DNA of 64,000 nucleotides, taken from NCBI GenBank assembly GCA_946965045.2, contig OX337232.1:3846314-3910313 (forward strand), written 5' to 3'. Source of the DNA: Epithemia pelagica (taxonomy: Eukaryota > Protista > Bacillariophyta). A program made the translations under genes and the position numbers. This document shows, one piece after another, positions 1 through 64,000 of the stretch (its first letter is position 1; every line of letters starts with the position of its first letter). The notes beneath the pieces are model-generated. The model worked only from the letters and a program-made list of their open reading frames with translations, had not been told where the DNA came from and did no database searches.

Positions 1-844
1 CACCGAACAGGAAATAGATGAGGCAGAACAGGCGTGCAATTCGGAAGTCGAATTTGAGAAAGTATGTGTATCACATCTACTGCGACAAAACACTTCCTGT
101 TCAATCTCTGAAGTGCCATCATACAAGAACCAAGGACTCGGCCTTTCAAGAGACTTGGCTTATATGGAAACAGACAACAATGCGCCAAAATGAGGTCCCT
201 AGTGGAGCGCAAGCATCGACCAGATCCACTAAGCCAAAGACGCAACAAACAAGACAAGAGGGAGAAGGAGCTCTCACTCTTTGGATTTCCTACGGTTCGA
301 CGGCGAAGGCTTGATCACCTTTGGCGTTGTTCTGAGTTCTCTGAAGAGCTGAATCTCCAACTTTCACAGGCACCAGCTAAGTGCCTAGTATTTTCTTTTT
401 TCCCTCCCTTCCCGCCCTGGGTTTTGGTTCCTACAAGTTGAGAGAAAGCCGACATGGCAAGGCGTTTTCTCTTCTTGATTGTTGGTTTATGGGTTTGTTC
501 CGTCACAGTCTGCTGTCCCTTGCCCCCTTTGCGATTGCATGGTGCTACCTGATTGCGTTGGGGGAATCCAGGGGAACAAACAGGAGTCTCGACATGGTTC
601 ATCTACCCGTGGCTGATAAATTGGTACCCTTAGCTGGTTACGAAACACCGGCTTTGGCCCTGAGTGGAGAAGGTGTCGCCTTCCCCCCACAACACGATCT
701 AATCATATGACTATGATCGCGAGAATCTAATTTGTTTAAGTTATTGAGTTGTTTCATCTGTTTGTTCGCCTTGTATCTTTGGCTGCGAGGGATCTCTTGC
801 TTGGATGGCTACGAGGAAGGGCCCAAGGTCGGCGTGCGAGTGCC

Positions 845-1422
845 CCATGTTCGGCTAAGTAGGCTCAGTACAAAAGCTACGTAGAGTACATAAAATCAGA
901 TAGTACACGTCACGCCGGAAATGGTCGGAATTTCAAAAAAATGCAAAAACGCTCGACAATGATGGCGAGATCCGGTGACGCCGTATGCATTCACCCATGC
1001 ATCGCATAAACATCCAACCACCGTAAGTCCTTTGCCTTTACCTTTTAAATTGTTGTCTGAAATAACAGAAGATTTGCCAAGTTGGCTGAAAAGGTACGCT
1101 CATTTTTCTGCTGCGATGAAATCGAACGACCGCCCTAACTCATTCATTTTTCAAGGGTGCCTGAATCAAAGTGAAAGCGAAGTTGCTCTAGTAGTAAAGA
1201 TTCTTATTGTAAAAGTGATTCAGGCAGGCTCAATTGTTCAGGAAGTTATTGCCATGGGGGTGATGACTTCCATCATTGTCGAGCGATGGCTTCCAATTTG
1301 CATTGTTTCTCGTGGCAGCACGTTTTCAATTTGCGACTCGATGTGACCATCCGCCCCACTTCGTACACAGACGAAAATAGTACTACGTAGCTTTTGTACT
1401 GAGCCTACTTAGCCGAAGATGG
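845..1422. mobile_element. MITE-like element with ~40-bp terminal inverted repeats
   Basis: TTCGGCTAAGTAGGCTCAGTACAAAAGCTACGTAG at 850-884 is the perfect reverse complement of 1383-1417, extending to 845/1422 with one mismatch. An inner 16-bp inverted pair lies at 950-965/1270-1285. No clear TSD and no coding capacity. Confidence 0.7.
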
Positions 1423-2558
1423 ATCGGCTTACCCAGCCCTTAATATCATGGCGAATGTCCAAGCGTTGCCACAAGTAGGGTTTGCTTGTCATGGGATTGC
1501 GAGGCGTGCGCGTCGGAATCGTGGTAGAATGGGTGGATGACGATGAAAATGACAGGGATGCCAAGGGTTGATAATTGCGATACGTGTTTTGGAGTCGTTC
1601 TTGTTGTTGTTGTTGTTGTTGTTGTTGTATGGACAAGGGTGGTGGCGAGGGCATGGATGGACGATCCAGATGTTTTGGAGAAAACACGGACCGACGAGGA
1701 TCCTCCTCCTGGGACAACTCCCCCGTTGCGTTCCAGTCATTGTCGGTATCATCCTCATGGTCGGAAGTGGGTTGAATGAGGTTTTCTTGTTCCAACAAGG
1801 GTAACAAGAATTCGGGTTGCGGCAGGGACCAGACACAATAATACCCATTGGGTTTCTAGACGCAATGGACGGCTCGAAAAATATCTTGGACCTGTTTCGA
1901 TCGTCCATCGTGTGATTGGCATAGGTACGAGACAAGGGATCCATCAATCCCTTGTCGAGTACAGCGTGAATGGAATTGTCTTGCGAAATACTCCACAGTT
2001 GCACAATGTGCGGACTGCAATCGACTTGAATCACCGTTCGTCGTTGTCGTCCTTATCCAAGAGGGGGTTCGTGCGCGGCCGATTCCGTACCCAATCAGGA
2101 AATCCCACAACCCAAAATGACAATAGGAGCCTTCTTTTCTGGGCAAAATCTTTGGTGTCATTGTCGTCCTCCGTATTATACTCATCATTATTGTCATCAT
2201 CATCATTCTCGGTCAATCCCATGGTTTCCGCCAAGGTTGTAGAATGCACCGGTCGATGAGCATGCGACGAATCCAAGGTGGTGGATACTGGCTGGTTATG
2301 GTCGTGATTCTTGTTTGGATCGTAATAGACTGCCGAAACAGAGGGCAAATGCTGCTGATGCTGCGACGCTACGAGCAACGAGGTGGATACGGAAAGCGTC
2401 TTGTACTGATATTCCTGACGCATCGACCCATTCTTGCGGTCCAACTTGATCTGGTTGCTGCAACTTGGATCGATAGGAGAATCCCAATACCGAGAGGTGC
2501 CGTAGGGGGCGCCGGCAAGAAAAGTTTCAAATTGGCTAACGACCAACGCTTTATGCAA
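1409..2558 (-). pseudogene. Class I SAM methyltransferase pseudogene, METTL13/EEF1AKMT4-like
   Basis: Family motifs are spread over three frames: PYGTSRYWD, then frameshift to YRSKLQQPDQVGPQEW; IVILGCGIS*LGTE (SAM motif I with TGA at 2095-2097); VIQVDCSPHIV; SIHAVLDKGLMD. Several frameshifts and stops. Confidence 0.75.
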
Positions 2559-2621
2559 ATAGTAGAAATGGCGAGGTGATATGCTCTGTTCTTCTTCTTA
2601 TATACTACAATAGGAGAGTAT

Positions 2622-4931
2622 TTAGATATCACTTTCTCGCAAGGCGTCCTCGAAGCCCTTCGCTATCTCTTGCAAGAACTTTGACGATGGCATCTTTTTC
2701 GTTGTCTTGCTTCGTAGCAACCGTCCGAACCTGTTCCCACTTCCCAATGCAACCTCTGAATGAGATGCCATTACCTCCGACTTTTCCCCTCCTCCACAAG
2801 TGGAACATACAGCAAGCTTGGTCGCTCCAAAACGGTCATCGGCTGGCACTTCGATTATCAATGTCGAAATTGCATTGTGCGAAAAATTCATATCAGGTAA
2901 GGTGTTTTGCAATGGATCCTCAAGGCCAATCAGTAAGAGAATACACAACCCAGTTTTGATGCCAGCGCCCTTAAACACCTCTTTCATGGCGCTGACTGCA
3001 CTCTGGCGTTGCCCGGGAGTGTACGACAGTCGATTCTTGACACTCACTAGCATGGGACAGTAGTGATCATCAGTATTGTGTTGGTATCGCACAGGTATCA
3101 CCAGGTCGTAAGCCGGGCAAGAGGCATACGCATAGGATGCCCTTGCACCTCGATACCAGTGCTCCAATAGGCCACTCTCCTGCAGTTCTTTCAGGCTGTA
3201 ACGCAAATAATTACGACACACTTGGATAAAATTGACGCTTGCTTCTCCAGTGCTATCAACGCTAGATGAATCATCATCGTTGCCTTGTAGTCTTTTGATA
3301 AATTTCTCAAGTGGAACAGAGAGATGCAAGAGATTTTGTGATTTTTCCCAGCGCAACTCGTCTCCACAAGCCAGCATGTAAAAGGCAGCAGCGACTTCAC
3401 CAACATCTCCCTTTTCAGCACGACACAATGCAGACGTATACATCTTGATGGCAAATTCGGACCAGAAAGAAGGAGGTTGAGAAAAGCCGCCAAAGGACAT
3501 GCACTTCTCAATCATTTGGGACATGGCAAGCCATGCGCATACCGGATCCGGCAGGTACGCAATATCTGCGACTGTTGGTTGTTCCGGGTCAATATGAGTG
3601 AGATGGGCATACCCCGAAGCCACTTGTTTTGACGCAAGATCAAATGAAACTTGGCCCATTTGCAGACGCGTTGCCAAAATTGAAAAACAAGAGCTCACGT
3701 TCTCCAACTCAATCTTGTAGCTCCCACCTTTCATCCTAAGTAAAATTGCGTTCAACGCATCTTTCAGATCACCCTTTAGATGCATCCGAGCGAACAACGG
3801 GCGCCCATATTGGACTGCAACATCAAACTCTGTAGAAGATTTTTTATCGAATTCGGAACCATTGGTTATTGAAACAAGTCCATTCGTTGTGATTTCGAAA
3901 AATGGAGCATACAATCTTTGGCCCGAGTTGTATGTTGCTCTTGCATCTCTTGAGTAGTATGAATTCTGCGGTGGTTCCGTAAAGTAGTTTGCCAAACTCG
4001 TGCTTGTCCCCGCAAATACGCCAACAATGTTATGTTCATTTCGTTCTTTTCGAAGCCACCATCGTATGCTTCGAAAATAAAACCCATCACCATTGTTGAT
4101 GAGGTGTTGGGACTCGTCAAATAGCAGTACGACCTTTTTCGTTCTTGCCTTCTTCACAAAACCATCCAACTTCTTCCACAGCGTTTCTTGGTCATCTTTG
4201 GTTGTTCCAATTGATTTGACGTCCAGCGTCTGGGAGAAAATGTCACTGCCCCATGAATTTGCACCTTGGCCATAATGGCACAGAATAAGTTCGCAGTGAA
4301 CGTCGCTTTGATTGTCACTGTTAAACATCTTCTTGCATTCGTGAAGTAATTTGGTCTTGCCAGTTCCACTCGATTGGATGAGCGGAAAATACGGAGCCAT
4401 GTACTCGTCTTTTGCGGAGTCTTTCCATTTGAAAAGTTCTTCCACTCGAGCATTGAATGCATTGAAGTCTCGTTTGTAAAACATAGCGTTGTTTTTGATG
4501 TCAAAGTCGATCAAGGCCACTCTCTGGGATTCATTGGGGGAAGAATCCATAGGAATTACTTTTCCTGTTCTCAAAAAATGTGCCAAGTCAATCTTCAAAT
4601 CGTCTTGAAAAGCTGCAGAGACTTTAATTCTTTTTCTCAAGAATTTGATCAAAAGACTTCGAACAAAGTCTTTTTCTTCTTGTGACGTTTCTGTCTTGAA
4701 CCAATCGTCCTCCAAGTAGTCACCAAGTGTTTTGCTGTCCTCCGGTGGATTCGGAAAGCTAGCTTTCAAGATTTGGCGAGTCTTCCTTATGGTCACTTTT
4801 CGGTTCTTTTTAGCTGGGCGGGTTCCGTCATTGTCCCCTCCAACCTCTCCCCCCTCGTTGTTGGTAGAGCCTCCATTACTCCTTATTGCGAAAAGAGTTC
4901 TATTGTTGTTGTTGCGTTGAGTTGTAGACAC
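2622..4931 (-). CDS. Crinkler (CR)-type P-loop NTPase fused to a putative C-terminal restriction-endonuclease-fold domain, 769 aa, single exon
   Basis: APYFPLIQSSGTGKTKLL (Walker A in the APY..IQSSGxGK context), VVLLFDE (Walker B), KGDVGEVAAAFYMLACGD, and C-terminal YDLVIP...MLVSVKN resembling a PD-(D/E)xK site. Confidence 0.75.
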   Translation of the reverse strand: MSTTQRNNNNRTLFAIRSNGGSTNNEGGEVGGDNDGTRPAKKNRKVTIRKTRQILKASFPNPPEDSKTLGDYLEDDWFKTETSQEEKDFVRSLLIKFLRKRIKVSAAFQDDLKIDLAHFLRTGKVIPMDSSPNESQRVALIDFDIKNNAMFYKRDFNAFNARVEELFKWKDSAKDEYMAPYFPLIQSSGTGKTKLLHECKKMFNSDNQSDVHCELILCHYGQGANSWGSDIFSQTLDVKSIGTTKDDQETLWKKLDGFVKKARTKKVVLLFDESQHLINNGDGFYFRSIRWWLRKERNEHNIVGVFAGTSTSLANYFTEPPQNSYYSRDARATYNSGQRLYAPFFEITTNGLVSITNGSEFDKKSSTEFDVAVQYGRPLFARMHLKGDLKDALNAILLRMKGGSYKIELENVSSCFSILATRLQMGQVSFDLASKQVASGYAHLTHIDPEQPTVADIAYLPDPVCAWLAMSQMIEKCMSFGGFSQPPSFWSEFAIKMYTSALCRAEKGDVGEVAAAFYMLACGDELRWEKSQNLLHLSVPLEKFIKRLQGNDDDSSSVDSTGEASVNFIQVCRNYLRYSLKELQESGLLEHWYRGARASYAYASCPAYDLVIPVRYQHNTDDHYCPMLVSVKNRLSYTPGQRQSAVSAMKEVFKGAGIKTGLCILLLIGLEDPLQNTLPDMNFSHNAISTLIIEVPADDRFGATKLAVCSTCGGGEKSEVMASHSEVALGSGNRFGRLLRSKTTKKMPSSKFLQEIAKGFEDALRESDI

Positions 4932-5897
4932 AATATAGCAACAAATAAGTTTGTTGTAGCAGAGTTGGATTCGTTGATACAGTGCAGTAGACGATCGAGA
5001 ATGATCGAATCATTCGAGTGATAGTATAGTGTAAAGTTTGTAATAAGTCATGCCAGAACAAGAAACCATGCCAAGCCACAGAAACATTAGTCCAAGGAAG
5101 AAACATGGTGGAAAAGGATACAAGAGGGACAAACCACTTGTCACCACTCAACAAAACGACGACACCAAATCTTTGGTACAACCAACTAATACTTACTTTT
5201 GTCCTTCCACAAAGGATTGTAGATTGGATCCAGGAAGGCAAAATGCCTCAGCAACATGATTCTGATACGCATACGCCAAAATCCACAGACCAAGCATCCA
5301 CGACACAAGTCGTCCACACCGGGAGAAGGAAGAAAACAAAAAGACCATGGTCGATGTCACGGTTTTTGCTTTCGGGTCATATTTTGGAAGGGGCACAAAA
5401 CGACCAAAACCGTTTGGGTGGGCCGGGCGATGGTTTGGTCGTGCAGAAGCACAGGTAAGGTAAGGTACTCAGATTTTTAGCGTAGTTTCTAAAGAAGTTT
5501 AGGTGAAGCTTAGGTTTTGAAGTTTAGGTAGTTTAGGTAGCTCTGAAAAATGGCTCCTTCCCTCAACTACACGGAAGATCACTGGACGTTGACACCAACA
5601 TTCACAGAGAGGGACCCAATATATAGGCTAAATATTTAAAGGGCCACCCAAAACTTCGGTAGGGCAAAAGCAGCGACATGAAACTTTGGATAAACTTAGG
5701 TACCGAAGTTTAGGACAAGAAACTTCGACGATGAAACTTGAAACCTATAGCCTTATGCCTTTCCCTTTCCGTTTTCATATAAAAATGACTCTATGTACTC
5801 CTACTCACTATAGTGGGGATTCGCTTGCAACATTTTCTACTGTGTGTGTATTCAAGACGTTCGAACGATACCCGTGTTGTTGCATGTTTCCAAAAGG

Positions 5898-7279
5898 TCG
5901 ATCATCCTGATACTGTTACTATTCTCATATGTCTTTATGTTACTGTCTATGTGAAATAATGTTGCGCAATGGATTCCACCACAAACAGAACTGGCATTCC
6001 TGTCTTCCTTGTCCAATAAGAAGGAGGGGGAGGATGGAGTCGATCCAAGTCTTGTCAACTCCTCTCGTAGCAGCAACGTCCCATTGTCGTCGACAAGGAC
6101 GGGTCCTACGTTGGGAACAATCGACTCTACCACTATCAACTCAAGCATGTCCACACGCCATGTCGAATATCCTTTTGTGCCAACAAGCCAAACGCCGTCC
6201 ATCGCATCGCCGCCACCAAGAAACCCTTCCTCATCATCATGGTCCTTTGCTACGTCACCTTCTCCAATGGTAAAAGCAGACACCATTCACGGTGTTCCCA
6301 AAATCCTTTGGGCTGTATTGGGATCAAGGGTTGGACCATTTGAAACAACTTGGTGGCCCCCATTCCGAACCCAACAAATATCAGGCCGACTATGCATGCG
6401 TCAAGGCATGGCAAATCTTGCATCCCACGTGGGAGATTCGCATTCTCAATCAAACACAAGCCAAGCAACTCGCTCCCAAAGTTTGCCCATTTGGCCAGCT
6501 TTTTACGAATCAATGACCGTGGCAGTACCGAAACCACACGAATCTGCCCCGTCAAACTGGGAAACCTTCTTCGCACCGAACTCATGGCCTTGTACGGTGG
6601 AGTCTATGCGGATACCTCCATTTGTCCCATGCGGCCCCTGGAAGACTACCTCGGGAAACTGGTTGGTCCCCCGGAGAAGGGGAGTGGCTTTTTTGTTCCG
6701 CCGCTCTTTCGTCTTGCGGGTGCCATGAATCATTCGCAACTCCAACAATATAAAATGTGTCATATTCGAGGCAAGGCGGAAAAAGCCAACCAACAAATGG
6801 CATTTTCCGCACGAATGGTGGACAACTTTTTCATGGTTGCTCGACTCGGAACTCTCATTATGCAACGTTGGATGCAAGCCTATTACCAGCACCTCCTGCA
6901 GGTGCTGGTCCATACTACTCCATCAGACCAGCAGCAGTTGAATTTGTGTGTCGATGTAATGCCGTATTTTATTCACCAATGTACCTTTACACGTCAAGTG
7001 TTGCAGGACGCCGAGTTTTAACAGGCCTGGTCCGTCTTTCAACGACAGGCACGGGCCCACCATGGATATTGGGGAGCCCAAAAGAAGAATGGCGGAATTT
7101 GTTATGGTATCTCCAATGGAACGCTTTCCACAGATGTGAACCACGTCGTGACCAAGTGTGTTTGGCTCAAGAAGCAAAAAGGCCGTTTGAAAGACTATGT
7201 ACGATCGCCCGCTTATCACAACGACATGGCAGCCATACGAGCCAAAGAGGACAAGACTCAAAAATCTTATACTACATAG
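5898..7279 (+). pseudogene. Capsular polysaccharide synthesis / GT32-like DxD glycosyltransferase pseudogene (type II membrane)
   Basis: TM segment IILILLLFSYVFMLLSM is followed by an in-frame TGA (5952). PKILW frameshifts to LYWDQG (+1 near 6311), with a second +1 near 6480. LLRTELMALYGGVYAD follows, then an in-frame TAA at 7019 and an open frame to TAG at 7277-7279. Confidence 0.8.
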
Positions 7280-8189
7280 ACCACGGATTGAAACAATGAG
7301 GAGCAGGGGCAATGCATGGCAAAAGAGATCCGCACCACCACACACAAACAAGAATGACGTTACTAGTACTGTTCCAGGGAAAGAGATGGACTGTCCAACG
7401 GTTGACAATCGAGAAGTATACTTGGGAATGCCGACCAACGCAATATACTGCCACCATTCTCTTGTTGTAGTTGGTTCTCCTCCTTCTTCGGTTCGCACGC
7501 ACGACAAAGACCAGCAACTCTGCCCGCACGTGCTTTCATGCCCTCACCATGCGTTTGTTGAGCTATCCCAAGTAGTAGAAGAAGAAGGAGTCTGCCCATT
7601 CTACGAGATACACCGAGCTACACATACATACACACTACAAGAGAGAATGAGATGTACTGCTACAACGATACAAGGTGGCGGCTCAAATGTACGTACTTGT
7701 TGTGACACAGACTCGTTCCAATTCCACCTGTCGTCGTGTATAATAATAGAGCCCCAAGTTTTTGTGGCCCTTTTGCTTTCTGGGAGACTGTCCGACCAAC
7801 CCCATTGGTTTGGCATCCCGACCATTGGTTTGTGGTTGTGGTTCCCACGGCGGCTCTGTCGCCAGAGCGCAGCACCCAAAATAAGAGTGTGTGGCGGGAC
7901 AAGCTTCTTTGGTGTCCCGCGAGGTTGCCGAAACTTTTGGACGAAGCAACCATGGCTGAACAAACGAGATGCTGTCGTATAGACTGCTACATCTGAAGGT
8001 ACTTTGCCGATACCACAGTCATGTCCGTTGCTCACTCCACATACTGCCCCTACGAACTAGATTCGGAAGAGACGTTTGTGGAATGGTGCAAATCGACGAA
8101 TGTTTGTGTGCGTGTGTGAGATGACTGGTTTTGCCATCCGAATCGAATCCACGGCGGGAGTTGGTGTTTCTTGGTGTACCCGTCTCTCT

Positions 8190-8545
8190 TTGGAATGGAC
8201 CACCAGAACTTTGGAACGCCGAGTTATTGATTCCTCTGTATGTGGCCTTCTGCGTGCGTACATCCAGACAAAACATCATCATACCGCATCAGTTTGAAGA
8301 GCAAGAACGGACCACGAGAGGCGAGGACTACCCGACAACAACAACTGGCAACCGATGATCCATCACGACAAGACAAGCCAAACATGCGCGCAAGAGAAAC
8401 AATGTACATACCCACCAGCCAGAGCCCTCAAGCTTGGTCATCGACTGGCAGTTCGATCGAAACAACCACGCTTCAATCCTTCAACAGGAAGCAAACGAAA
8501 TGGTTGCGAACGATGTTGGACTGGTGGGGAAGGAGTCAAGTCTGA
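8190..8545 (+). repeat. Decayed gene fragment duplicated at ~21560-21960
   Basis: Shared CAACAACTGGCAACCGATGATCCATCACGACAAG block and translated similarity (IPLYVAFCVRTSRQ vs IPLHVALRVRTFRQ; RQQQLATDDPSRQ vs RRQQLATDDPSRQ). Both copies carry stops or frameshifts. Confidence 0.65.
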
Positions 8546-9242
8546 ACCCTGGTCCATTACGAGAAGACAGGAAGTGATAGAGATACTCTGTTTGTCGTAC
8601 AAGATGCAAGAGAAACACCCTCATGAAGAAGCACAAGGTAGATTGCAGACGACACGATACTTTCATGCTAGGGTCGCAAGCCAATTTTCCTCCAGAAATG
8701 ATCCAAAACTTGTTTGGTACTAGATATGGTTGGTGGTTCAGGTGATCTTGTCGTTGTCTAAACTTCGGAAAAGATGCACCTCTGGCGCGCATGTTTCCAT
8801 TTACTGTGGCCGTCACGAAAAACTGGGTGCGGAAATGAGATGATTGATTTTCCAGCAATGATATCATTGCCTGGCTACTGTACTTTGGCGGGGACCTTCA
8901 TTTCTGTGGTTGAAGTTCACGTACTAGATGAAGTCAAATAGGGAGGTTCGCCAGTGCGGGACCATATGCTTAGAAAAGGCCAAAGCATGTCATTCGAACT
9001 GGTGCTCAGAGGTCATGGCACCGTCATCGACGGGAAACTGGACAAGGGTGGCCCTGGTTGGTTTTTACTGCTTATGTGTCTTTCCTTGTCGTTGCTAGGA
9101 GCATAGTCTCTGTCTTGTCCAAGACGCATAGCTCATGCGCGCTTATTGCACACAACGTTAACGGCTCGCGGATACGCGTGCGCAGTGCTTTAGGTCCCGA
9201 GAGCGTTCTGAGTCACGAGCAAACGGCATCCTCTATTTTCTG

Positions 9243-9770
9243 ACCGGCCAGCGTGTCCAGATCATGCGAGCTGCAGTTTCGAGCGAGCCGAGCGTTCGAA
9301 GAGCAAAAGAGGTCATCTTGGCCATCTGTTTTGTCGGCGTTGTTTCCACCCAAACACAAACCATGGAACGGCCAATCCACACATGAGATTTTGCTTCAGC
9401 ATCTGGAGAAAAATCCATACACTAGACAAGAGAGGCCCGCAGCTATCAAAGCTTTCCCCAGATCCATCTATTAATGGGACCACGGGAGTGTGTTCCAAAG
9501 TGACAAGGAGTAACTTGTATTGGATTCATCGCTCTGCGTGGGTCTCCAGTCTCCACCACCTGCTCATGGATTGCGAGACAATTCCGATTGGTGGAGATTA
9601 CAGGCTTTGTCACGCTGGAACGGGACAAGTTCGAGGTACAAAGGGGAATGATGGTTGTGGATTCATTTGTGAAGACTACCTCAAAATGCTCATGGCAACC
9701 ATTGGTGTAGGGGCTAACGCGTCCAGTTCGCAGTGTCAACAAGTCGTTGGCTCCAGGGCATGGTCGTACG
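9243..9770 (+). repeat. Dispersed diverged repeat, copy 1 (inverted copy at ~18330-18870)
   Basis: Long shared blocks such as TTTCGAGCGAGCCGAGCGTTCGAAGAGC, AACACAAACCATGGAACGGCCAATCCAC and GGAACGGGACAAGTTCGAGGTAC occur as reverse complements in 18330-18870. Confidence 0.8.
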
Positions 9771-10196
9771 CAAACGCATGCCACGTGGTTATTCTCTCCC
9801 CATTTAGCATTTAGCTGTCCACGATTAACAAGCAGTTGCGAGACATCATGACCAAACTGCAATAGTCTGCCACCGATCTGCAGAGTGGAACGAGGAGGAG
9901 GAGCAATCCATGGCTCCAGCAATCATCTACCACCGAGCTATACTCGATTCTACAGAGCACAACGAGGAAGAAGACCATTAAGGGTAGCAAAAACAATGAC
10001 TCTCTAACAACAGACAGGGCTGCCTCCCCACACGCCATGATCATGATGATTATGAATGATACATACCATAGAGTTACAACACAACAGAAACCAGGATTGG
10101 TCAGAATCCTTTTCGTGCTCCACCAAACAAACAAACAACCAAAACATGTGATGGATCTCTAGTACCACACCCCTGGACCACTGATACGGTCGCATG

Positions 10197-11926
10197 TCAC
10201 TGCGAGTTTTTGTCCAACGGTGGTGGTGAGGACAAGGACGTCGGAGCAGGAGTATAGTGCGGATGCTGGGAAGAATGATAGGACGTCGACGACGAACCAG
10301 CACCATGCTGCGAATGGTGATAGTAGGCTGCCATTGTACTGGTGGACGGCGGTGGGTATGATTGCGGATCATGCGGAGTGGTGGTCGGTTGTGAAGACCG
10401 AGGAGGATAGGAGGAGGACAGTGATGCAGCAGAAGTACTACTAGGAGCTCCTCCTTGAACTGCCGTCGGACTCCTGTTGTTGTTGCTGTTGTACACGGAA
10501 TGAGACGAGAATGACAGTGGTCCTCCTCCTCCTCGATCACCACCACTTGGTTGTGTCGATGTGCTCCAGGAGGCACTCGGGTGCTGCTGCTGTGCAATTC
10601 CGAGAGGATAACCAGAATCCGACTGATGATGATGATGATGTTGATCTTGCAGGTGTGATGGTGGTGGTGGCTCGGAAGATGGAGTCCCTGTCTGCAGTGG
10701 TGGTTGTGGATGAAAGGACGACGACGACAACAAAGTAGAACGAGGAGTGTTGTTGTGGTTGCCACCAGGAGTGCTGCTCCTGCTGCTGGGATCTTGTTGT
10801 TGTTGTTCTCGAGGAAAGTACGAAGGAGGAGGACCGGATAAATTGGAGGTTGAAATGGGAGGTGGAGGATTTGGTAGATGGTGGTGGTGGTGGTGCTGCT
10901 GCGGATTGTTTGCAACCGCCAGAAAGCCCGATGATGATGATGAAGAAGAAGAGTGAACAGAGACTGGACCGGAAGGCATTGGTGCTCCTGGATAGGGACC
11001 ACCATAAGGACCTCTTCCTCCTCCTCCAATCAAGGATGATCCGGGGTACGGAGGGTGATTGTGTGGAAACGCAGTTTGAGGATGATATCCGCGTCCCTGA
11101 AAAGGATGAGCACCAGACCGAAGCATGACCATACTCGCATCCTTAGGGAGGAACCAAAACAACCAAAAAGAATTATTAGACCAGACAGAAATCCTGTAAG
11201 ACTACGATGGTCCATCGCTCCATCTGCTGTTTTGTTGGAGAAGACTCTACAGAAGAAACCAAACGACTCGTTCGTCTAAAGGACTACAACCACTCCTAGA
11301 GAAGTAGCAAGCCTATCCACAGAACAACAACAACAACAAGAGCTTACCTTTTCGTGATGGTGGCTTTCCCCTAGAGTACCCCGGCTTTGCTTGAGCTCTT
11401 GGATTTCTTGACTCATGCGACGAATCGTTTCAGTCGCCTTTTGGATGAGATCATTACGGGTCATTTTGGTTTCCCCACTGTCACTGTTGTTGTCGTCATT
11501 GCCACCCATGGAGCCTTTGTGAGATCGTTTGGTACTAGAAGACCGTCCGGTATTGTCGGAAATGTCGAGAATGGCACCTCCAAAGGCGGCCGGATCGACT
11601 TCAGCCAAAATTTGACTCAAATTCAAAAAGCCTTCCTTTTCCTCTCGTCGACGATCCTTTTCTCTCCGTCGTTTCCGTTCCGATTTGCGACGTTCGTGGT
11701 CCTTGTGAATGCGAGTTCGTTCGTCCTCCTCATCCTCCTCTTGGTGATTGTGTGGGTGGTGGGAATGTTGGACTCCTCCTACAAATGGCGGCTGTGGTGG
11801 TGGTGGTTGGAGATGTTCCTCCTCCAGACCACCACCATAACTACCCGTGCTACGATGGGCCACAGAAGCATGGTCCTCCACCACAGCAGCAGCATCACCA
11901 TTGGAAGACGAAGGGAGTTCCATCAT
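10197..11926 (-). CDS. bHLH transcription factor with a long Pro/Ser/His-rich C-terminal region; predicted exons 11926-11348 and 11141-10197
   Basis: Basic region and helix 1 RKSERKRRREKDRRREEKEGFLNLSQIL, helix 2 RNDLIQKATETIRRM. A GTAAG donor at 11347 and AG acceptor at 11143-11142 join the two ORFs in frame. The 3' structure is less certain. Confidence 0.75.
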
Positions 11927-12380
11927 TCCTTTCTTACTACAAGAGCGAGACGAATAATAATCAGGGACGTTGGTCCAGGAAGCTTTCTGCTGGTTGTTGT
12001 TGTTGTTTATTCTTCGACAAACTCCAGCCGTTTGGTTGAACGCAATGGCCGAGGCGACACACTTCTTCTCTCTAGTTATATTGGTGCGTGTGTGCTATTG
12101 GATGATGATGATGATTGTCGTTCGTTCATACCGTCTTGTCTCAAGTTCCGGACGTTCGTTCCAAGCGAGAGAGCGAGAGTGTTCGCATTTCGCAATGCCG
12201 TTGGTGAGGCGATATAGGCGATGCTGCTTTGTGAGCACGACATGGTCAATGGACGAATGGGTAGTCGGTAGGGGCATAGTGTACCGTGGATTCCGTCGCG
12301 AGTCGCGAGCCTCCATAACGCGCTTAAGGCGTTAATTCAACACGTGCGCCGAAGGCGAATGGTGTGTCCTTATCTATTCT

Positions 12381-12609
12381 CTAGTGTCTAGTCTACCGGT
12401 CTCTGTCCTCATATGAGGACATGATGTCCAAGATATTAAAGCCTGGCAACCTTTACCAAGAGTACTATGACCAAACTAAACCTGAGGAAAACGATGGTGC
12501 CATCCATTTTTCTCTATGCTGCAAAGAATACCATGAACTGAGATGTGCCAAATGTGTCCTCATATGAGGATATGTCCTTATATGAGGACAATGGTAGACT
12601 AGACACTAG
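12381..12609. mobile_element. 229-bp MITE
   Basis: Perfect 17-bp inverted ends CTAGTGTCTAGTCTACC (12381-12397) and GGTAGACTAGACACTAG (12593-12609), with subterminal palindromes GTCCTCATATGAGGA at both ends. The outer TA or CTAG could be the TSD. Confidence 0.8.
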
Positions 12610-13182
12610 CTCAGAAAACTGCTTCCGTTTCTGCCATCGATAGAACGACAACGAATGGCACCTTGGGTAGCGACGTATCGACGGAATGACCAAATTACAA
12701 TTTGTCATTGATCGCTACTTGCTCTACGATAGTCGCTAGCTAGGTGGTAGGTGGCGCTCCTTTGAGTACCCTGAAGTAGAGGTGGCTGGGAACAGGAGAC
12801 GAGAACACTGGGCAGCAGAGGGAATGGCTCTCTCTAGCTAGGAGACGGAAACACTCTGTCGAAACCATTTTTCATGGTAGTTGCCTATCTCTACCGGTAG
12901 ATACTCGCAATTCTTGGACGACTACCTACTTGCGATCGAAGGACCAACCTCATTCGACGTTTCGACAAGCGTCGATCGGATCCCCACAAACAACTGGACC
13001 GCTGTCCAAGTCCATTCCAACCAGAAACTGCACTGTCGGCTGTTTCGTACTTTCTACTTTTCACACGCACGTTGCCCATCCCAACCATCTTCTATTGTAC
13101 GGAGAAAACATCAACAATCAACATAAAAGGAATAAAAGGAACATCGCCTAAGCCCCAAACCCAAAAGGCCTTGTCACTTCTC

Positions 13183-14522
13183 TAGAGAGGTTGTTACCGC
13201 GAGCTCAAATCGATGCGGGTAGGGTTTTCGCGAATCTCATCCTTTGCGGGTCCAAATACCAGCGTGTTTCGCAGTTCCGCACTACTATGGGTTTTATGTA
13301 CTCTGCACAAATTTGACGTATGGGCGGTCATACCCCCCAGCGGGGCTGAGTCATGAGGCTTACAATAGTGATTCGATTCTGGTGTGCAAAGTCTTTCTCA
13401 CCCCCACGGCGCGTCCCTTGCGCACTCGACTTTGACACAAACCTCGCAACCACTCCGCGCATTCACCACGGCACTGGAGGTGATGCGATCGTCCATGGCC
13501 CATCATCACTGCCCAAAGGCCACCATCATCCAAAACAAGGCGCATGTGGACTGTATGACTCGATGGTGGTGCGGAAAGGTTGACATTGGCTTACCAAGGT
13601 CCATGGTAGGCAGCAACAAAAGCATCGCCCAAAACAACCTTCTTCTCACCCATTATTCCTTTCTATCAGGCATCGGCGATGTTCCCCCTCTTCCTTTCTC
13701 TCCTTCCTTCGTTGATTCCATCGGCCTATCTTTATCCCATGGAAAACAAGGCCCTCAGCACTCGACAACAACAACAACATTGGGGTCTTCGCTCTCCACA
13801 CACAACAACACAAATTAAGCTCAAAGATACGAAGCACCAAGATCACACAGCAATCACCTCTCGTTTGTTGCATCTAGCTTCTCCAAAGACAAAGACAACA
13901 ACACAACAATCAACCATAGTTTGTGACATGGATGGTGAAATAGACAATCCCCAAGCACGAGTCTTCTTGCCGTTGTAATCGGAAAAGCCTGGTTGATTGT
14001 GGTTTCGAGCGAATGCGAAGCTTCCATTTGGTCTGTGGAGGTGCAAGGGAGGCTTGCGGAAGGTTGGATCAAAAGGAGAGCTTGCATGGATGGATGGATG
14101 GAAAGGAGAGCTTGCATGGATGGATGGAAAGGATGGTCATCTGCCTCGTTGTTGGTGTGGTTGTTCTTGGTGGTGGTATGCAGACCATAAAGAGACTCGT
14201 TGCGGCGGGTTTCGGAGGCAACCGCAGGTTCACGATGGTCCGGTGGGGTAAGGGAGACATGTTGGTCATCTTGGGTGAAGGATTGAACGTTCATGGGTGA
14301 TGTTATGACACTCTCAAGATTGGCTCCGTGGTGAATGTGTGATGTGTTTTGGTGGTTTGTGTCAAAGTCGAGAAATCGCACCCTCGCGCCGTGGGGGTGA
14401 ATAAGACTATGCACCTCGAATTCACGACACACACCAAATCGGTGCACCCACTGCGAGTAGCGCGGATCGGACCCGCCAGTCTCTTTCGTTGCGGTGCAAA
14501 GGAGCCGCGGTAACAACCTCTA
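13183..14522. mobile_element. Non-autonomous TIR element with 8-bp TSD and long diverged inverted arms (hAT- or MULE-like)
   Basis: CACTTCTC direct repeat at 13175-13182 and 14523-14530. AGAGGTTGTTACCGCG (13186-13201) is inverted at 14506-14521. Further inverted blocks GCGGGTCC, CACCCCCACGGCGCG and CTCGACTTTGACACAAACC (13425-13443/14354-14372). Confidence 0.8.
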
Positions 14523-14858
14523 CACTTCTCATATTATTGTAAGTCGTTTGGCCGTATTCTGAATTCTGAGCCGACGGTTCTCCTTGTAAACATGAGTCCT
14601 CTTATCCACAAACCATATTGTATTAGGCTAGCTAGAGTAATCGACGCATGCAGTGTTCGCGATGGCTCGCATCTTCGGACAGACGGTCGGTCGCTCTGTA
14701 CAAGTCTGCCGGTCCCGTATGACTCATCTGTGTCCGTCAACTCTTCGAATTTCCTGCCACGTGCCGCCAGCCGCCAGATTCGCGCAGTCGCGGAATTTCT
14801 GCGAGGGAGGATGATTCCATTGTTCTTCAATGGACCGAGTTCTGAGTTCGACCACACC

Positions 14859-17611
14859 ATGATGGACTCCTCCTCCGCATCCTCACCGCCACAGCCGCAA
14901 CAACAAGGGCAACAACAACCATCTTCCACAACTCCATCCAACCACACTGCAACCAATTTGGCCGACAATCGTAAAACAAGCAAAAGGAAACGGCGAACTG
15001 CTGCTGCAAGCCGCCGCTGGACAAATGATGCCACCGAACAAAAGCCCTTGCTGGCGGCCGATCAAAAGACAGTGTCCATTCCTCTTTGGGAATTGCAGCA
15101 ACAGCAAGAACCACAAGACAATCTAGAAGCTGCGGATGATGCAAGAGCAGCGGATCCCTTGGCCATTCCGATTCGCGTTCGTTCCCCACAACAAGAATCA
15201 CCTGTACCGAATCGTCCTCTGCACACCAAACCTCCTCCTTCTTCTGCTTCGGTTCGACAGGCACCACCTTCCAAGCCACAGCCCCGACCACGTCGTAATC
15301 CTTCTCGTCGTCGTCGAAATCGTCCCGGTGGTGGTCCTCCCTTGTCGTCGGTGGCTCCTCCTCCTTCGACAGCACGGTCCGACAGTCTGCAGTTTCGGGT
15401 CACGGACCTTCCTCCTCTTTCGTGGACCATTTTGTTTGCCTGTCAACATGGATTAACCTTGGTGGGGGGATTGGTCTTGGTCCCCTTGACTATTGTGCCG
15501 TTAATGGGTGGCACAACGCAACAAGCGGCCCACTTGATTGGCACCACTTACTTTTGTACCGGCTTGAATACCTTGCTGCAAACGACGTTGCTCGGCACAC
15601 GGTTGCCCATTGTGCAAGTCACGTCGCTGGCCTATTTGCCACCGACGCTTAGTATTATTGCCCATGCCGACTTGCAAGCCATTCGCCATCCGGAAGAACG
15701 CTTTGACGAAACCTTGGCCGTCCTGTCGGGAGCCTTGTTGGTGACGGGCCTCGTCCAAACCCTGCTCGCCACGAGTGGTGCCGTCGTGCCCTTGTTGCGC
15801 TTCGTGTCACCCGTCACGATTGCCTGTGTCACGAGTACCATTGGCTTGGGCTATTACAATGTCGGCTTGGAACAAGTCGCCACCTGTCCCTCCATGGGTT
15901 TTACCTTGATTGTTGTGGCCGTCGTGTGCAGTCAAGTCTTGAGACCAACGACCACGACCAATCGAGTCGGACCACGCCGCCGACACGAGGTCCATTCCAG
16001 GTCCCAGTCGTCCCAACCACAACAACATGCAGACGATGATCCATCGGCCCTCACGTCCACGACCTATGGAGTAGGACGATCGCCCTTCTTTTCCTCTCTC
16101 GGTACCTCGCTGCGCGAATTGGTGTCTCTCATTCCACTCTTGTTGGCCATGTCCGTGACGTGGGGTTTGTCGGCGCTCTTGACCCACTTGGACGTCTGGG
16201 AAGATACCGATGACGACAAGAATTTGTGTCGCACCACGTCCGACGTGAATCTGGACGACATGCCCTGGTTTCAAGTCCCCGGTATATGGTCCAATCGTCA
16301 CGGCCAGTGGCCCGGAGTCCGATTCAAACTCTACGGTACGTACGTCTGTTTATGTGTGTGTCGGCAGGTGTGGAACCAAAACAAAATGGAGCCAACGCAC
16401 TGTGGATCGTGGAATGTTCCTATATAGAGTGTTGGAAGTGTATGTGTGTTTCTTTCTCTCTCTCTCATGTGTGTGTGTGTGTGTGCGTGTCATCGTTTGG
16501 TGTCAATGCCTTTGTTGTTGCACTGTTCTACGACTGATACTCTGTACTACTTACTGGTATACTCTCTCTATTAGCCATTGTTCCCATGGTGGCAGCCATG
16601 ATAGTGAGCATGATTGAATCAGTGGGGGACTATTATACTTGTGCGCGGGTCAGTGGGGCACCGCCTCCGACACCAGGTATCATTAGTCGAGGATTGGCGG
16701 CTGAAGGGGTCAGCGTCATGGTGGCGGGGTTGTTTCGACAAGGAGCGGGATCCACCTCGTCCAGTGGCGATATTGCCATTGTGGCCTTGACGGGTGTCGC
16801 CTCCCGGGCCGTCCTGCAAGTGGCGGCCCTCCTGCTCATGGTGGTAGGGACATTGGGCAAGGTGTCGGCCACCTTGGCGTCCTTACCGCCCGGCATTGTC
16901 GGTGGGGTCTTTTGTGTCGTCTTGGCCTCTCTGGTGGCCGTCGGATGGACCAATTTGCAATTTGTCTCGATGCGACAGGATCGCAATGTCTTTATTTTGG
17001 GCTTTTGTCTCTTTAATTCCTTGTCCATTGCCGGGCCAGGCGGATACTTTTCCACCATTGATCACAATCCCTTTTTATTTGGCACTGATTCGTCATCCTC
17101 TTCGGTGTGGGCCGACATTGGCTTGGCCTTGTGCAGTAGTCCCATGGTGATTTCCTTGGTCGTGGCCTTGGTCTTGGACAATACCATTCCCGCCACGGCG
17201 CGGGACCGTGGGTTGCACGCCTGGAGTCGCGCGCGACACGCACAAGTCCACAACGATGCCGACTATGTCCAAACCTATTCCTTGCCCTGGCCACGACTGT
17301 GTTGTGGCAATTGCGGTTATTTGGAAGCTTGTCATGGCGGTATTTGGCCCGAGCCACCCGTCGATAATGTCTGGCAAGGAGGGCACGGTGACTTGTGGCA
17401 CTTTTGGTGGCCTCCCACCAAACCATTCCATCACCGGAACAACCATCACAATTCCGACAGTAACACCACACGAGCCCTTCTCGAACGTCAACAGCAACCA
17501 CAACAGCAACCACAACCGTCCTTATCATCCCAACAACGAGACGGTCCGCCCGTCCGACCCCTGACGGAACAAGAATTGGAAGTCGAATTGCAATCCTACT
17601 ATTCCACCTAA
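14859..17611 (+). CDS. Nucleobase-ascorbate transporter (NAT/NCS2, xanthine-uracil permease family); exons 14859-16335 and 16575-17611
   Basis: FACQH, GTRLPIVQ, SMIESVGDYY, SRGLAAEG, GSTSSSGDIAIVALTGVASR (NAT signature region) and LDNTIP. A GT..AG intron joins the two ORFs in frame (KLY-A-IVPM). The start codon is uncertain; the frame is open from 14592. Confidence 0.9.
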
Positions 17612-18329
17612 TCTATAGTTTGTTGGGGGTGGAGCAGTATACCAAATGGAGTGTGGTCCCCCTCCGTGAGCATCTTGCCAACGACAACTAAAAAGCTATG
17701 CGCGGCTCTCTCTCTGTTTGGAAATTCACCGTTTTGCTGGTTGGCAGACCACTGGTCATTTTCTCCCTCCACAGCACCACACAGACAGACAGCGCGCACT
17801 TTTGGTGTTCCACGACGCTGTTCTCTCTCTCATGATATGGCTCTTGCACCACAAACGAACTTGATGCTCCGGAACACGTCCCGTGGAAGCAACTCAACTG
17901 CACAAGTAGGTGCCGTGTATCTAGAGGGTCTGCTGTCGACTCGGAACAACTGGATACTCGTATGATGCGGCTTGTACCTTATATATCGGACTATATTTAG
18001 TTTTAGGATTTCTTCTCAAAGAAACAAACCGCTGCATTGTAGACTGTGGGAATGCCATTCTGCGGCTCCTTAGTGACCCTCCTCTTTGAGATGTTGTTCA
18101 AGGTTAGATGGAATGCAACCGCGATGGTAAAGATACGTTTCCACCATGCTTGCCAATGTCCAATGCTTGGTGGTAGGCGATCCCAAAGGCATGGGCATCC
18201 GGGTGATTGGCTCCAAGGTGGGGATGGTTCTTGGCCACAACCTTGGATTTCTTTTACAACAAGCCAATTCGACTGTTTTGATCCTGCAAGGTCGTGGCAA
18301 CGGTCATTTGTTCTTGGGCCCGAGAGCCA

Positions 18330-18870
18330 ACCAGTTTGTACAATGCCCTGCAACCAGCGACTCGTTGACACTGCAAAAGGGACGCGTTGGACCCTAGTAG
18401 GCCAATGGTTGCATGAGCAGCTTCACAAAATGAATCCACAACCATCATTCCCCTGTTGTGGAACGTACCTCGAACTTGTCCCGTTCCGGCGTGATAAAGC
18501 CTGTCATCTCCACCGATAGGAATTGTCTTGCAATCTATGAGCAGCTGGTGGAGACCAAAGCACAGCGATGGAACCAATACAAGTCACCTCTTGTCACTCT
18601 AGAACACACTACGGTGTGCCATTCGATGGGGAAAAATCCAGTGGGGAACGCTTTGATTGGTGTTGGAATCTCTGGCGTGTGGCATGGATTTTTCTCTAGA
18701 TAATGAGGCAAAAGTGCATATGGGTGGATTGGCCGTTCCATGGTTTGTGTTGGGGTGGGCGACAAGATGGGGGAGGGATGGACGACGACAAAGAGCAAAA
18801 GATGAGAGACTTGGCTCTTCGAACGCTCGGCTCGCTCGAAACCGCATCTTGTCACGCTGGCCGGCCCATG
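18330..18870 (-). repeat. Dispersed diverged repeat, copy 2 (inverted relative to 9243-9770)
   Basis: Reverse-complement similarity to 9243-9770. No intact ORF in either copy. Confidence 0.8.
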
Positions 18871-19319
18871 ATCGCGTCTGGGTCGCTTTAATCATTCCAA
18901 CTTTGCTGACGTGTCTTCATGCGCACCTGCCGATCCTCACACGCTCACACAATCGCCATGGAGCAGTTGGTCGTCTTCTGTCAACAGACACCGAAGACCG
19001 AAGTCTTGTGTGTCATCTGTTTCGCTGCTGCGGCTGCACACCAGTAGCACACAATCATCACACACAAACGTGCACAAACTGCGTCCAGGAGCACCACACA
19101 GTCCGTGTTTGATTCCTCAGTCCTTTTGTGATGGATGGATCAAGACAAGAGTGAGAGAACCTCAGTGTACAGTCTTTTCTGGATCCACCCATACAATAGT
19201 ACTTCTCTATAGCTGCACAACGGAGTAGCACCGCTCGATTCTACAACACAACAACAAAACCACAAAACCACAAACACACAACAACAATCACTATCATTTC
19301 CAACTACTAATTCAAGACC

Positions 19320-21653
19320 ATGAGACGAGTCACCGGAACGATTCGGATTCGAGGTGGTGATGGTGGTGTCGCTCTTGTATTAGTACCAAATGTTACAGCC
19401 AGGACACAACGACAACCACACCAGAGCACTCTTCTCAGCCGTCTGCCCCAACGAGCGTTGTCCACCATGCTGAATCACAACTCTCCTCCTCCTCCTTCAA
19501 CAACAACCAGAACAACCAGAAATCCAACAAGCCAAAACCAGATGCAACCGCGTTCCTCGGCAAAGAAGAACCGGATGCACCGACCCACTGTATCATACAC
19601 CAACAATGCTCCTACTCCTACTACTCCTACCATGACGACTCGGTGGATGGTGGGCCTCTATTCCTGGCGCCATTACTTGTTTGCGTCGTCGTCCATGAGA
19701 ACGACAAGGTCATCCTTGGACCGAGTGGGTGCCACTTGTACTTCTTTTGATGCAGCATCATTACCACCACCACGCGTTGAGTTTACCACCTTTGACACGG
19801 AATCCCAAGCCCACGAGTGGTACCAGGCCCATGACCACTGTTCTCGCATTCTCTGGCAACAACAGCAGCCGCAGCAGTCCAATGACTGCCAGCACACAAC
19901 GAGTGACCACTCACCACCACCACCGCAACAGGATGACAATGACAACACGGTGAACAAGGCCAGATGCCTACACCCAAGGGACCACAATTCTGTTTCTCGT
20001 TGTTCCGGTTGTTCGGTATGGGACCATTTTGCCTCCTCGCATACCTTAGTGGCCTGTTCCACCGCCTTTTGGGATGTTCAAGGGCTCGGTGTGGCCACTC
20101 TGTGGTTGGGACCACCACCGCCAGCAGTGACAGGGAAACAACAGGGTACTACAGCCACGACACCAACAACCACCACTACAACTACAGGTGCAACACCAAA
20201 CCATGACTACCCCGCCGTCTCGCGACAAGCCATTGTCCAAGCCTTGCAACAAGGACTGGTGCCCTTTGTGCCTCCTCAACGCACACCCTCGGTCCAATGG
20301 AGTGTCAAGTGGAGTCTGCAAGCCGTCACGGCCACCATACGAGCAGCGAGTCGTAGTTCGAAAATGAATTCGAATACAAAACAACAAAAGGACCGTTTCC
20401 CTTCTCTTTTGCCTACTTCCACTGGACAGTCTCGGTGCTCTCCATTGTCCTGGCCGTTTCGAAATAAAATTTTAAAGAACAGTCGTTTGGCAGGCATGGC
20501 GGCGTGGAATGGAAATGCCACCACTGCCACCTCCAACAACGACAACAACCACGATGAATTTCCATCCTTGTCGTCGTCATCGTCCCTGTTGTCGAATCAT
20601 CATCGTCGTGCCATGGCCCATTTTGGGACGGCTCCCCATCGCAATGCGTCCCTGTGTTATTTTCCCGTCGATACCTTTCCTCATGTTCGGGGTCATGTCG
20701 CCTTGACCTTGGACGATGCACCCTGTCGATTTCACAGTCCAAATCCAACAACGGCAGTGTCCGCCTCGTTGGTTCCCGCCGTTCGAAGCTTGTTGCACCA
20801 GTACCAGGCCCAAGCGACATTTATGGTGGTGGGACACTGGGTTCGCCGCAGTACTGATCATCAATCCTCCCTGATTGACTTGATTCAAGACGGTCATGAA
20901 CTCGCCAATCATGGCATGTTGGATCAATCGTACGAATTTGCATCGCCCCACGAATTTGGTCAAGCTGTACACGAGTGTCAAGACATTTTGGAATCACTGT
21001 ACGACGAGGCTGCTGCCGGAGTCGTCACGTCGGCGGATCATTATTCTTCTGTTCCTCGCTTGCGGTGGTTCCGACCCCCACATGGTCGATACACACAAGC
21101 CATGGAAACGGTCTTGGACGAGCAGGGCTTGTTGCCCGTCCTGTGCGATGCCTATGCCTCGTGTCCCATTGTGCAAGATGGACCCTTTGTCGCCCAACAA
21201 TTACTCCATCAAGTTCAAGATGGATCCATTCTCTTGTTGCACATGCCCGAACGACATGTGCGACCCTGGTGTTGGACCGCCTTGCAACTCGTCTTGCAAC
21301 ACTTGAAGCATCACAACTGGAGGGTTGTCACATTGTCCCACTTGGCACACTTGGCCAGTTTGTCCGTTCCCGAACAAGCACCACCACAGCAAGCAGCAAC
21401 CAATGAGGACGAGTGGAATGAAACGACATGGAGGAGAACGAACAAACCCGTGTGGTGGCAGGTGCATCCTCAATTTCAACCAGCACTGAAACGAAAACAA
21501 CCATCCACACCCAACGACCCAGTGCCATTCTCCGCCCCGTCGTTGCCCTTGCTCGTGTCTTCTCCAAAGATTTGGAACGAGTGGAAGACCCGCTCTTTGG
21601 ACTTGTCGTCGTTGATGTTTCGTCGCAAGAATCAACAAGAAGAAGGACCGTAA
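19320..21653 (+). CDS. Polysaccharide deacetylase (NodB/CE4) domain protein with a long low-complexity N-terminus (alternative start 19467)
   Basis: HVALTLDDAP, ATFMVVG, GHELANHG, RWFRPPHG and GSILLLH match NodB motifs. Confidence 0.8.
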   Translation: MRRVTGTIRIRGGDGGVALVLVPNVTARTQRQPHQSTLLSRLPQRALSTMLNHNSPPPPSTTTRTTRNPTSQNQMQPRSSAKKNRMHRPTVSYTNNAPTPTTPTMTTRWMVGLYSWRHYLFASSSMRTTRSSLDRVGATCTSFDAASLPPPRVEFTTFDTESQAHEWYQAHDHCSRILWQQQQPQQSNDCQHTTSDHSPPPPQQDDNDNTVNKARCLHPRDHNSVSRCSGCSVWDHFASSHTLVACSTAFWDVQGLGVATLWLGPPPPAVTGKQQGTTATTPTTTTTTTGATPNHDYPAVSRQAIVQALQQGLVPFVPPQRTPSVQWSVKWSLQAVTATIRAASRSSKMNSNTKQQKDRFPSLLPTSTGQSRCSPLSWPFRNKILKNSRLAGMAAWNGNATTATSNNDNNHDEFPSLSSSSSLLSNHHRRAMAHFGTAPHRNASLCYFPVDTFPHVRGHVALTLDDAPCRFHSPNPTTAVSASLVPAVRSLLHQYQAQATFMVVGHWVRRSTDHQSSLIDLIQDGHELANHGMLDQSYEFASPHEFGQAVHECQDILESLYDEAAAGVVTSADHYSSVPRLRWFRPPHGRYTQAMETVLDEQGLLPVLCDAYASCPIVQDGPFVAQQLLHQVQDGSILLLHMPERHVRPWCWTALQLVLQHLKHHNWRVVTLSHLAHLASLSVPEQAPPQQAATNEDEWNETTWRRTNKPVWWQVHPQFQPALKRKQPSTPNDPVPFSAPSLPLLVSSPKIWNEWKTRSLDLSSLMFRRKNQQEEGP

Positions 21654-22421
21654 GAGCCCGGGGCCGTGTGAGGAGGAGGGTTACCGATTCCTCTCCATGT
21701 GGCCTTGCGCGTGCGCACATTCAGACAACATTATCCTGCCGCAACAAGAGGGGAGAACTATACCCGACGACAACAACTGGCAACCGATGATCCATCACGA
21801 CAAGGATGCAAGAGAAACATCCTCATCAAGTTCTCTTCTAGTTTGCAGACGCCAAGTGACGTGCACGTCCAAAACATGTTCGATTACGACGTTCTTCCGA
21901 TATGGATGGTTCGTCTGTGGATCCTGTCGTTGTGAAAACTTTGGAGAAACTACAACGCTGGTTCGAATTTTGCTCTCTAGCTATTAGAGACAAGACGATA
22001 GGTATCTTTCTTGAGGCAGGTCGTAGCCGCTTCAGTGTTCCTCTGTGTCGTAGAAGGAAGACGATGGTCACTGTGGTTGCATTTTCCGATAGCATAATAC
22101 CACACACAAGACAACCTGTACATGGTTCACTTTTGTACTCATCTCTAGGGAAGGCTAGACGAGAGAAAACTACTCCTATTGCATGCCTGAGACGCAAGAG
22201 CGGGATCGTGCGATCCATAAGCGATCAATGGGGGGTGCGGTGATTGGGGGGAGATTCAAACAAACACTGCGACGCCCCGCCCTTCAACTTCAAGACCATC
22301 TCAAGATTGCATACAGTAAGGTGGTTGATGCTCTGCACCAGTGTTTGGAACTCTCGACAGACATTCACTTCCTGTGCTTATTATTGTTTTGCGAGTAGAT
22401 CCTGTCTCTCTCTCTCTCATC

Positions 22422-23603
<1,182 letters not shown>

Positions 23604-24535
23604 GTACATTTCGCAGTCGACGCAAATCAGCACTGTCTTTCTATCATCATACACCGTACCGTTTGTGGACAGAGGTTAAACAATCATGTCGACGACGTTG
23701 TTCTTCATCAAGGCCTACTTTCTACGTGATCTATTAGTATATACAAGTTCTTATCTCCGAAGTAGATGCATGATATCACTGGAATTGTTACGAAACTTGA
23801 CAAAACCGACTTAAAGCAGGGACGGTGAGGTGCAAATGGACTACAACGGCCGAATCTTGAAGGGGGGAGCAGTTCTTGTCGGACGACATTGGAATCATGG
23901 GGAACGGAGTAATTGCGAAGAAGGACTCTCGGGGTATAATAGCTCCACAGTACACTTGTGTAGCCATCCGTTCATTCGCAATCTCCTCCTTCGACCCGAT
24001 ATTTGGAGTGGCCATAGAGTTGGGGGGGGGGGGGGTTGGGGGGCACGTCTACATCTTTCTGTGATTATTATTATTATTTGTGATCTGATCGTCGTTGGTG
24101 TGCAGCAGCAGCAGCAAGACGACATGATATGATCACACAAAAGACTTGTGCTCGGTCCCAACTGTCGATTGTGTGAGCGTGCGAGGATCGACAGGCGCGG
24201 GAATGGTCGACAAGCGATTTCATTCTCAAATCGCTACTAGGTCGCTTGAAAAGATCGCAGTGATGCTGGGACTTATTGTTGCAGCGGGGACTGTGATGGA
24301 GAGATCCATAGTTCAGTCGGGTCCCGTTCTATACGACGAATTGCCATCTGCTCGGTTCTTCAAGAGTTGCTTCCGCATAGGGTATCTTCTTCCTCTTGTT
24401 TGGGGTGTCGGTGCTCCATGAAGATGAACTATCAAGAGCACAGCGATTCTCATTGTCTCGTTTCACGAAGCAGCGTTTCCAAACAAGCAAAGAAAACTCG
24501 GCGACACCAAAAGAAACCAGCGCAACATTCGAATC

Positions 24536-27467
24536 ATGAAAGCAATTGCACCAAACAACAAGATACGACCACGAGCCAGAATGGCTCTGGTTCTAGGTAC
24601 TTTGGTGGTTGTCACCATTGGTCTAGAGGTCCTTGTCTTCTTTCAAGTGATCCAACCACTCCGTCTTGACAGGAAGAACAAGAGCTTGTCATCTTCCTCC
24701 TCATCATTATCATCATCGTACAACAAGGTCCAAGAGTCGTCGTCACCATTACCGAACGTATTGCTGCAATTCGAGTTGCTTCCGCATGTCACACTGATTC
24801 AACAACGAGAACAACGACATCCACAACTACAACTCCACGAGCATGCCCACCGACGACGGTTACGGAATAATAGCAAGCGAAACAGTACCAGTCCCCCTAA
24901 GAATGCACTCAACGAGCCACAACCTCCCATGGTGCGGCTACCCCCGCCCCTCTATCCACGACGAAGACAACGACAACAACAGCAAGCTTCTCGACAAGTA
25001 TTGGAGGACCCTTCCGAAATTTCAACACCACAAGTTCCCTTGTGGCAGGGACATGGAACGCATTACCTTACCGTCTGGATCGGTCATCCCATACCGCAAC
25101 AGCAAACGTGGATTGTCGATACCGGATCCAGTGTCACGGCCATACCTTGTGTCGGCTATTATTCGGATAGTGAGAATGACAAGAATGAGGATTCGGAACC
25201 ACCATCACCTACCGTTCATCACTGGACGAATCCACTCTTTGATCCATCCTTATCGTCCACATTTGAGACGCTTGGCTGTTCAGGAGGAGACGATGAATGT
25301 AGCCAAACCTTTTATCATGGCACCTGTCCAACAACGGACAACACCAACAACAACACAACCAGCACTTCCACAGATTGTCAAATTGACATGACCTATGCCG
25401 AGCACAGTTCCTGGAAAGCTCGTGGAGTTAAGGATTGGGTGTCGTTCGTGGGTCCACCATCACAACAACAAGAGGAAACAGAAACAGCAGCAGCAACACA
25501 GACACAGGAGAATACTAGTATCGACTCATCATCTCGACAATAAAAGATGGAATTTGAATTGGCCTTTGGGTGTCAAACGCACGTGACGGGGTATTTTGTC
25601 ACACAGGTATGTGTGTGTGATTCTATTGTTGTGTTGTGCGTTAGAGCAATGTCATTCTCCACTCTTGCTGTTTCTTGGGTGTGATTCTGGGACACACTTT
25701 TTTATCTACTATGCCACGAACACATTTCGTTTACCACTCTATTTTTCGACTCTCACAATGATTGATTCTATGCTACACATATAGTTGGCCAATGGAATTG
25801 CCGGTTTGAACCGAGATGCCACCTCCTTGATTCCCCAAATGACGGCCAGTCTGGTGCGACAACAACAAGAGCAACAACCACAAGAAGAAGAGCAACAACA
25901 TATGCCACTGCCCAATCGTGTCGAGTCGTCCTCCTCCACAACGACATCGACTCCAGGTACCAAGAATCTCGTGTTTTCGCTTTGCTTTGCACCGCCCCCG
26001 GAGCAACCAACGTCAAGTGGGACTGCTGCAGCGCCTGCTGCTCCTGTGGAACGGCCGGCCGGTACAATGACTCTATTCGCAGGCGGAACCGATGCGCCAT
26101 GGCCAACGACAACGACAACAGGGCCCTCCTCTTCCCTGGTTTGGACGGCTCCCAGTCATGGGCCTGATCCAACGAACCGTGCCAGTCCTGACGACAATGA
26201 CGACAACAATGATCGGTATTTTACCGTCGAAATTCGACAAGTCTATTTGCAACCGGCTCATTCCATTCACAAACATGGATGGGATAGCCTCGTGTCGCTC
26301 GACTTGAATGCGACGGAATTGGATTCGCTCAATGGTCGTACCAACAGCAAGAACGACAATCACCAGAAACCACAAGGTCTGCAAGTGATTGTGGATAGTG
26401 GCACGACCGAAACCTACTTGTCCCAGTCGGTCCAAACCAAATTTCAAACGCTCTTTAACCAAATGACCGTGGGATTGTTGGAGTATCGAGGGGGGTTGAC
26501 TGGTCATTCCTTGTACCAATTGTCACCCTATCAACTTGAGTCCCTTCCCACCATTTGGTTGCAATTGGTGGGAGATGAAACGCGCAACTCGATTGTTTCG
26601 TCGTCCTCGTCGTCCACTACGGTCGTCCAAAGTGGCAGTATGGCACGGGGCGTCGATCCTCGTCATGCCATGGATGTGTTGGTGGCCATTCCACCGACGC
26701 AGAACATGGAATATTTGGCCGAATCGCAAAAGTGGACCTTTGGAGTCTTTGCCAATGAACCGTCCGGTGCCGTCTTGGGTGCCAATGTCCTCATGGGACA
26801 TGAAGTAGCCTTTGAGATCGATAGCAATCAAGTGGGATGGGCCCCATCGGATTGTCGTCCTTCACAACCACAAGCATCCCAGAACAATACGACGCCAAAC
26901 CAGCAACAGCAACAAGCCAATGGTACCAGTGGTGGTGTTGGAACGAATGATACGAGCAACAAGTCGGAGGATACAAACAGTACTTCCACCGTGAATGAGA
27001 AGGAGGAGCAAGGGTCTTGGTGGACCTTTCGACGTGGATTGGCGTCCTCCTTTCATTCGTCGTCGTCCTCATCGTCTTGTTCCAGGACAAGGACTGTTCT
27101 TTCGACGGTCGGGGGAGGCATTGCCGTCTTGGTGACTGTCGGAGGATTGTTGCGGGTGGTATTCCAATGGGGATGTCCAGCCACCACCGAATCCTGTTGG
27201 TTCCATAGTACCAGACACGAGACACATCCTAAAGGAGCAGCAACCACAAGACCAGGACAGGTTCGTCCTGGCTTTGCCAAATTGACCTGTAGTGGCGACG
27301 ACAATGACACTGACGAACCAGACGTGGAGGATGCGATCGACTGCAATAGAAGTAGTACGACCCAGGATTCATTCCTCGTTTTGGACCAAGGCCAGGACAA
27401 TTCTCATCTTGACGACGACCACAAGACTGCGGACATGTCGCAACCAGTCCGAGACAGACAAATATGA
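24536..27467 (+). pseudogene. Membrane-anchored A1 aspartic protease (plasmepsin V/A1B-like) with one in-frame TAA at 25541-25543; intron 25607-25784
   Basis: GTHYLTVWIG...WIVDTGSSVTAIPC, AFGCQ...TGYFVTQ|LANGIAGL, VIVDSGTTETYL, GAVLGANVLMGHEVAFE...VGWAPSDC, plus N- and C-terminal hydrophobic segments. Confidence 0.85.
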
Positions 27468-28041
27468 GTGAGGGCCTTTTCTTGTCGTCGTTATAAGAGG
27501 TGGGCTTTTTCTGGACAGTGTGGAATCCCGTTTTGTTGGTTCTTGACTAAAGAGTGGAAAACCAAGGCGACAGCGTGGATGGCATGATAAATCCTGCACA
27601 AAAGAGATGGAACAAAAGTAATGCTAGCCTGTTCCAAGCAGTAAGAATAAATCGACAGACTTTTGTTTGGTTCGTCTATGTGGCCCCTTGTCACAAGCGG
27701 GCTGTCCCCCTGCTCCATGATTCCGAGAGTAATGGCGCCAGTGCAGTCGTTCGACCGTACCCTAGTGGGTAGGCGCGGCAGCTGGAAGAATAGACTATTC
27801 TCTCTCTATTTTGGCCACCGTCGCATTCCTTGGCGTGGTGGTAGTTTCTCCGAGAGACTCTTCGCAATGGTACAGGCAGTGGGCTGTTCCCTTTTTTGGG
27901 CCGATCGCCGCGGGGGAGTAGCCGACGTGTGCGCTTTTCTCCTAGAATTGGCGTGCGCGATCAACGACGATGAGAAAGACCACACAGCTCTCATCTCTCT
28001 CTCAATGCCAGAGCTACACTATTCTGAGACAACCAGACAGA

Positions 28042-30655
28042 ATGGAAGAACAAGGACGACAACAAGAGAAGGAAAGGATGAATGACTTGTCGGACGCCGA
28101 CCGGGCATCCTCTTCCGCCGACACTCGTAGCAACCAGCATTCCGTCGAAACTCCTCCAGCTGCTGCTCCATCCTTGACGAAACAAGTGAGCAATTTGTCA
28201 CGATCGGATGTCAGTCCAGACGACAATGATTCGGAGGATTCCGATTCAATGCGAGGCACGGCCGCTGCCATGGGCATGGCCGCCTTTGCCCCTGAAAGTA
28301 CCACCTGGCGCATGGCCTTGGAACAAGCCGAGTACGTACTGTAATATAGACTTTGGATGGATGGATGGATGGATTGGAGGAGGACGAGTGCGGTTGCCAC
28401 AGTTAGTTGCATAGATGGTCGACACTCTTGGTCTCTCATGGTGTGTTTTTCTCAATCGTGGTGTTCTTCTCTTTTTTTTCTCTTGACATGTGTGTTTCTG
28501 TGTGTGCGTCTGCTGTTTTGTCTTGGTTTCATCACGACACTTTCTAATATATAGAGTCGAAACGGCTCGTTTTTGTTTTCCGGCGGGCTTTACCAAACAC
28601 TTGATTCCGCTCCTGACGAGTGTGACCGCCTTGACCTTTACCGGTGTCGGTGGTTGGGATTGTACCTTTTTTCAAGGCGCCACCATTCGCTTTACTGGCA
28701 ATCGTTATGGCTTGTGGACGCTGGAAGATGTCAGTGGCAAGTGTCAATTGTGGGATGTCTTGTTTTTTAATTTTACCCTGGGTGGACCACTCGTCACGGC
28801 CCGTGTTTTTAGCATGACGGCCATGTTGTTGGGTTTGGCCTTGGTGGCCACCATGGCACAAGCCTCGCAATTTCATTTGGCCAGTTGGGGCATTGGTTTG
28901 GCCTTGTTTATTCTCTTTGTCATTTCCCTGTCCACCACATCTATTTTCAATGTCTGGGTCGTGTTTTGGCTCTTTACCTATGCAATCATGGTGTTGATGA
29001 TTCGGGCCATTTTCATTCATCCCGTGGCGCGCCACATTTCAACGCGGGGGAGCAAAATTATTGCCGCCTGCTACATTTTTTGTGCCCTGTGTTGTCTCAT
29101 GACCATGGTGGTCCTCAAGAGTGATTATTGTACCTGTTCCAATATCACGTCGGAACGCTTGGAAGATCGCAATGTCGGACAACCCTGCAATGGTTCGTGT
29201 AGCATGGGCTGGGCCGGCTATGCCATGGTGGTGGCCAGTGTCTTGTGGATTGCCGCGGCCGTGTGTTGTTTGAAATTTGGCATTCAACCCGAAACTCTGA
29301 ATGAAAATCGACGACGGCCCAAGGAATGGTACGCCCATTATCCCCATCAATCCATGGTCACCCGCGCCGTGAATTTTGCCACCAGATTGGGACATCGCAG
29401 TGGCCATGGTGGAAGTAGTACCAATTCCAAGAGTCATCCTCAACATCACCACAGCAGCAACAGCAACAATAGTCAACAGGGTAGTACCACGTCGAGCCAA
29501 CCGCCACTCTTGGAAGCCCAATCATCGATTGTCCGATCCAGTCTCAGTAGTACCAGTGCGACGGCGTCGGCGACGACCACCAACCAAAAATCGGTTCGCT
29601 TTCAAGATTCCAACACTACGACGGATGGCACGGCCACACAACCCGCCGAGAGGATACAGATGAAACCCATTAACGAATTGCACAGTCATCACGATCTTAC
29701 CCTTGAGACCAACAAGGAAATTACTCCGGCGGACGATGAAGAAAATTCGCTATTGGCCGCCGAACACAGTCGAGAATTGGAACAACAAGACCAAAGTGAC
29801 TTGGCGGCCCTCTATGACGCCACGCCCTCTGGAGACCATGAGGATGCCGAATTGGATTGGAGCGATTTGGAAGATACCCGTGGCTGGTGTCAAAAGTGTT
29901 GTTGCGATTATCGGATTGAGCCACGCAGCCGCAAGGAACGATGGATGTTTTGGTCCTTCCGAACCATCTTGGGCTTGGGCTTTGTCATTTACGCCCTCTT
30001 TGTCTACATGTTGATTGGATCGCGGTCGGAAAATACGGCCGCTGCCAAAAAGCCCGACACGACGCCCTATTTTACCACCAATTGGGTCTGTGCCTTTAAT
30101 CCACTCGACCCCAAGGGGGAGGAATTTCAAAGCTTTGTCAATCAAGAAGCGGCCAAGGCTCAAAATTGGACCATTGCCCATTGTGGCAAGTGTGGATATT
30201 GCTCCAACCCGCACGATATTCAAACCTATGTCGAAACCCGCAAGACCATTGCCAAGACTGCCAAAAAGTGTGGACCAAAAGTGTTTTTGGGAACCTATGA
30301 CGACTTGGTGGATTGCCTCGAAGATCGAATTGGATTCACTCGACCCTGTACGGAATGTTGGGCCGACAACATGGACAATACTGCTGAAAAGTGTTTGTCC
30401 ACGTGTATGCGGACACTGTTTAGTGGATTCATGACAGACAACAATGTCCCCGGTGCCGGCGATCAGGGATGGTTGAATCAATGCCTGTTTTGCGATGAAA
30501 AAATGTCCGGACCCGCCTTTGTCACGTGCAGTGGGGTGGCGCGACGACGACTGGGCATTCAATCCGAAATTGAACGAAACCCCGTCGAACAATGCAAGCG
30601 CGTCGACATTGACTGGGTAAATGTCAATTGGAAGGAAATTGGCTTTGAAGACTAA
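28042..30655 (+). CDS. Multi-pass membrane protein with a C-terminal Cys-rich domain of unknown function; exons 28042-28331 and 28555-30655
   Basis: Several hydrophobic helices, then CGKCGYCS...CTECWADN...CLSTC...CLFCDEKMSGPAFVTCSGVARRRLGIQSEIER. A GT..AG intron keeps the frame. Confidence 0.75.
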
Positions 30656-31875
30656 CAACAACACAACAACAAGAAGAAGAAGGGTACAAGGATTGCCAAA
30701 AGATTGTCAAGACGACGCACATGTGTAGTCTCATGCTCGTGTTGTCTTGCCAAGATCGGCGATTGCAACGCAAGTTGTTATCTGTTGTGGCTGAGAGGAT
30801 ACGAACGAGAGTCTCTCGTTGATTAAGATGTTGAGAGAGAAGGACAAATCCCTTTTGGTTGAAAAAGAGCGAGATTACTGTCAATGATCCTTTCATTGGC
30901 TGTTGTATCTGATGGATGGAGTGGTCGTCAGTTTCCTCTTTGCGGTCAGCCCTAGGAAGAAATATATATGTAGTTGTGTGTAGCTAATTATGGTGTTAAT
31001 AGACGACCTGTCTTCCTATAGTAGAATGGATGGAACCACTTTGGTTTCTTCTTGGATGCTTCTTCTTGTTGTTGTTGCGTGGACGACAATCGGGCCCATC
31101 CCACTTGATTGGCATTGATATCCAAGGCCACTTCGTCATGTCACATGAGGATATGTATGGCACCCAAGATTGCCATTGTCGTCTCTAACGTCGCACCAAC
31201 CAACCTCACAACAAAAGCAAAGACCCTGCAAGGGAACATCGACTCGACAACCTGCGCTTGGAGCTGCGTGCGTCGTTAAGTTCGTTCATATGGACGCATT
31301 GGACATATCCGTAGCGTAGATTGGCTTTTCCGTATGGATTGATTTCTCGGACGACAACGCCATCTGCGTCTTCACAGAGCCGTTGATCAAAGAGAGCTTG
31401 TTTTGGTTCTAGTGTAGAATCTCTCACCCTCATACGTTGGATTCCATTGCTCGATAAAGACGCAACGGCAAGAGGACGGAGACTCGACGTATCCTGTTGT
31501 AGCCGTTGTTGGTGGCACAGGGTCGGCTGTGTGTGTATCCGTAGTCCTCGTCTTGGTGGATTGTTGGTTGCTTTCGTCAAGCGCCGACTCGCCGCACCTC
31601 CATTGCCGTGCCGACGGCCGACACACGCAAACCGGCATTGTCTACTCTACTTTTTGGCTGGTCTCGTAGGCGAAGCAAAAGTGTCCTTCGGCCGAGTGCT
31701 CACACAAAACCAAAAACCCTCTGATCTGAAAATCAAATTGCTGCCAAACCAAAACCAAAACCAAAAACAAAAAAAAACAAAAAGTCTATCTGTTATCGTT
31801 ATTATGCGTATTGTTATCTTTACGTGTTGTGCTGACCTTGTGAACTCTCCACCATTCGTGTGTGAATGTAGTCGC

Positions 31876-32310
31876 ATGAAGCGCAAGCGCGGTCGCGGCT
31901 TCGAGTTTGTGAACAAAAACAAACGTCGCAAGACCAATGCTTGCAGCTTTGTGCCTGTTCCGACGCCGAGGCAATCCCCGGTGTCGGTGTCGTTCGATCT
32001 ACTGTTAAAATACAGTACTGTTAGGAAGAAGTACAAAGCTTCTTACCGCTCCTTTGCTTCTTTGCCTTCGATTGCAGAGCAGCTTGTTGAACCTGAACCT
32101 GAAGAAGCTCCCGCTCCCGCGATCGCTGAAGAAGAAGAAGAAGAAGGACCCCCGATTTTCCCCCTCGAGTCTGAAGATCCGCCCCCGATTGTCGAAGAAC
32201 TCCCCCCTCCTCAAGAACCATTGCTGGGATCGTTTTGGGTCGGTGGTGTGCGTCGGTCGAGAGGTCGACATTGGAAAGAGTTTGGCCATCTATTATGTTG
32301 CTTTGGTTGA
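31876..32310 (+). CDS. Small basic-then-acidic/Pro-rich hypothetical protein
   Basis: ORF from MKRKRGRG (NLS-like) through an E/P-rich tract to LGSFWVGGVRRS. No recognisable domain. Confidence 0.35.
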   Translation: MKRKRGRGFEFVNKNKRRKTNACSFVPVPTPRQSPVSVSFDLLLKYSTVRKKYKASYRSFASLPSIAEQLVEPEPEEAPAPAIAEEEEEEGPPIFPLESEDPPPIVEELPPPQEPLLGSFWVGGVRRSRGRHWKEFGHLLCCFG

Positions 32311-32391
32311 CTCCGCACTCCGCACCTCGCCCCACACACCAGGGACACACACGACTCGTCGCCTGCCGCGGCGTGTGATTGGCGATGATGG

Positions 32392-32537
32392 CGCGCGGAC
32401 CTCGACCAAAAACGCTACCTCTGCTATGCGAATCTCACTACGAATAGCTACGGAGGGCTCTTCCATAGAGCTATCAAAGCTACTCCTACCAAAGCTACTC
32501 CTACCTTTCACGAGAGTTTCATTCATTATTCATGGGG
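32392..32537. repeat. Intergenic direct repeat, copy 1 of 3
   Basis: AAAACGCTACCTCTGCTATGC...AATAGCTAC...CTCTTCCATA...TCAAAGCT(A/C)CTCCTACC...AGTTTCATTCAT is shared with 36659-36803 and, in part, 38775-38890. Confidence 0.85.
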
Positions 32538-32930
32538 CTATCGCTCATTGTGATACTTGTGATACAAGAAACGGTCCATGGCGGAAGGGTGGGAAGCAAC
32601 AACAAGGATGATCTCGTAGTGGTTGCGTGGTGGTTGTTGTGAGTTTTCATGTCAATGGCGGAAAATCGCCGATTTTGAGACGACGCCTCTTTGGGGTGAG
32701 TAGTGTACCCGATTGCAAACACTAACTACTCATTCAAGACCAGGTGGCTCACCCTTCCGCTATCTAAGGGGAACAGAATTGGGATATATGTGGTCCATGG
32801 TCCCAATCGACATCGACACATTGTCCAATACCAACATATATTAAGTCTCTTTATTGACATCATTTAACATCTCTACTGCGCAGCATACGTTGAAGGTTGT
32901 TATTGAAAACAGTACCGACATATATCATGC

Positions 32931-35900
32931 CTACCGAAACCACAATGACGGTTTTCCCGGTGTGACATTCTCAACAATCCTGTCGGGAAGTTCCTTTGAC
33001 GCAGCATTCTCGCCTCCCGCCTTGATGATATCTATCTCACTCACATTGCTCAACTGGGATTGGATGTACTTGACATTTTGCGTCAGAATTTCTTCTTGGT
33101 CAAACGGCACTTGAACATCCATTGCCGCTTCACCAACATCTTGGACTTCCGTCATGATAAAATTACCAAACTGCATAGCCAACTTGATCAGCTTCTTGTC
33201 TGTGAAATGCTGCCCAGTCCAGTTCTTCATATCTTTCAGTATCGTACATGAGAACTTGCCATCCTTGTACTGCGATTGAAGCCACGTCAAAACATCAACT
33301 TTCCATTGGGGGTAAGTGTCCGAAACGACAATGGAAACTGTCTTCCAACCTTTTTTCGCCTTCCCTGCTTGAGCTCGGAACCCCTTCAGGGCGCTTCTTA
33401 GGAACATGGCTTTTCTCGTCAGCATCTTATCTTCTGGCTCTTGTTTCGGCCACGGAGCTTTGACTGCCAATCCCTCATTCCCAAGAATGTTCGTCCAAAT
33501 CTTTTCCGACCAATGAGGACAAACAGGGCAGATCATGATCACAATAGCCTCCATCCAGCGTCGAATGACTTTCTTGTGCATAGAAATGTCACTGGCAGCT
33601 AACCACGCTCTGTACTCGTTCCGGGCATTCAACATGTCAAACCAACCCAACTTGATACCAGTCTTGAACTGCATCGAGGCAAAATTCGTTTTTGCACCGT
33701 CAATCGAACGATTGACTTGGTTCATCAAAATCTGGTCCATCACATTCATGTCTTTGCCGTCTCGCATCTGTTCCATTGCAGCAACCGTTTCGCTGATCCA
33801 GGCTTCTTCGGTAACCAACGTCAAGACGGCCGAATCGGCTTGTTCCAGACAGAAATTGGCATCGTCCAGAGAATCCCCGGCATCGGCACAGGCAAACCGA
33901 GTAGCATCGGATCCGTACTTGTCGCACGTCTCCTTCATAGTCAGAAAGTTTCCCTTTGCTTTACTCATCTTCTCGGCATTGACCAGGACGTGTCCATTGC
34001 AGTAATATCCACGCGGCCATAGCTCGGGTTCATCTTCCCAAATAGCAGCGTGATGGAACAACGCCATTGTCAAGTGATTCGGGATCAAATCCTTGGCACT
34101 CACTCGCAATGCCATGGGGTACCAGTATCGAAACTCGTCCCGCATCCGGTTCAGGGTTTCCACTGGGATGTTACAGTCCGGGGGAACCGAGAATCCCTTT
34201 CGATAAATGTAGTTAAACACGTCCTTGGTCAAGTCAGCAGGATCAATCTGCCCTGGTGATTTCGACTTGTCACCTTTTAAATTATCTGGCCCTTGCAAAA
34301 TGTGGGAAATGGTATAATATGCCATATAGATGGTACTGTCCGACAAACTTTCAATGACCCATGCGGTATCCCATGGTAAAAAGGTTCCAAGTCCAAACTG
34401 ACGGGTGCAGGCCCATTCTTTTAACCACCCAATAGAGTAGTCATATCTTTTCAAGGCATTGGGATCATAGGCATCAAAGTTACCACTTTCCATGACATGG
34501 GTTCTGACCACACGTGACCACGATTCTTCCCCGTACGCCAAATACCATTGGTCGGTGGCGGCTGTCACAACAAAGTTTGACAAGGGAAAGGGAGCAGTGG
34601 TTAGATTTCACGAATTGTGAAGGACATCGCGAATCTAGTTCGTCGAACTTACCAACAACGCACTCATCATGGGTACGCGAAACAACCTTGGACTCTGGTT
34701 CAAAGTACAAACACGCCTGTCCAGCGTCGATCATTTCTTGTTTGATGACTGGTTTGGCCTCGCTGACTTTTTTACCATCATGTGGGCCACAGGACATGAC
34801 ACCGATTGTGAATCCTTTCAAGTATGTTTCGTCTTTGGCCTCTGTCAATTTCGCCTTGTCATTTGGTGACTTGATTTTGAGCTTTTCGCACATAAAGACA
34901 GCAGAAGCTTCTCCATACCCTGAGATTGAGATAATGGGAACGACTTGAAAAGGCATCACCATATCGTCCGTAATGCCATATTTGGCTCGAAAGTCGGGCT
35001 TATCTTGCAAGGCTTTAAGGGAAACATAGTCATCCGGTGCATCACTAGGAACTGAGGTAACGACTCCAGTTCCTTTATTCATACTGATGGTCAACAAGGG
35101 CAGCGTGTAAACCTTTTCATACGTGGCCAACGGAGCTTTTAGAGGCAACCCCAGAAGTTCATTACCCATAAAAGTTTCAAGGCATTCGATTTTACCAAAT
35201 TCCTTGGTAAAGTAGTCATTGCCCTTCAACACTTGACATGACAAGCCCCGAGCCGACCGAGCACTCATAATAAAAACTTCATTCGTCGCGTCAATGACAT
35301 AGGCACCGTACTCTCCTTCCGGTAACACAAAGCAATTGGTTTGACCATACATGGTTTCAGGCCGCAAGGTGGCTGGAACAAGAAAGACCGGTCGACCACC
35401 CGCCTTTTCATCCAACAACTTTTGCATTTTGACATGGCGCTCTTGTCCATGGTCCGGAGGGAGCACCTGCAACTTGATCAAGACATACTCTTGCGGACCA
35501 ACTCCCTCACCTTCGGACCTGTCGTGATCGGCACAGACTTGTCCATCTACCAACGAGTACACATTATTACGTTTGCCAAACAAAACTTTCTCTTTCTCCT
35601 TTAGGACTTCAAATTGCCAACGAATAAAAGCATCGTAGTAAGGGTTCACAAACGTCGTGATGAAGGATCTTCTCCAATCGATACCAGCTCCAAAGTCTTT
35701 CAAATGATCAACACCAATCGGAGGAAAATAAGACAGCCAATGAAGAGCGTCTTGAAACGAAGGAATTTCATCCTCGGGGACCATTTTCTTGAGAATATTC
35801 CATTGCCTTACTATACCCTTCCCTGTCTTTTGGACAAGCTTCGTTTTACCGCCCTTGGCCTTTTTTTCACCTGCTGCTAGCTTCTTTGCAGCTTCTTCTG

Positions 35901-36434
35901 CAGCTGCCAACGTCTTCGCCTCCATCTTGGCTCTTAGTTCAGGATCATCTTCGGGAAATTTTGGTGGACAACCATATGTCTCAATCTCAGTTTTCAGCTT
36001 ATTAGCAGCCTATTCAGATCATGAAAACGGTGAGAACGAGAGAGCGGGAGACACGCAACGTCACTTTAAACATCGTTGGCACCCAGCAAAAAACATCTCG
36101 TTTCACTCACTGCTTGAATTGGCATGCCGGTGCAATGAAATGCAAAAGGGAACAGCACATTCTTGCCCATGTGACGTTCAAACTGCGCTCGAAATACGGC
36201 TTTTGTCAAGGAAAACGCATGACCAATGTGCAAATTTCCATTGGAATAAGGATACGGAAACGTGACCATAAATGGCTCCTTGCTGGTATCGGGGTCCGCT
36301 TCAAAGGCGCCTTGCTCCTCCCACAGTTTTTGGACTCGGAGTTCGTTGGTCCGCAACGCATCACGCTTTGCCGTACTCTTCGCACCACTTCCACCAGTGG
36401 CATTTGTCGACTCTTGGTTGTCCGATGAAGACAT
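32931..36434 (-). CDS. LARS1: Cytosolic leucyl-tRNA synthetase; exons 36434-36111, 36009-34653, 34561-32931
   Basis: [14 protein letters not shown] (HIGH), [30 protein letters not shown] (editing domain), [32 protein letters not shown] (KMSKS). Both introns are GT-AG and the frame is intact. Confidence 0.97.
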
Positions 36435-36658
36435 GCTATCTCTTTCTATCTTTTGTGGCGACAGGATGGACTTCTCTGTTTGTTCGACTTGCTGTGAACA
36501 TGCTCATGGCGTGTTTGTGAGCTGCAAGTTGATGCTCGCAATGAATGTCACTCGCGCTCATACACGTCTCTCGAGAAAAGATCCAAAAGATCTCTCGCCG
36601 TCCACGTTTGTCATATATCTGTCCATCAATGTTTGTGCGATCGGAACATTGGCGATCG

Positions 36659-37075
36659 CGCGCGGACCAGGACAAAACGCTACCTCTGCTATGCTAATCT
36701 AGCTACCAAATAGCTACAGAGCGCTCTTCCATAGCGATGAAAGCTGCTCCCTATCAAAGCTCCTCCTACCTTGAACAAGTTTCATTCATCCATGACCATG
36801 GGACTACCTATCGCAACAACAAAGTTACTCCTACATCGAAGAACACCTCTTGTCACAAAGAATAGAGCCTTCTTATAGTGAATACCTATATACGAATAAA
36901 ACCCCCCACAGAAAAAACACAGATAGAAGACTATGGATGACGATGAATTCATCATCATCATGATATGATCATCATGATCATCGCGATACTGGTAAGATAT
37001 GAAGAAATTGAACTTGCTTTACCCACGGAACACAAGAAAAAGCCGCCGAGTGGACTGTGAGAATCAATCTTGGTA
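36659..37075. repeat. Intergenic direct repeat, copy 2 (extends ~410 bp in common with copy 3)
   Basis: Core as in copy 1, plus the near-identical block ACAAAGAATAGAGCCTTCTTATAGT...TAAAACCCCCCACAGAAAAAACACAGATAGAAGACTATGGATGACGATGAATTCATCATCATC shared with 38935-39125. Confidence 0.9.
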
Positions 37076-37419
37076 GACTACGACACCTATGCGAGACTCT
37101 CCCTTTCTGGAATGCACCACTGTTGGATTTCGGTATCCCTGCCATAGCTACCGATCCATGGACAATGACTCTGTGTCCTACAAAGTGCCATGATGCCACC
37201 ACAAAAGCCCCACATTCTTGTCTTACGGCCACACAACCATGCTGGTGGTATTACCACTTGTAGAGACACCAAAATTTGGTTGTTCCTTCCACGCCTTTTG
37301 ACAAAAATGAACACGTTCTATCTTGCAACATGTTCTTTCTACTTTTGAGTACCTACCTACTAGGTTCCAGGATTGCAATCAAACGTAGAAAACAAGTCAT
37401 CCAATAGAGAAATAAATGG

Positions 37420-38644
37420 CTAGGCTTGATCCTTCCGTTTGTCACCATGGACCGTATTGGGCCTTGCTCGTTTTGAAGCTGATGCCGAGATGGAGAATGG
37501 AGAGATATCAGCATCTCCGATACCCATTCCTTCCACTGAATGATACCATCCGCTGGGCTTCTGCTCACAGAGTCGACGAAAGCACCATGTATTCTTGTCC
37601 ATTAGTGGCATTGTCGCACAGGTAGGATTGCGCCATCCACCAATCACGGCAACCTGATTGGCAACAGTCACCATACTGCAGCCATTGCGTTGATTATCTA
37701 ACGGTGGGAGATTCCAAACGCGGTTGCGGTGCGTGTCCAAGACTTCGAGGGTTTGACGGGTTCCTCCGGCCACAACCAGACAAGATCCCATGGCAACCAT
37801 TGCACAAGGCCTTCGTGCATCGAAAAGCCTCAACTCCGAATGAGTGGTCCAGGTGGGTGAGAAGGAAATGAATCTCGAGCCAGTCTTGCTTTTTGCCTGA
37901 TCATTGTCACAGGGTGTTGCGTAGTCCAAATACTCGACCGAGTCAAGATCGCCATGCTCGTTTTCGCCTCCAACCTCCAACGACAAAGATGTGGTGACTA
38001 ACGACCGCACTGGAACATAATTGTCGAGGAACAGCCATGGATGGTCCTGCAATGACAGTATGGTTACTGGCATCAATAATATCCACCGACGACAAACAGC
38101 GATCGTTGTAATAGCCACCCACAACAATAATGTATCGGTTGTGAACCGCAACAGCACAACATCCACGTCCCGTTGATAAACGACAGTTTAATGTCGTCCA
38201 ATGCCTCTCATGTTTGTTGCTTGCTGTTAAAGTTGATTGCAGCAAATCGTTGGCATCAATTTGTTCGATACAATCCAAATATCCTCGTACTCTATTGTAT
38301 CCTCCCATTACGTAGACTGCTCCATTGCACTTTACAGCGGCATGTTCGTAACGTTTCTGGTTCATGGGTGGCCCTTCTCGCCACTGCTTGTTCTGTCCCT
38401 CCACATTCATTACAAGAACGGAATTGGTGGCAGCTTGGTCTTGTTTATATCCTCCCAACACGACGACCGTCTGCCCCCAGTTGTTGCTATCGTTATCCTT
38501 ATCGGTATGATTTAGTACGACCGATGTATGAAACGAACGCCATCCACCCTTAAGGGGAGGCCAGTCATTTTCATTCCACTCTTCTGTCTCGTCGAAAAGG
38601 ACAAGGCCCGACTGCCATGCTTGTTCTTGCAGCGTCATGCTCAT
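37420..38644 (-). pseudogene. Kelch-repeat protein gene frameshifted by a 7-bp tandem duplication
   Basis: Kelch repeats VVVLGG, VYVMGG, IIVVGG, IFVVGG, LVVAGG, VAVIGG. CTCCAAC is duplicated at 37968-37981; removing one copy joins the 271-aa and 248-aa ORFs (VVGG-ENEHGDLDSVEY). Confidence 0.85.
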
Positions 38645-38774
38645 GGTGCATTCATTTGACGAGACGTTTTGAGTATATGAGTGGCAGTGCGCGTGAGCTT
38701 CATGTCCACGTTTGCCATCTCCGTCCAGCAATGTTTGCGCGACCGGAATTTTCCCCAAAAGCTGTGCCCCACCG

Positions 38775-39182
38775 CACGCGCGACTGCTACGAATCTCACT
38801 ACCCTAATAGCTACGGAGCTACTCTTCCATATAGCCATCAAAGCTCCTCCTACCAAACCATGCACGAGAGTTTCATTCATCCTTCATGGGAGTATTGCAA
38901 GAACCCAGGTTACTGCTATATCCCCCAACAACTCTTGTTACAAAGAATAGAGCCTTCTTATAGTAATACTTTATATACGTATAAAACCCCCCACAGAAAA
39001 AACACAGATAGAAGACTATGGATGACGATGAATTCATCATCATCATCATGATATGATCATCATGATCATTGCAATACTGGTGAGATATGAAGAAACTGAA
39101 CTTGCTCTACCCACGAAACACGAGAAAAAAGGAACTGATGGATTCACAGCTTGGGACTCATCTTGAGAATCAATCTTGGTAG
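38775..39182. repeat. Intergenic direct repeat, copy 3
   Basis: Matches copy 1 (CGAATCTCACTAC, CACGAGAGTTTCATTCAT) and copy 2 (through TGAGAATCAATCTTGGTAG). Confidence 0.9.
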
Positions 39183-39606
39183 TGCGCTGTCGTCGCACCA
39201 AATGAGATTGTCAAGTCCAACAAACGAGGGTAGAAGAAGGGTAGCTCTATACAGAGCACAAATCTTGAAAGTTCGTGGCCAGAGAGAGTCTTGGAACTTG
39301 GAACCAACATGGAACTCAAGACGAGGCACGATTCACTCGCACACGTACGGCGCGGTTCACCACTCCCGAATGCAACAAGGATCAACATCTGTACACAAGA
39401 ATGGTTGTGCCCTTGTCGTCGTTGTGTTCTTGTGGAAACCGTACGCTGCAGGCTATACACAACGATTGTGGTCTTGTGTCTTGTGTGTGTGTGGCCCCTT
39501 GTCCGGAACACGGCACGGCACAGCCGTAGGAATCATTCCCACTGGCCGAATGCCAGGATCGTCTTGAGAGATGAGATGTACGACAACACACACTTGTCCT
39601 TTGTGG

Positions 39607-40953
39607 TTAATGAGAATTTCGTCGGGCACCCGCACTGGAACTGGATCCTCGTGATGATGATGGTGGTGGAGTCACAGTTTGGTTCTTGTGGTCTCGATGG
39701 TCTTGGTGCGAACCCGCGCCAGCCGCCCGTGCTTCGGCGGCTCGTTCGGCCACGACGGAATGTTCCATGGTGGCTGCCAAATAGCGGGCAAACAATCGCG
39801 AGGGACGACTCACTTCGAGGGAAATTTGACACATGTTTTCGGCCAACATGTGGCAGTGCGGATCGTCCAAATTCACTCGTCGTGGTTTGCGACTGTGAGA
39901 CGGCCGACGGCTGCCAGTCTCTTGCTCTTGTTGCTGCTGTTGCTGATCAAAAAAGTGATGTTGCAAATCTTGAAGGGTATGCATGAGAGAGGCTCGCAAT
40001 TCCGATCGATCCTTGCCAATCTTGGTCACGAGGAGTCGTTCGAGGCCCAAGACACATTCGGTATCGAGCGAGGTGCGATAGAGACGCAACAAAGTGGCTT
40101 GTTCGTGCGGGGTCAAAATGCTTTGATCGCGGGGCAAATACACGACTTGTTCCAGTTCCATGGCAAAGCAGGTATCGTACAGAGGTTCAATCAAGGCCGT
40201 GTAGGAAAAGGGTTTGCGGGTGGCATCGCGCGCACGACGATCTTGCGCCTTGAGGACCGATTTGACTGTTTTAATGACATTGTACTTGAATCGCTTGTAG
40301 TCCTCCCCATTGTACCATCGCGACTCGACATCGTACAATACGGAATCATCCCGCATCGTAGTGTCTGTAGTCGTATTCACAGAGAGAGCCGCCCCGGATG
40401 ATGATGGTGATGGTTGTTGGGGAGCATATTGATTCCGCGACAAATCAAACATGACTCGCTGAGCTCCATGCGGACGAAACAAGCTCTTGCTCTTGGTAGT
40501 TTGCCGTCCCACGGGAACAACAACAGATCCCCCTGATAATGATGGTGATGATGTCGCTTCGGCATCGGGACTTTCTTGTTCATGTTGTGGTGAAACCGCA
40601 CGCGGTGCTGGCAATCCACAAGTCTGTTGTTGTTGTGGGAACTGCGTTTGTTGTGGCACATGCGCAGATGAAGAAGAGGAACCAAGGACTGCCGTTTCGG
40701 GTGGTGGCAGAATGACACTGGTTTCGGTCGCTCGTTCAGCTCGTCGCGAGTAGTAACGATGAGCATTGGAAGATGATGGATGATGCACCTTTGGTTTTTG
40801 GGTCAAACCGGCATCGGCGGTAAAGGTTGAAGAGAGGGAGACATCATCGGAAAAGGAGGAAGACAATGGCGCATCCTCCATACGAGATGAAGGATGATAA
40901 TTGGACTGTGGTGGTGGTACCAACAGGGTCACACTGGGCATGTCTTGTCTCAT
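39607..40953 (-). CDS. Hypothetical protein of a common diatom-type family (VxF...WY...GLE...Q...S..SR..A pattern)
   Basis: Uninterrupted ORF containing RVMFD, RWYNGEDYKRFK, LGLERL and ISLEVSRPSRLFARYLA. The family assignment is from memory and unverified. Confidence 0.65.
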   Translation of the reverse strand: MRQDMPSVTLLVPPPQSNYHPSSRMEDAPLSSSFSDDVSLSSTFTADAGLTQKPKVHHPSSSNAHRYYSRRAERATETSVILPPPETAVLGSSSSSAHVPQQTQFPQQQQTCGLPAPRAVSPQHEQESPDAEATSSPSLSGGSVVVPVGRQTTKSKSLFRPHGAQRVMFDLSRNQYAPQQPSPSSSGAALSVNTTTDTTMRDDSVLYDVESRWYNGEDYKRFKYNVIKTVKSVLKAQDRRARDATRKPFSYTALIEPLYDTCFAMELEQVVYLPRDQSILTPHEQATLLRLYRTSLDTECVLGLERLLVTKIGKDRSELRASLMHTLQDLQHHFFDQQQQQQEQETGSRRPSHSRKPRRVNLDDPHCHMLAENMCQISLEVSRPSRLFARYLAATMEHSVVAERAAEARAAGAGSHQDHRDHKNQTVTPPPSSSRGSSSSAGARRNSH

Positions 40954-42039
40954 GATAATGGTTGTCGAGTATAGTGATGATACTGAGTGTGTTGTGAATG
41001 ACTGGAGAAGAGCAGCACAAGCCAAAAGTACGATCAAGCAATGGAAAATGGATGCCAGTGTCAAGAACCACAACAATCTGGTGGTTGCACACTTCTCCCA
41101 CAGAGACTTGTTGTTGTTTGTTGTTTGTGTTGGCGTTTGTGAATGTATCACTCCAAGCCTACGGTAGTCTCTATTCAAGCCAAGAGACAAAAGGAAGCAA
41201 TGGTAGTCTTCCTCCACAACTTTGCTATTGTTGTTGTTGTTGTTGCTGGTGGTGGTGGTTGCCAAAACGGTTCTAGAGAGAGATGAGAGATGATCCAAAC
41301 AACCGCACACCACCGCGGAGAGAAGGCGCAGGGAATGAGGAGTCACGAACGGCCTCCCGCCTCCTCTTCAATGGCCCCGCGGCTAAACACTCCCTACCAG
41401 ATCATCCAAAGTACGACCACCGTGCCATCGCAAATCGGGGACCAACGCAAACGAGTCCTCCACAGGCCAAAAAGGATTGAGGTGTACTATCTATATTCGG
41501 TATTGGACCGATTGGTAGTCGTAGTCTCGCGTACAAGTCGAATCGAGTTCCGAATGGTTGTAAAGGACAAGCCTTACGGTCGATACGAATCATATGCGTC
41601 TTGGCAACCTCAACTCATAAAATAGGCCTATCTCCTGTTCGATTCTTCTAAATAATGTTGCAGGTCAGTTCCATTTCAATATATTGCCATAAGTCAAGAA
41701 AGACAGCCAACATCAGAAACACGTCAGAAGCGCTTAAGAAAGCAAATTCCTACAAAGATGTCCATAGTAATGATACTGCACAGAGGAACTCGCTTTTCTC
41801 ATGTTCATCCCCTTTCAAAAGATCCCACATATTTTATATCCGTGCTATTCAACGTAAAACAAGTTCAGATTCAAATTTATGACGTAATTTCGCCCCGAAA
41901 TATTGTTCCAAATGGGGTGAAAGCGAGTCTTGAAGGCGAAATCCATCAGATCCATCTCCATGGCACCAGACCCCCAAGATTGAGGTTTCTCCGAAAAATG
42001 TCACAAAACTAATGCCCCCACTCGATGAACAATAGCCGT

Positions 42040-43264
42040 GGGGGAGAATGCAATGACTTTCTTCGACATTCCTAGCAAAAGCCTTGTCGAAATGGTCATT
42101 AAAGCTACCAACTTATTTAATTGGCGCACCTCTGTCAGAATGTCAGAATATCTCTGGGGGAGAATGCAATGACTTTCTTCGACATTTCTTGCAAAAGCCT
42201 TGTCGAAATGGTCATTAACGCCATACGTAAGGAACGGGTTTTAAGGGTAACGGAGTAGAAAATAAACTACTCCCATAAAAAATATGGGATCAGTGCTTTG
42301 ACTCCCATAAACTACTCCCATCTTAACACGGTTTGAAAACTCCCAGTTTTAATTTCGAGTACAAATTTATTCATAGTGAGAATTTTTTGTCATTTTAGTC
42401 GCTTTTCTCGAACTTGAGCGGCCATCCGCGATGACCATGAGAGACAATGAGGGCGGACAATGAAAATGGCATGGATCATCTTCCAATGATGCCAAACCAG
42501 GTCAGAATGGATGAAGGAAAGTCAATTGATCAAGACAGATGGTATGTGGAGGCGAAAGTTGACCAAGGAAAGGTTCAATGTGTCGAAAAAGGGTCAATGC
42601 TGTGAAGCAGGCAAAAACATGGTCTGAGAGAGGGAATTGCCGAATGCTCAACAGAGGTGCTGTCAAATCACAAATAAAGACAAAGTCCTATAGTTCATAT
42701 TATTTTACACCAGAATGGAAGGTCTTGACATTTGCTGTTGGATATTGAGTGTGTGCGTACTGCTCAAAGTTGGGCCATGGTCGATGGGAAGAGAAAATCA
42801 CAAAAATCATCCAAGTTTTGATACACGAAACGACTGTTATAATTTAAAAATCAGTGTAGACTATGATATATGAAAATGTTCAAAATTCCACAAACTATTA
42901 GAATTACAAGTGAAAAAGACAATGACGTCTATATTCCAATTAGTAGATGTCTTCAAAGTTATGGGAGGAGTGTATATACTGCTCGAATTTATGGGATCAG
43001 TATATATACTGCTCCCTTACGTATGGCGTTAAAGCTATCATCTATCATCTGATTTAATCTGGGGGAGAATGCAATCACTTTCTTCGACATTTCTAGCAAA
43101 AGCCTTGTCGAAATGGTCATTAAAGCTATCATCTATCATCTGATTTAATCTGGGGGAGAATGCAATCACTTTCTTCGACATTTCTAGCAAAAGCCTTGTC
43201 GAAATGGTCATTAAAGCTATCATCTGATTTAATCGGCGCACCTCCGTCAGAATATCTCTGGGGG
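42040..43264. repeat. Tandem array of ~91-116-bp hairpin-containing units, interrupted by a TTAA element
   Basis: GGGGGAGAATGCAAT(G/C)ACTTTCTTCGACATT..T.GCAAAAGCCTTGTCGAAATGGTCATTAA starts at 42040, 42156, 43061 and 43152. Confidence 0.9.
42219..43028. mobile_element. 810-bp non-autonomous TTAA-specific (piggyBac-like) element
   Basis: TTAA at 42215-42218 and 43029-43032 flanks a perfect 14-bp TIR CGCCATACGTAAGG/CCTTACGTATGGCG. Removing the element restores the array junction GGTCATTAAAGCTA. Confidence 0.9.
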
Positions 43265-44225
43265 ATATCTCGGGACTGAACAATCAGATGCTGGGTGGAC
43301 ACCTACAATCACACTTCTATACTCTTTTATTTCTCTGTGATGGTATCGATTCGATCTTTTGATCCGATATGTGGTTGGTCGGACCACAGATACGGGAAGG
43401 GACATTTCACGATTGGGCTTTCTGTCCTCATAACCAAAACATCCAAACGGTGCATGCCGAGAAAGACGATCGGAAGATGGGAGCCACAACCACAACAGAA
43501 ATCAAGGCCGGTGTTACAGGAATGGACAGGAGAATCCAACACGAAAAAAGAATAATACCAATGGACTTGGGATGCGGACGGATCATACGCTCCAGACATG
43601 AGTGTGTGTGCTTGATAGATGCGCCTCCTATTCGACGGGACCTGCGATAGGGCGACACGGTCTTTCCATGTAGAGTGTAGAGTCGTTTCCGTGGGTGAAG
43701 CGAAACAAGACGTTTGGTGAGGCAAAAACACACACAAGTTTCTCAATTTGTGAAAGAAACTACATTCTTTCGACAGAACGAATCGAACTAACTACACAAC
43801 CGTGTAAGCGTAGCGTCCAATGAGGAACTTGTCATCCTGGTGCTAGCTACGTAGCATGATAGACAATAGAACATAGAACCTCCGCGGAAGGGAAAGTAGA
43901 CTGAGACTACGATAGCTCCGTTTTCACGTAGGAAACATGAATGCCCGTTTGGGATATTGAACCTATAGGAGTCGTTTAAGGCTAGTACCATGATGTCTCC
44001 CCGTCGTATCATTGATTGCAATGAACAACTAACCCATAAAGGCGTCCTAACCTGCTGAGCAAACGTGGGGTAGTCGTTTCGACAATAGGTACGGATGCAC
44101 GCTTCTGCCAGAGTACCCTTTGTCGGGAATGCATATTGTCCAATAGGACGATACCACATGCATATCAGTGTGGGTGTATATACATAATATGTCTCATTTT
44201 AGGCACGCTTCTATCTTTGGCTTTA

Positions 44226-47200
44226 TTATTGAGTAAAAAGTTTTGTCATGGCACCTACATTGATACGTGCACCGCTGTGAATCCAAGGCAACAAATCCAC
44301 ATCCTGTTCTCGCAAACCACCCATATCTCCTTCACTAGCGCGCACTCGTCGCTTGAACGCGTCACGACTAGGATGTCCCAATCGTCCATACCAGGAATAA
44401 CAGAGCTTGCGACGTTCCGACTCATCGCCGCCTCCATTCACATCGTCATCGTCTTCCTCGTCCTTGCTACTAGCACTGCTCGTTTGACTACTGCTAGTTT
44501 TGCTCTTTTGTGTGGTCGTCGATGATTGTTCCGAGTGTTGATCATGATGTTGTTGCCGTTGCAGTTCTCGGTTTCGATGCTCCGGTCTGTGGTCTACAGA
44601 AAAGTCGGCCGAGACGCTGTTTCGCCTCGTTCTTCTCGCACCACGGTCGTCATCAAGATCACCACTATCGCTGGAGGAATGCATCAGACTTGGCTTTGGA
44701 TTTCCGTTCCTGTTCTGATGACCAGAATTCTTGAACAACAAATTGTGCAACGGATCCACCTTCTTGCTGTTGGTGGACGAGGAATTCGAATTCACACTCG
44801 CAATGCTCCCTCCCGTTCCTGCAATGGAGGAACGGCGTCTTCTCCGTCGTCTCGAGGACGATCGACGACGGCGGTAGGAACCACCAGAACTGGAACCGTC
44901 ATCGTCTTCACCTCGACGCCGCAAGGCTCGTCGTGCCATGCGTCGCATTTCCGAAGATTTGCTGGCCCGTCGCGCCGCTCGCATTTTGCCGTTTGGTGAA
45001 GTTGGGCTGGCCATGTTGGAACTTGTTTTGGGTGTACGTCTATGTTGGATCACATCGAGATCGTCGGATCCAGCACCATGACTTCGTGTTGAAGATATGG
45101 AGCCTTTGGAACTCGCGTCTGTTTCGTCGCCATTGGGCGACGGCTCGGTACCGTCATTGTTGCTCTTGTTTCTCCGACGGATAATGACTCGATCATCACT
45201 GATATCATCCAAACTTCCGCTATGACCACTGCCATTCATGATGACATTGTTGGCACTCCCCACACTCCCAGGTGACGATGGATCATTATTCTTTTTCCGC
45301 AACCGAGCCTTGAGGACAATCTTCTTGCTGCCAGTCTTGGAGGCAACCGTTGACAAGTCGTCATCTTTGCTATACTGGTAGTGCTCGGCTTTTTGTCGTG
45401 GCGAGTCCAATCCTTCAGTGGTATCCTCTTCTTGTCGTCTGGCTCGTCTCGTCGGAGACGCAGGGGCGGGCGACATGGGCACAGCGGCAGCGCTTGCACG
45501 AGAGGGTGACGCTGTCTCGCTGTCATTAGACTTTTTCTTTGGGCTGCTGTTCTTACTATCCAATTGTTTTCGTTCCTCCTTGGCGATTCTCCAATCTGGT
45601 GTAGCCCGATGTCCTCCGTGATAGTAGTCATTGAGTGTCCATTTGAGCTGTTGCGTCGGAGCAGCATCCGGCACTGGTTGCGGGGGTTGGCGAGCTGGAA
45701 ATTCGGGAAATTTGGCGGGCGGTGCTGGAATAATGGTTCGTTGGTAGTATTTACTAGGAGACCGACGGGGTATGGCTGTGAGATCTGACGCCGTTCGTTG
45801 AGGAGTCTTGGGGGAATCTCGTTTCTTTTTCTTCTTTTTGTCAGCCTCCTCATCTTTCTTGGGGGTGGAGGGAGCAGTCTCGGTCTCACGCTTCTCTTGA
45901 TCATATTGATGTAATACATGGTCATCATTTTCCTCGTCATCTGGATCTTCATTGCTCATGATACTACCTGTCAGATTTGTAGCATTGGTATATGTCAACG
46001 TGCTTGTGGTAGTACTCGTGTCTCGAAGTATAAGCTCCTCCCCTTCTTCCTCTTCATCTTGGTCATCTTCGTCCTCGTCTTCTTGGTTGTCTTGCAGATC
46101 GGGTGGTGGAGGGCCTGGAAGGTCTTTTGGACCTTGAAGACGGTGCATCCCTTCTCGTTTGGTCGATGACGGTGATTCTTGCTGTTGGGTCAAGGGCGGC
46201 GGTGGTATTGCACTAGAGTTGGTAGTGTTGTTGTTGAGTTTGTTGTCGGTTCGTTGTTTGGGTGGTGCTGGAACGGTCAATGACCAATACCAGGATCCTC
46301 CAGAATCGTCCGACAATTCCGATACATTGTCCGACAGATCATCGTAGCAACTCGTGTTACTACCTCCCTTGTTTTTGAATTTCGTCAGCCGAAGCGGAAT
46401 GACCATTCCACAGAGAGAAACGACATTGGAGGACGATGAATCGTCCTGATAGTGCTCCACAAGAGGCTGTTGTTGTTGGTAGTCCTCGTAACCGTCGTGT
46501 TCGTCGTGCTCTTCGTCGTCGTCCTCATCATCATCAAAATCGTCTTCTTCGTCCTCATCTTCCTCGTCGTATTCACTAGGAAAGGAATGCTTCGATGAGG
46601 AAATGGTTACCACAACACCATTTTCATTTTCGTATTGATAAAATTCTTCATCGTCTGATCGCAATATATCACGGCATTTGAGCATGGCTCCATGCAAACC
46701 CAGATCATTGCCCATAATTCCACAGAAGGCTTCCAAATGCTGTTCATAACGCTCCATTTCTTCCAATAATTGCCGATCGGCCACTTCTCGCAACAAGGCA
46801 TCCGTCATGTGGTGCAAGACATCGCGACACAAACACAAACGATCGTATTCGACAAAGCCATCGCGGACCAAGACGGCCCCCATATCAAATTTGGTATAGC
46901 CAGCGGCATTTTCTTGCTCAAGCGTTCCTGGAATCAACGCCTGCGTATGTTGAATCATGCCCGTCAATTGCTTTTGCAATTCACCCAGCGATTGTCGTGA
47001 TTTCACAGGCACTTTGGTGGTGGACAAGTCTCCGGCCGAAATGAGTCGTTCCAGTGCCTTGAGCAGCAAGACCAACCGATCGAGGCGTCGTGCAAAGGCG
47101 TGATACTTTTGACCAGCTTTGGTGATGCTGACTCCTTCCAAATGAGATTCAAATTGTTGCAAAAAGTGCTTTTTCCATTTGGCAAAGCCCCGGCGCGTTT

Positions 47201-47279
47201 CAATCAAATCCAACTTGCGCAGTAAATCCTTGAGCACCGGATCTTGATCCAGCGGGTTGGTCAAAATTGCGCGAACCAT
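44226..47279 (-). CDS. Large hypothetical protein: N-terminal helical domain (paralogous to 48397-49842), acidic/Ser-Arg disordered middle, C-terminal WY..LG.P...DVDLLPW domain
   Basis: Uninterrupted ORF with likely start MVRAILTNPL. GYTKFDMGAVLVRDGFVEY and ADRQLLE...LGLHGAMLKC are shared with the neighbouring gene. Confidence 0.75.
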   Translation of the reverse strand: MVRAILTNPLDQDPVLKDLLRKLDLIETRRGFAKWKKHFLQQFESHLEGVSITKAGQKYHAFARRLDRLVLLLKALERLISAGDLSTTKVPVKSRQSLGELQKQLTGMIQHTQALIPGTLEQENAAGYTKFDMGAVLVRDGFVEYDRLCLCRDVLHHMTDALLREVADRQLLEEMERYEQHLEAFCGIMGNDLGLHGAMLKCRDILRSDDEEFYQYENENGVVVTISSSKHSFPSEYDEEDEDEEDDFDDDEDDDEEHDEHDGYEDYQQQQPLVEHYQDDSSSSNVVSLCGMVIPLRLTKFKNKGGSNTSCYDDLSDNVSELSDDSGGSWYWSLTVPAPPKQRTDNKLNNNTTNSSAIPPPPLTQQQESPSSTKREGMHRLQGPKDLPGPPPPDLQDNQEDEDEDDQDEEEEGEELILRDTSTTTSTLTYTNATNLTGSIMSNEDPDDEENDDHVLHQYDQEKRETETAPSTPKKDEEADKKKKKKRDSPKTPQRTASDLTAIPRRSPSKYYQRTIIPAPPAKFPEFPARQPPQPVPDAAPTQQLKWTLNDYYHGGHRATPDWRIAKEERKQLDSKNSSPKKKSNDSETASPSRASAAAVPMSPAPASPTRRARRQEEDTTEGLDSPRQKAEHYQYSKDDDLSTVASKTGSKKIVLKARLRKKNNDPSSPGSVGSANNVIMNGSGHSGSLDDISDDRVIIRRRNKSNNDGTEPSPNGDETDASSKGSISSTRSHGAGSDDLDVIQHRRTPKTSSNMASPTSPNGKMRAARRASKSSEMRRMARRALRRRGEDDDGSSSGGSYRRRRSSSRRRRRRRSSIAGTGGSIASVNSNSSSTNSKKVDPLHNLLFKNSGHQNRNGNPKPSLMHSSSDSGDLDDDRGARRTRRNSVSADFSVDHRPEHRNRELQRQQHHDQHSEQSSTTTQKSKTSSSQTSSASSKDEEDDDDVNGGGDESERRKLCYSWYGRLGHPSRDAFKRRVRASEGDMGGLREQDVDLLPWIHSGARINVGAMTKLFTQ

Positions 47280-48396
47280 GGTGTGCGTGTCCTGTTTCTC
47301 TCTTTTCCGAACAACTCCAACGAAGTCTAGAGACAGCGGTGCAGATTCGGTGGTATTCCTTGCGGTTTTTGAAAGGTCCAAACTACAACCAACGGAACGC
47401 TGACCGCCAACAGCTCCTCCAAGATCGAAATTGGATGGAAAATACTCCACTGGAGAGCTGTCAATAGAAAACAAAGAAGCAATATCCTTGGCCGTTTCCG
47501 CTTTCGACTCTCATCTCTCGGGTGGCACGAAACCACACCGTGTTTTACTCTGCGGCGGGGGTCTGTCACGCCCCAAAACACACTCTCGCTCTATAAAAGC
47601 TGAAGCAAGCATGCAAGCTTGGGCGTTGCGCATCCCCCCATTCTTTCTGAATGGATTGGGGAAAGTCAGATGTCTCGGTCCTAGCTGTCTCGTCCCATTC
47701 AAATGTCTTTTTCCTCGGTTTCCGGGTTTCCAATATACACTTTGATTCTATACGGACGGTCCATCTGGAACAGTCGGTCGCGGAAATGCAAGCCGTTCTG
47801 ATCCCAACCATTCTGCAACTCGTCGATCCGCAAGGGAAGGGTCACGAGAGGTGTCGTTGGCCTGTCCACAAACGGCAATTGCATCGGTCTCGACTTTTAT
47901 GCCCATGGGACCCTCAATCTTGACCGTCCCGAAATATTCGAAGATACCAAACAATGCGTCCTCCTTTTTCTAGAGGAGCATAGTTTTCCATTCCTTACCA
48001 CATCTAGCACTCTATCAAACAACAAACAACCAAGCTCCTGTTTCGTTGACCGCAAGGACTGAAACCCAGTACAATCATGGCTTGTCGAAACAAGCCTAAG
48101 CAACTATACATAGCGGTTGCGATTCTGTTTTTCCGCTTTCTAGTAGGAGTGCATCAACAGAATACTTCTGACCACTCTAGCTCTAAGCTTCGTTTCATCT
48201 CCAAACGGGCGATGCTATGGGTGAATGAGCCATGTATGAACAAACACTATAGTACCTTCTGGTTTATGGTACAGCAACTAAATCGAGATTCCGTCATGAG
48301 AAAAAGAGAGCATTTACACTGACACGAAATGCCCATGACAATAGTCTGGAACAGCAATCACCGACTGTCGCAATGGTCAATGTCCAACGTCAATTA

Positions 48397-49842
48397 TTAG
48401 TCTTCATCGGACGATGACGAAGCCACACTCTCTTGGTCCTCTTCCTCTTGGTCATAGCTGGTTGTACTGTCGTCACTATCATTCTCTTCTTCTTGTTGTT
48501 GTTGCCTCATGGACGATTGTGCCTTGCTTTTGTGGAAGGCAGTGTTGGACGAGGGGGGTAACTTGCCATTCTTGACCCGCCACGAGTCTGTATTCTTGCC
48601 ACCGTGATAGTCAAACTTGAAATTCATTTTCGGAACCGGTCGATAGGCGGCTTCTTCCCGTTCCTTTTTCGTCTTGAGATCCGCTTCAAAACTCTCCTTG
48701 GCAGCAGTATTTTGAGTGCCATTGTTCCATTCCTGATCAAACCCTTCTTCTCCCTCTGCTCCATCGCTGTCCGAGTCATTCGCACCTTTGCGACGAGTTG
48801 GACTATTCATGGCTTCCAATGTACCACGTGGATGAATACCCTTGATGACCTCGTCTTCGGTTTTGGCACCCGTTTCGACGTACCGGATAAATGGCCCCGA
48901 TGGTGGCTTCAAGGCAGGAAACGAGAGAGTGTACGTAAAGGGTTTGCTAGGAGGCTCTTCCTTTTTCTTTTTCTTCTTTTTCTCCTTCTTGGGTGGAGGA
49001 GGGGGAGGAGTCTCGGGTCGTTCCTCTTCTTCCTCTTCCTCCACAAGTTCGACAATTTCTTCCTCTTCTTCTTCGGGAAGTTGATTGATTTCATGACACT
49101 TGAGCATGGCCTGATACAATCCTAGATCCGCCATGATATCACAGAAAATGGCCAACTTGGTCTGATACTCCTGTATGGATTCCAAAACTTGTCGATCGGC
49201 AATGTGAGGTAGACAAGTGGTGTTTTGCACGTGTTCGCAAGCTTCTTCGCAGGAAGCCAATTGGTTGTATTCGGCAAAGCCATTACGGACCAAAAGGGCT
49301 CCGAGCTGGAACTTTGTGTATCCGTATTGCTTTTCCAATTCCAGTGTCGCTGGCGTCAAAGTCGTCAAGGCCGTGCTGGTTTGCTGCAATTGCTTGTTCC
49401 ATTCCACCAGCCGACGACGTGTGCTGACTTTGACATTGTACTCGGGTTCGCCGGCCGAATTGATCTCTTCGGTACTGGTCGTGACTTGTAGATCTTGTTG
49501 CACCGTCTCGGTAAAGGTGGACAACTTTTTGGACACGTTGCAAAAGGCATGGTAGGCCGGCTCGGCTTGTCCGGTACCCGACTGGGCCAAAAAGAACTCG
49601 TACCGTGTCAAAAAGGAGTTGCGCCATCGCGTAAAGTCACTTCGAGTACAAATGTCGGGCAATTCGGCCAACCGTTGTTTCAATTCGGGATCTGTCTTTA
49701 ACGGGTTGGCACCAATAACATGTGGTTCGTCGCCGTATTCGGAGGAAATCAAGAGAGGATGCGACACGAGCGGACTCACGGGAGGAGACGACAACCGGCC
49801 CACACCTCCTTTGGACGCTTGCTGCGGAGATAGCGTATTCAT
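48397..49842 (-). CDS. Hypothetical protein, tandem paralogue of 44226-47279
   Basis: Uninterrupted ORF containing GYTKFQLGALLVRNGFAEY and ADRQVLE...LGLYQAMLKC. Confidence 0.75.
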   Translation of the reverse strand: MNTLSPQQASKGGVGRLSSPPVSPLVSHPLLISSEYGDEPHVIGANPLKTDPELKQRLAELPDICTRSDFTRWRNSFLTRYEFFLAQSGTGQAEPAYHAFCNVSKKLSTFTETVQQDLQVTTSTEEINSAGEPEYNVKVSTRRRLVEWNKQLQQTSTALTTLTPATLELEKQYGYTKFQLGALLVRNGFAEYNQLASCEEACEHVQNTTCLPHIADRQVLESIQEYQTKLAIFCDIMADLGLYQAMLKCHEINQLPEEEEEEIVELVEEEEEEERPETPPPPPPKKEKKKKKKKEEPPSKPFTYTLSFPALKPPSGPFIRYVETGAKTEDEVIKGIHPRGTLEAMNSPTRRKGANDSDSDGAEGEEGFDQEWNNGTQNTAAKESFEADLKTKKEREEAAYRPVPKMNFKFDYHGGKNTDSWRVKNGKLPPSSNTAFHKSKAQSSMRQQQQEEENDSDDSTTSYDQEEEDQESVASSSSDED

Positions 49843-50222
49843 ACGGACAGACTTGTGTGTGTGTGTCGCGATATGATTGTCTCTCTCGACAACAAAGTGA
49901 ATCAATGATGAACAAAGGACCACTCGCTTGGAATGAATTGTGTCAATCAAGTTTCGAGTGAGATGGGTGACTTGTCGAAAACGTCAACACTGGGTTGGGA
50001 CACCCATGAAGGTTTTGTGTACAGTGGGCTGGCCAATTGTTTTGTAGATATGACCCAAAAGACCAAAGGGAAAAGTCATTGAAGAGACCCAACAAACATT
50101 CTGATGGGAAGTGTGATTCGTGTAAAAATGAACACAAAACCTGACGGTCAGACGGTCCGACCGATCACAACAGCTCATATCGGTCGAATCACCATGGACC
50201 ACAAACTACGGCCTCCAAGAAC

Positions 50223-51338
50223 CAAGAAGGGTCCGTCAATGTCGACGAACGCGGTAATTTCAGTATTCAAGTACTCGAGACGTGTCTCAATCGATACTTT
50301 GCCCTACAACAACAACAACAACAGCATCACGACCAACTGAGTCACGACGAAGGAGATTGGTTGCCTCATTGAACCGATTCTGTATTGAAAGACCGTTTGG
50401 GTCTGCAAGACACTACTCAAGTGACGGCCTTTTTGTTGCACAAATCCGATCATTGAATGGCCATTCGGCAAGTGGCTGGACGCTTTTTTAATTTCAACTC
50501 AACCACCTTGGAAAGACCGGTGCCCATTTCGCATTTTGAATTGGGGACGCAATTGTCGCAAGCCCCACAACCTGGAGCGACGGGTGGATATACCGTGTTT
50601 TGCGTGGCCGCCCCCTCGCAGTGATTGCCTCCGCCACACATTGGAGACTATCCTCCTCCCACACCGTCGTCGTCTTCTTCTATAATAGGAGGAGGTACGT
50701 GGCACAACATGGCAGATTTGCTCATCCACAGTTCCACAACAATGCGCTACAGGCCTTTTCGTCGCAACAGCAACTCGTACAATCCTTCAGCAATCCGAAT
50801 ACTGCTACGACACCTAACAAACCTCGAGTCGATCCTTGGACCACAGTCACGGGCGCAGGGCGTCGTCTCGATGGCAAGTCCACAGTGCCGTCGTCCTCCT
50901 CCATGAAATATGGCCATTGAAGGATTGACCGAAGAAGAGCAACTGCAATTAGCAATGCAATTGTCTTCGCAACCACCAGAACCGGTCCAAACGAGTAGCA
51001 GCCAAACTAAACTTGCCAATCTGACAGTTCCGGAGGAACCACTGATTGGAGCTCCAGACACTTGTCGAATTCAGTTCCGCTTCATGGGCCAGACCAGCAG
51101 CAAAAAGTCACCGGTTCTGGTCCGTCGTTTTCCCAACCGTGCACTTGTCCAAGTCTTGTATCTGCTCTGTGGTCAGCACTATCTGGATGGCCGCAACGAT
51201 AGTATGGACGTGGAATTGCGAGCGGCAGCCTCCTTTCCACCTCGAAATTTGGATTCCTTGCGGAACCAAACCTTGCAAGAAGCAAGTTTGATCCAAGGTG
51301 AAACGATTCAGGTACGTATCATCTCAAAAGGATCCTAG
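50223..51338 (+). pseudogene. ATXN3: Ataxin-3-like (Josephin + SHP-like box + UIM + UBX) pseudogene, apparently 5'-truncated
   Basis: GSVNVDERGNFSIQVL; AFLLHKSDH*MAIRQV (catalytic His, W>TGA at 50454); FNFNSTTLERPVPIS...GYTVFCV; PWTTVTGAGRRLDG; TEEEQLQLAMQLS; C-terminal CRIQFRF...VRRF...SFPPRNL...TLQEASL. Stops at 50370, 50454 and 50622, plus frameshifts. Confidence 0.8.
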
Positions 51339-51565
51339 TTAGTAGAGATGATCAAGGGACAGATGAGATGCGGCATCCATCCGCTCGGGTGAGGAAACAG
51401 GGCCGGATGGATCCGTGATGATACCCCACGTGTTGCAGTCGTATTACATGGGAGGCAAAGAGCAAAGAGGTTCTTGTGCCTCCTTCGACGGATGAATTTA
51501 GAGTCCTACGGCTGCTATGCAGGGAACAAAGCAATCGTGCAACGCATTTCTTTTTTTCCTTACTC

Positions 51566-53410
51566 TTACTGAATCTTATTTTCACTAGCGAGACTTTCCA
51601 CATCATCGTTAAATTCATCTATTGGAATCTCGTCGTCGTCGTCGTCTTTGGTACGTTCCACCGCAGCCTTGGATGTCCCGTTTCCTCCCGTTTTACCCCG
51701 GAAGGAACGGCAGAAGAAGAGGAGGAGCAAGAGAGCGACAACCGGAACGAGAACGGCTACGACAACAATCCCGGGAGAATCCGGACCGGACGATGACTCA
51801 TTCTCCGTACCGGCCACGGGAGCGTCACTTTCCAAGACGGGGGGAACATTGTCATTTTCTTGGTCCGCACTGAACTTGAGACCCGTAATGGGATCCACAT
51901 CGGAGTCCATATTCATCCAGTCGTGATCCCCCGCTTGAGTAATGGTGAGAACGTACAGGTCATTGTGCGTGGCCGCGTCGAGTTGATCCCAGGCATTGGC
52001 AGTCAAAAAGACATCCCCATTGCTCGTTGGTGCAGTACCGACAGGAGGCCGCAATTCCATATTGACCAATTGATCGTGTCGCTGCGAATCAATTTGTCGA
52101 ATGAATTGCGTGGCTCCACTCCCCGTATCTAGTTTGAGAACCAGAATGTCCCGGGTGGGTGTCGTCGTGTAGGCACTGTTTCCGTTGCGCGCTGCCAGCA
52201 GTGGTTGGCGGGTGGCCGTCAATGGCCCTTGAATGGTCCCACCCACCAGGACTGCGTCCTCGTGGACGACGCAATGGGTCAATTCCAGCACGCCACCACC
52301 GCCGCCCACTCGAAATTGCCGTTTCCAGGCCGGATCTCGACCGTGCGTATCGATTTTGAGGACAAACCCGCTAAAGCCTCCGCTCTCCGTATTGGTAGGA
52401 TCCAGCTCAAACTGTCCGGTCGTGGTACCCACGACGTAGGCCTTGTCACCCTGCAGGCAGACCCCCAGGACGACATCGTCCTTGTTTCGTTGCGATCGAA
52501 TAATTGTGCCAATGTTGTTGTGCGTTTCACTGTCATAGTCGGTCAAATCGACCGTCCCTTGTTGGGCATTGACCCAGGTCATGTACCCGTTCCAGACGAG
52601 GCCATTGGACAAGGCACCGGCGCCGACCGTCATTCCGTTGCCCGTGGTAGAACCGAAAACGACCAATTCCCGGCCCTGGTTTGAGGGGACCAAGCCCATG
52701 CCCGTGACCAAACTCTTGCCACCGGTCGTATCCAGGACGAGTTGCCACTCAGTGGTCTTGGTCTGGCGATTGAACTTGAGAATCATGGGGGAATAGGTCT
52801 GGGCCTGCGGGCCGGTCAAGCCCGTGTAACGAGGATGAGAAAAGTGGGCCAGATACTCCTTGGTGGACTGCAGGAGGTTGCTCGGGTTGAGATTGTTGTG
52901 AAAGCCGTGGGTGGGATGGAGGGCCACATACACAAACTCTTGATTGTCCGGATCCGGTACGAGCAAGGCCGGAAAGTATCCCTGCGGCAAGGTCAGCAGG
53001 GGAGGCTGGACCAGAGTCATGTCGTAATTGTCGTAATTCATTTCGTACAGATATCCCTGTTCCTGGTCCGCCTCCATGGTGGTCAAGACACCGTGCGCAT
53101 GTCCCGAGTTGCCGCCGCTCGGGGCAGCGTCCAGGACCATGTCCAGACACAACGAGGACGGCATAAAGACTTGTCGATGCATCCCCACGCCACGGTCCAC
53201 CGACAGGTAACAGGATGGGGTTGTGGCTTTGGTATCGGCCCCCAACGAAAAGAGGCGAATTCCAGTCGGATCCAGGGCACTCCCGTAGACCACAATGGTG
53301 CCCAATTCCGAACCGGTTTCAAAGGCTTGTACCACCACCATCGACCGGGGGCCCCAAAGGAGGACGAGGACAGAACAGAGACTCCAGATCACGGCCGCTG
53401 TCATTGTCAT
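51566..53410 (-). CDS. Type I membrane protein: signal peptide, beta-propeller-like ectodomain, C-terminal TM and acidic tail
   Basis: MTMTAAVIWSLCSVLVLLWG signal-like start, repeats such as VYVALH, LVVFGSTTG, AYVVGTTTG, VLVGGT and DILVLKLD, and TM IVVVAVLVPVVALLLLLFFC. Confidence 0.75.
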   Translation of the reverse strand: MTMTAAVIWSLCSVLVLLWGPRSMVVVQAFETGSELGTIVVYGSALDPTGIRLFSLGADTKATTPSCYLSVDRGVGMHRQVFMPSSLCLDMVLDAAPSGGNSGHAHGVLTTMEADQEQGYLYEMNYDNYDMTLVQPPLLTLPQGYFPALLVPDPDNQEFVYVALHPTHGFHNNLNPSNLLQSTKEYLAHFSHPRYTGLTGPQAQTYSPMILKFNRQTKTTEWQLVLDTTGGKSLVTGMGLVPSNQGRELVVFGSTTGNGMTVGAGALSNGLVWNGYMTWVNAQQGTVDLTDYDSETHNNIGTIIRSQRNKDDVVLGVCLQGDKAYVVGTTTGQFELDPTNTESGGFSGFVLKIDTHGRDPAWKRQFRVGGGGGVLELTHCVVHEDAVLVGGTIQGPLTATRQPLLAARNGNSAYTTTPTRDILVLKLDTGSGATQFIRQIDSQRHDQLVNMELRPPVGTAPTSNGDVFLTANAWDQLDAATHNDLYVLTITQAGDHDWMNMDSDVDPITGLKFSADQENDNVPPVLESDAPVAGTENESSSGPDSPGIVVVAVLVPVVALLLLLFFCRSFRGKTGGNGTSKAAVERTKDDDDDEIPIDEFNDDVESLASENKIQ

Positions 53411-53455
53411 GGTCCTACGGTACGTTGTTGCGAATGCCGAAATCGTAGGAGAGAC

Positions 53456-53816
53456 AGGGGCCTCAGAAATACATGGCAGATACATGATTGGGTTAGAAAT
53501 TTCACAAGACATAGACAAGACAGCAAAATACTTAACGAAAAATCAGACCAGACATGTCTTCTCTTACCTGTAGACATCGCGCGCCACGCGCAAAAAGCCA
53601 CGGAATCCTGCCGACTTCCCCACGAAAAAGATGAAAACGACGAGGAGTTCCGCTCCAACACGATTCCATGCCAATGAGACCGGTCGCGGTTACCGTGGCC
53701 CAGGACATGGACAATGGTGTCCATGTTTCTGGAAGGACAATGGACAGAGAGACGATGACTGGCAAGGAGGATGACTCTCCACCACCTCCAGCACCAAGGG
53801 TGGTGCTGCACAACCC
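53456..53816 (+). mobile_element. 5' end of transposon copy A (promoter region plus first ~88 codons, stop at codon 27)
   Basis: Colinear with 57670-58030 (AGGGGC..GAAATA..GGCAGA..ATGATTGGGTTAGAAA...ATGTCTTCTCTTACC). It translates MSSLTCRHRAPRAKSHGILPTSPRKR*...VVLHNP and ends abruptly at AACCC. Confidence 0.9.
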
Positions 53817-53830
53817 TGTTAGGAAAATAT

Positions 53831-56800
53831 AGGGGGATCTGGCAGAAGAAGAGGGGAAAAAAGAAGGAGAAAAAAAGAAGAAGAAAAGGAAAAAAGAAAA
53901 AGAAGGAAGAAATTATGGTAAGATTCCCTTCGTCGAGAACGTGCGATTGCCGCTATCAGAATGTGATCTAATTGGCTGCTGTCTTTGTCACTGTTTCTGC
54001 CCCTGTGTGCAATGTGTGGTGAGTGCGTGGTGGACCACGAAGCAGGAAGGAGGGGATTTGGCAGATCCCCACTACCACAGTACGTATGAGTCCACGGTAA
54101 GTGCCTGAAGCGACTGTCTTTTGCTTAAGGTAAACAGTGTCATACTCACATATGCCCGATTGCTTCTCCAGCGAAGATATTAGCATTCACCACAAAAGAG
54201 TGCGTAGAAGTCTCGTACCACTGGTACAAGGTAAGCCTAGCTACGGCAGGATTTCGGAAGTGGTTGCTCATTTTCCTCTAGCTCATTATTTCTTGGACGA
54301 TGGTTTTCTCACTGCTGTTGTTGTTCGTATCGTTAATTCTTATTTTGCTATTTCTTGCGTGTACAGCACCATGGTACGTTGTCCCAGCCAGGTGCACTGA
54401 TATTCCATTGATCGAATTGGTTGTTCTAACATTTTTCTTTTTTAAAATGGTGGTCGGTTACTCTGATGGTTTCGGCATGATTTGTCGTGTGGTGGAATGC
54501 CTCTACGGTTTCCCCGATTCCAATATTGGATGTTGCGAATGCAACAGTTCTGTATTGGCTGCATTTGAGCCGGGGCAACAGGCGGTTGATGTGGCTGATG
54601 AAGATTCCCAACGGCCGGGCACATGATCGTCGAGAGAAAAGCTGCTTGTTGCAAGAGCTGCTGTTGTACCTGGTAAATATTGGGCATCGATGATGGTGCC
54701 AACGGTGGTTGTTGTTGTTGTGGTGGTGGCGGTAGTGGTGGAAGACTGGGCTGCTCCCTCATTGTTGGCTGTTTCTGGTTTGTGGTAACTCGTGTTGTCG
54801 TTGTGCTTGTTGCGTTGATTTGGTTCTGTTTGACAGGCCGAGTCACTTGGATTGGTTCTTGTTCTTGAGCACTTGCCTCACACTCTTGCATCTCGCTGTC
54901 TTCTTCTTTTTCCTCCTCCTCTTCTTCTGGTTCTTTATCGTCTTCCATGTCCTGGTCGCTACCACTGTCCGAGTCTTCGCGGTTCGATATTTCGTCGTCG
55001 TCGTCGTCGTCGTCACATTCGAGCATTGTCTCATTGTTTGTTGCGTCCTCTGTTGGTTCATTGCATTCGTTGCAGGGGCAGTGGTCATTGCTGAGGAATG
55101 CCACTGGCCATGTTTGTTGGATCTGTTTTTGTATCGGCAGGTATTCGGAGAAGAATCGTTCTCCATTGTCAGGAGGTAAGTCTTCGACCCAATCAAATGG
55201 TTTGCTCGCTCCACAACGAACTGCCAGTTTGTTGATGAAGGCAAGCTCCTGGTGATTGAAGTGACTAACGACACTTTCCCATGCTGCAGGCATTTTCGTG
55301 TTCCTCTCCTCCATTGAAGCCGAGGCTAAACGGATTTTGAGCCGGATTTGTTTGTTATATCGTGCCGTTCCACAGAGGTTGATGACATCACTGAGATCCT
55401 CGTGCATTCCTCCATTTGCAAAGTGTGCGAGATTGTCATGCCATGATTCGAGCTTCGACTCGCCCCGGTAAGAAATCCACTCGCTGAGCCCATGTTTTGA
55501 ATTTGGACCTGGCTTGATCTCACGATACATTTCACTTACAGGGAGTGGGTCCGAGAGATATTCTGCCTTTTTCTTGCAGTTCTCAATGGCAAGGTGAGTG
55601 TCCATTGTAAACAGTGTTTGTTGCGTCCTTGGGTCGACTCGTCCTCTTGCTGCTCCAGATCCCTCTGACGCAGTTACCTTGTACTTGCATTTCCATTCTT
55701 CAAGCTTGGTGATGATTGTTTCCTTCCGCCTGATTCTTTTCCGTAAGTGCTTGCCGTATCGTGTCCGAAACTGCTTTGTCTGTCGCATTTCAACAATCTC
55801 TTTGTCAGACAGTTTCTCACCTGTACTTGACATTGTGCCATCTTTCAGAGCCGTCACAAGTTTGTTGAAGTCGCGATCATCATAGTCGTACAATGCATCC
55901 AACAAATCTCTTATTGCGTGTCCGAAGTCGATATGGTTCTTTCGTAGTGTCTTGACGATCCTCTGAATGAAATGGAAGAGTCCTAATCTTCCCTTGAGCT
56001 TCCTTCCATTCTTGTCACGCAACAATTCCTCCCAGAAGCTTTGCTTATGGGGCCAGGTGTCGGAATACATGATTGAGGGTTTAAAATTTGGTCGCTTGGT
56101 GAGTTGAATTAATGCATGGGCGAAGTGTTTTGTCTCCGTGCTTCTAACCAGAATAGCCAATGCTACCTCGCCATGTTCATTGCAGATATCCCACAGTGCT
56201 TCGGCTTGCAGTCTCTTCGGGTAGTTCTTTACCACCTGGTGAGTGTGATCTTGTGCGAAGCATATCTGACACTGTACCGCTTGTATTTCGCGTGTGTGTC
56301 GCTCTTTATCGCTTGTTCGCCACGGATTCCACGTAGACATTGAGGCTTCAAGGTATGCCTTCCGAATTGTCTCGCCCAATGGTGGAAACCGTGTCAGCCA
56401 TTCGCCATCCTTCTTCGGGTAGTCCTGAGCCTTTTGGTGCGATGAATCACAGAAAGACAGGTAGCTTGTAAGCCTCTTCCTGTAATCTCGGTTGATTGCA
56501 CTATATAACAACCGACTACATAGATCTCCATTCCCATGGGTAATCAGTAGTTCCTCAAAAACAGTTGTAGCAGTGAGGTCTAGATGTTGAGCACCTCTAG
56601 CCCACTTGGCCTCGACCGGGTACCATTTTTGAAAATGTGAGGGCAGCATATTGATCAGCGCCCCATCATTACCGGCGTGCGTGACCTTGCATTCCGGGCA
56701 GTAGTAGTTGGTGACCAGGGCGTAGTGGGGAGCACCACCAAGATTAAAAATCGGAAATAGGCTCTTGGTCTTGGAAAGGTTGGTCCTGTCTCTTTTTAGA

Positions 56801-57664
56801 GTACAGTCCCTACACTTTGGACACTTAATCCCCAACGCTTGAAATTCTTCCGGAAGGAACAGCCCCCAATCCACAATGTACAATTTCTGTCCTACTATTG
56901 AGTCCCAGAGGGCATTGTTGTTGTCGCGCACCTCCGGCACACAAAACTCCATGTTGCGCATGTACGCCTTAAGTGACGACAGGTCACGCTTCTTCTCTAA
57001 GCAGTTTTCAGCGATCGTCTTGGCCAGCGCGTAAACCATCTTCGGACAGGAAATCGAGGTGTCCGGCGCGACTTCCTTGTACTTGTCGAGTACCGATCGC
57101 ATGAATACATAGTCCGCCGACCCAACTGAAGACACGACTTTATTATTGATCAGTGATGTCGTGCGCGCAACACAGTTCTTTCTTCCTCCCCGTTTACTTG
57201 AAAGCTCGATATCCGCCGTCGTTATGGTTGTGGCTTCGTTTGAAGCCTCACATTCTGTTTTGTTGTTGAGTTGGAAGAAGAGGTTGAATTCCTCTTGGCT
57301 CATGATGATGGGCTTGAAGGTCACCTCCCTTGTTGCCTCCTTCTTCAGCCTTTCTTCCTCTCTCAATGCTTCCACCAGATGATCAGGGATGCCCTTGGTC
57401 TTTGTGTTCTTGGTACAAAACTCGTGGTGAGATCGTTTGGGGGGCTTGATACCCAGACGCTTGGCAGAACAGATTCTGCAGTCCCTGTCTTCCTCAAATG
57501 CCTTCTTCTTCTCCAGGGTGAGTTGGTTCAGTCTTCTTGCTTCCTTCTTCTTCTTTGTTGACTTTGTTTGGTGTTGTGCTAACGATTTCGCCCGTTTTGT
57601 TTGGTTGTTTCGTCGTTGGCTTTGGCAACCCATGCCCTCCTGGTCACTGGGTTTCCTTTTGTAT
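53831..57664 (-). mobile_element. Inverted body and 3' end of transposon copy A
   Basis: Begins (minus strand) at ATACAAAAGG, the continuation of the 5' piece. Its 3' ~600 bp align with 61212-61826, ending at CCCCTATA. Confidence 0.9.
54442..57633 (-). CDS. Putative DDE transposase A (N-terminally truncated, otherwise open), 1063 aa
   Basis: FAQDHT, MYSDTWP, RLGLFHF, RGESKLESWH (candidate D, D, xxH, E), with Cys/His clusters CRIC..HHEFC, CPKC..YYCPEC, CPCNEC and terminal CC..PPHDKSC. Confidence 0.75.
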   Translation of the reverse strand: MGCQSQRRNNQTKRAKSLAQHQTKSTKKKKEARRLNQLTLEKKKAFEEDRDCRICSAKRLGIKPPKRSHHEFCTKNTKTKGIPDHLVEALREEERLKKEATREVTFKPIIMSQEEFNLFFQLNNKTECEASNEATTITTADIELSSKRGGRKNCVARTTSLINNKVVSSVGSADYVFMRSVLDKYKEVAPDTSISCPKMVYALAKTIAENCLEKKRDLSSLKAYMRNMEFCVPEVRDNNNALWDSIVGQKLYIVDWGLFLPEEFQALGIKCPKCRDCTLKRDRTNLSKTKSLFPIFNLGGAPHYALVTNYYCPECKVTHAGNDGALINMLPSHFQKWYPVEAKWARGAQHLDLTATTVFEELLITHGNGDLCSRLLYSAINRDYRKRLTSYLSFCDSSHQKAQDYPKKDGEWLTRFPPLGETIRKAYLEASMSTWNPWRTSDKERHTREIQAVQCQICFAQDHTHQVVKNYPKRLQAEALWDICNEHGEVALAILVRSTETKHFAHALIQLTKRPNFKPSIMYSDTWPHKQSFWEELLRDKNGRKLKGRLGLFHFIQRIVKTLRKNHIDFGHAIRDLLDALYDYDDRDFNKLVTALKDGTMSSTGEKLSDKEIVEMRQTKQFRTRYGKHLRKRIRRKETIITKLEEWKCKYKVTASEGSGAARGRVDPRTQQTLFTMDTHLAIENCKKKAEYLSDPLPVSEMYREIKPGPNSKHGLSEWISYRGESKLESWHDNLAHFANGGMHEDLSDVINLCGTARYNKQIRLKIRLASASMEERNTKMPAAWESVVSHFNHQELAFINKLAVRCGASKPFDWVEDLPPDNGERFFSEYLPIQKQIQQTWPVAFLSNDHCPCNECNEPTEDATNNETMLECDDDDDDDEISNREDSDSGSDQDMEDDKEPEEEEEEKEEDSEMQECEASAQEQEPIQVTRPVKQNQINATSTTTTRVTTNQKQPTMREQPSLPPLPPPPQQQQPPLAPSSMPNIYQVQQQLLQQAAFLSTIMCPAVGNLHQPHQPPVAPAQMQPIQNCCIRNIQYWNRGNRRGIPPHDKSCRNHQSNRPPF

Positions 57665-57669
57665 AGAGG

Positions 57670-60600
57670 AGGGGCTCACGAAATAGAAGGCAGAAATATG
57701 ATTGGGTTAGAAAACTCACAAGACATAGACAAGACATCAAAATACTTAACGAAAACTCACACAAGACATGTCTTCTCTTACCAGTAGACATCGCGCGCCA
57801 CGCGCAAAAAGCCACGGAATCTTGCCGACTTCCCCACGAAAACAGCCGAAACGACAGGGATTTCGTCTCCAACACGATTCCGTGCCAATGAGGCCGGTCG
57901 CGGTTGCCGTGCCCCAGGACATGGACAATGGTGTCGATGTTTCTGGAGCGACAATGGACCCAACCACGATGACTGTCCCTGAGGAGAATGACTCTCCTCC
58001 ACCACCACCAGCACCCTTGGTGGTGAACCCATACAAAAAGCTCAGCAAGGAGCAAGAGATGGGTGGGCAGAGTCAACGACGAAACAACCAAACAAAAAGG
58101 GCAAAGTCGTTAGCACAACAGAGAAGCAACAAGAAGAGGAAGCAACAAGAGGCAAAGCAGTTGAGGCAGCTCACGCTTGAGAAGAAAAAGGCCTTTGAGC
58201 CAGACAGGGACTGCACCATCTGCAGTTCCAAAAGGCTTGGGACCAAGCCTCCCAAGCGCCCCCATCACGTCTTCTGCCCGAAGAACACAAAGACCAGGGG
58301 CATACCAGACCACTTGGTAGAGGCCATGAAGGAGGAGGAACGACTGAAGAAAGAGGCCAACAAGGAAGTGACTTACCATCCAATCATCATGAGGCAAGAA
58401 GATTTCAACCTCTTCTTTCGTCTCAACAATAAACCTGTCTCGGAAGCTTCAAATGAAGCAACGACCGTGACAGAGGACGATTTGAAACTTTCCAGGGTTC
58501 GGAAGGGGAAGCGCAACTGTATTGCGCGCACGGACTGCCTGATCAATAATCAGGTGACGTCCGCCGTTGGGTCCGATGAGTATGTATTTATGCAATCGGT
58601 ACTGGCTAAATACAAGGAGATAGAACAAGACGAGTCGATCACGTGTCCGAAAACAATGTACGCGCTTGCCAAGACTATCGCCGAAACTTGTTTGGAACGG
58701 AAGCGCGACGTGCGGTCACTTAAGCCGTTCATGCGAGACATGTGTTTGACTGTACCCGACGTGCGAAACAACAATAATGCCCTGTGGGACTCAATTGTAG
58801 GGCGACGTTTGTACATTGTTGACTGGGAGCTGTTTATGCCGGTGGAGTTTCAGAAAATTGGGCTTAAGTGTCCAAAGTGTAGCAACTGTACACTACAACG
58901 CGAGCGGACCAACCTTTCCAAGAGCAAAAGTCTATTCCCCATTTTTGGTCTTGATGGCGCACCGTCTTACGCCCTTGTCACGCACTACCATTGCAAGGAG
59001 TGCAATACCACGCATGCCGGCAACGACGGAGCACTTCTCAATTCGCTGCCTCCACATTTTGCGAAATGGTATCCGGTCGAAGCAAAGTGGGCTCGAGGTG
59101 CCCAGCACTTCGACATTACAACAACAACAGTGTTGGAGGAGGAGATGCTTACCTATGGCAATGGTGACCACTGTAGTGGACTATTGTATGCTGCAATCAA
59201 CAGGGATTATAGGAATAGAATAACTAACTATTACTCCTTCTGCGATGCAACACATCAGCAAGGGCAAGAGTACCCAGCGAAAGATGGAGAGTGGCTCACC
59301 AGGTATCCTCCTCTTGGTGAGACAATCAGACAGGCCTACCACGAGGCATCAAGATCCAGACTCAATCCCTGGAGAACAAGTGACTATGAGAGGCACACCA
59401 GGGAAATCCAAGCAGTGGGCTGCCAAACAAGTTTTGCCCAAGACCACACCTTCCAAGCAGTCAAGAACTATCCCAAGAGGCTCAAGGCAGAAGCTGTATG
59501 GGATGCTGCCAATGAAGTAGGCGAGATTGCATGTGCAATCTTGGTTCCAAACTTGGAAACCAAGACCTTCTCCCATGCTGCCCAACAACTCTGCAGCCGT
59601 GGAAATTTTAACCCGAGCGTCATCTATTCCGACACATTCCCCCACAAGAGCGATTATTGGGTTGGATTGTTGGGTGAAGATGTAGTCCCAAGACTGGGAC
59701 TCTTTCATTTCCTCCAGCGAATTATAAAGACCCTGCGCCATAAACACATGGACTTTGGTGACGCGTTGCGCGAATTGTTGGATTGCATCTACGAGTATCA
59801 CGATGGTGACTTCCATAAAGTCATCACGGCCCTGAAGAATGGCACCCTTGGAGGCAAGAAATGTAATGACAAGCAAATAGCAGAAATGAGACAGACCAAG
59901 GTTTTTCGCGAAAGATACGGCAAGTACTTACGGAAAAGCATCCGCGCGTTCCAAACAATCGTGATGCGCCTGGAGGAGTGGAAGATAAAATATAAAGTGA
60001 GAAGTAGTAGTGACAGTGGGCCACCGGCACGAGGAAGGCTCGATCACAAGACACAACAACCATTGTTCACACAAGATACTCACTCAGCAATCGAAAACTG
60101 TAAAAAAAAGGCAGAGTTTCTCGCAGATCCGATTCCAATGGAAGACATGTATCGTGAGATCAAACCACACCCAAAATCAAGCCATCAATTGTCCGAATGG
60201 GTCTCTTACCGAGGGGAATCCAAATTGGAGTCATGGCACAACAACTTGGCCCATTTCAGTAATGGGGGCACAAATGAAAAACTCTCGGACGACTTGAACT
60301 TGTGCGGAACGGCGCGGTACAACCGTCAGATTCGACACAAGCTGCGCTTTGTGTCGAAGACAACGGAACAACGCAACAAGAAAATGCCTGCGGCGTGGGA
60401 AACAGTGGTGAGTCATTGGAACCACCAGCAACTTGCCTTTATCAACAAGTTGGCCGTTCGATGCGGCGCATCCAAGTTGTTCGATGACGTCGAGCACTTA
60501 CCGCAAGACAATGGTGAACGCTTTTTTTCTGAGTACTTACAAGTTTATGAGCAACTCAACAAGGTCTGGAACATCTCGGTCCAACAGCATGACTTCTGTC

Positions 60601-61826
60601 CCTGTGAGAAATGTGAGGCTCAGCGCAATATGCAAGATGAAGAAACAATGCAAACAAGTGAGACACTGGAACAACAAGATACAGAACAATCACGAGAAAA
60701 TGAAAAAGAGCAACAAGTTGAGGAAACAGAAGAGCATCAAGACGAAGCAAACCAAGAAGATGACGATGATCCAATGTTGAGTGATGAGGAGGAAGAGCTG
60801 CCGCCACCACCAGCTCCAACAGTGCATCTGTCTTCTCCAACACGACCACAACGAGCACCACCACAAACACAACAGCAACCTGCTCCCAAATCGCAACCAA
60901 GAACAGCAATACAACCGGCCCCCAGACCAATCACCATGCCACAACCACAAATGCCATCACTTCCACCATTGCTTCCGCCAAATACGCCGCTTGCTAGTGT
61001 TCATCACTTTCAGCAACAGCTGCTGCAGCAAGCGGCGTATTACTCGTCGTACCTTGGTTGCCAACCGATCCATCAACAACCAACACATCCACAACCGACT
61101 CAAAATTGTTGCATCCGCAATATTCAGTATTGGCAGAGGCCCAATCGTCGGGGCATCCCACCCCATGACAAATCTTGTTCCAACCATCCCAGTAATGCAT
61201 CGTACCCTTAAAACACAACAACAACATCGGTTAGAGAGCAGCAAAAATCAACACAGCATCAACAGCCAACAGTCGCGACTTACCATGGAGGCCAGACACT
61301 TTAAGACAAAGATTCAAGAGATATAACAACAACAACGACGACAACAACAACAGTAGTGAGAAAACCATCGATCAGAAAATAATGAACTAACAAAAACTGT
61401 GCAAAACTTCTCGTCCATGCCGTAGCTATGATTGCGTGATATACTGGAAACAATGTATGCCAATATCTTCGCACAGGCAATACAATCAGAGATCAAAGGC
61501 ATATGTGAGGCTGACGATGTTTTGTATAGGTAAAAGACACACGGTGTCAGCACTTACCGTAGCCAGATACGTAGAACGACCGTAGGGAACTGCCAAATCC
61601 CCCTCCACCGGGACATTGGAGCAACACGTAGTCACCACACATCCCACACAGACCAGAAGCAGTGACAAATGGATCAACCAATGAGATCATAATATGATGG
61701 TGGCAATCGCACGTTCGTAGCAAAGGGAATCTTACCACTAATTCTTCCTCTTTTTTCTTTTTTCCTTCTTCTTCTTCTTTTTTCTCTTCCTTTCTTTCCC
61801 CTCCTCTTCTGCGACTTCCCCCTATA
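57670..61826 (+). mobile_element. Transposon copy B, apparently full length (~4.15 kb)
   Basis: Both end regions are homologous to those of copy A. Only AGGGG...CCCCT is shared between the two ends. No TSD found. Confidence 0.85.
57768..61211 (+). CDS. Putative DDE transposase B, intact, 1147 aa
   Basis: FAQDHT, IYSDTFP, RLGLFHF, RGESKLESWH and the same Zn-binding-like clusters as copy A. Single exon. Confidence 0.8.
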   Translation: MSSLTSRHRAPRAKSHGILPTSPRKQPKRQGFRLQHDSVPMRPVAVAVPQDMDNGVDVSGATMDPTTMTVPEENDSPPPPPAPLVVNPYKKLSKEQEMGGQSQRRNNQTKRAKSLAQQRSNKKRKQQEAKQLRQLTLEKKKAFEPDRDCTICSSKRLGTKPPKRPHHVFCPKNTKTRGIPDHLVEAMKEEERLKKEANKEVTYHPIIMRQEDFNLFFRLNNKPVSEASNEATTVTEDDLKLSRVRKGKRNCIARTDCLINNQVTSAVGSDEYVFMQSVLAKYKEIEQDESITCPKTMYALAKTIAETCLERKRDVRSLKPFMRDMCLTVPDVRNNNNALWDSIVGRRLYIVDWELFMPVEFQKIGLKCPKCSNCTLQRERTNLSKSKSLFPIFGLDGAPSYALVTHYHCKECNTTHAGNDGALLNSLPPHFAKWYPVEAKWARGAQHFDITTTTVLEEEMLTYGNGDHCSGLLYAAINRDYRNRITNYYSFCDATHQQGQEYPAKDGEWLTRYPPLGETIRQAYHEASRSRLNPWRTSDYERHTREIQAVGCQTSFAQDHTFQAVKNYPKRLKAEAVWDAANEVGEIACAILVPNLETKTFSHAAQQLCSRGNFNPSVIYSDTFPHKSDYWVGLLGEDVVPRLGLFHFLQRIIKTLRHKHMDFGDALRELLDCIYEYHDGDFHKVITALKNGTLGGKKCNDKQIAEMRQTKVFRERYGKYLRKSIRAFQTIVMRLEEWKIKYKVRSSSDSGPPARGRLDHKTQQPLFTQDTHSAIENCKKKAEFLADPIPMEDMYREIKPHPKSSHQLSEWVSYRGESKLESWHNNLAHFSNGGTNEKLSDDLNLCGTARYNRQIRHKLRFVSKTTEQRNKKMPAAWETVVSHWNHQQLAFINKLAVRCGASKLFDDVEHLPQDNGERFFSEYLQVYEQLNKVWNISVQQHDFCPCEKCEAQRNMQDEETMQTSETLEQQDTEQSRENEKEQQVEETEEHQDEANQEDDDDPMLSDEEEELPPPPAPTVHLSSPTRPQRAPPQTQQQPAPKSQPRTAIQPAPRPITMPQPQMPSLPPLLPPNTPLASVHHFQQQLLQQAAYYSSYLGCQPIHQQPTHPQPTQNCCIRNIQYWQRPNRRGIPPHDKSCSNHPSNASYP

Positions 61827-62500
61827 AAGTTGAAGGAAGGGAGAACAGGGAGTCACCGTTGGGGGATCGAATATCGAATCGGATGGGGGTTTGGCGCGGA
61901 ACTCTGTTTTGTGCGAAGAAGCAACCACAAACCACACCACCACCCCAACAAACGGAAAGACTGGCGGTGAATCAGAATCTACCGACTAACGTAGCTCTCT
62001 AGGAGTACTCCTAGTATGGTGTACGAGTTTCGTACCTCGTCTACTTGTACCTAGCTGAATGGCTATTGCACAAAGAATCAAAGTACTCCTTTTATTATTT
62101 GTTATTTGTTGACCATGAGACACGACGCCGACCGCCGACGCGCTGCCTTTCGCAGACACCTACTTGCTTTTTACGTGTCACGTGATTCGGAGAACCGAGA
62201 AATAAGCGCCTTTTTGCTGTTATAAGCCTTGGCCTTATGGCCTTGGCCTTCTGGGTCTGCTACAATAGCCTCCGCCAACAGGGATACCCATTATTTCTTG
62301 TCGATAGGTGACATTTTTACTGTAAGGTTGACAAATTCTACAATTAATCTACAAAGGTCCATATTGCCCTTCTGGTGCGACATTGGTTTTCTTTTCCTTT
62401 ATTATAGCCTAGTCGATTGTCCACAGTTGTCCACTTATGTAGAGTAAAGTCGGATTATGATGAGATAATCTTATGGGCATTAAGCAAAGGTGCGGCTTTT

Positions 62501-63899
62501 CCCTCGGTATCAGTGTCCACTGCTTAGCTGTTTTTTGTCTGTGCCACCTTCATAGGTTCCCAAGTGGACACAGACAGAAAATTTCCTTTTTGACGCAAAT
62601 GGAAATGACTAAATTGCAAATTGGCACGCATACACAGCTGGAGTTTTCGCAGTTCATGAATCAGACGCATGCCCAGCAAGCGGCCCTGCGTGGATGACGG
62701 TTGGTTGGTCTTTGCAGAATGCGCCATCCAAATCCCCCATAAAATCATACAGAGGCCATCACCCACAATGGCATGGCATGAATTGTCGCCTTTCATGCAA
62801 TTGAGGTAAGTTTGAACGTACAAAAATGTTTCCATGACAACAACAGTTCTTGTACTGTCATTCTAACTTCTCCCTCACACTTGTATTCGTTTTTCTCTTC
62901 TGATATTCGACATTTGACAACTGTCTCTCTCTCTGTCCACTTCATTGAGAGTGAATGTTTGTGCCTATGGAATGCCAATTCTCCATTCGAGCCTCGGCTT
63001 AAAATTAAAGACCACATAGAGATTCATTTCTTTGTAGGAGTATTTTAGGAGTTTCTATCAGAAGTTTAGTTCTAATCTTTCATAGATTTTGTAAGATCGT
63101 GCGTTTTATTGCCGTGCTTTCAACAACCATGACACTCTGGTGTAGGTTTGAGGCCATCTTGAAGCATATCTGATCGACTCTGTGATCTATGAAGACTAGT
63201 TTGAGTAGGCCTAGTGGCAACAAGCTGCCTCAGTTTGTCGTCATCTCTAGGTTTAGGTACTTGAGTATCCGACACACAACGAAAGGTTCTTGATCTGTGG
63301 TCGACATGGAGATGGGCGAAGCACAATGATGACAGTAAAAAAACATGCTACAAAAATAAGAACACAACCAGCCAACAATCAAACAGCACTACGATTAAAG
63401 CAAGGAGAAGTTGTGGCAAACGGCCGACAATGACTTGTCCTCCATTTCATTGCGACAAAATAAAAGGAGCACCAAGCATCAACATTAACAGGGACAAAGA
63501 TTAATGAGATAACGTGTGAGAAAACTATATAGGACATGAAAGAAGCTAAGAGACAAACAACAAGCAACAAGAGAGAAAAACCAAAATACTGCTTCAGGTC
63601 GCAAGGATTCGGAAAGAGCTCGTTTCATGGTCAATGTCGATGTTTTTGACACCGCGTGTGAGATTTTTGTGACGAGACGAGAGTCGTGTGAAAGGATTCC
63701 AAATTTGAATCGTGGTCACGGTCACAGGAAGATGCTAATCGCCAACTGTCACTTGCACGCCGGCATTTCCACCAGCACGAGGAACCATATTGGTGAAAAG
63801 GACAGACGAAAAGTGAAATTTTCTGTCTGTGTCCACTTGGGAACCTATGAAGGTGGCACAGACAAAAAGCAGCTAAGCAGTGGACACTGATACCGAGGG
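62501..63899. mobile_element. 1.4-kb non-autonomous element with 85-bp TIRs, CCC...GGG termini and TTTT flanks
   Basis: 62501-62585 is the reverse complement of 63815-63899 with one mismatch. TTTT lies immediately outside both ends as a direct repeat. The interior has only stop-riddled frames. Confidence 0.75.
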
Positions 63900-64000
63900 T
63901 TTTTGGCAAAATGCGAATTCCCCAACAGGGTATTCGCAACAAACGGCAGAAGACCGCCAAAAGACGACAGCTCGTGGCTATAGTGTATTGCATCGCGTTG

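Follow-up and report, generated by a model that had tools for sequence, protein, structure and literature searches.

A single inversion of neighbouring Dada-like transposons A and B at an insertion-polymorphic site in the diatom Epithemia pelagica

Introduction

In maize, reversed-ends transposition of Ac/Ds elements joins the termini directly to the target, generates an 8-bp target site duplication (TSD) and loses the segment between the elements. For Dada elements we know of nothing about movement that has been established experimentally. Dada elements are known from the stramenopile Ectocarpus, and flanking duplications have been reported missing for two of them, Dada-tL and Dada-tA (PMC3706591; PMC8869645). 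Among bacterial systems, ISCth4, of the IS256 type, moves by copy-out/paste-in. Its donor 3'-OH is directed at flanking DNA 6-8 bp beyond the recipient end, and junctions work best with a 6-bp spacer (PMC7780238). Tandem insertion-sequence dimers such as (IS30)2 and its relatives stand head-to-tail with a few bp between the abutted ends; they come from one element or from two separate copies, and their junction is recombinogenic, leading to inversions and deletions (PMC9333248).

Here we describe a head-to-head pair of elements that corresponds to one clean inversion of two neighbouring Dada-type transposon copies, A and B. All coordinates refer to the window, the whole stretch of 64,000 nucleotides that was analysed (Epithemia pelagica, assembly GCA_946965045.2, contig OX337232.1, positions 3,846,314 to 3,910,313).

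Results

Structure of the locus

The ends of the elements were refined by comparing 13 copies. The locus has the following features.

53451..53456, no strand: left flanking hexamer GAGACA, in the place of GTATGT in the empty allele; loose-end consensus of contigs X1, X2 and X5 at 53451
53457..53816, plus strand: element A nt 1-360, with the 5' terminus GGGGCCTCAG, the leader and 52 codons from the start of the A transposase (MPMRPV...LHNP)
53816/53817: joint J1
53817..53822, minus strand: hexamer CTAACA (TGTTAG on the plus strand), the 6 nt once 3' of the A terminus, inverted with the body
53823..57664, minus strand: inverted remainder of element A, nt 361 up to the 3' terminus (...CCCCCTATATTTTC); identity with intact A copies 98-99%
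54442-57633, minus strand: A ORF, 1063 aa, from an internal Met (MGCQSQ)
57664/57665: joint J2
57665..57670, no strand: hexamer AGAGGA before the B 5' terminus
57671..61831, plus strand: full-length element B (4161 nt); five other loci have B copies that match it at 98.5-99.9% identity
57768-61211, plus strand: B ORF, 1147 aa, DDE transposase
61832..61837, no strand: right flanking hexamer GAAGGA
from 61838 (AGGGAGAACAGGGAG...): right flank of the empty allele, a 15-mer unique in the window

Element A is split into its first 360 nt on the plus strand and the remainder on the minus strand. Intact A copies at four other loci of the same genome (L001, L004, L005 and L006) read straight across the A joint, with ...CACAACCC continuous with ATACAAAAGG..., so 53816 and 57664 are adjacent within one element, without loss or gain of sequence. 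The first-pass annotation had joined the 5' piece to the inverted body without gap or overlap, and the contiguity of these four copies upholds that join; translation also confirmed the NPYK that it had read there. The possibility that the 5' piece comes from another subfamily was not borne out, since it is A-type like the body: over its 360 nt it is 100% identical to the L001 A copy, shows 0-4 differences from the L004, L005 and L006 copies and differs from B by ~15% (over 53456-53816, 86.5% identity to the start of B and 100% to the start of the intact L001 A copy). The inverted body, which is contiguous with the 5' piece in the intact copies, is 99% identical to P0002. The A 5' terminus was set by five loci with unlike left flanks. 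A copies elsewhere diverge immediately past ...TATATTTTC, and contig loose ends at 53822/53823 agree with this 3' terminus. B copies at L002, L007, L008, L009 and L012 all begin with GGGGCTCACG and the bases before it are unlike.

Multi-copy elements that are 98-100% alike invite mis-joins, and repeat copies collapse in public contigs so that the joints are not provable there. An assembly artefact, or an unrelated A fragment lying beside a 5'-truncated A, is nevertheless hardly credible. Two assembly versions agree, as contig ctg1347l (L003, assembly ERZ21939226) has the identical inverted arrangement with 99.99% identity, and the long-read contig that contains the locus spans 1.41 Mb. Moreover the fragment ends and the body resumes at consecutive bases of A (1-360 and 361-end), a fit that independent truncations would not give. 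As read from the assembled sequence the structure is real: an A-B pair and a single inversion explain the arrangement exactly.

Flipping 53817-57664 back restores A and B in tandem, as the first-pass annotation had proposed, with a spacer that comparison of copies puts at 12 nt (CTAACA/AGAGGA) rather than 19 nt. The break had been placed 14 nt and 5 nt from the two element ends. With A ending at ...TATATTTTC (53823) and B starting with GGGGCTC (57671), it falls in the exact middle of the spacer, 6 nt outside the A 3' terminus and 6 nt outside the B 5' terminus. The two joints are blunt, without loss of bases. In A there is no duplication and no deletion of sequence at the joint, and no microhomology or inverted repeats were found at either break. 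The inversion itself appears as a single, ordinary-looking event.

The inversion cost A its leader and its first 52 codons, and the frame stays open from an internal Met, as annotated earlier, giving the 1063-aa ORF, which begins 6 nt plus ~30 nt from the B 5' end. The two ORFs described as diverging from a 134-bp gap were recovered as such (54442-57633 on the minus strand and 57768-61211 on the plus strand) and encode proteins that are 62% identical. The stop reported in the 5' piece (PRKR*) is present, but it is not a sign of decay of an orphaned fragment because intact A copies also have it, upstream of the start codon.

The transposon family and its transposase

The A/B family is present in multiple copies and has a TSD of 6 bp, and its members as a rule stand head-to-tail with a 6-nt spacer. 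Such pairs were found at L001 (A-A), at L009 and L012 (B-B) and at L002 (a C-type 3' end followed by B); some combine different subfamilies, and unequal crossing-over cannot produce these. The spacer equals the left-flank hexamer in L001, L009 and L012, and the 12-nt A-B spacer is unique, all other tandems seen having 6 nt. Perfect 6-mer duplications were observed at L005 (TTCCGG), L008 (CTGTCA), L012 (GATAGA, three times), L001 (GTAAAA) and L009 (GGCCTC), and matching flank hexamers are absent in 7 of the 13 copies. That A and B are mobile elements of one family and formerly stood in tandem is supported. The flanks of the insertion sites differ between loci, and the preferred target appears to be the hexamer adjoining a resident family member. 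No tRNA gene was detected in the window or in 7 loci, and no Rfam family in positions 50000-64000 of the window.

A search for terminal inverted repeats (TIRs) in the family gave none above shuffled controls. In both A and B the motif (T)GGCAG / GCAGAA lies at nt 18-25, counted from either terminus, each occurrence being individually weak (91/2000 and 741/2000 shuffles reach the level). The ~600-bp 3' ends had been noted as homologous and taken as possible long TIRs of a new composite element. Their homology holds, but at only 69% identity overall with patches of 76-79%. The family shows no TIRs above shuffled controls, its 5' end is unlike its 3' end, and such an element is not supported.

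In the B transposase, D559, D622 and E821 are invariant across 32 relatives, a CxxC...CxxC finger lies at 368-412 and a CCHC motif at the C-terminus. The DxxH/CxxH expected after the second D reads G644-L-F-H647 in this family, where the G is invariant in 32/32 and 44/44 aligned relatives and the H and the surrounding motif are kept. By-eye comparison with the published Dataset S1 alignment revealed collinear Dada motifs: DHTF, RLDIFH (RLGLFH here) and DP..MY..RGSNSLE (DP..MY..RGESKLE here). Pfam searches of A, B and their relatives gave no family at the curated threshold and only weak matches to CxC5 (KDZ-associated) and DUF6729, the latter in 2 of the 32 relatives (E 7.8e-6); the language-model neighbours of the transposase are fish DUF6729 clusters. 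A profile search of PDB sequences returned nothing. The best fold match was ISCth4/IS256 (Z 12.4-12.6 over 277-351 residues, the Z of 12.6 with 277 residues aligned), the next family scoring ~8.9. The family is best explained as being of the Dada kind, with an IS256/ISCth4-like transposase fold. A KDZ/Zisupton identity was considered and then dropped in view of the motifs shared with Dada and the fold match to ISCth4. A Replitron or other rolling-circle origin of the tandems was also rejected, because the transposase is of the DDE type and diatoms yielded no Replitrons in the Replitron paper. Large ORFs nearby (44226-47474, and a 1062-aa ORF in L002) are unrelated to the Dada-like family and to each other.

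Filled and empty alleles

Public contigs show an empty allele, in which exactly 6 nt (GTATGT) stand where the filled allele has 8.39 kb and one hexamer on each side, the empty site being read from one 30-nt consensus. The whole 8.39 kb (A+B) is an insertion polymorphism. At this site the target hexamer was replaced and not duplicated, and the outer hexamers GAGACA and GAAGGA are unlike. The insertion lies ~45 nt upstream of the likely start of a host gene. A search for an allelic contig with an empty or uninverted site, using the exact protein of the neighbouring gene, returned the same contig alone.

The empty allele delimits a unit bounded by the A 5' end and the B 3' end, and not by two 3' ends as had been thought. 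This would suit a rearranged pair that moved here as one composite through these two ends, the inversion having occurred elsewhere. Such a move would explain why exactly 6 nt face 8.39 kb with one hexamer per side, and also the four hexamers present, where two insertions made one after the other into shared hexamers would give only three. Against it, the outer hexamers are not a duplication and a single 30-nt consensus carries the empty-site evidence. In addition, the joints and the truncated ORF are without a second copy among the assembly proteins: the composite, which had been proposed to be looked for at other loci, was sought by a protein-cluster search of the assembly, which placed the truncated 1063-aa ORF on one contig only. 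We consider this history very unlikely. Nested insertion (B into A, or the composite into A) was rejected because no A nt 361 onwards follows B and the right flank of the empty allele starts at 61838. Flap, heteroduplex and spacer-as-target models were tried for the four hexamers and none fits every joint.

Origin of the inversion

The position of the break is supported as far more precise than chance would give: the spacer makes up 12 nt of 8.36 kb, so that either of two random breaks would fall in it with a chance of ~0.3%, and a hit at the exact midpoint would be rarer still. This argues against an inversion independent of the transposase, in which end joining followed either a pair of independent double-strand breaks or template switching during replication, and the break between the elements was a coincidence or marked a fragile junction. 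The 6+6 geometry, which matches the TSD and spacer length of the family, also speaks against it. Conversely, J1 and J2 have the appearance of simple blunt end joining: neither shows a TSD or a terminus joined to target. One further A copy (L011) has a tandem duplication of 400 bp in its interior, unconnected with the ends, showing that ordinary rearrangements do strike these elements. A transposase-independent origin is therefore possible, but it is clearly the less probable one.

The first-pass annotation favoured reversed-ends alternative transposition of the Ac/Ds type, in which the facing A 3' and B 5' ends would be excised together and inserted inside A with inversion of the segment between. 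The topology is exactly the inversion outcome of that reaction, starting from two directly oriented elements with facing ends across a short spacer. On the minus strand J1 also reads A 3' end, hexamer, GGGTTG, which bears a weak resemblance to the normal tandem order of 3' end, hexamer and GGGGC. The joints do not agree with this mechanism in its canonical form. Six nt of old flank are kept at each terminus, so that no terminus is fused directly to target at either joint, and the spacer is not lost. In A, the 6-bp duplication expected of the target is missing, and no target bases have been deleted. The two hexamers differ, and neither is the reverse complement of the other or of the target. 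Canonical reversed-ends transposition is accordingly quite improbable here.

On balance we favour, by a modest preference, a transposase-made break at the abutted A and B ends together with a second break and precise end joining. A transposase role is favoured because 6 nt is the TSD and spacer length of the family and falls within the distance at which ISCth4 attacks the flank. A and B, diverged members of the family, lay head-to-tail before the inversion, a single event that turned round the part of A from nt 361 onwards, its 3' terminus and the next 6 nt included. The source of the breaks and the mode of their sealing we infer as follows. The transposase may have assembled on the abutted ends of A and B and cut both strands in the middle of the spacer; with a second break in the A 5' region, end joining would have restored the fragment the wrong way round. 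Several points weigh against this transposase-made break. The second break (A 360/361) bears no transposase signature and target duplication is absent from both joints. The 12-nt spacer being unique, the inversion may have added 6 nt, in which case the break was at a terminus and not mid-spacer. Finally, cutting 6 nt outside the end is documented in a bacterial relative and not in the Dada-like family.

Discussion

The link that we infer between the inversion and transposase action opens a broader, tentative and on present weight rather doubtful reading: that the Dada-like family acts on abutted ends as IS256-type enzymes do, 6 nt outside the termini, carrying or swapping flank hexamers, inserting preferentially beside resident copies and making double-strand breaks at junctions, with chromosome rearrangement as a result. 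If this were true, the pair of filled and empty alleles would be the first natural snapshot of Dada transposition chemistry, it would explain the 'replaced TSD' puzzle of Dada-tA, and the inversion would be the first rearrangement of the alternative-transposition type in a diatom. The lineage at this locus is young and intact, is present in multiple copies and has a compact transposase encoded by a single ORF; the same site is available as filled and empty allele, the head-to-tail junctions have a fixed 6-nt spacer, and the break of one rearrangement lies at the geometric centre of such a junction. It gives testable predictions on cleavage position and target choice, and it illustrates how Dada-like elements locally restructure the host genome.

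Compared with Ac/Ds of maize, the locus shares a pair in direct orientation, facing 3' and 5' ends, one breakpoint at these ends and the other nearby; it differs in keeping 6 nt of flank, in its unduplicated target and in belonging to a different superfamily. The (IS30)2 dimers are bacterial, with TIR-based ends and a 2-bp spacer (PMC9333248), whereas the diatom dimers are stable chromosomal features that include pairs only 62% alike in protein. ISCth4 forms reactive end-to-end junctions with a 6-bp spacer (PMC7780238), comparable to the 6-nt head-to-tail spacers found here. It differs in being bacterial and in having TIRs, an 8-bp TSD and a 400-aa enzyme with <10% sequence identity, and in contrast to the circles and figure-eights of IS256-like elements the diatom family is known from chromosomal head-to-tail junctions only.

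A further close system is the Dada superfamily (Kojima & Jurka 2013, PMC3706591; fish survey, PMC8869645), whose elements insert into a specific site of multicopy small RNA genes. The diatom family differs from it in having no small-RNA gene at any examined insertion site, in the invariant G that replaces the D of DxxH, and in its compact 4.2-kb element with a single intron-less ORF. Like Dada, it encodes a DDE transposase of ~1100 aa that carries a CxxC...CxxC finger N-terminally and a CCHC at the C-terminus, and it shares the collinear motifs DHTF, RLDIFHWIHRF (RLGLFHFLQRI here) and LF..DP..MY..RGSNSLE (RGESKLESWH here). Both have a 6-bp TSD (the Dada criterion being 6-7 bp) and tandem copies parted by one hexamer of TSD length. 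Dada elements lack TIRs and have short sub-terminal inverted repeats; the diatom family shows no TIRs above shuffled controls, and its individually weak (T)GGCAG / GCAGAA motif, which has the same register at the two ends, is a candidate counterpart of those repeats. Both also have many copies with non-matching flanks and, in one case, a target hexamer that was replaced and not duplicated.

Organization of the inverted pair

ORF calls and self-comparison bore out the layout proposed in the first-pass annotation, with two long divergent ORFs, an orphan 5' piece and a minus-strand body. Element termini were placed by flank comparison of copies.

53457, plus strand, 5' terminus of A
53823, minus strand, 3' terminus of A
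54442-57633, minus strand, ORF of A, 1063 aa
57671-61831, plus strand, complete B
57768-61211, plus strand, ORF of B, 1147 aa

The diverging ORFs are separated by 134 bp and their products are 62% identical. The 360-nt stretch 53456-53816 is 86.5% alike to the start of the plus-strand copy B and the minus-strand body matches B at ~70%. The inverted A has lost its leader and first 52 codons and its frame is open from MGCQSQ; variable N-terminal Met starts were also seen in B-type gene models.

A word search identified P0002, a related protein of 1119 aa that is 99% identical to the minus-strand ORF product and has 60 additional N-terminal residues matching the orphan 5' piece. Intact A copies at four other loci (L001, L004, L005 and L006, all in assembly ERZ21939226) pass from base 53816 directly to base 57664 (...CACAACCC|ATACAAAAGG...), and the exact join claimed for the 5' piece and body thus holds. 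The 5' piece is identical to the L001 A, differs from the other intact A copies at 2-4 of 360 positions and differs from B by ~15%. Because intact copies bridge the joint and the piece is near-identical to A and distant from B, piece and body are by sequence comparison the halves of a single A element and complement each other to the base. The stop codon reported in the 5' piece is present but does not reflect decay of an orphan: intact A copies carry the same stop upstream of their start codon, which marks it, as judged from these copies, as a subfamily trait.

That the arrangement is an artefact is most improbable, because the 1.41-Mb contig ctg1347l of ERZ21939226, which holds the exact 1063-aa ORF, has the same inverted arrangement and matches the window at 99.99%. 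Contigs from three public runs show the joint of intact A as well as one A-A and one B-B junction, all from other loci, and can neither confirm nor deny the two joints of the inversion (53816|53817 and 57664|57665) because repeat copies collapse.

Element ends and head-to-tail pairs

Ends were defined by the flanks of 13 copies (A and B of the window, L001 (two), L002, L004/L006, L005, L007, L008, L009 (two), L011 and L012 (two)). On this basis A extends from GGGGCCTCAG... to ...CCCCCTATATTTTC and B from GGGGCTCACG... to ...CCCCCTATAAAGT(C/T). The search for terminal inverted repeats gave nothing beyond the level of shuffled controls; what the two ends share is a short, weak GGCAG/GCAGAA motif, 18-25 nt from each terminus and in matching register. 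Perfect 6-bp duplications are present at L005 (TTCCGG), L008 (CTGTCA) and L012 (GATAGA), and seven copies have unlike flanks. Head-to-tail pairs recur in the family with exactly 6 nt between their members.

L001, tandem: [GTAAAA]A[GTAAAA]A
L009, tandem: [GGCCTC]B[GGCCTC]B[GGGAAT]
L012, tandem: [GATAGA]B[GATAGA]B[GATAGA], 9 differences between copies
L002, junction: third-subfamily 3' end (52% aa identity to B), AGCCGG, B

Unequal crossing-over cannot produce a pair of unlike subfamilies, and insertion next to a resident copy is therefore the favoured origin of the tandems. Loci unrelated to each other show recurring right-flank hexamers: with A, TTCCGG (L005) and ATTCCG (L004); with B, GAAGGA (window), AGAAGGA (L002) and TTTGGA (L007). 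The pattern suggests that some donor-flank bases move along with the 3' end.

At L009 the hexamer on the right is GGGAAT, unlike the shared GGCCTC, and the second copy of the B-B dimer (L009:9951-14111) has two frameshifts despite 99.9% identity to the first. The third-subfamily member at L002:119-9717 is split by a ~6-kb insertion whose ORFs (214 and 1062 aa) gave no Pfam hits. The A copy at L011:7244-11823, with unlike flanks ATCCTC and CCTTCC, contains a ~400-nt internal tandem duplication (A nt ~1342-1741) and its ORF is split into 532 and 737 aa. A piggyBac-type DDE_Tnp_1_7 lies just upstream of the L012 B-B dimer (L012:2912-4165) and a Harbinger-type DDE_Tnp_4 near a family copy (L006:831-2291).

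Empty allele and insertion geometry

Contigs from three public runs with the same organism label continue from 53451 into TATGT and then AGGGAGAACAGGGAG(G)TCACCGTTG, which is window sequence from 61838 onward and unique in the window; these runs thus reveal an allele without any of the 8.39 kb. The empty allele reads ...CGTAGGA GTATGT AGGGAG... and the filled allele ...CGTAGGA GAGACA [A ... B] GAAGGA AGGGAG..., six target bases being replaced by two unlike hexamers. The unit absent from the empty allele has one normal 5' end and one normal 3' end; mobility of the segment bounded by two 3' ends, which had been suggested as a possibility, is not supported. We consider it very unlikely that the pair moved as a unit.

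In the region 53380-53518 (minus strand), a host ORF (51566-53518, minus strand) begins with ~21 codons that belong to element A. The gene more probably starts at MTMTAAVIWSLCSVLVLLWG, a signal-peptide-like sequence ~45 nt away from the insertion, and this would place the 8.39 kb in the leader or promoter of the host gene. To the right of B, a 91-nt inverted repeat (62501-62591 / 63809-63899, 97% complementary) bounds a MITE-like 1.4-kb segment, and just beside it ctg1347l and the window differ by a ~179-nt indel (62389-62568).

Fold of the transposase

The elements gave no Pfam match at threshold. An exhaustive search yielded 1232 representative relatives that share a conserved core, residues ~330-953, and D559, D622, E821, a CxxC...CxxC finger, G644-x-x-H647 and a C-terminal CCHC are invariant in the alignment. 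The core model (pLDDT 91.4) best matched ISCth4, an IS256-family transposase (Foldseek E 5.7e-4; VIA-align Z 12.4-12.6 over 277-351 residues), with lower VIA-align Z for retroviral integrases (~8.9) and Hermes (8.3). We take ISCth4 to be the nearest solved relative by fold. Two relatives match DUF6729, and the neighbours by language model are likewise DUF6729 clusters, from fish.

Breakpoints and origin of the inversion

Flipping 53817-57664 back restores A, CTAACA|AGAGGA and B. The first break splits the 12-nt spacer exactly in half, leaving 6 nt on each side up to the terminus, and the second falls between A nt 360 and 361; no loss, gain, duplication, microhomology or inverted repeat was found at either joint. 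The restored spacer is 12 nt, against 6 in every other tandem seen. Either two elements occupied adjacent hexamers or 6 nt were gained at one joint during the event, in which case the break would fall exactly at a terminus.

The reversed-ends transposition invoked in the first-pass annotation, in its canonical form, predicts termini fused directly to target and a 6-bp target duplication; neither is present and we regard it as improbable. Variants with retained flaps, or with the spacer as target, were considered and none reproduces both joints. Inversion independent of the transposase is a stronger contender but still rather unlikely, as by our own arithmetic the chance that either of two breaks placed at random in the 8.36-kb pair hits the 12-nt spacer is ~0.3%.

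A transposase cut at the abutted ends, followed by a second break in A and end joining, is somewhat the most probable origin. In ISCth4 one end uses its 3'-OH to attack flanking DNA 6-8 bp beyond the other end, and the junction so formed, which has a 6-bp spacer, is preferred as substrate (PMC7780238); IS30 forms comparable tandem dimers whose junctions are reactive (PMC9333248). If the active site of the diatom enzyme takes a phosphodiester 6 nt outside the bound end, then for ends 12 nt apart that position would coincide on the two strands. With both strands cut there, the result would be a blunt break where one is observed, and a second break in A with precise end joining would complete the inversion.

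Comparison with Dada elements

Dada elements have 6-7-bp TSDs, sub-terminal inverted repeats and no TIRs, and they include tandem copies with one TSD hexamer between them and many copies with unmatched flanks; one family shows replacement of the target hexamer 'by an unknown mechanism', and the proteins carry N- and C-terminal zinc fingers (PMC3706591). The A/B family differs in having an invariant G in place of the D of DxxH and no small-RNA gene at any examined insertion site. The listed Dada features recur in the A/B family, with the weak GGCAG/GCAGAA motif as a putative counterpart of the sub-terminal inverted repeats, and the same collinear motifs are found in the supplementary alignment, the named proteins being compared by eye on the published alignment.
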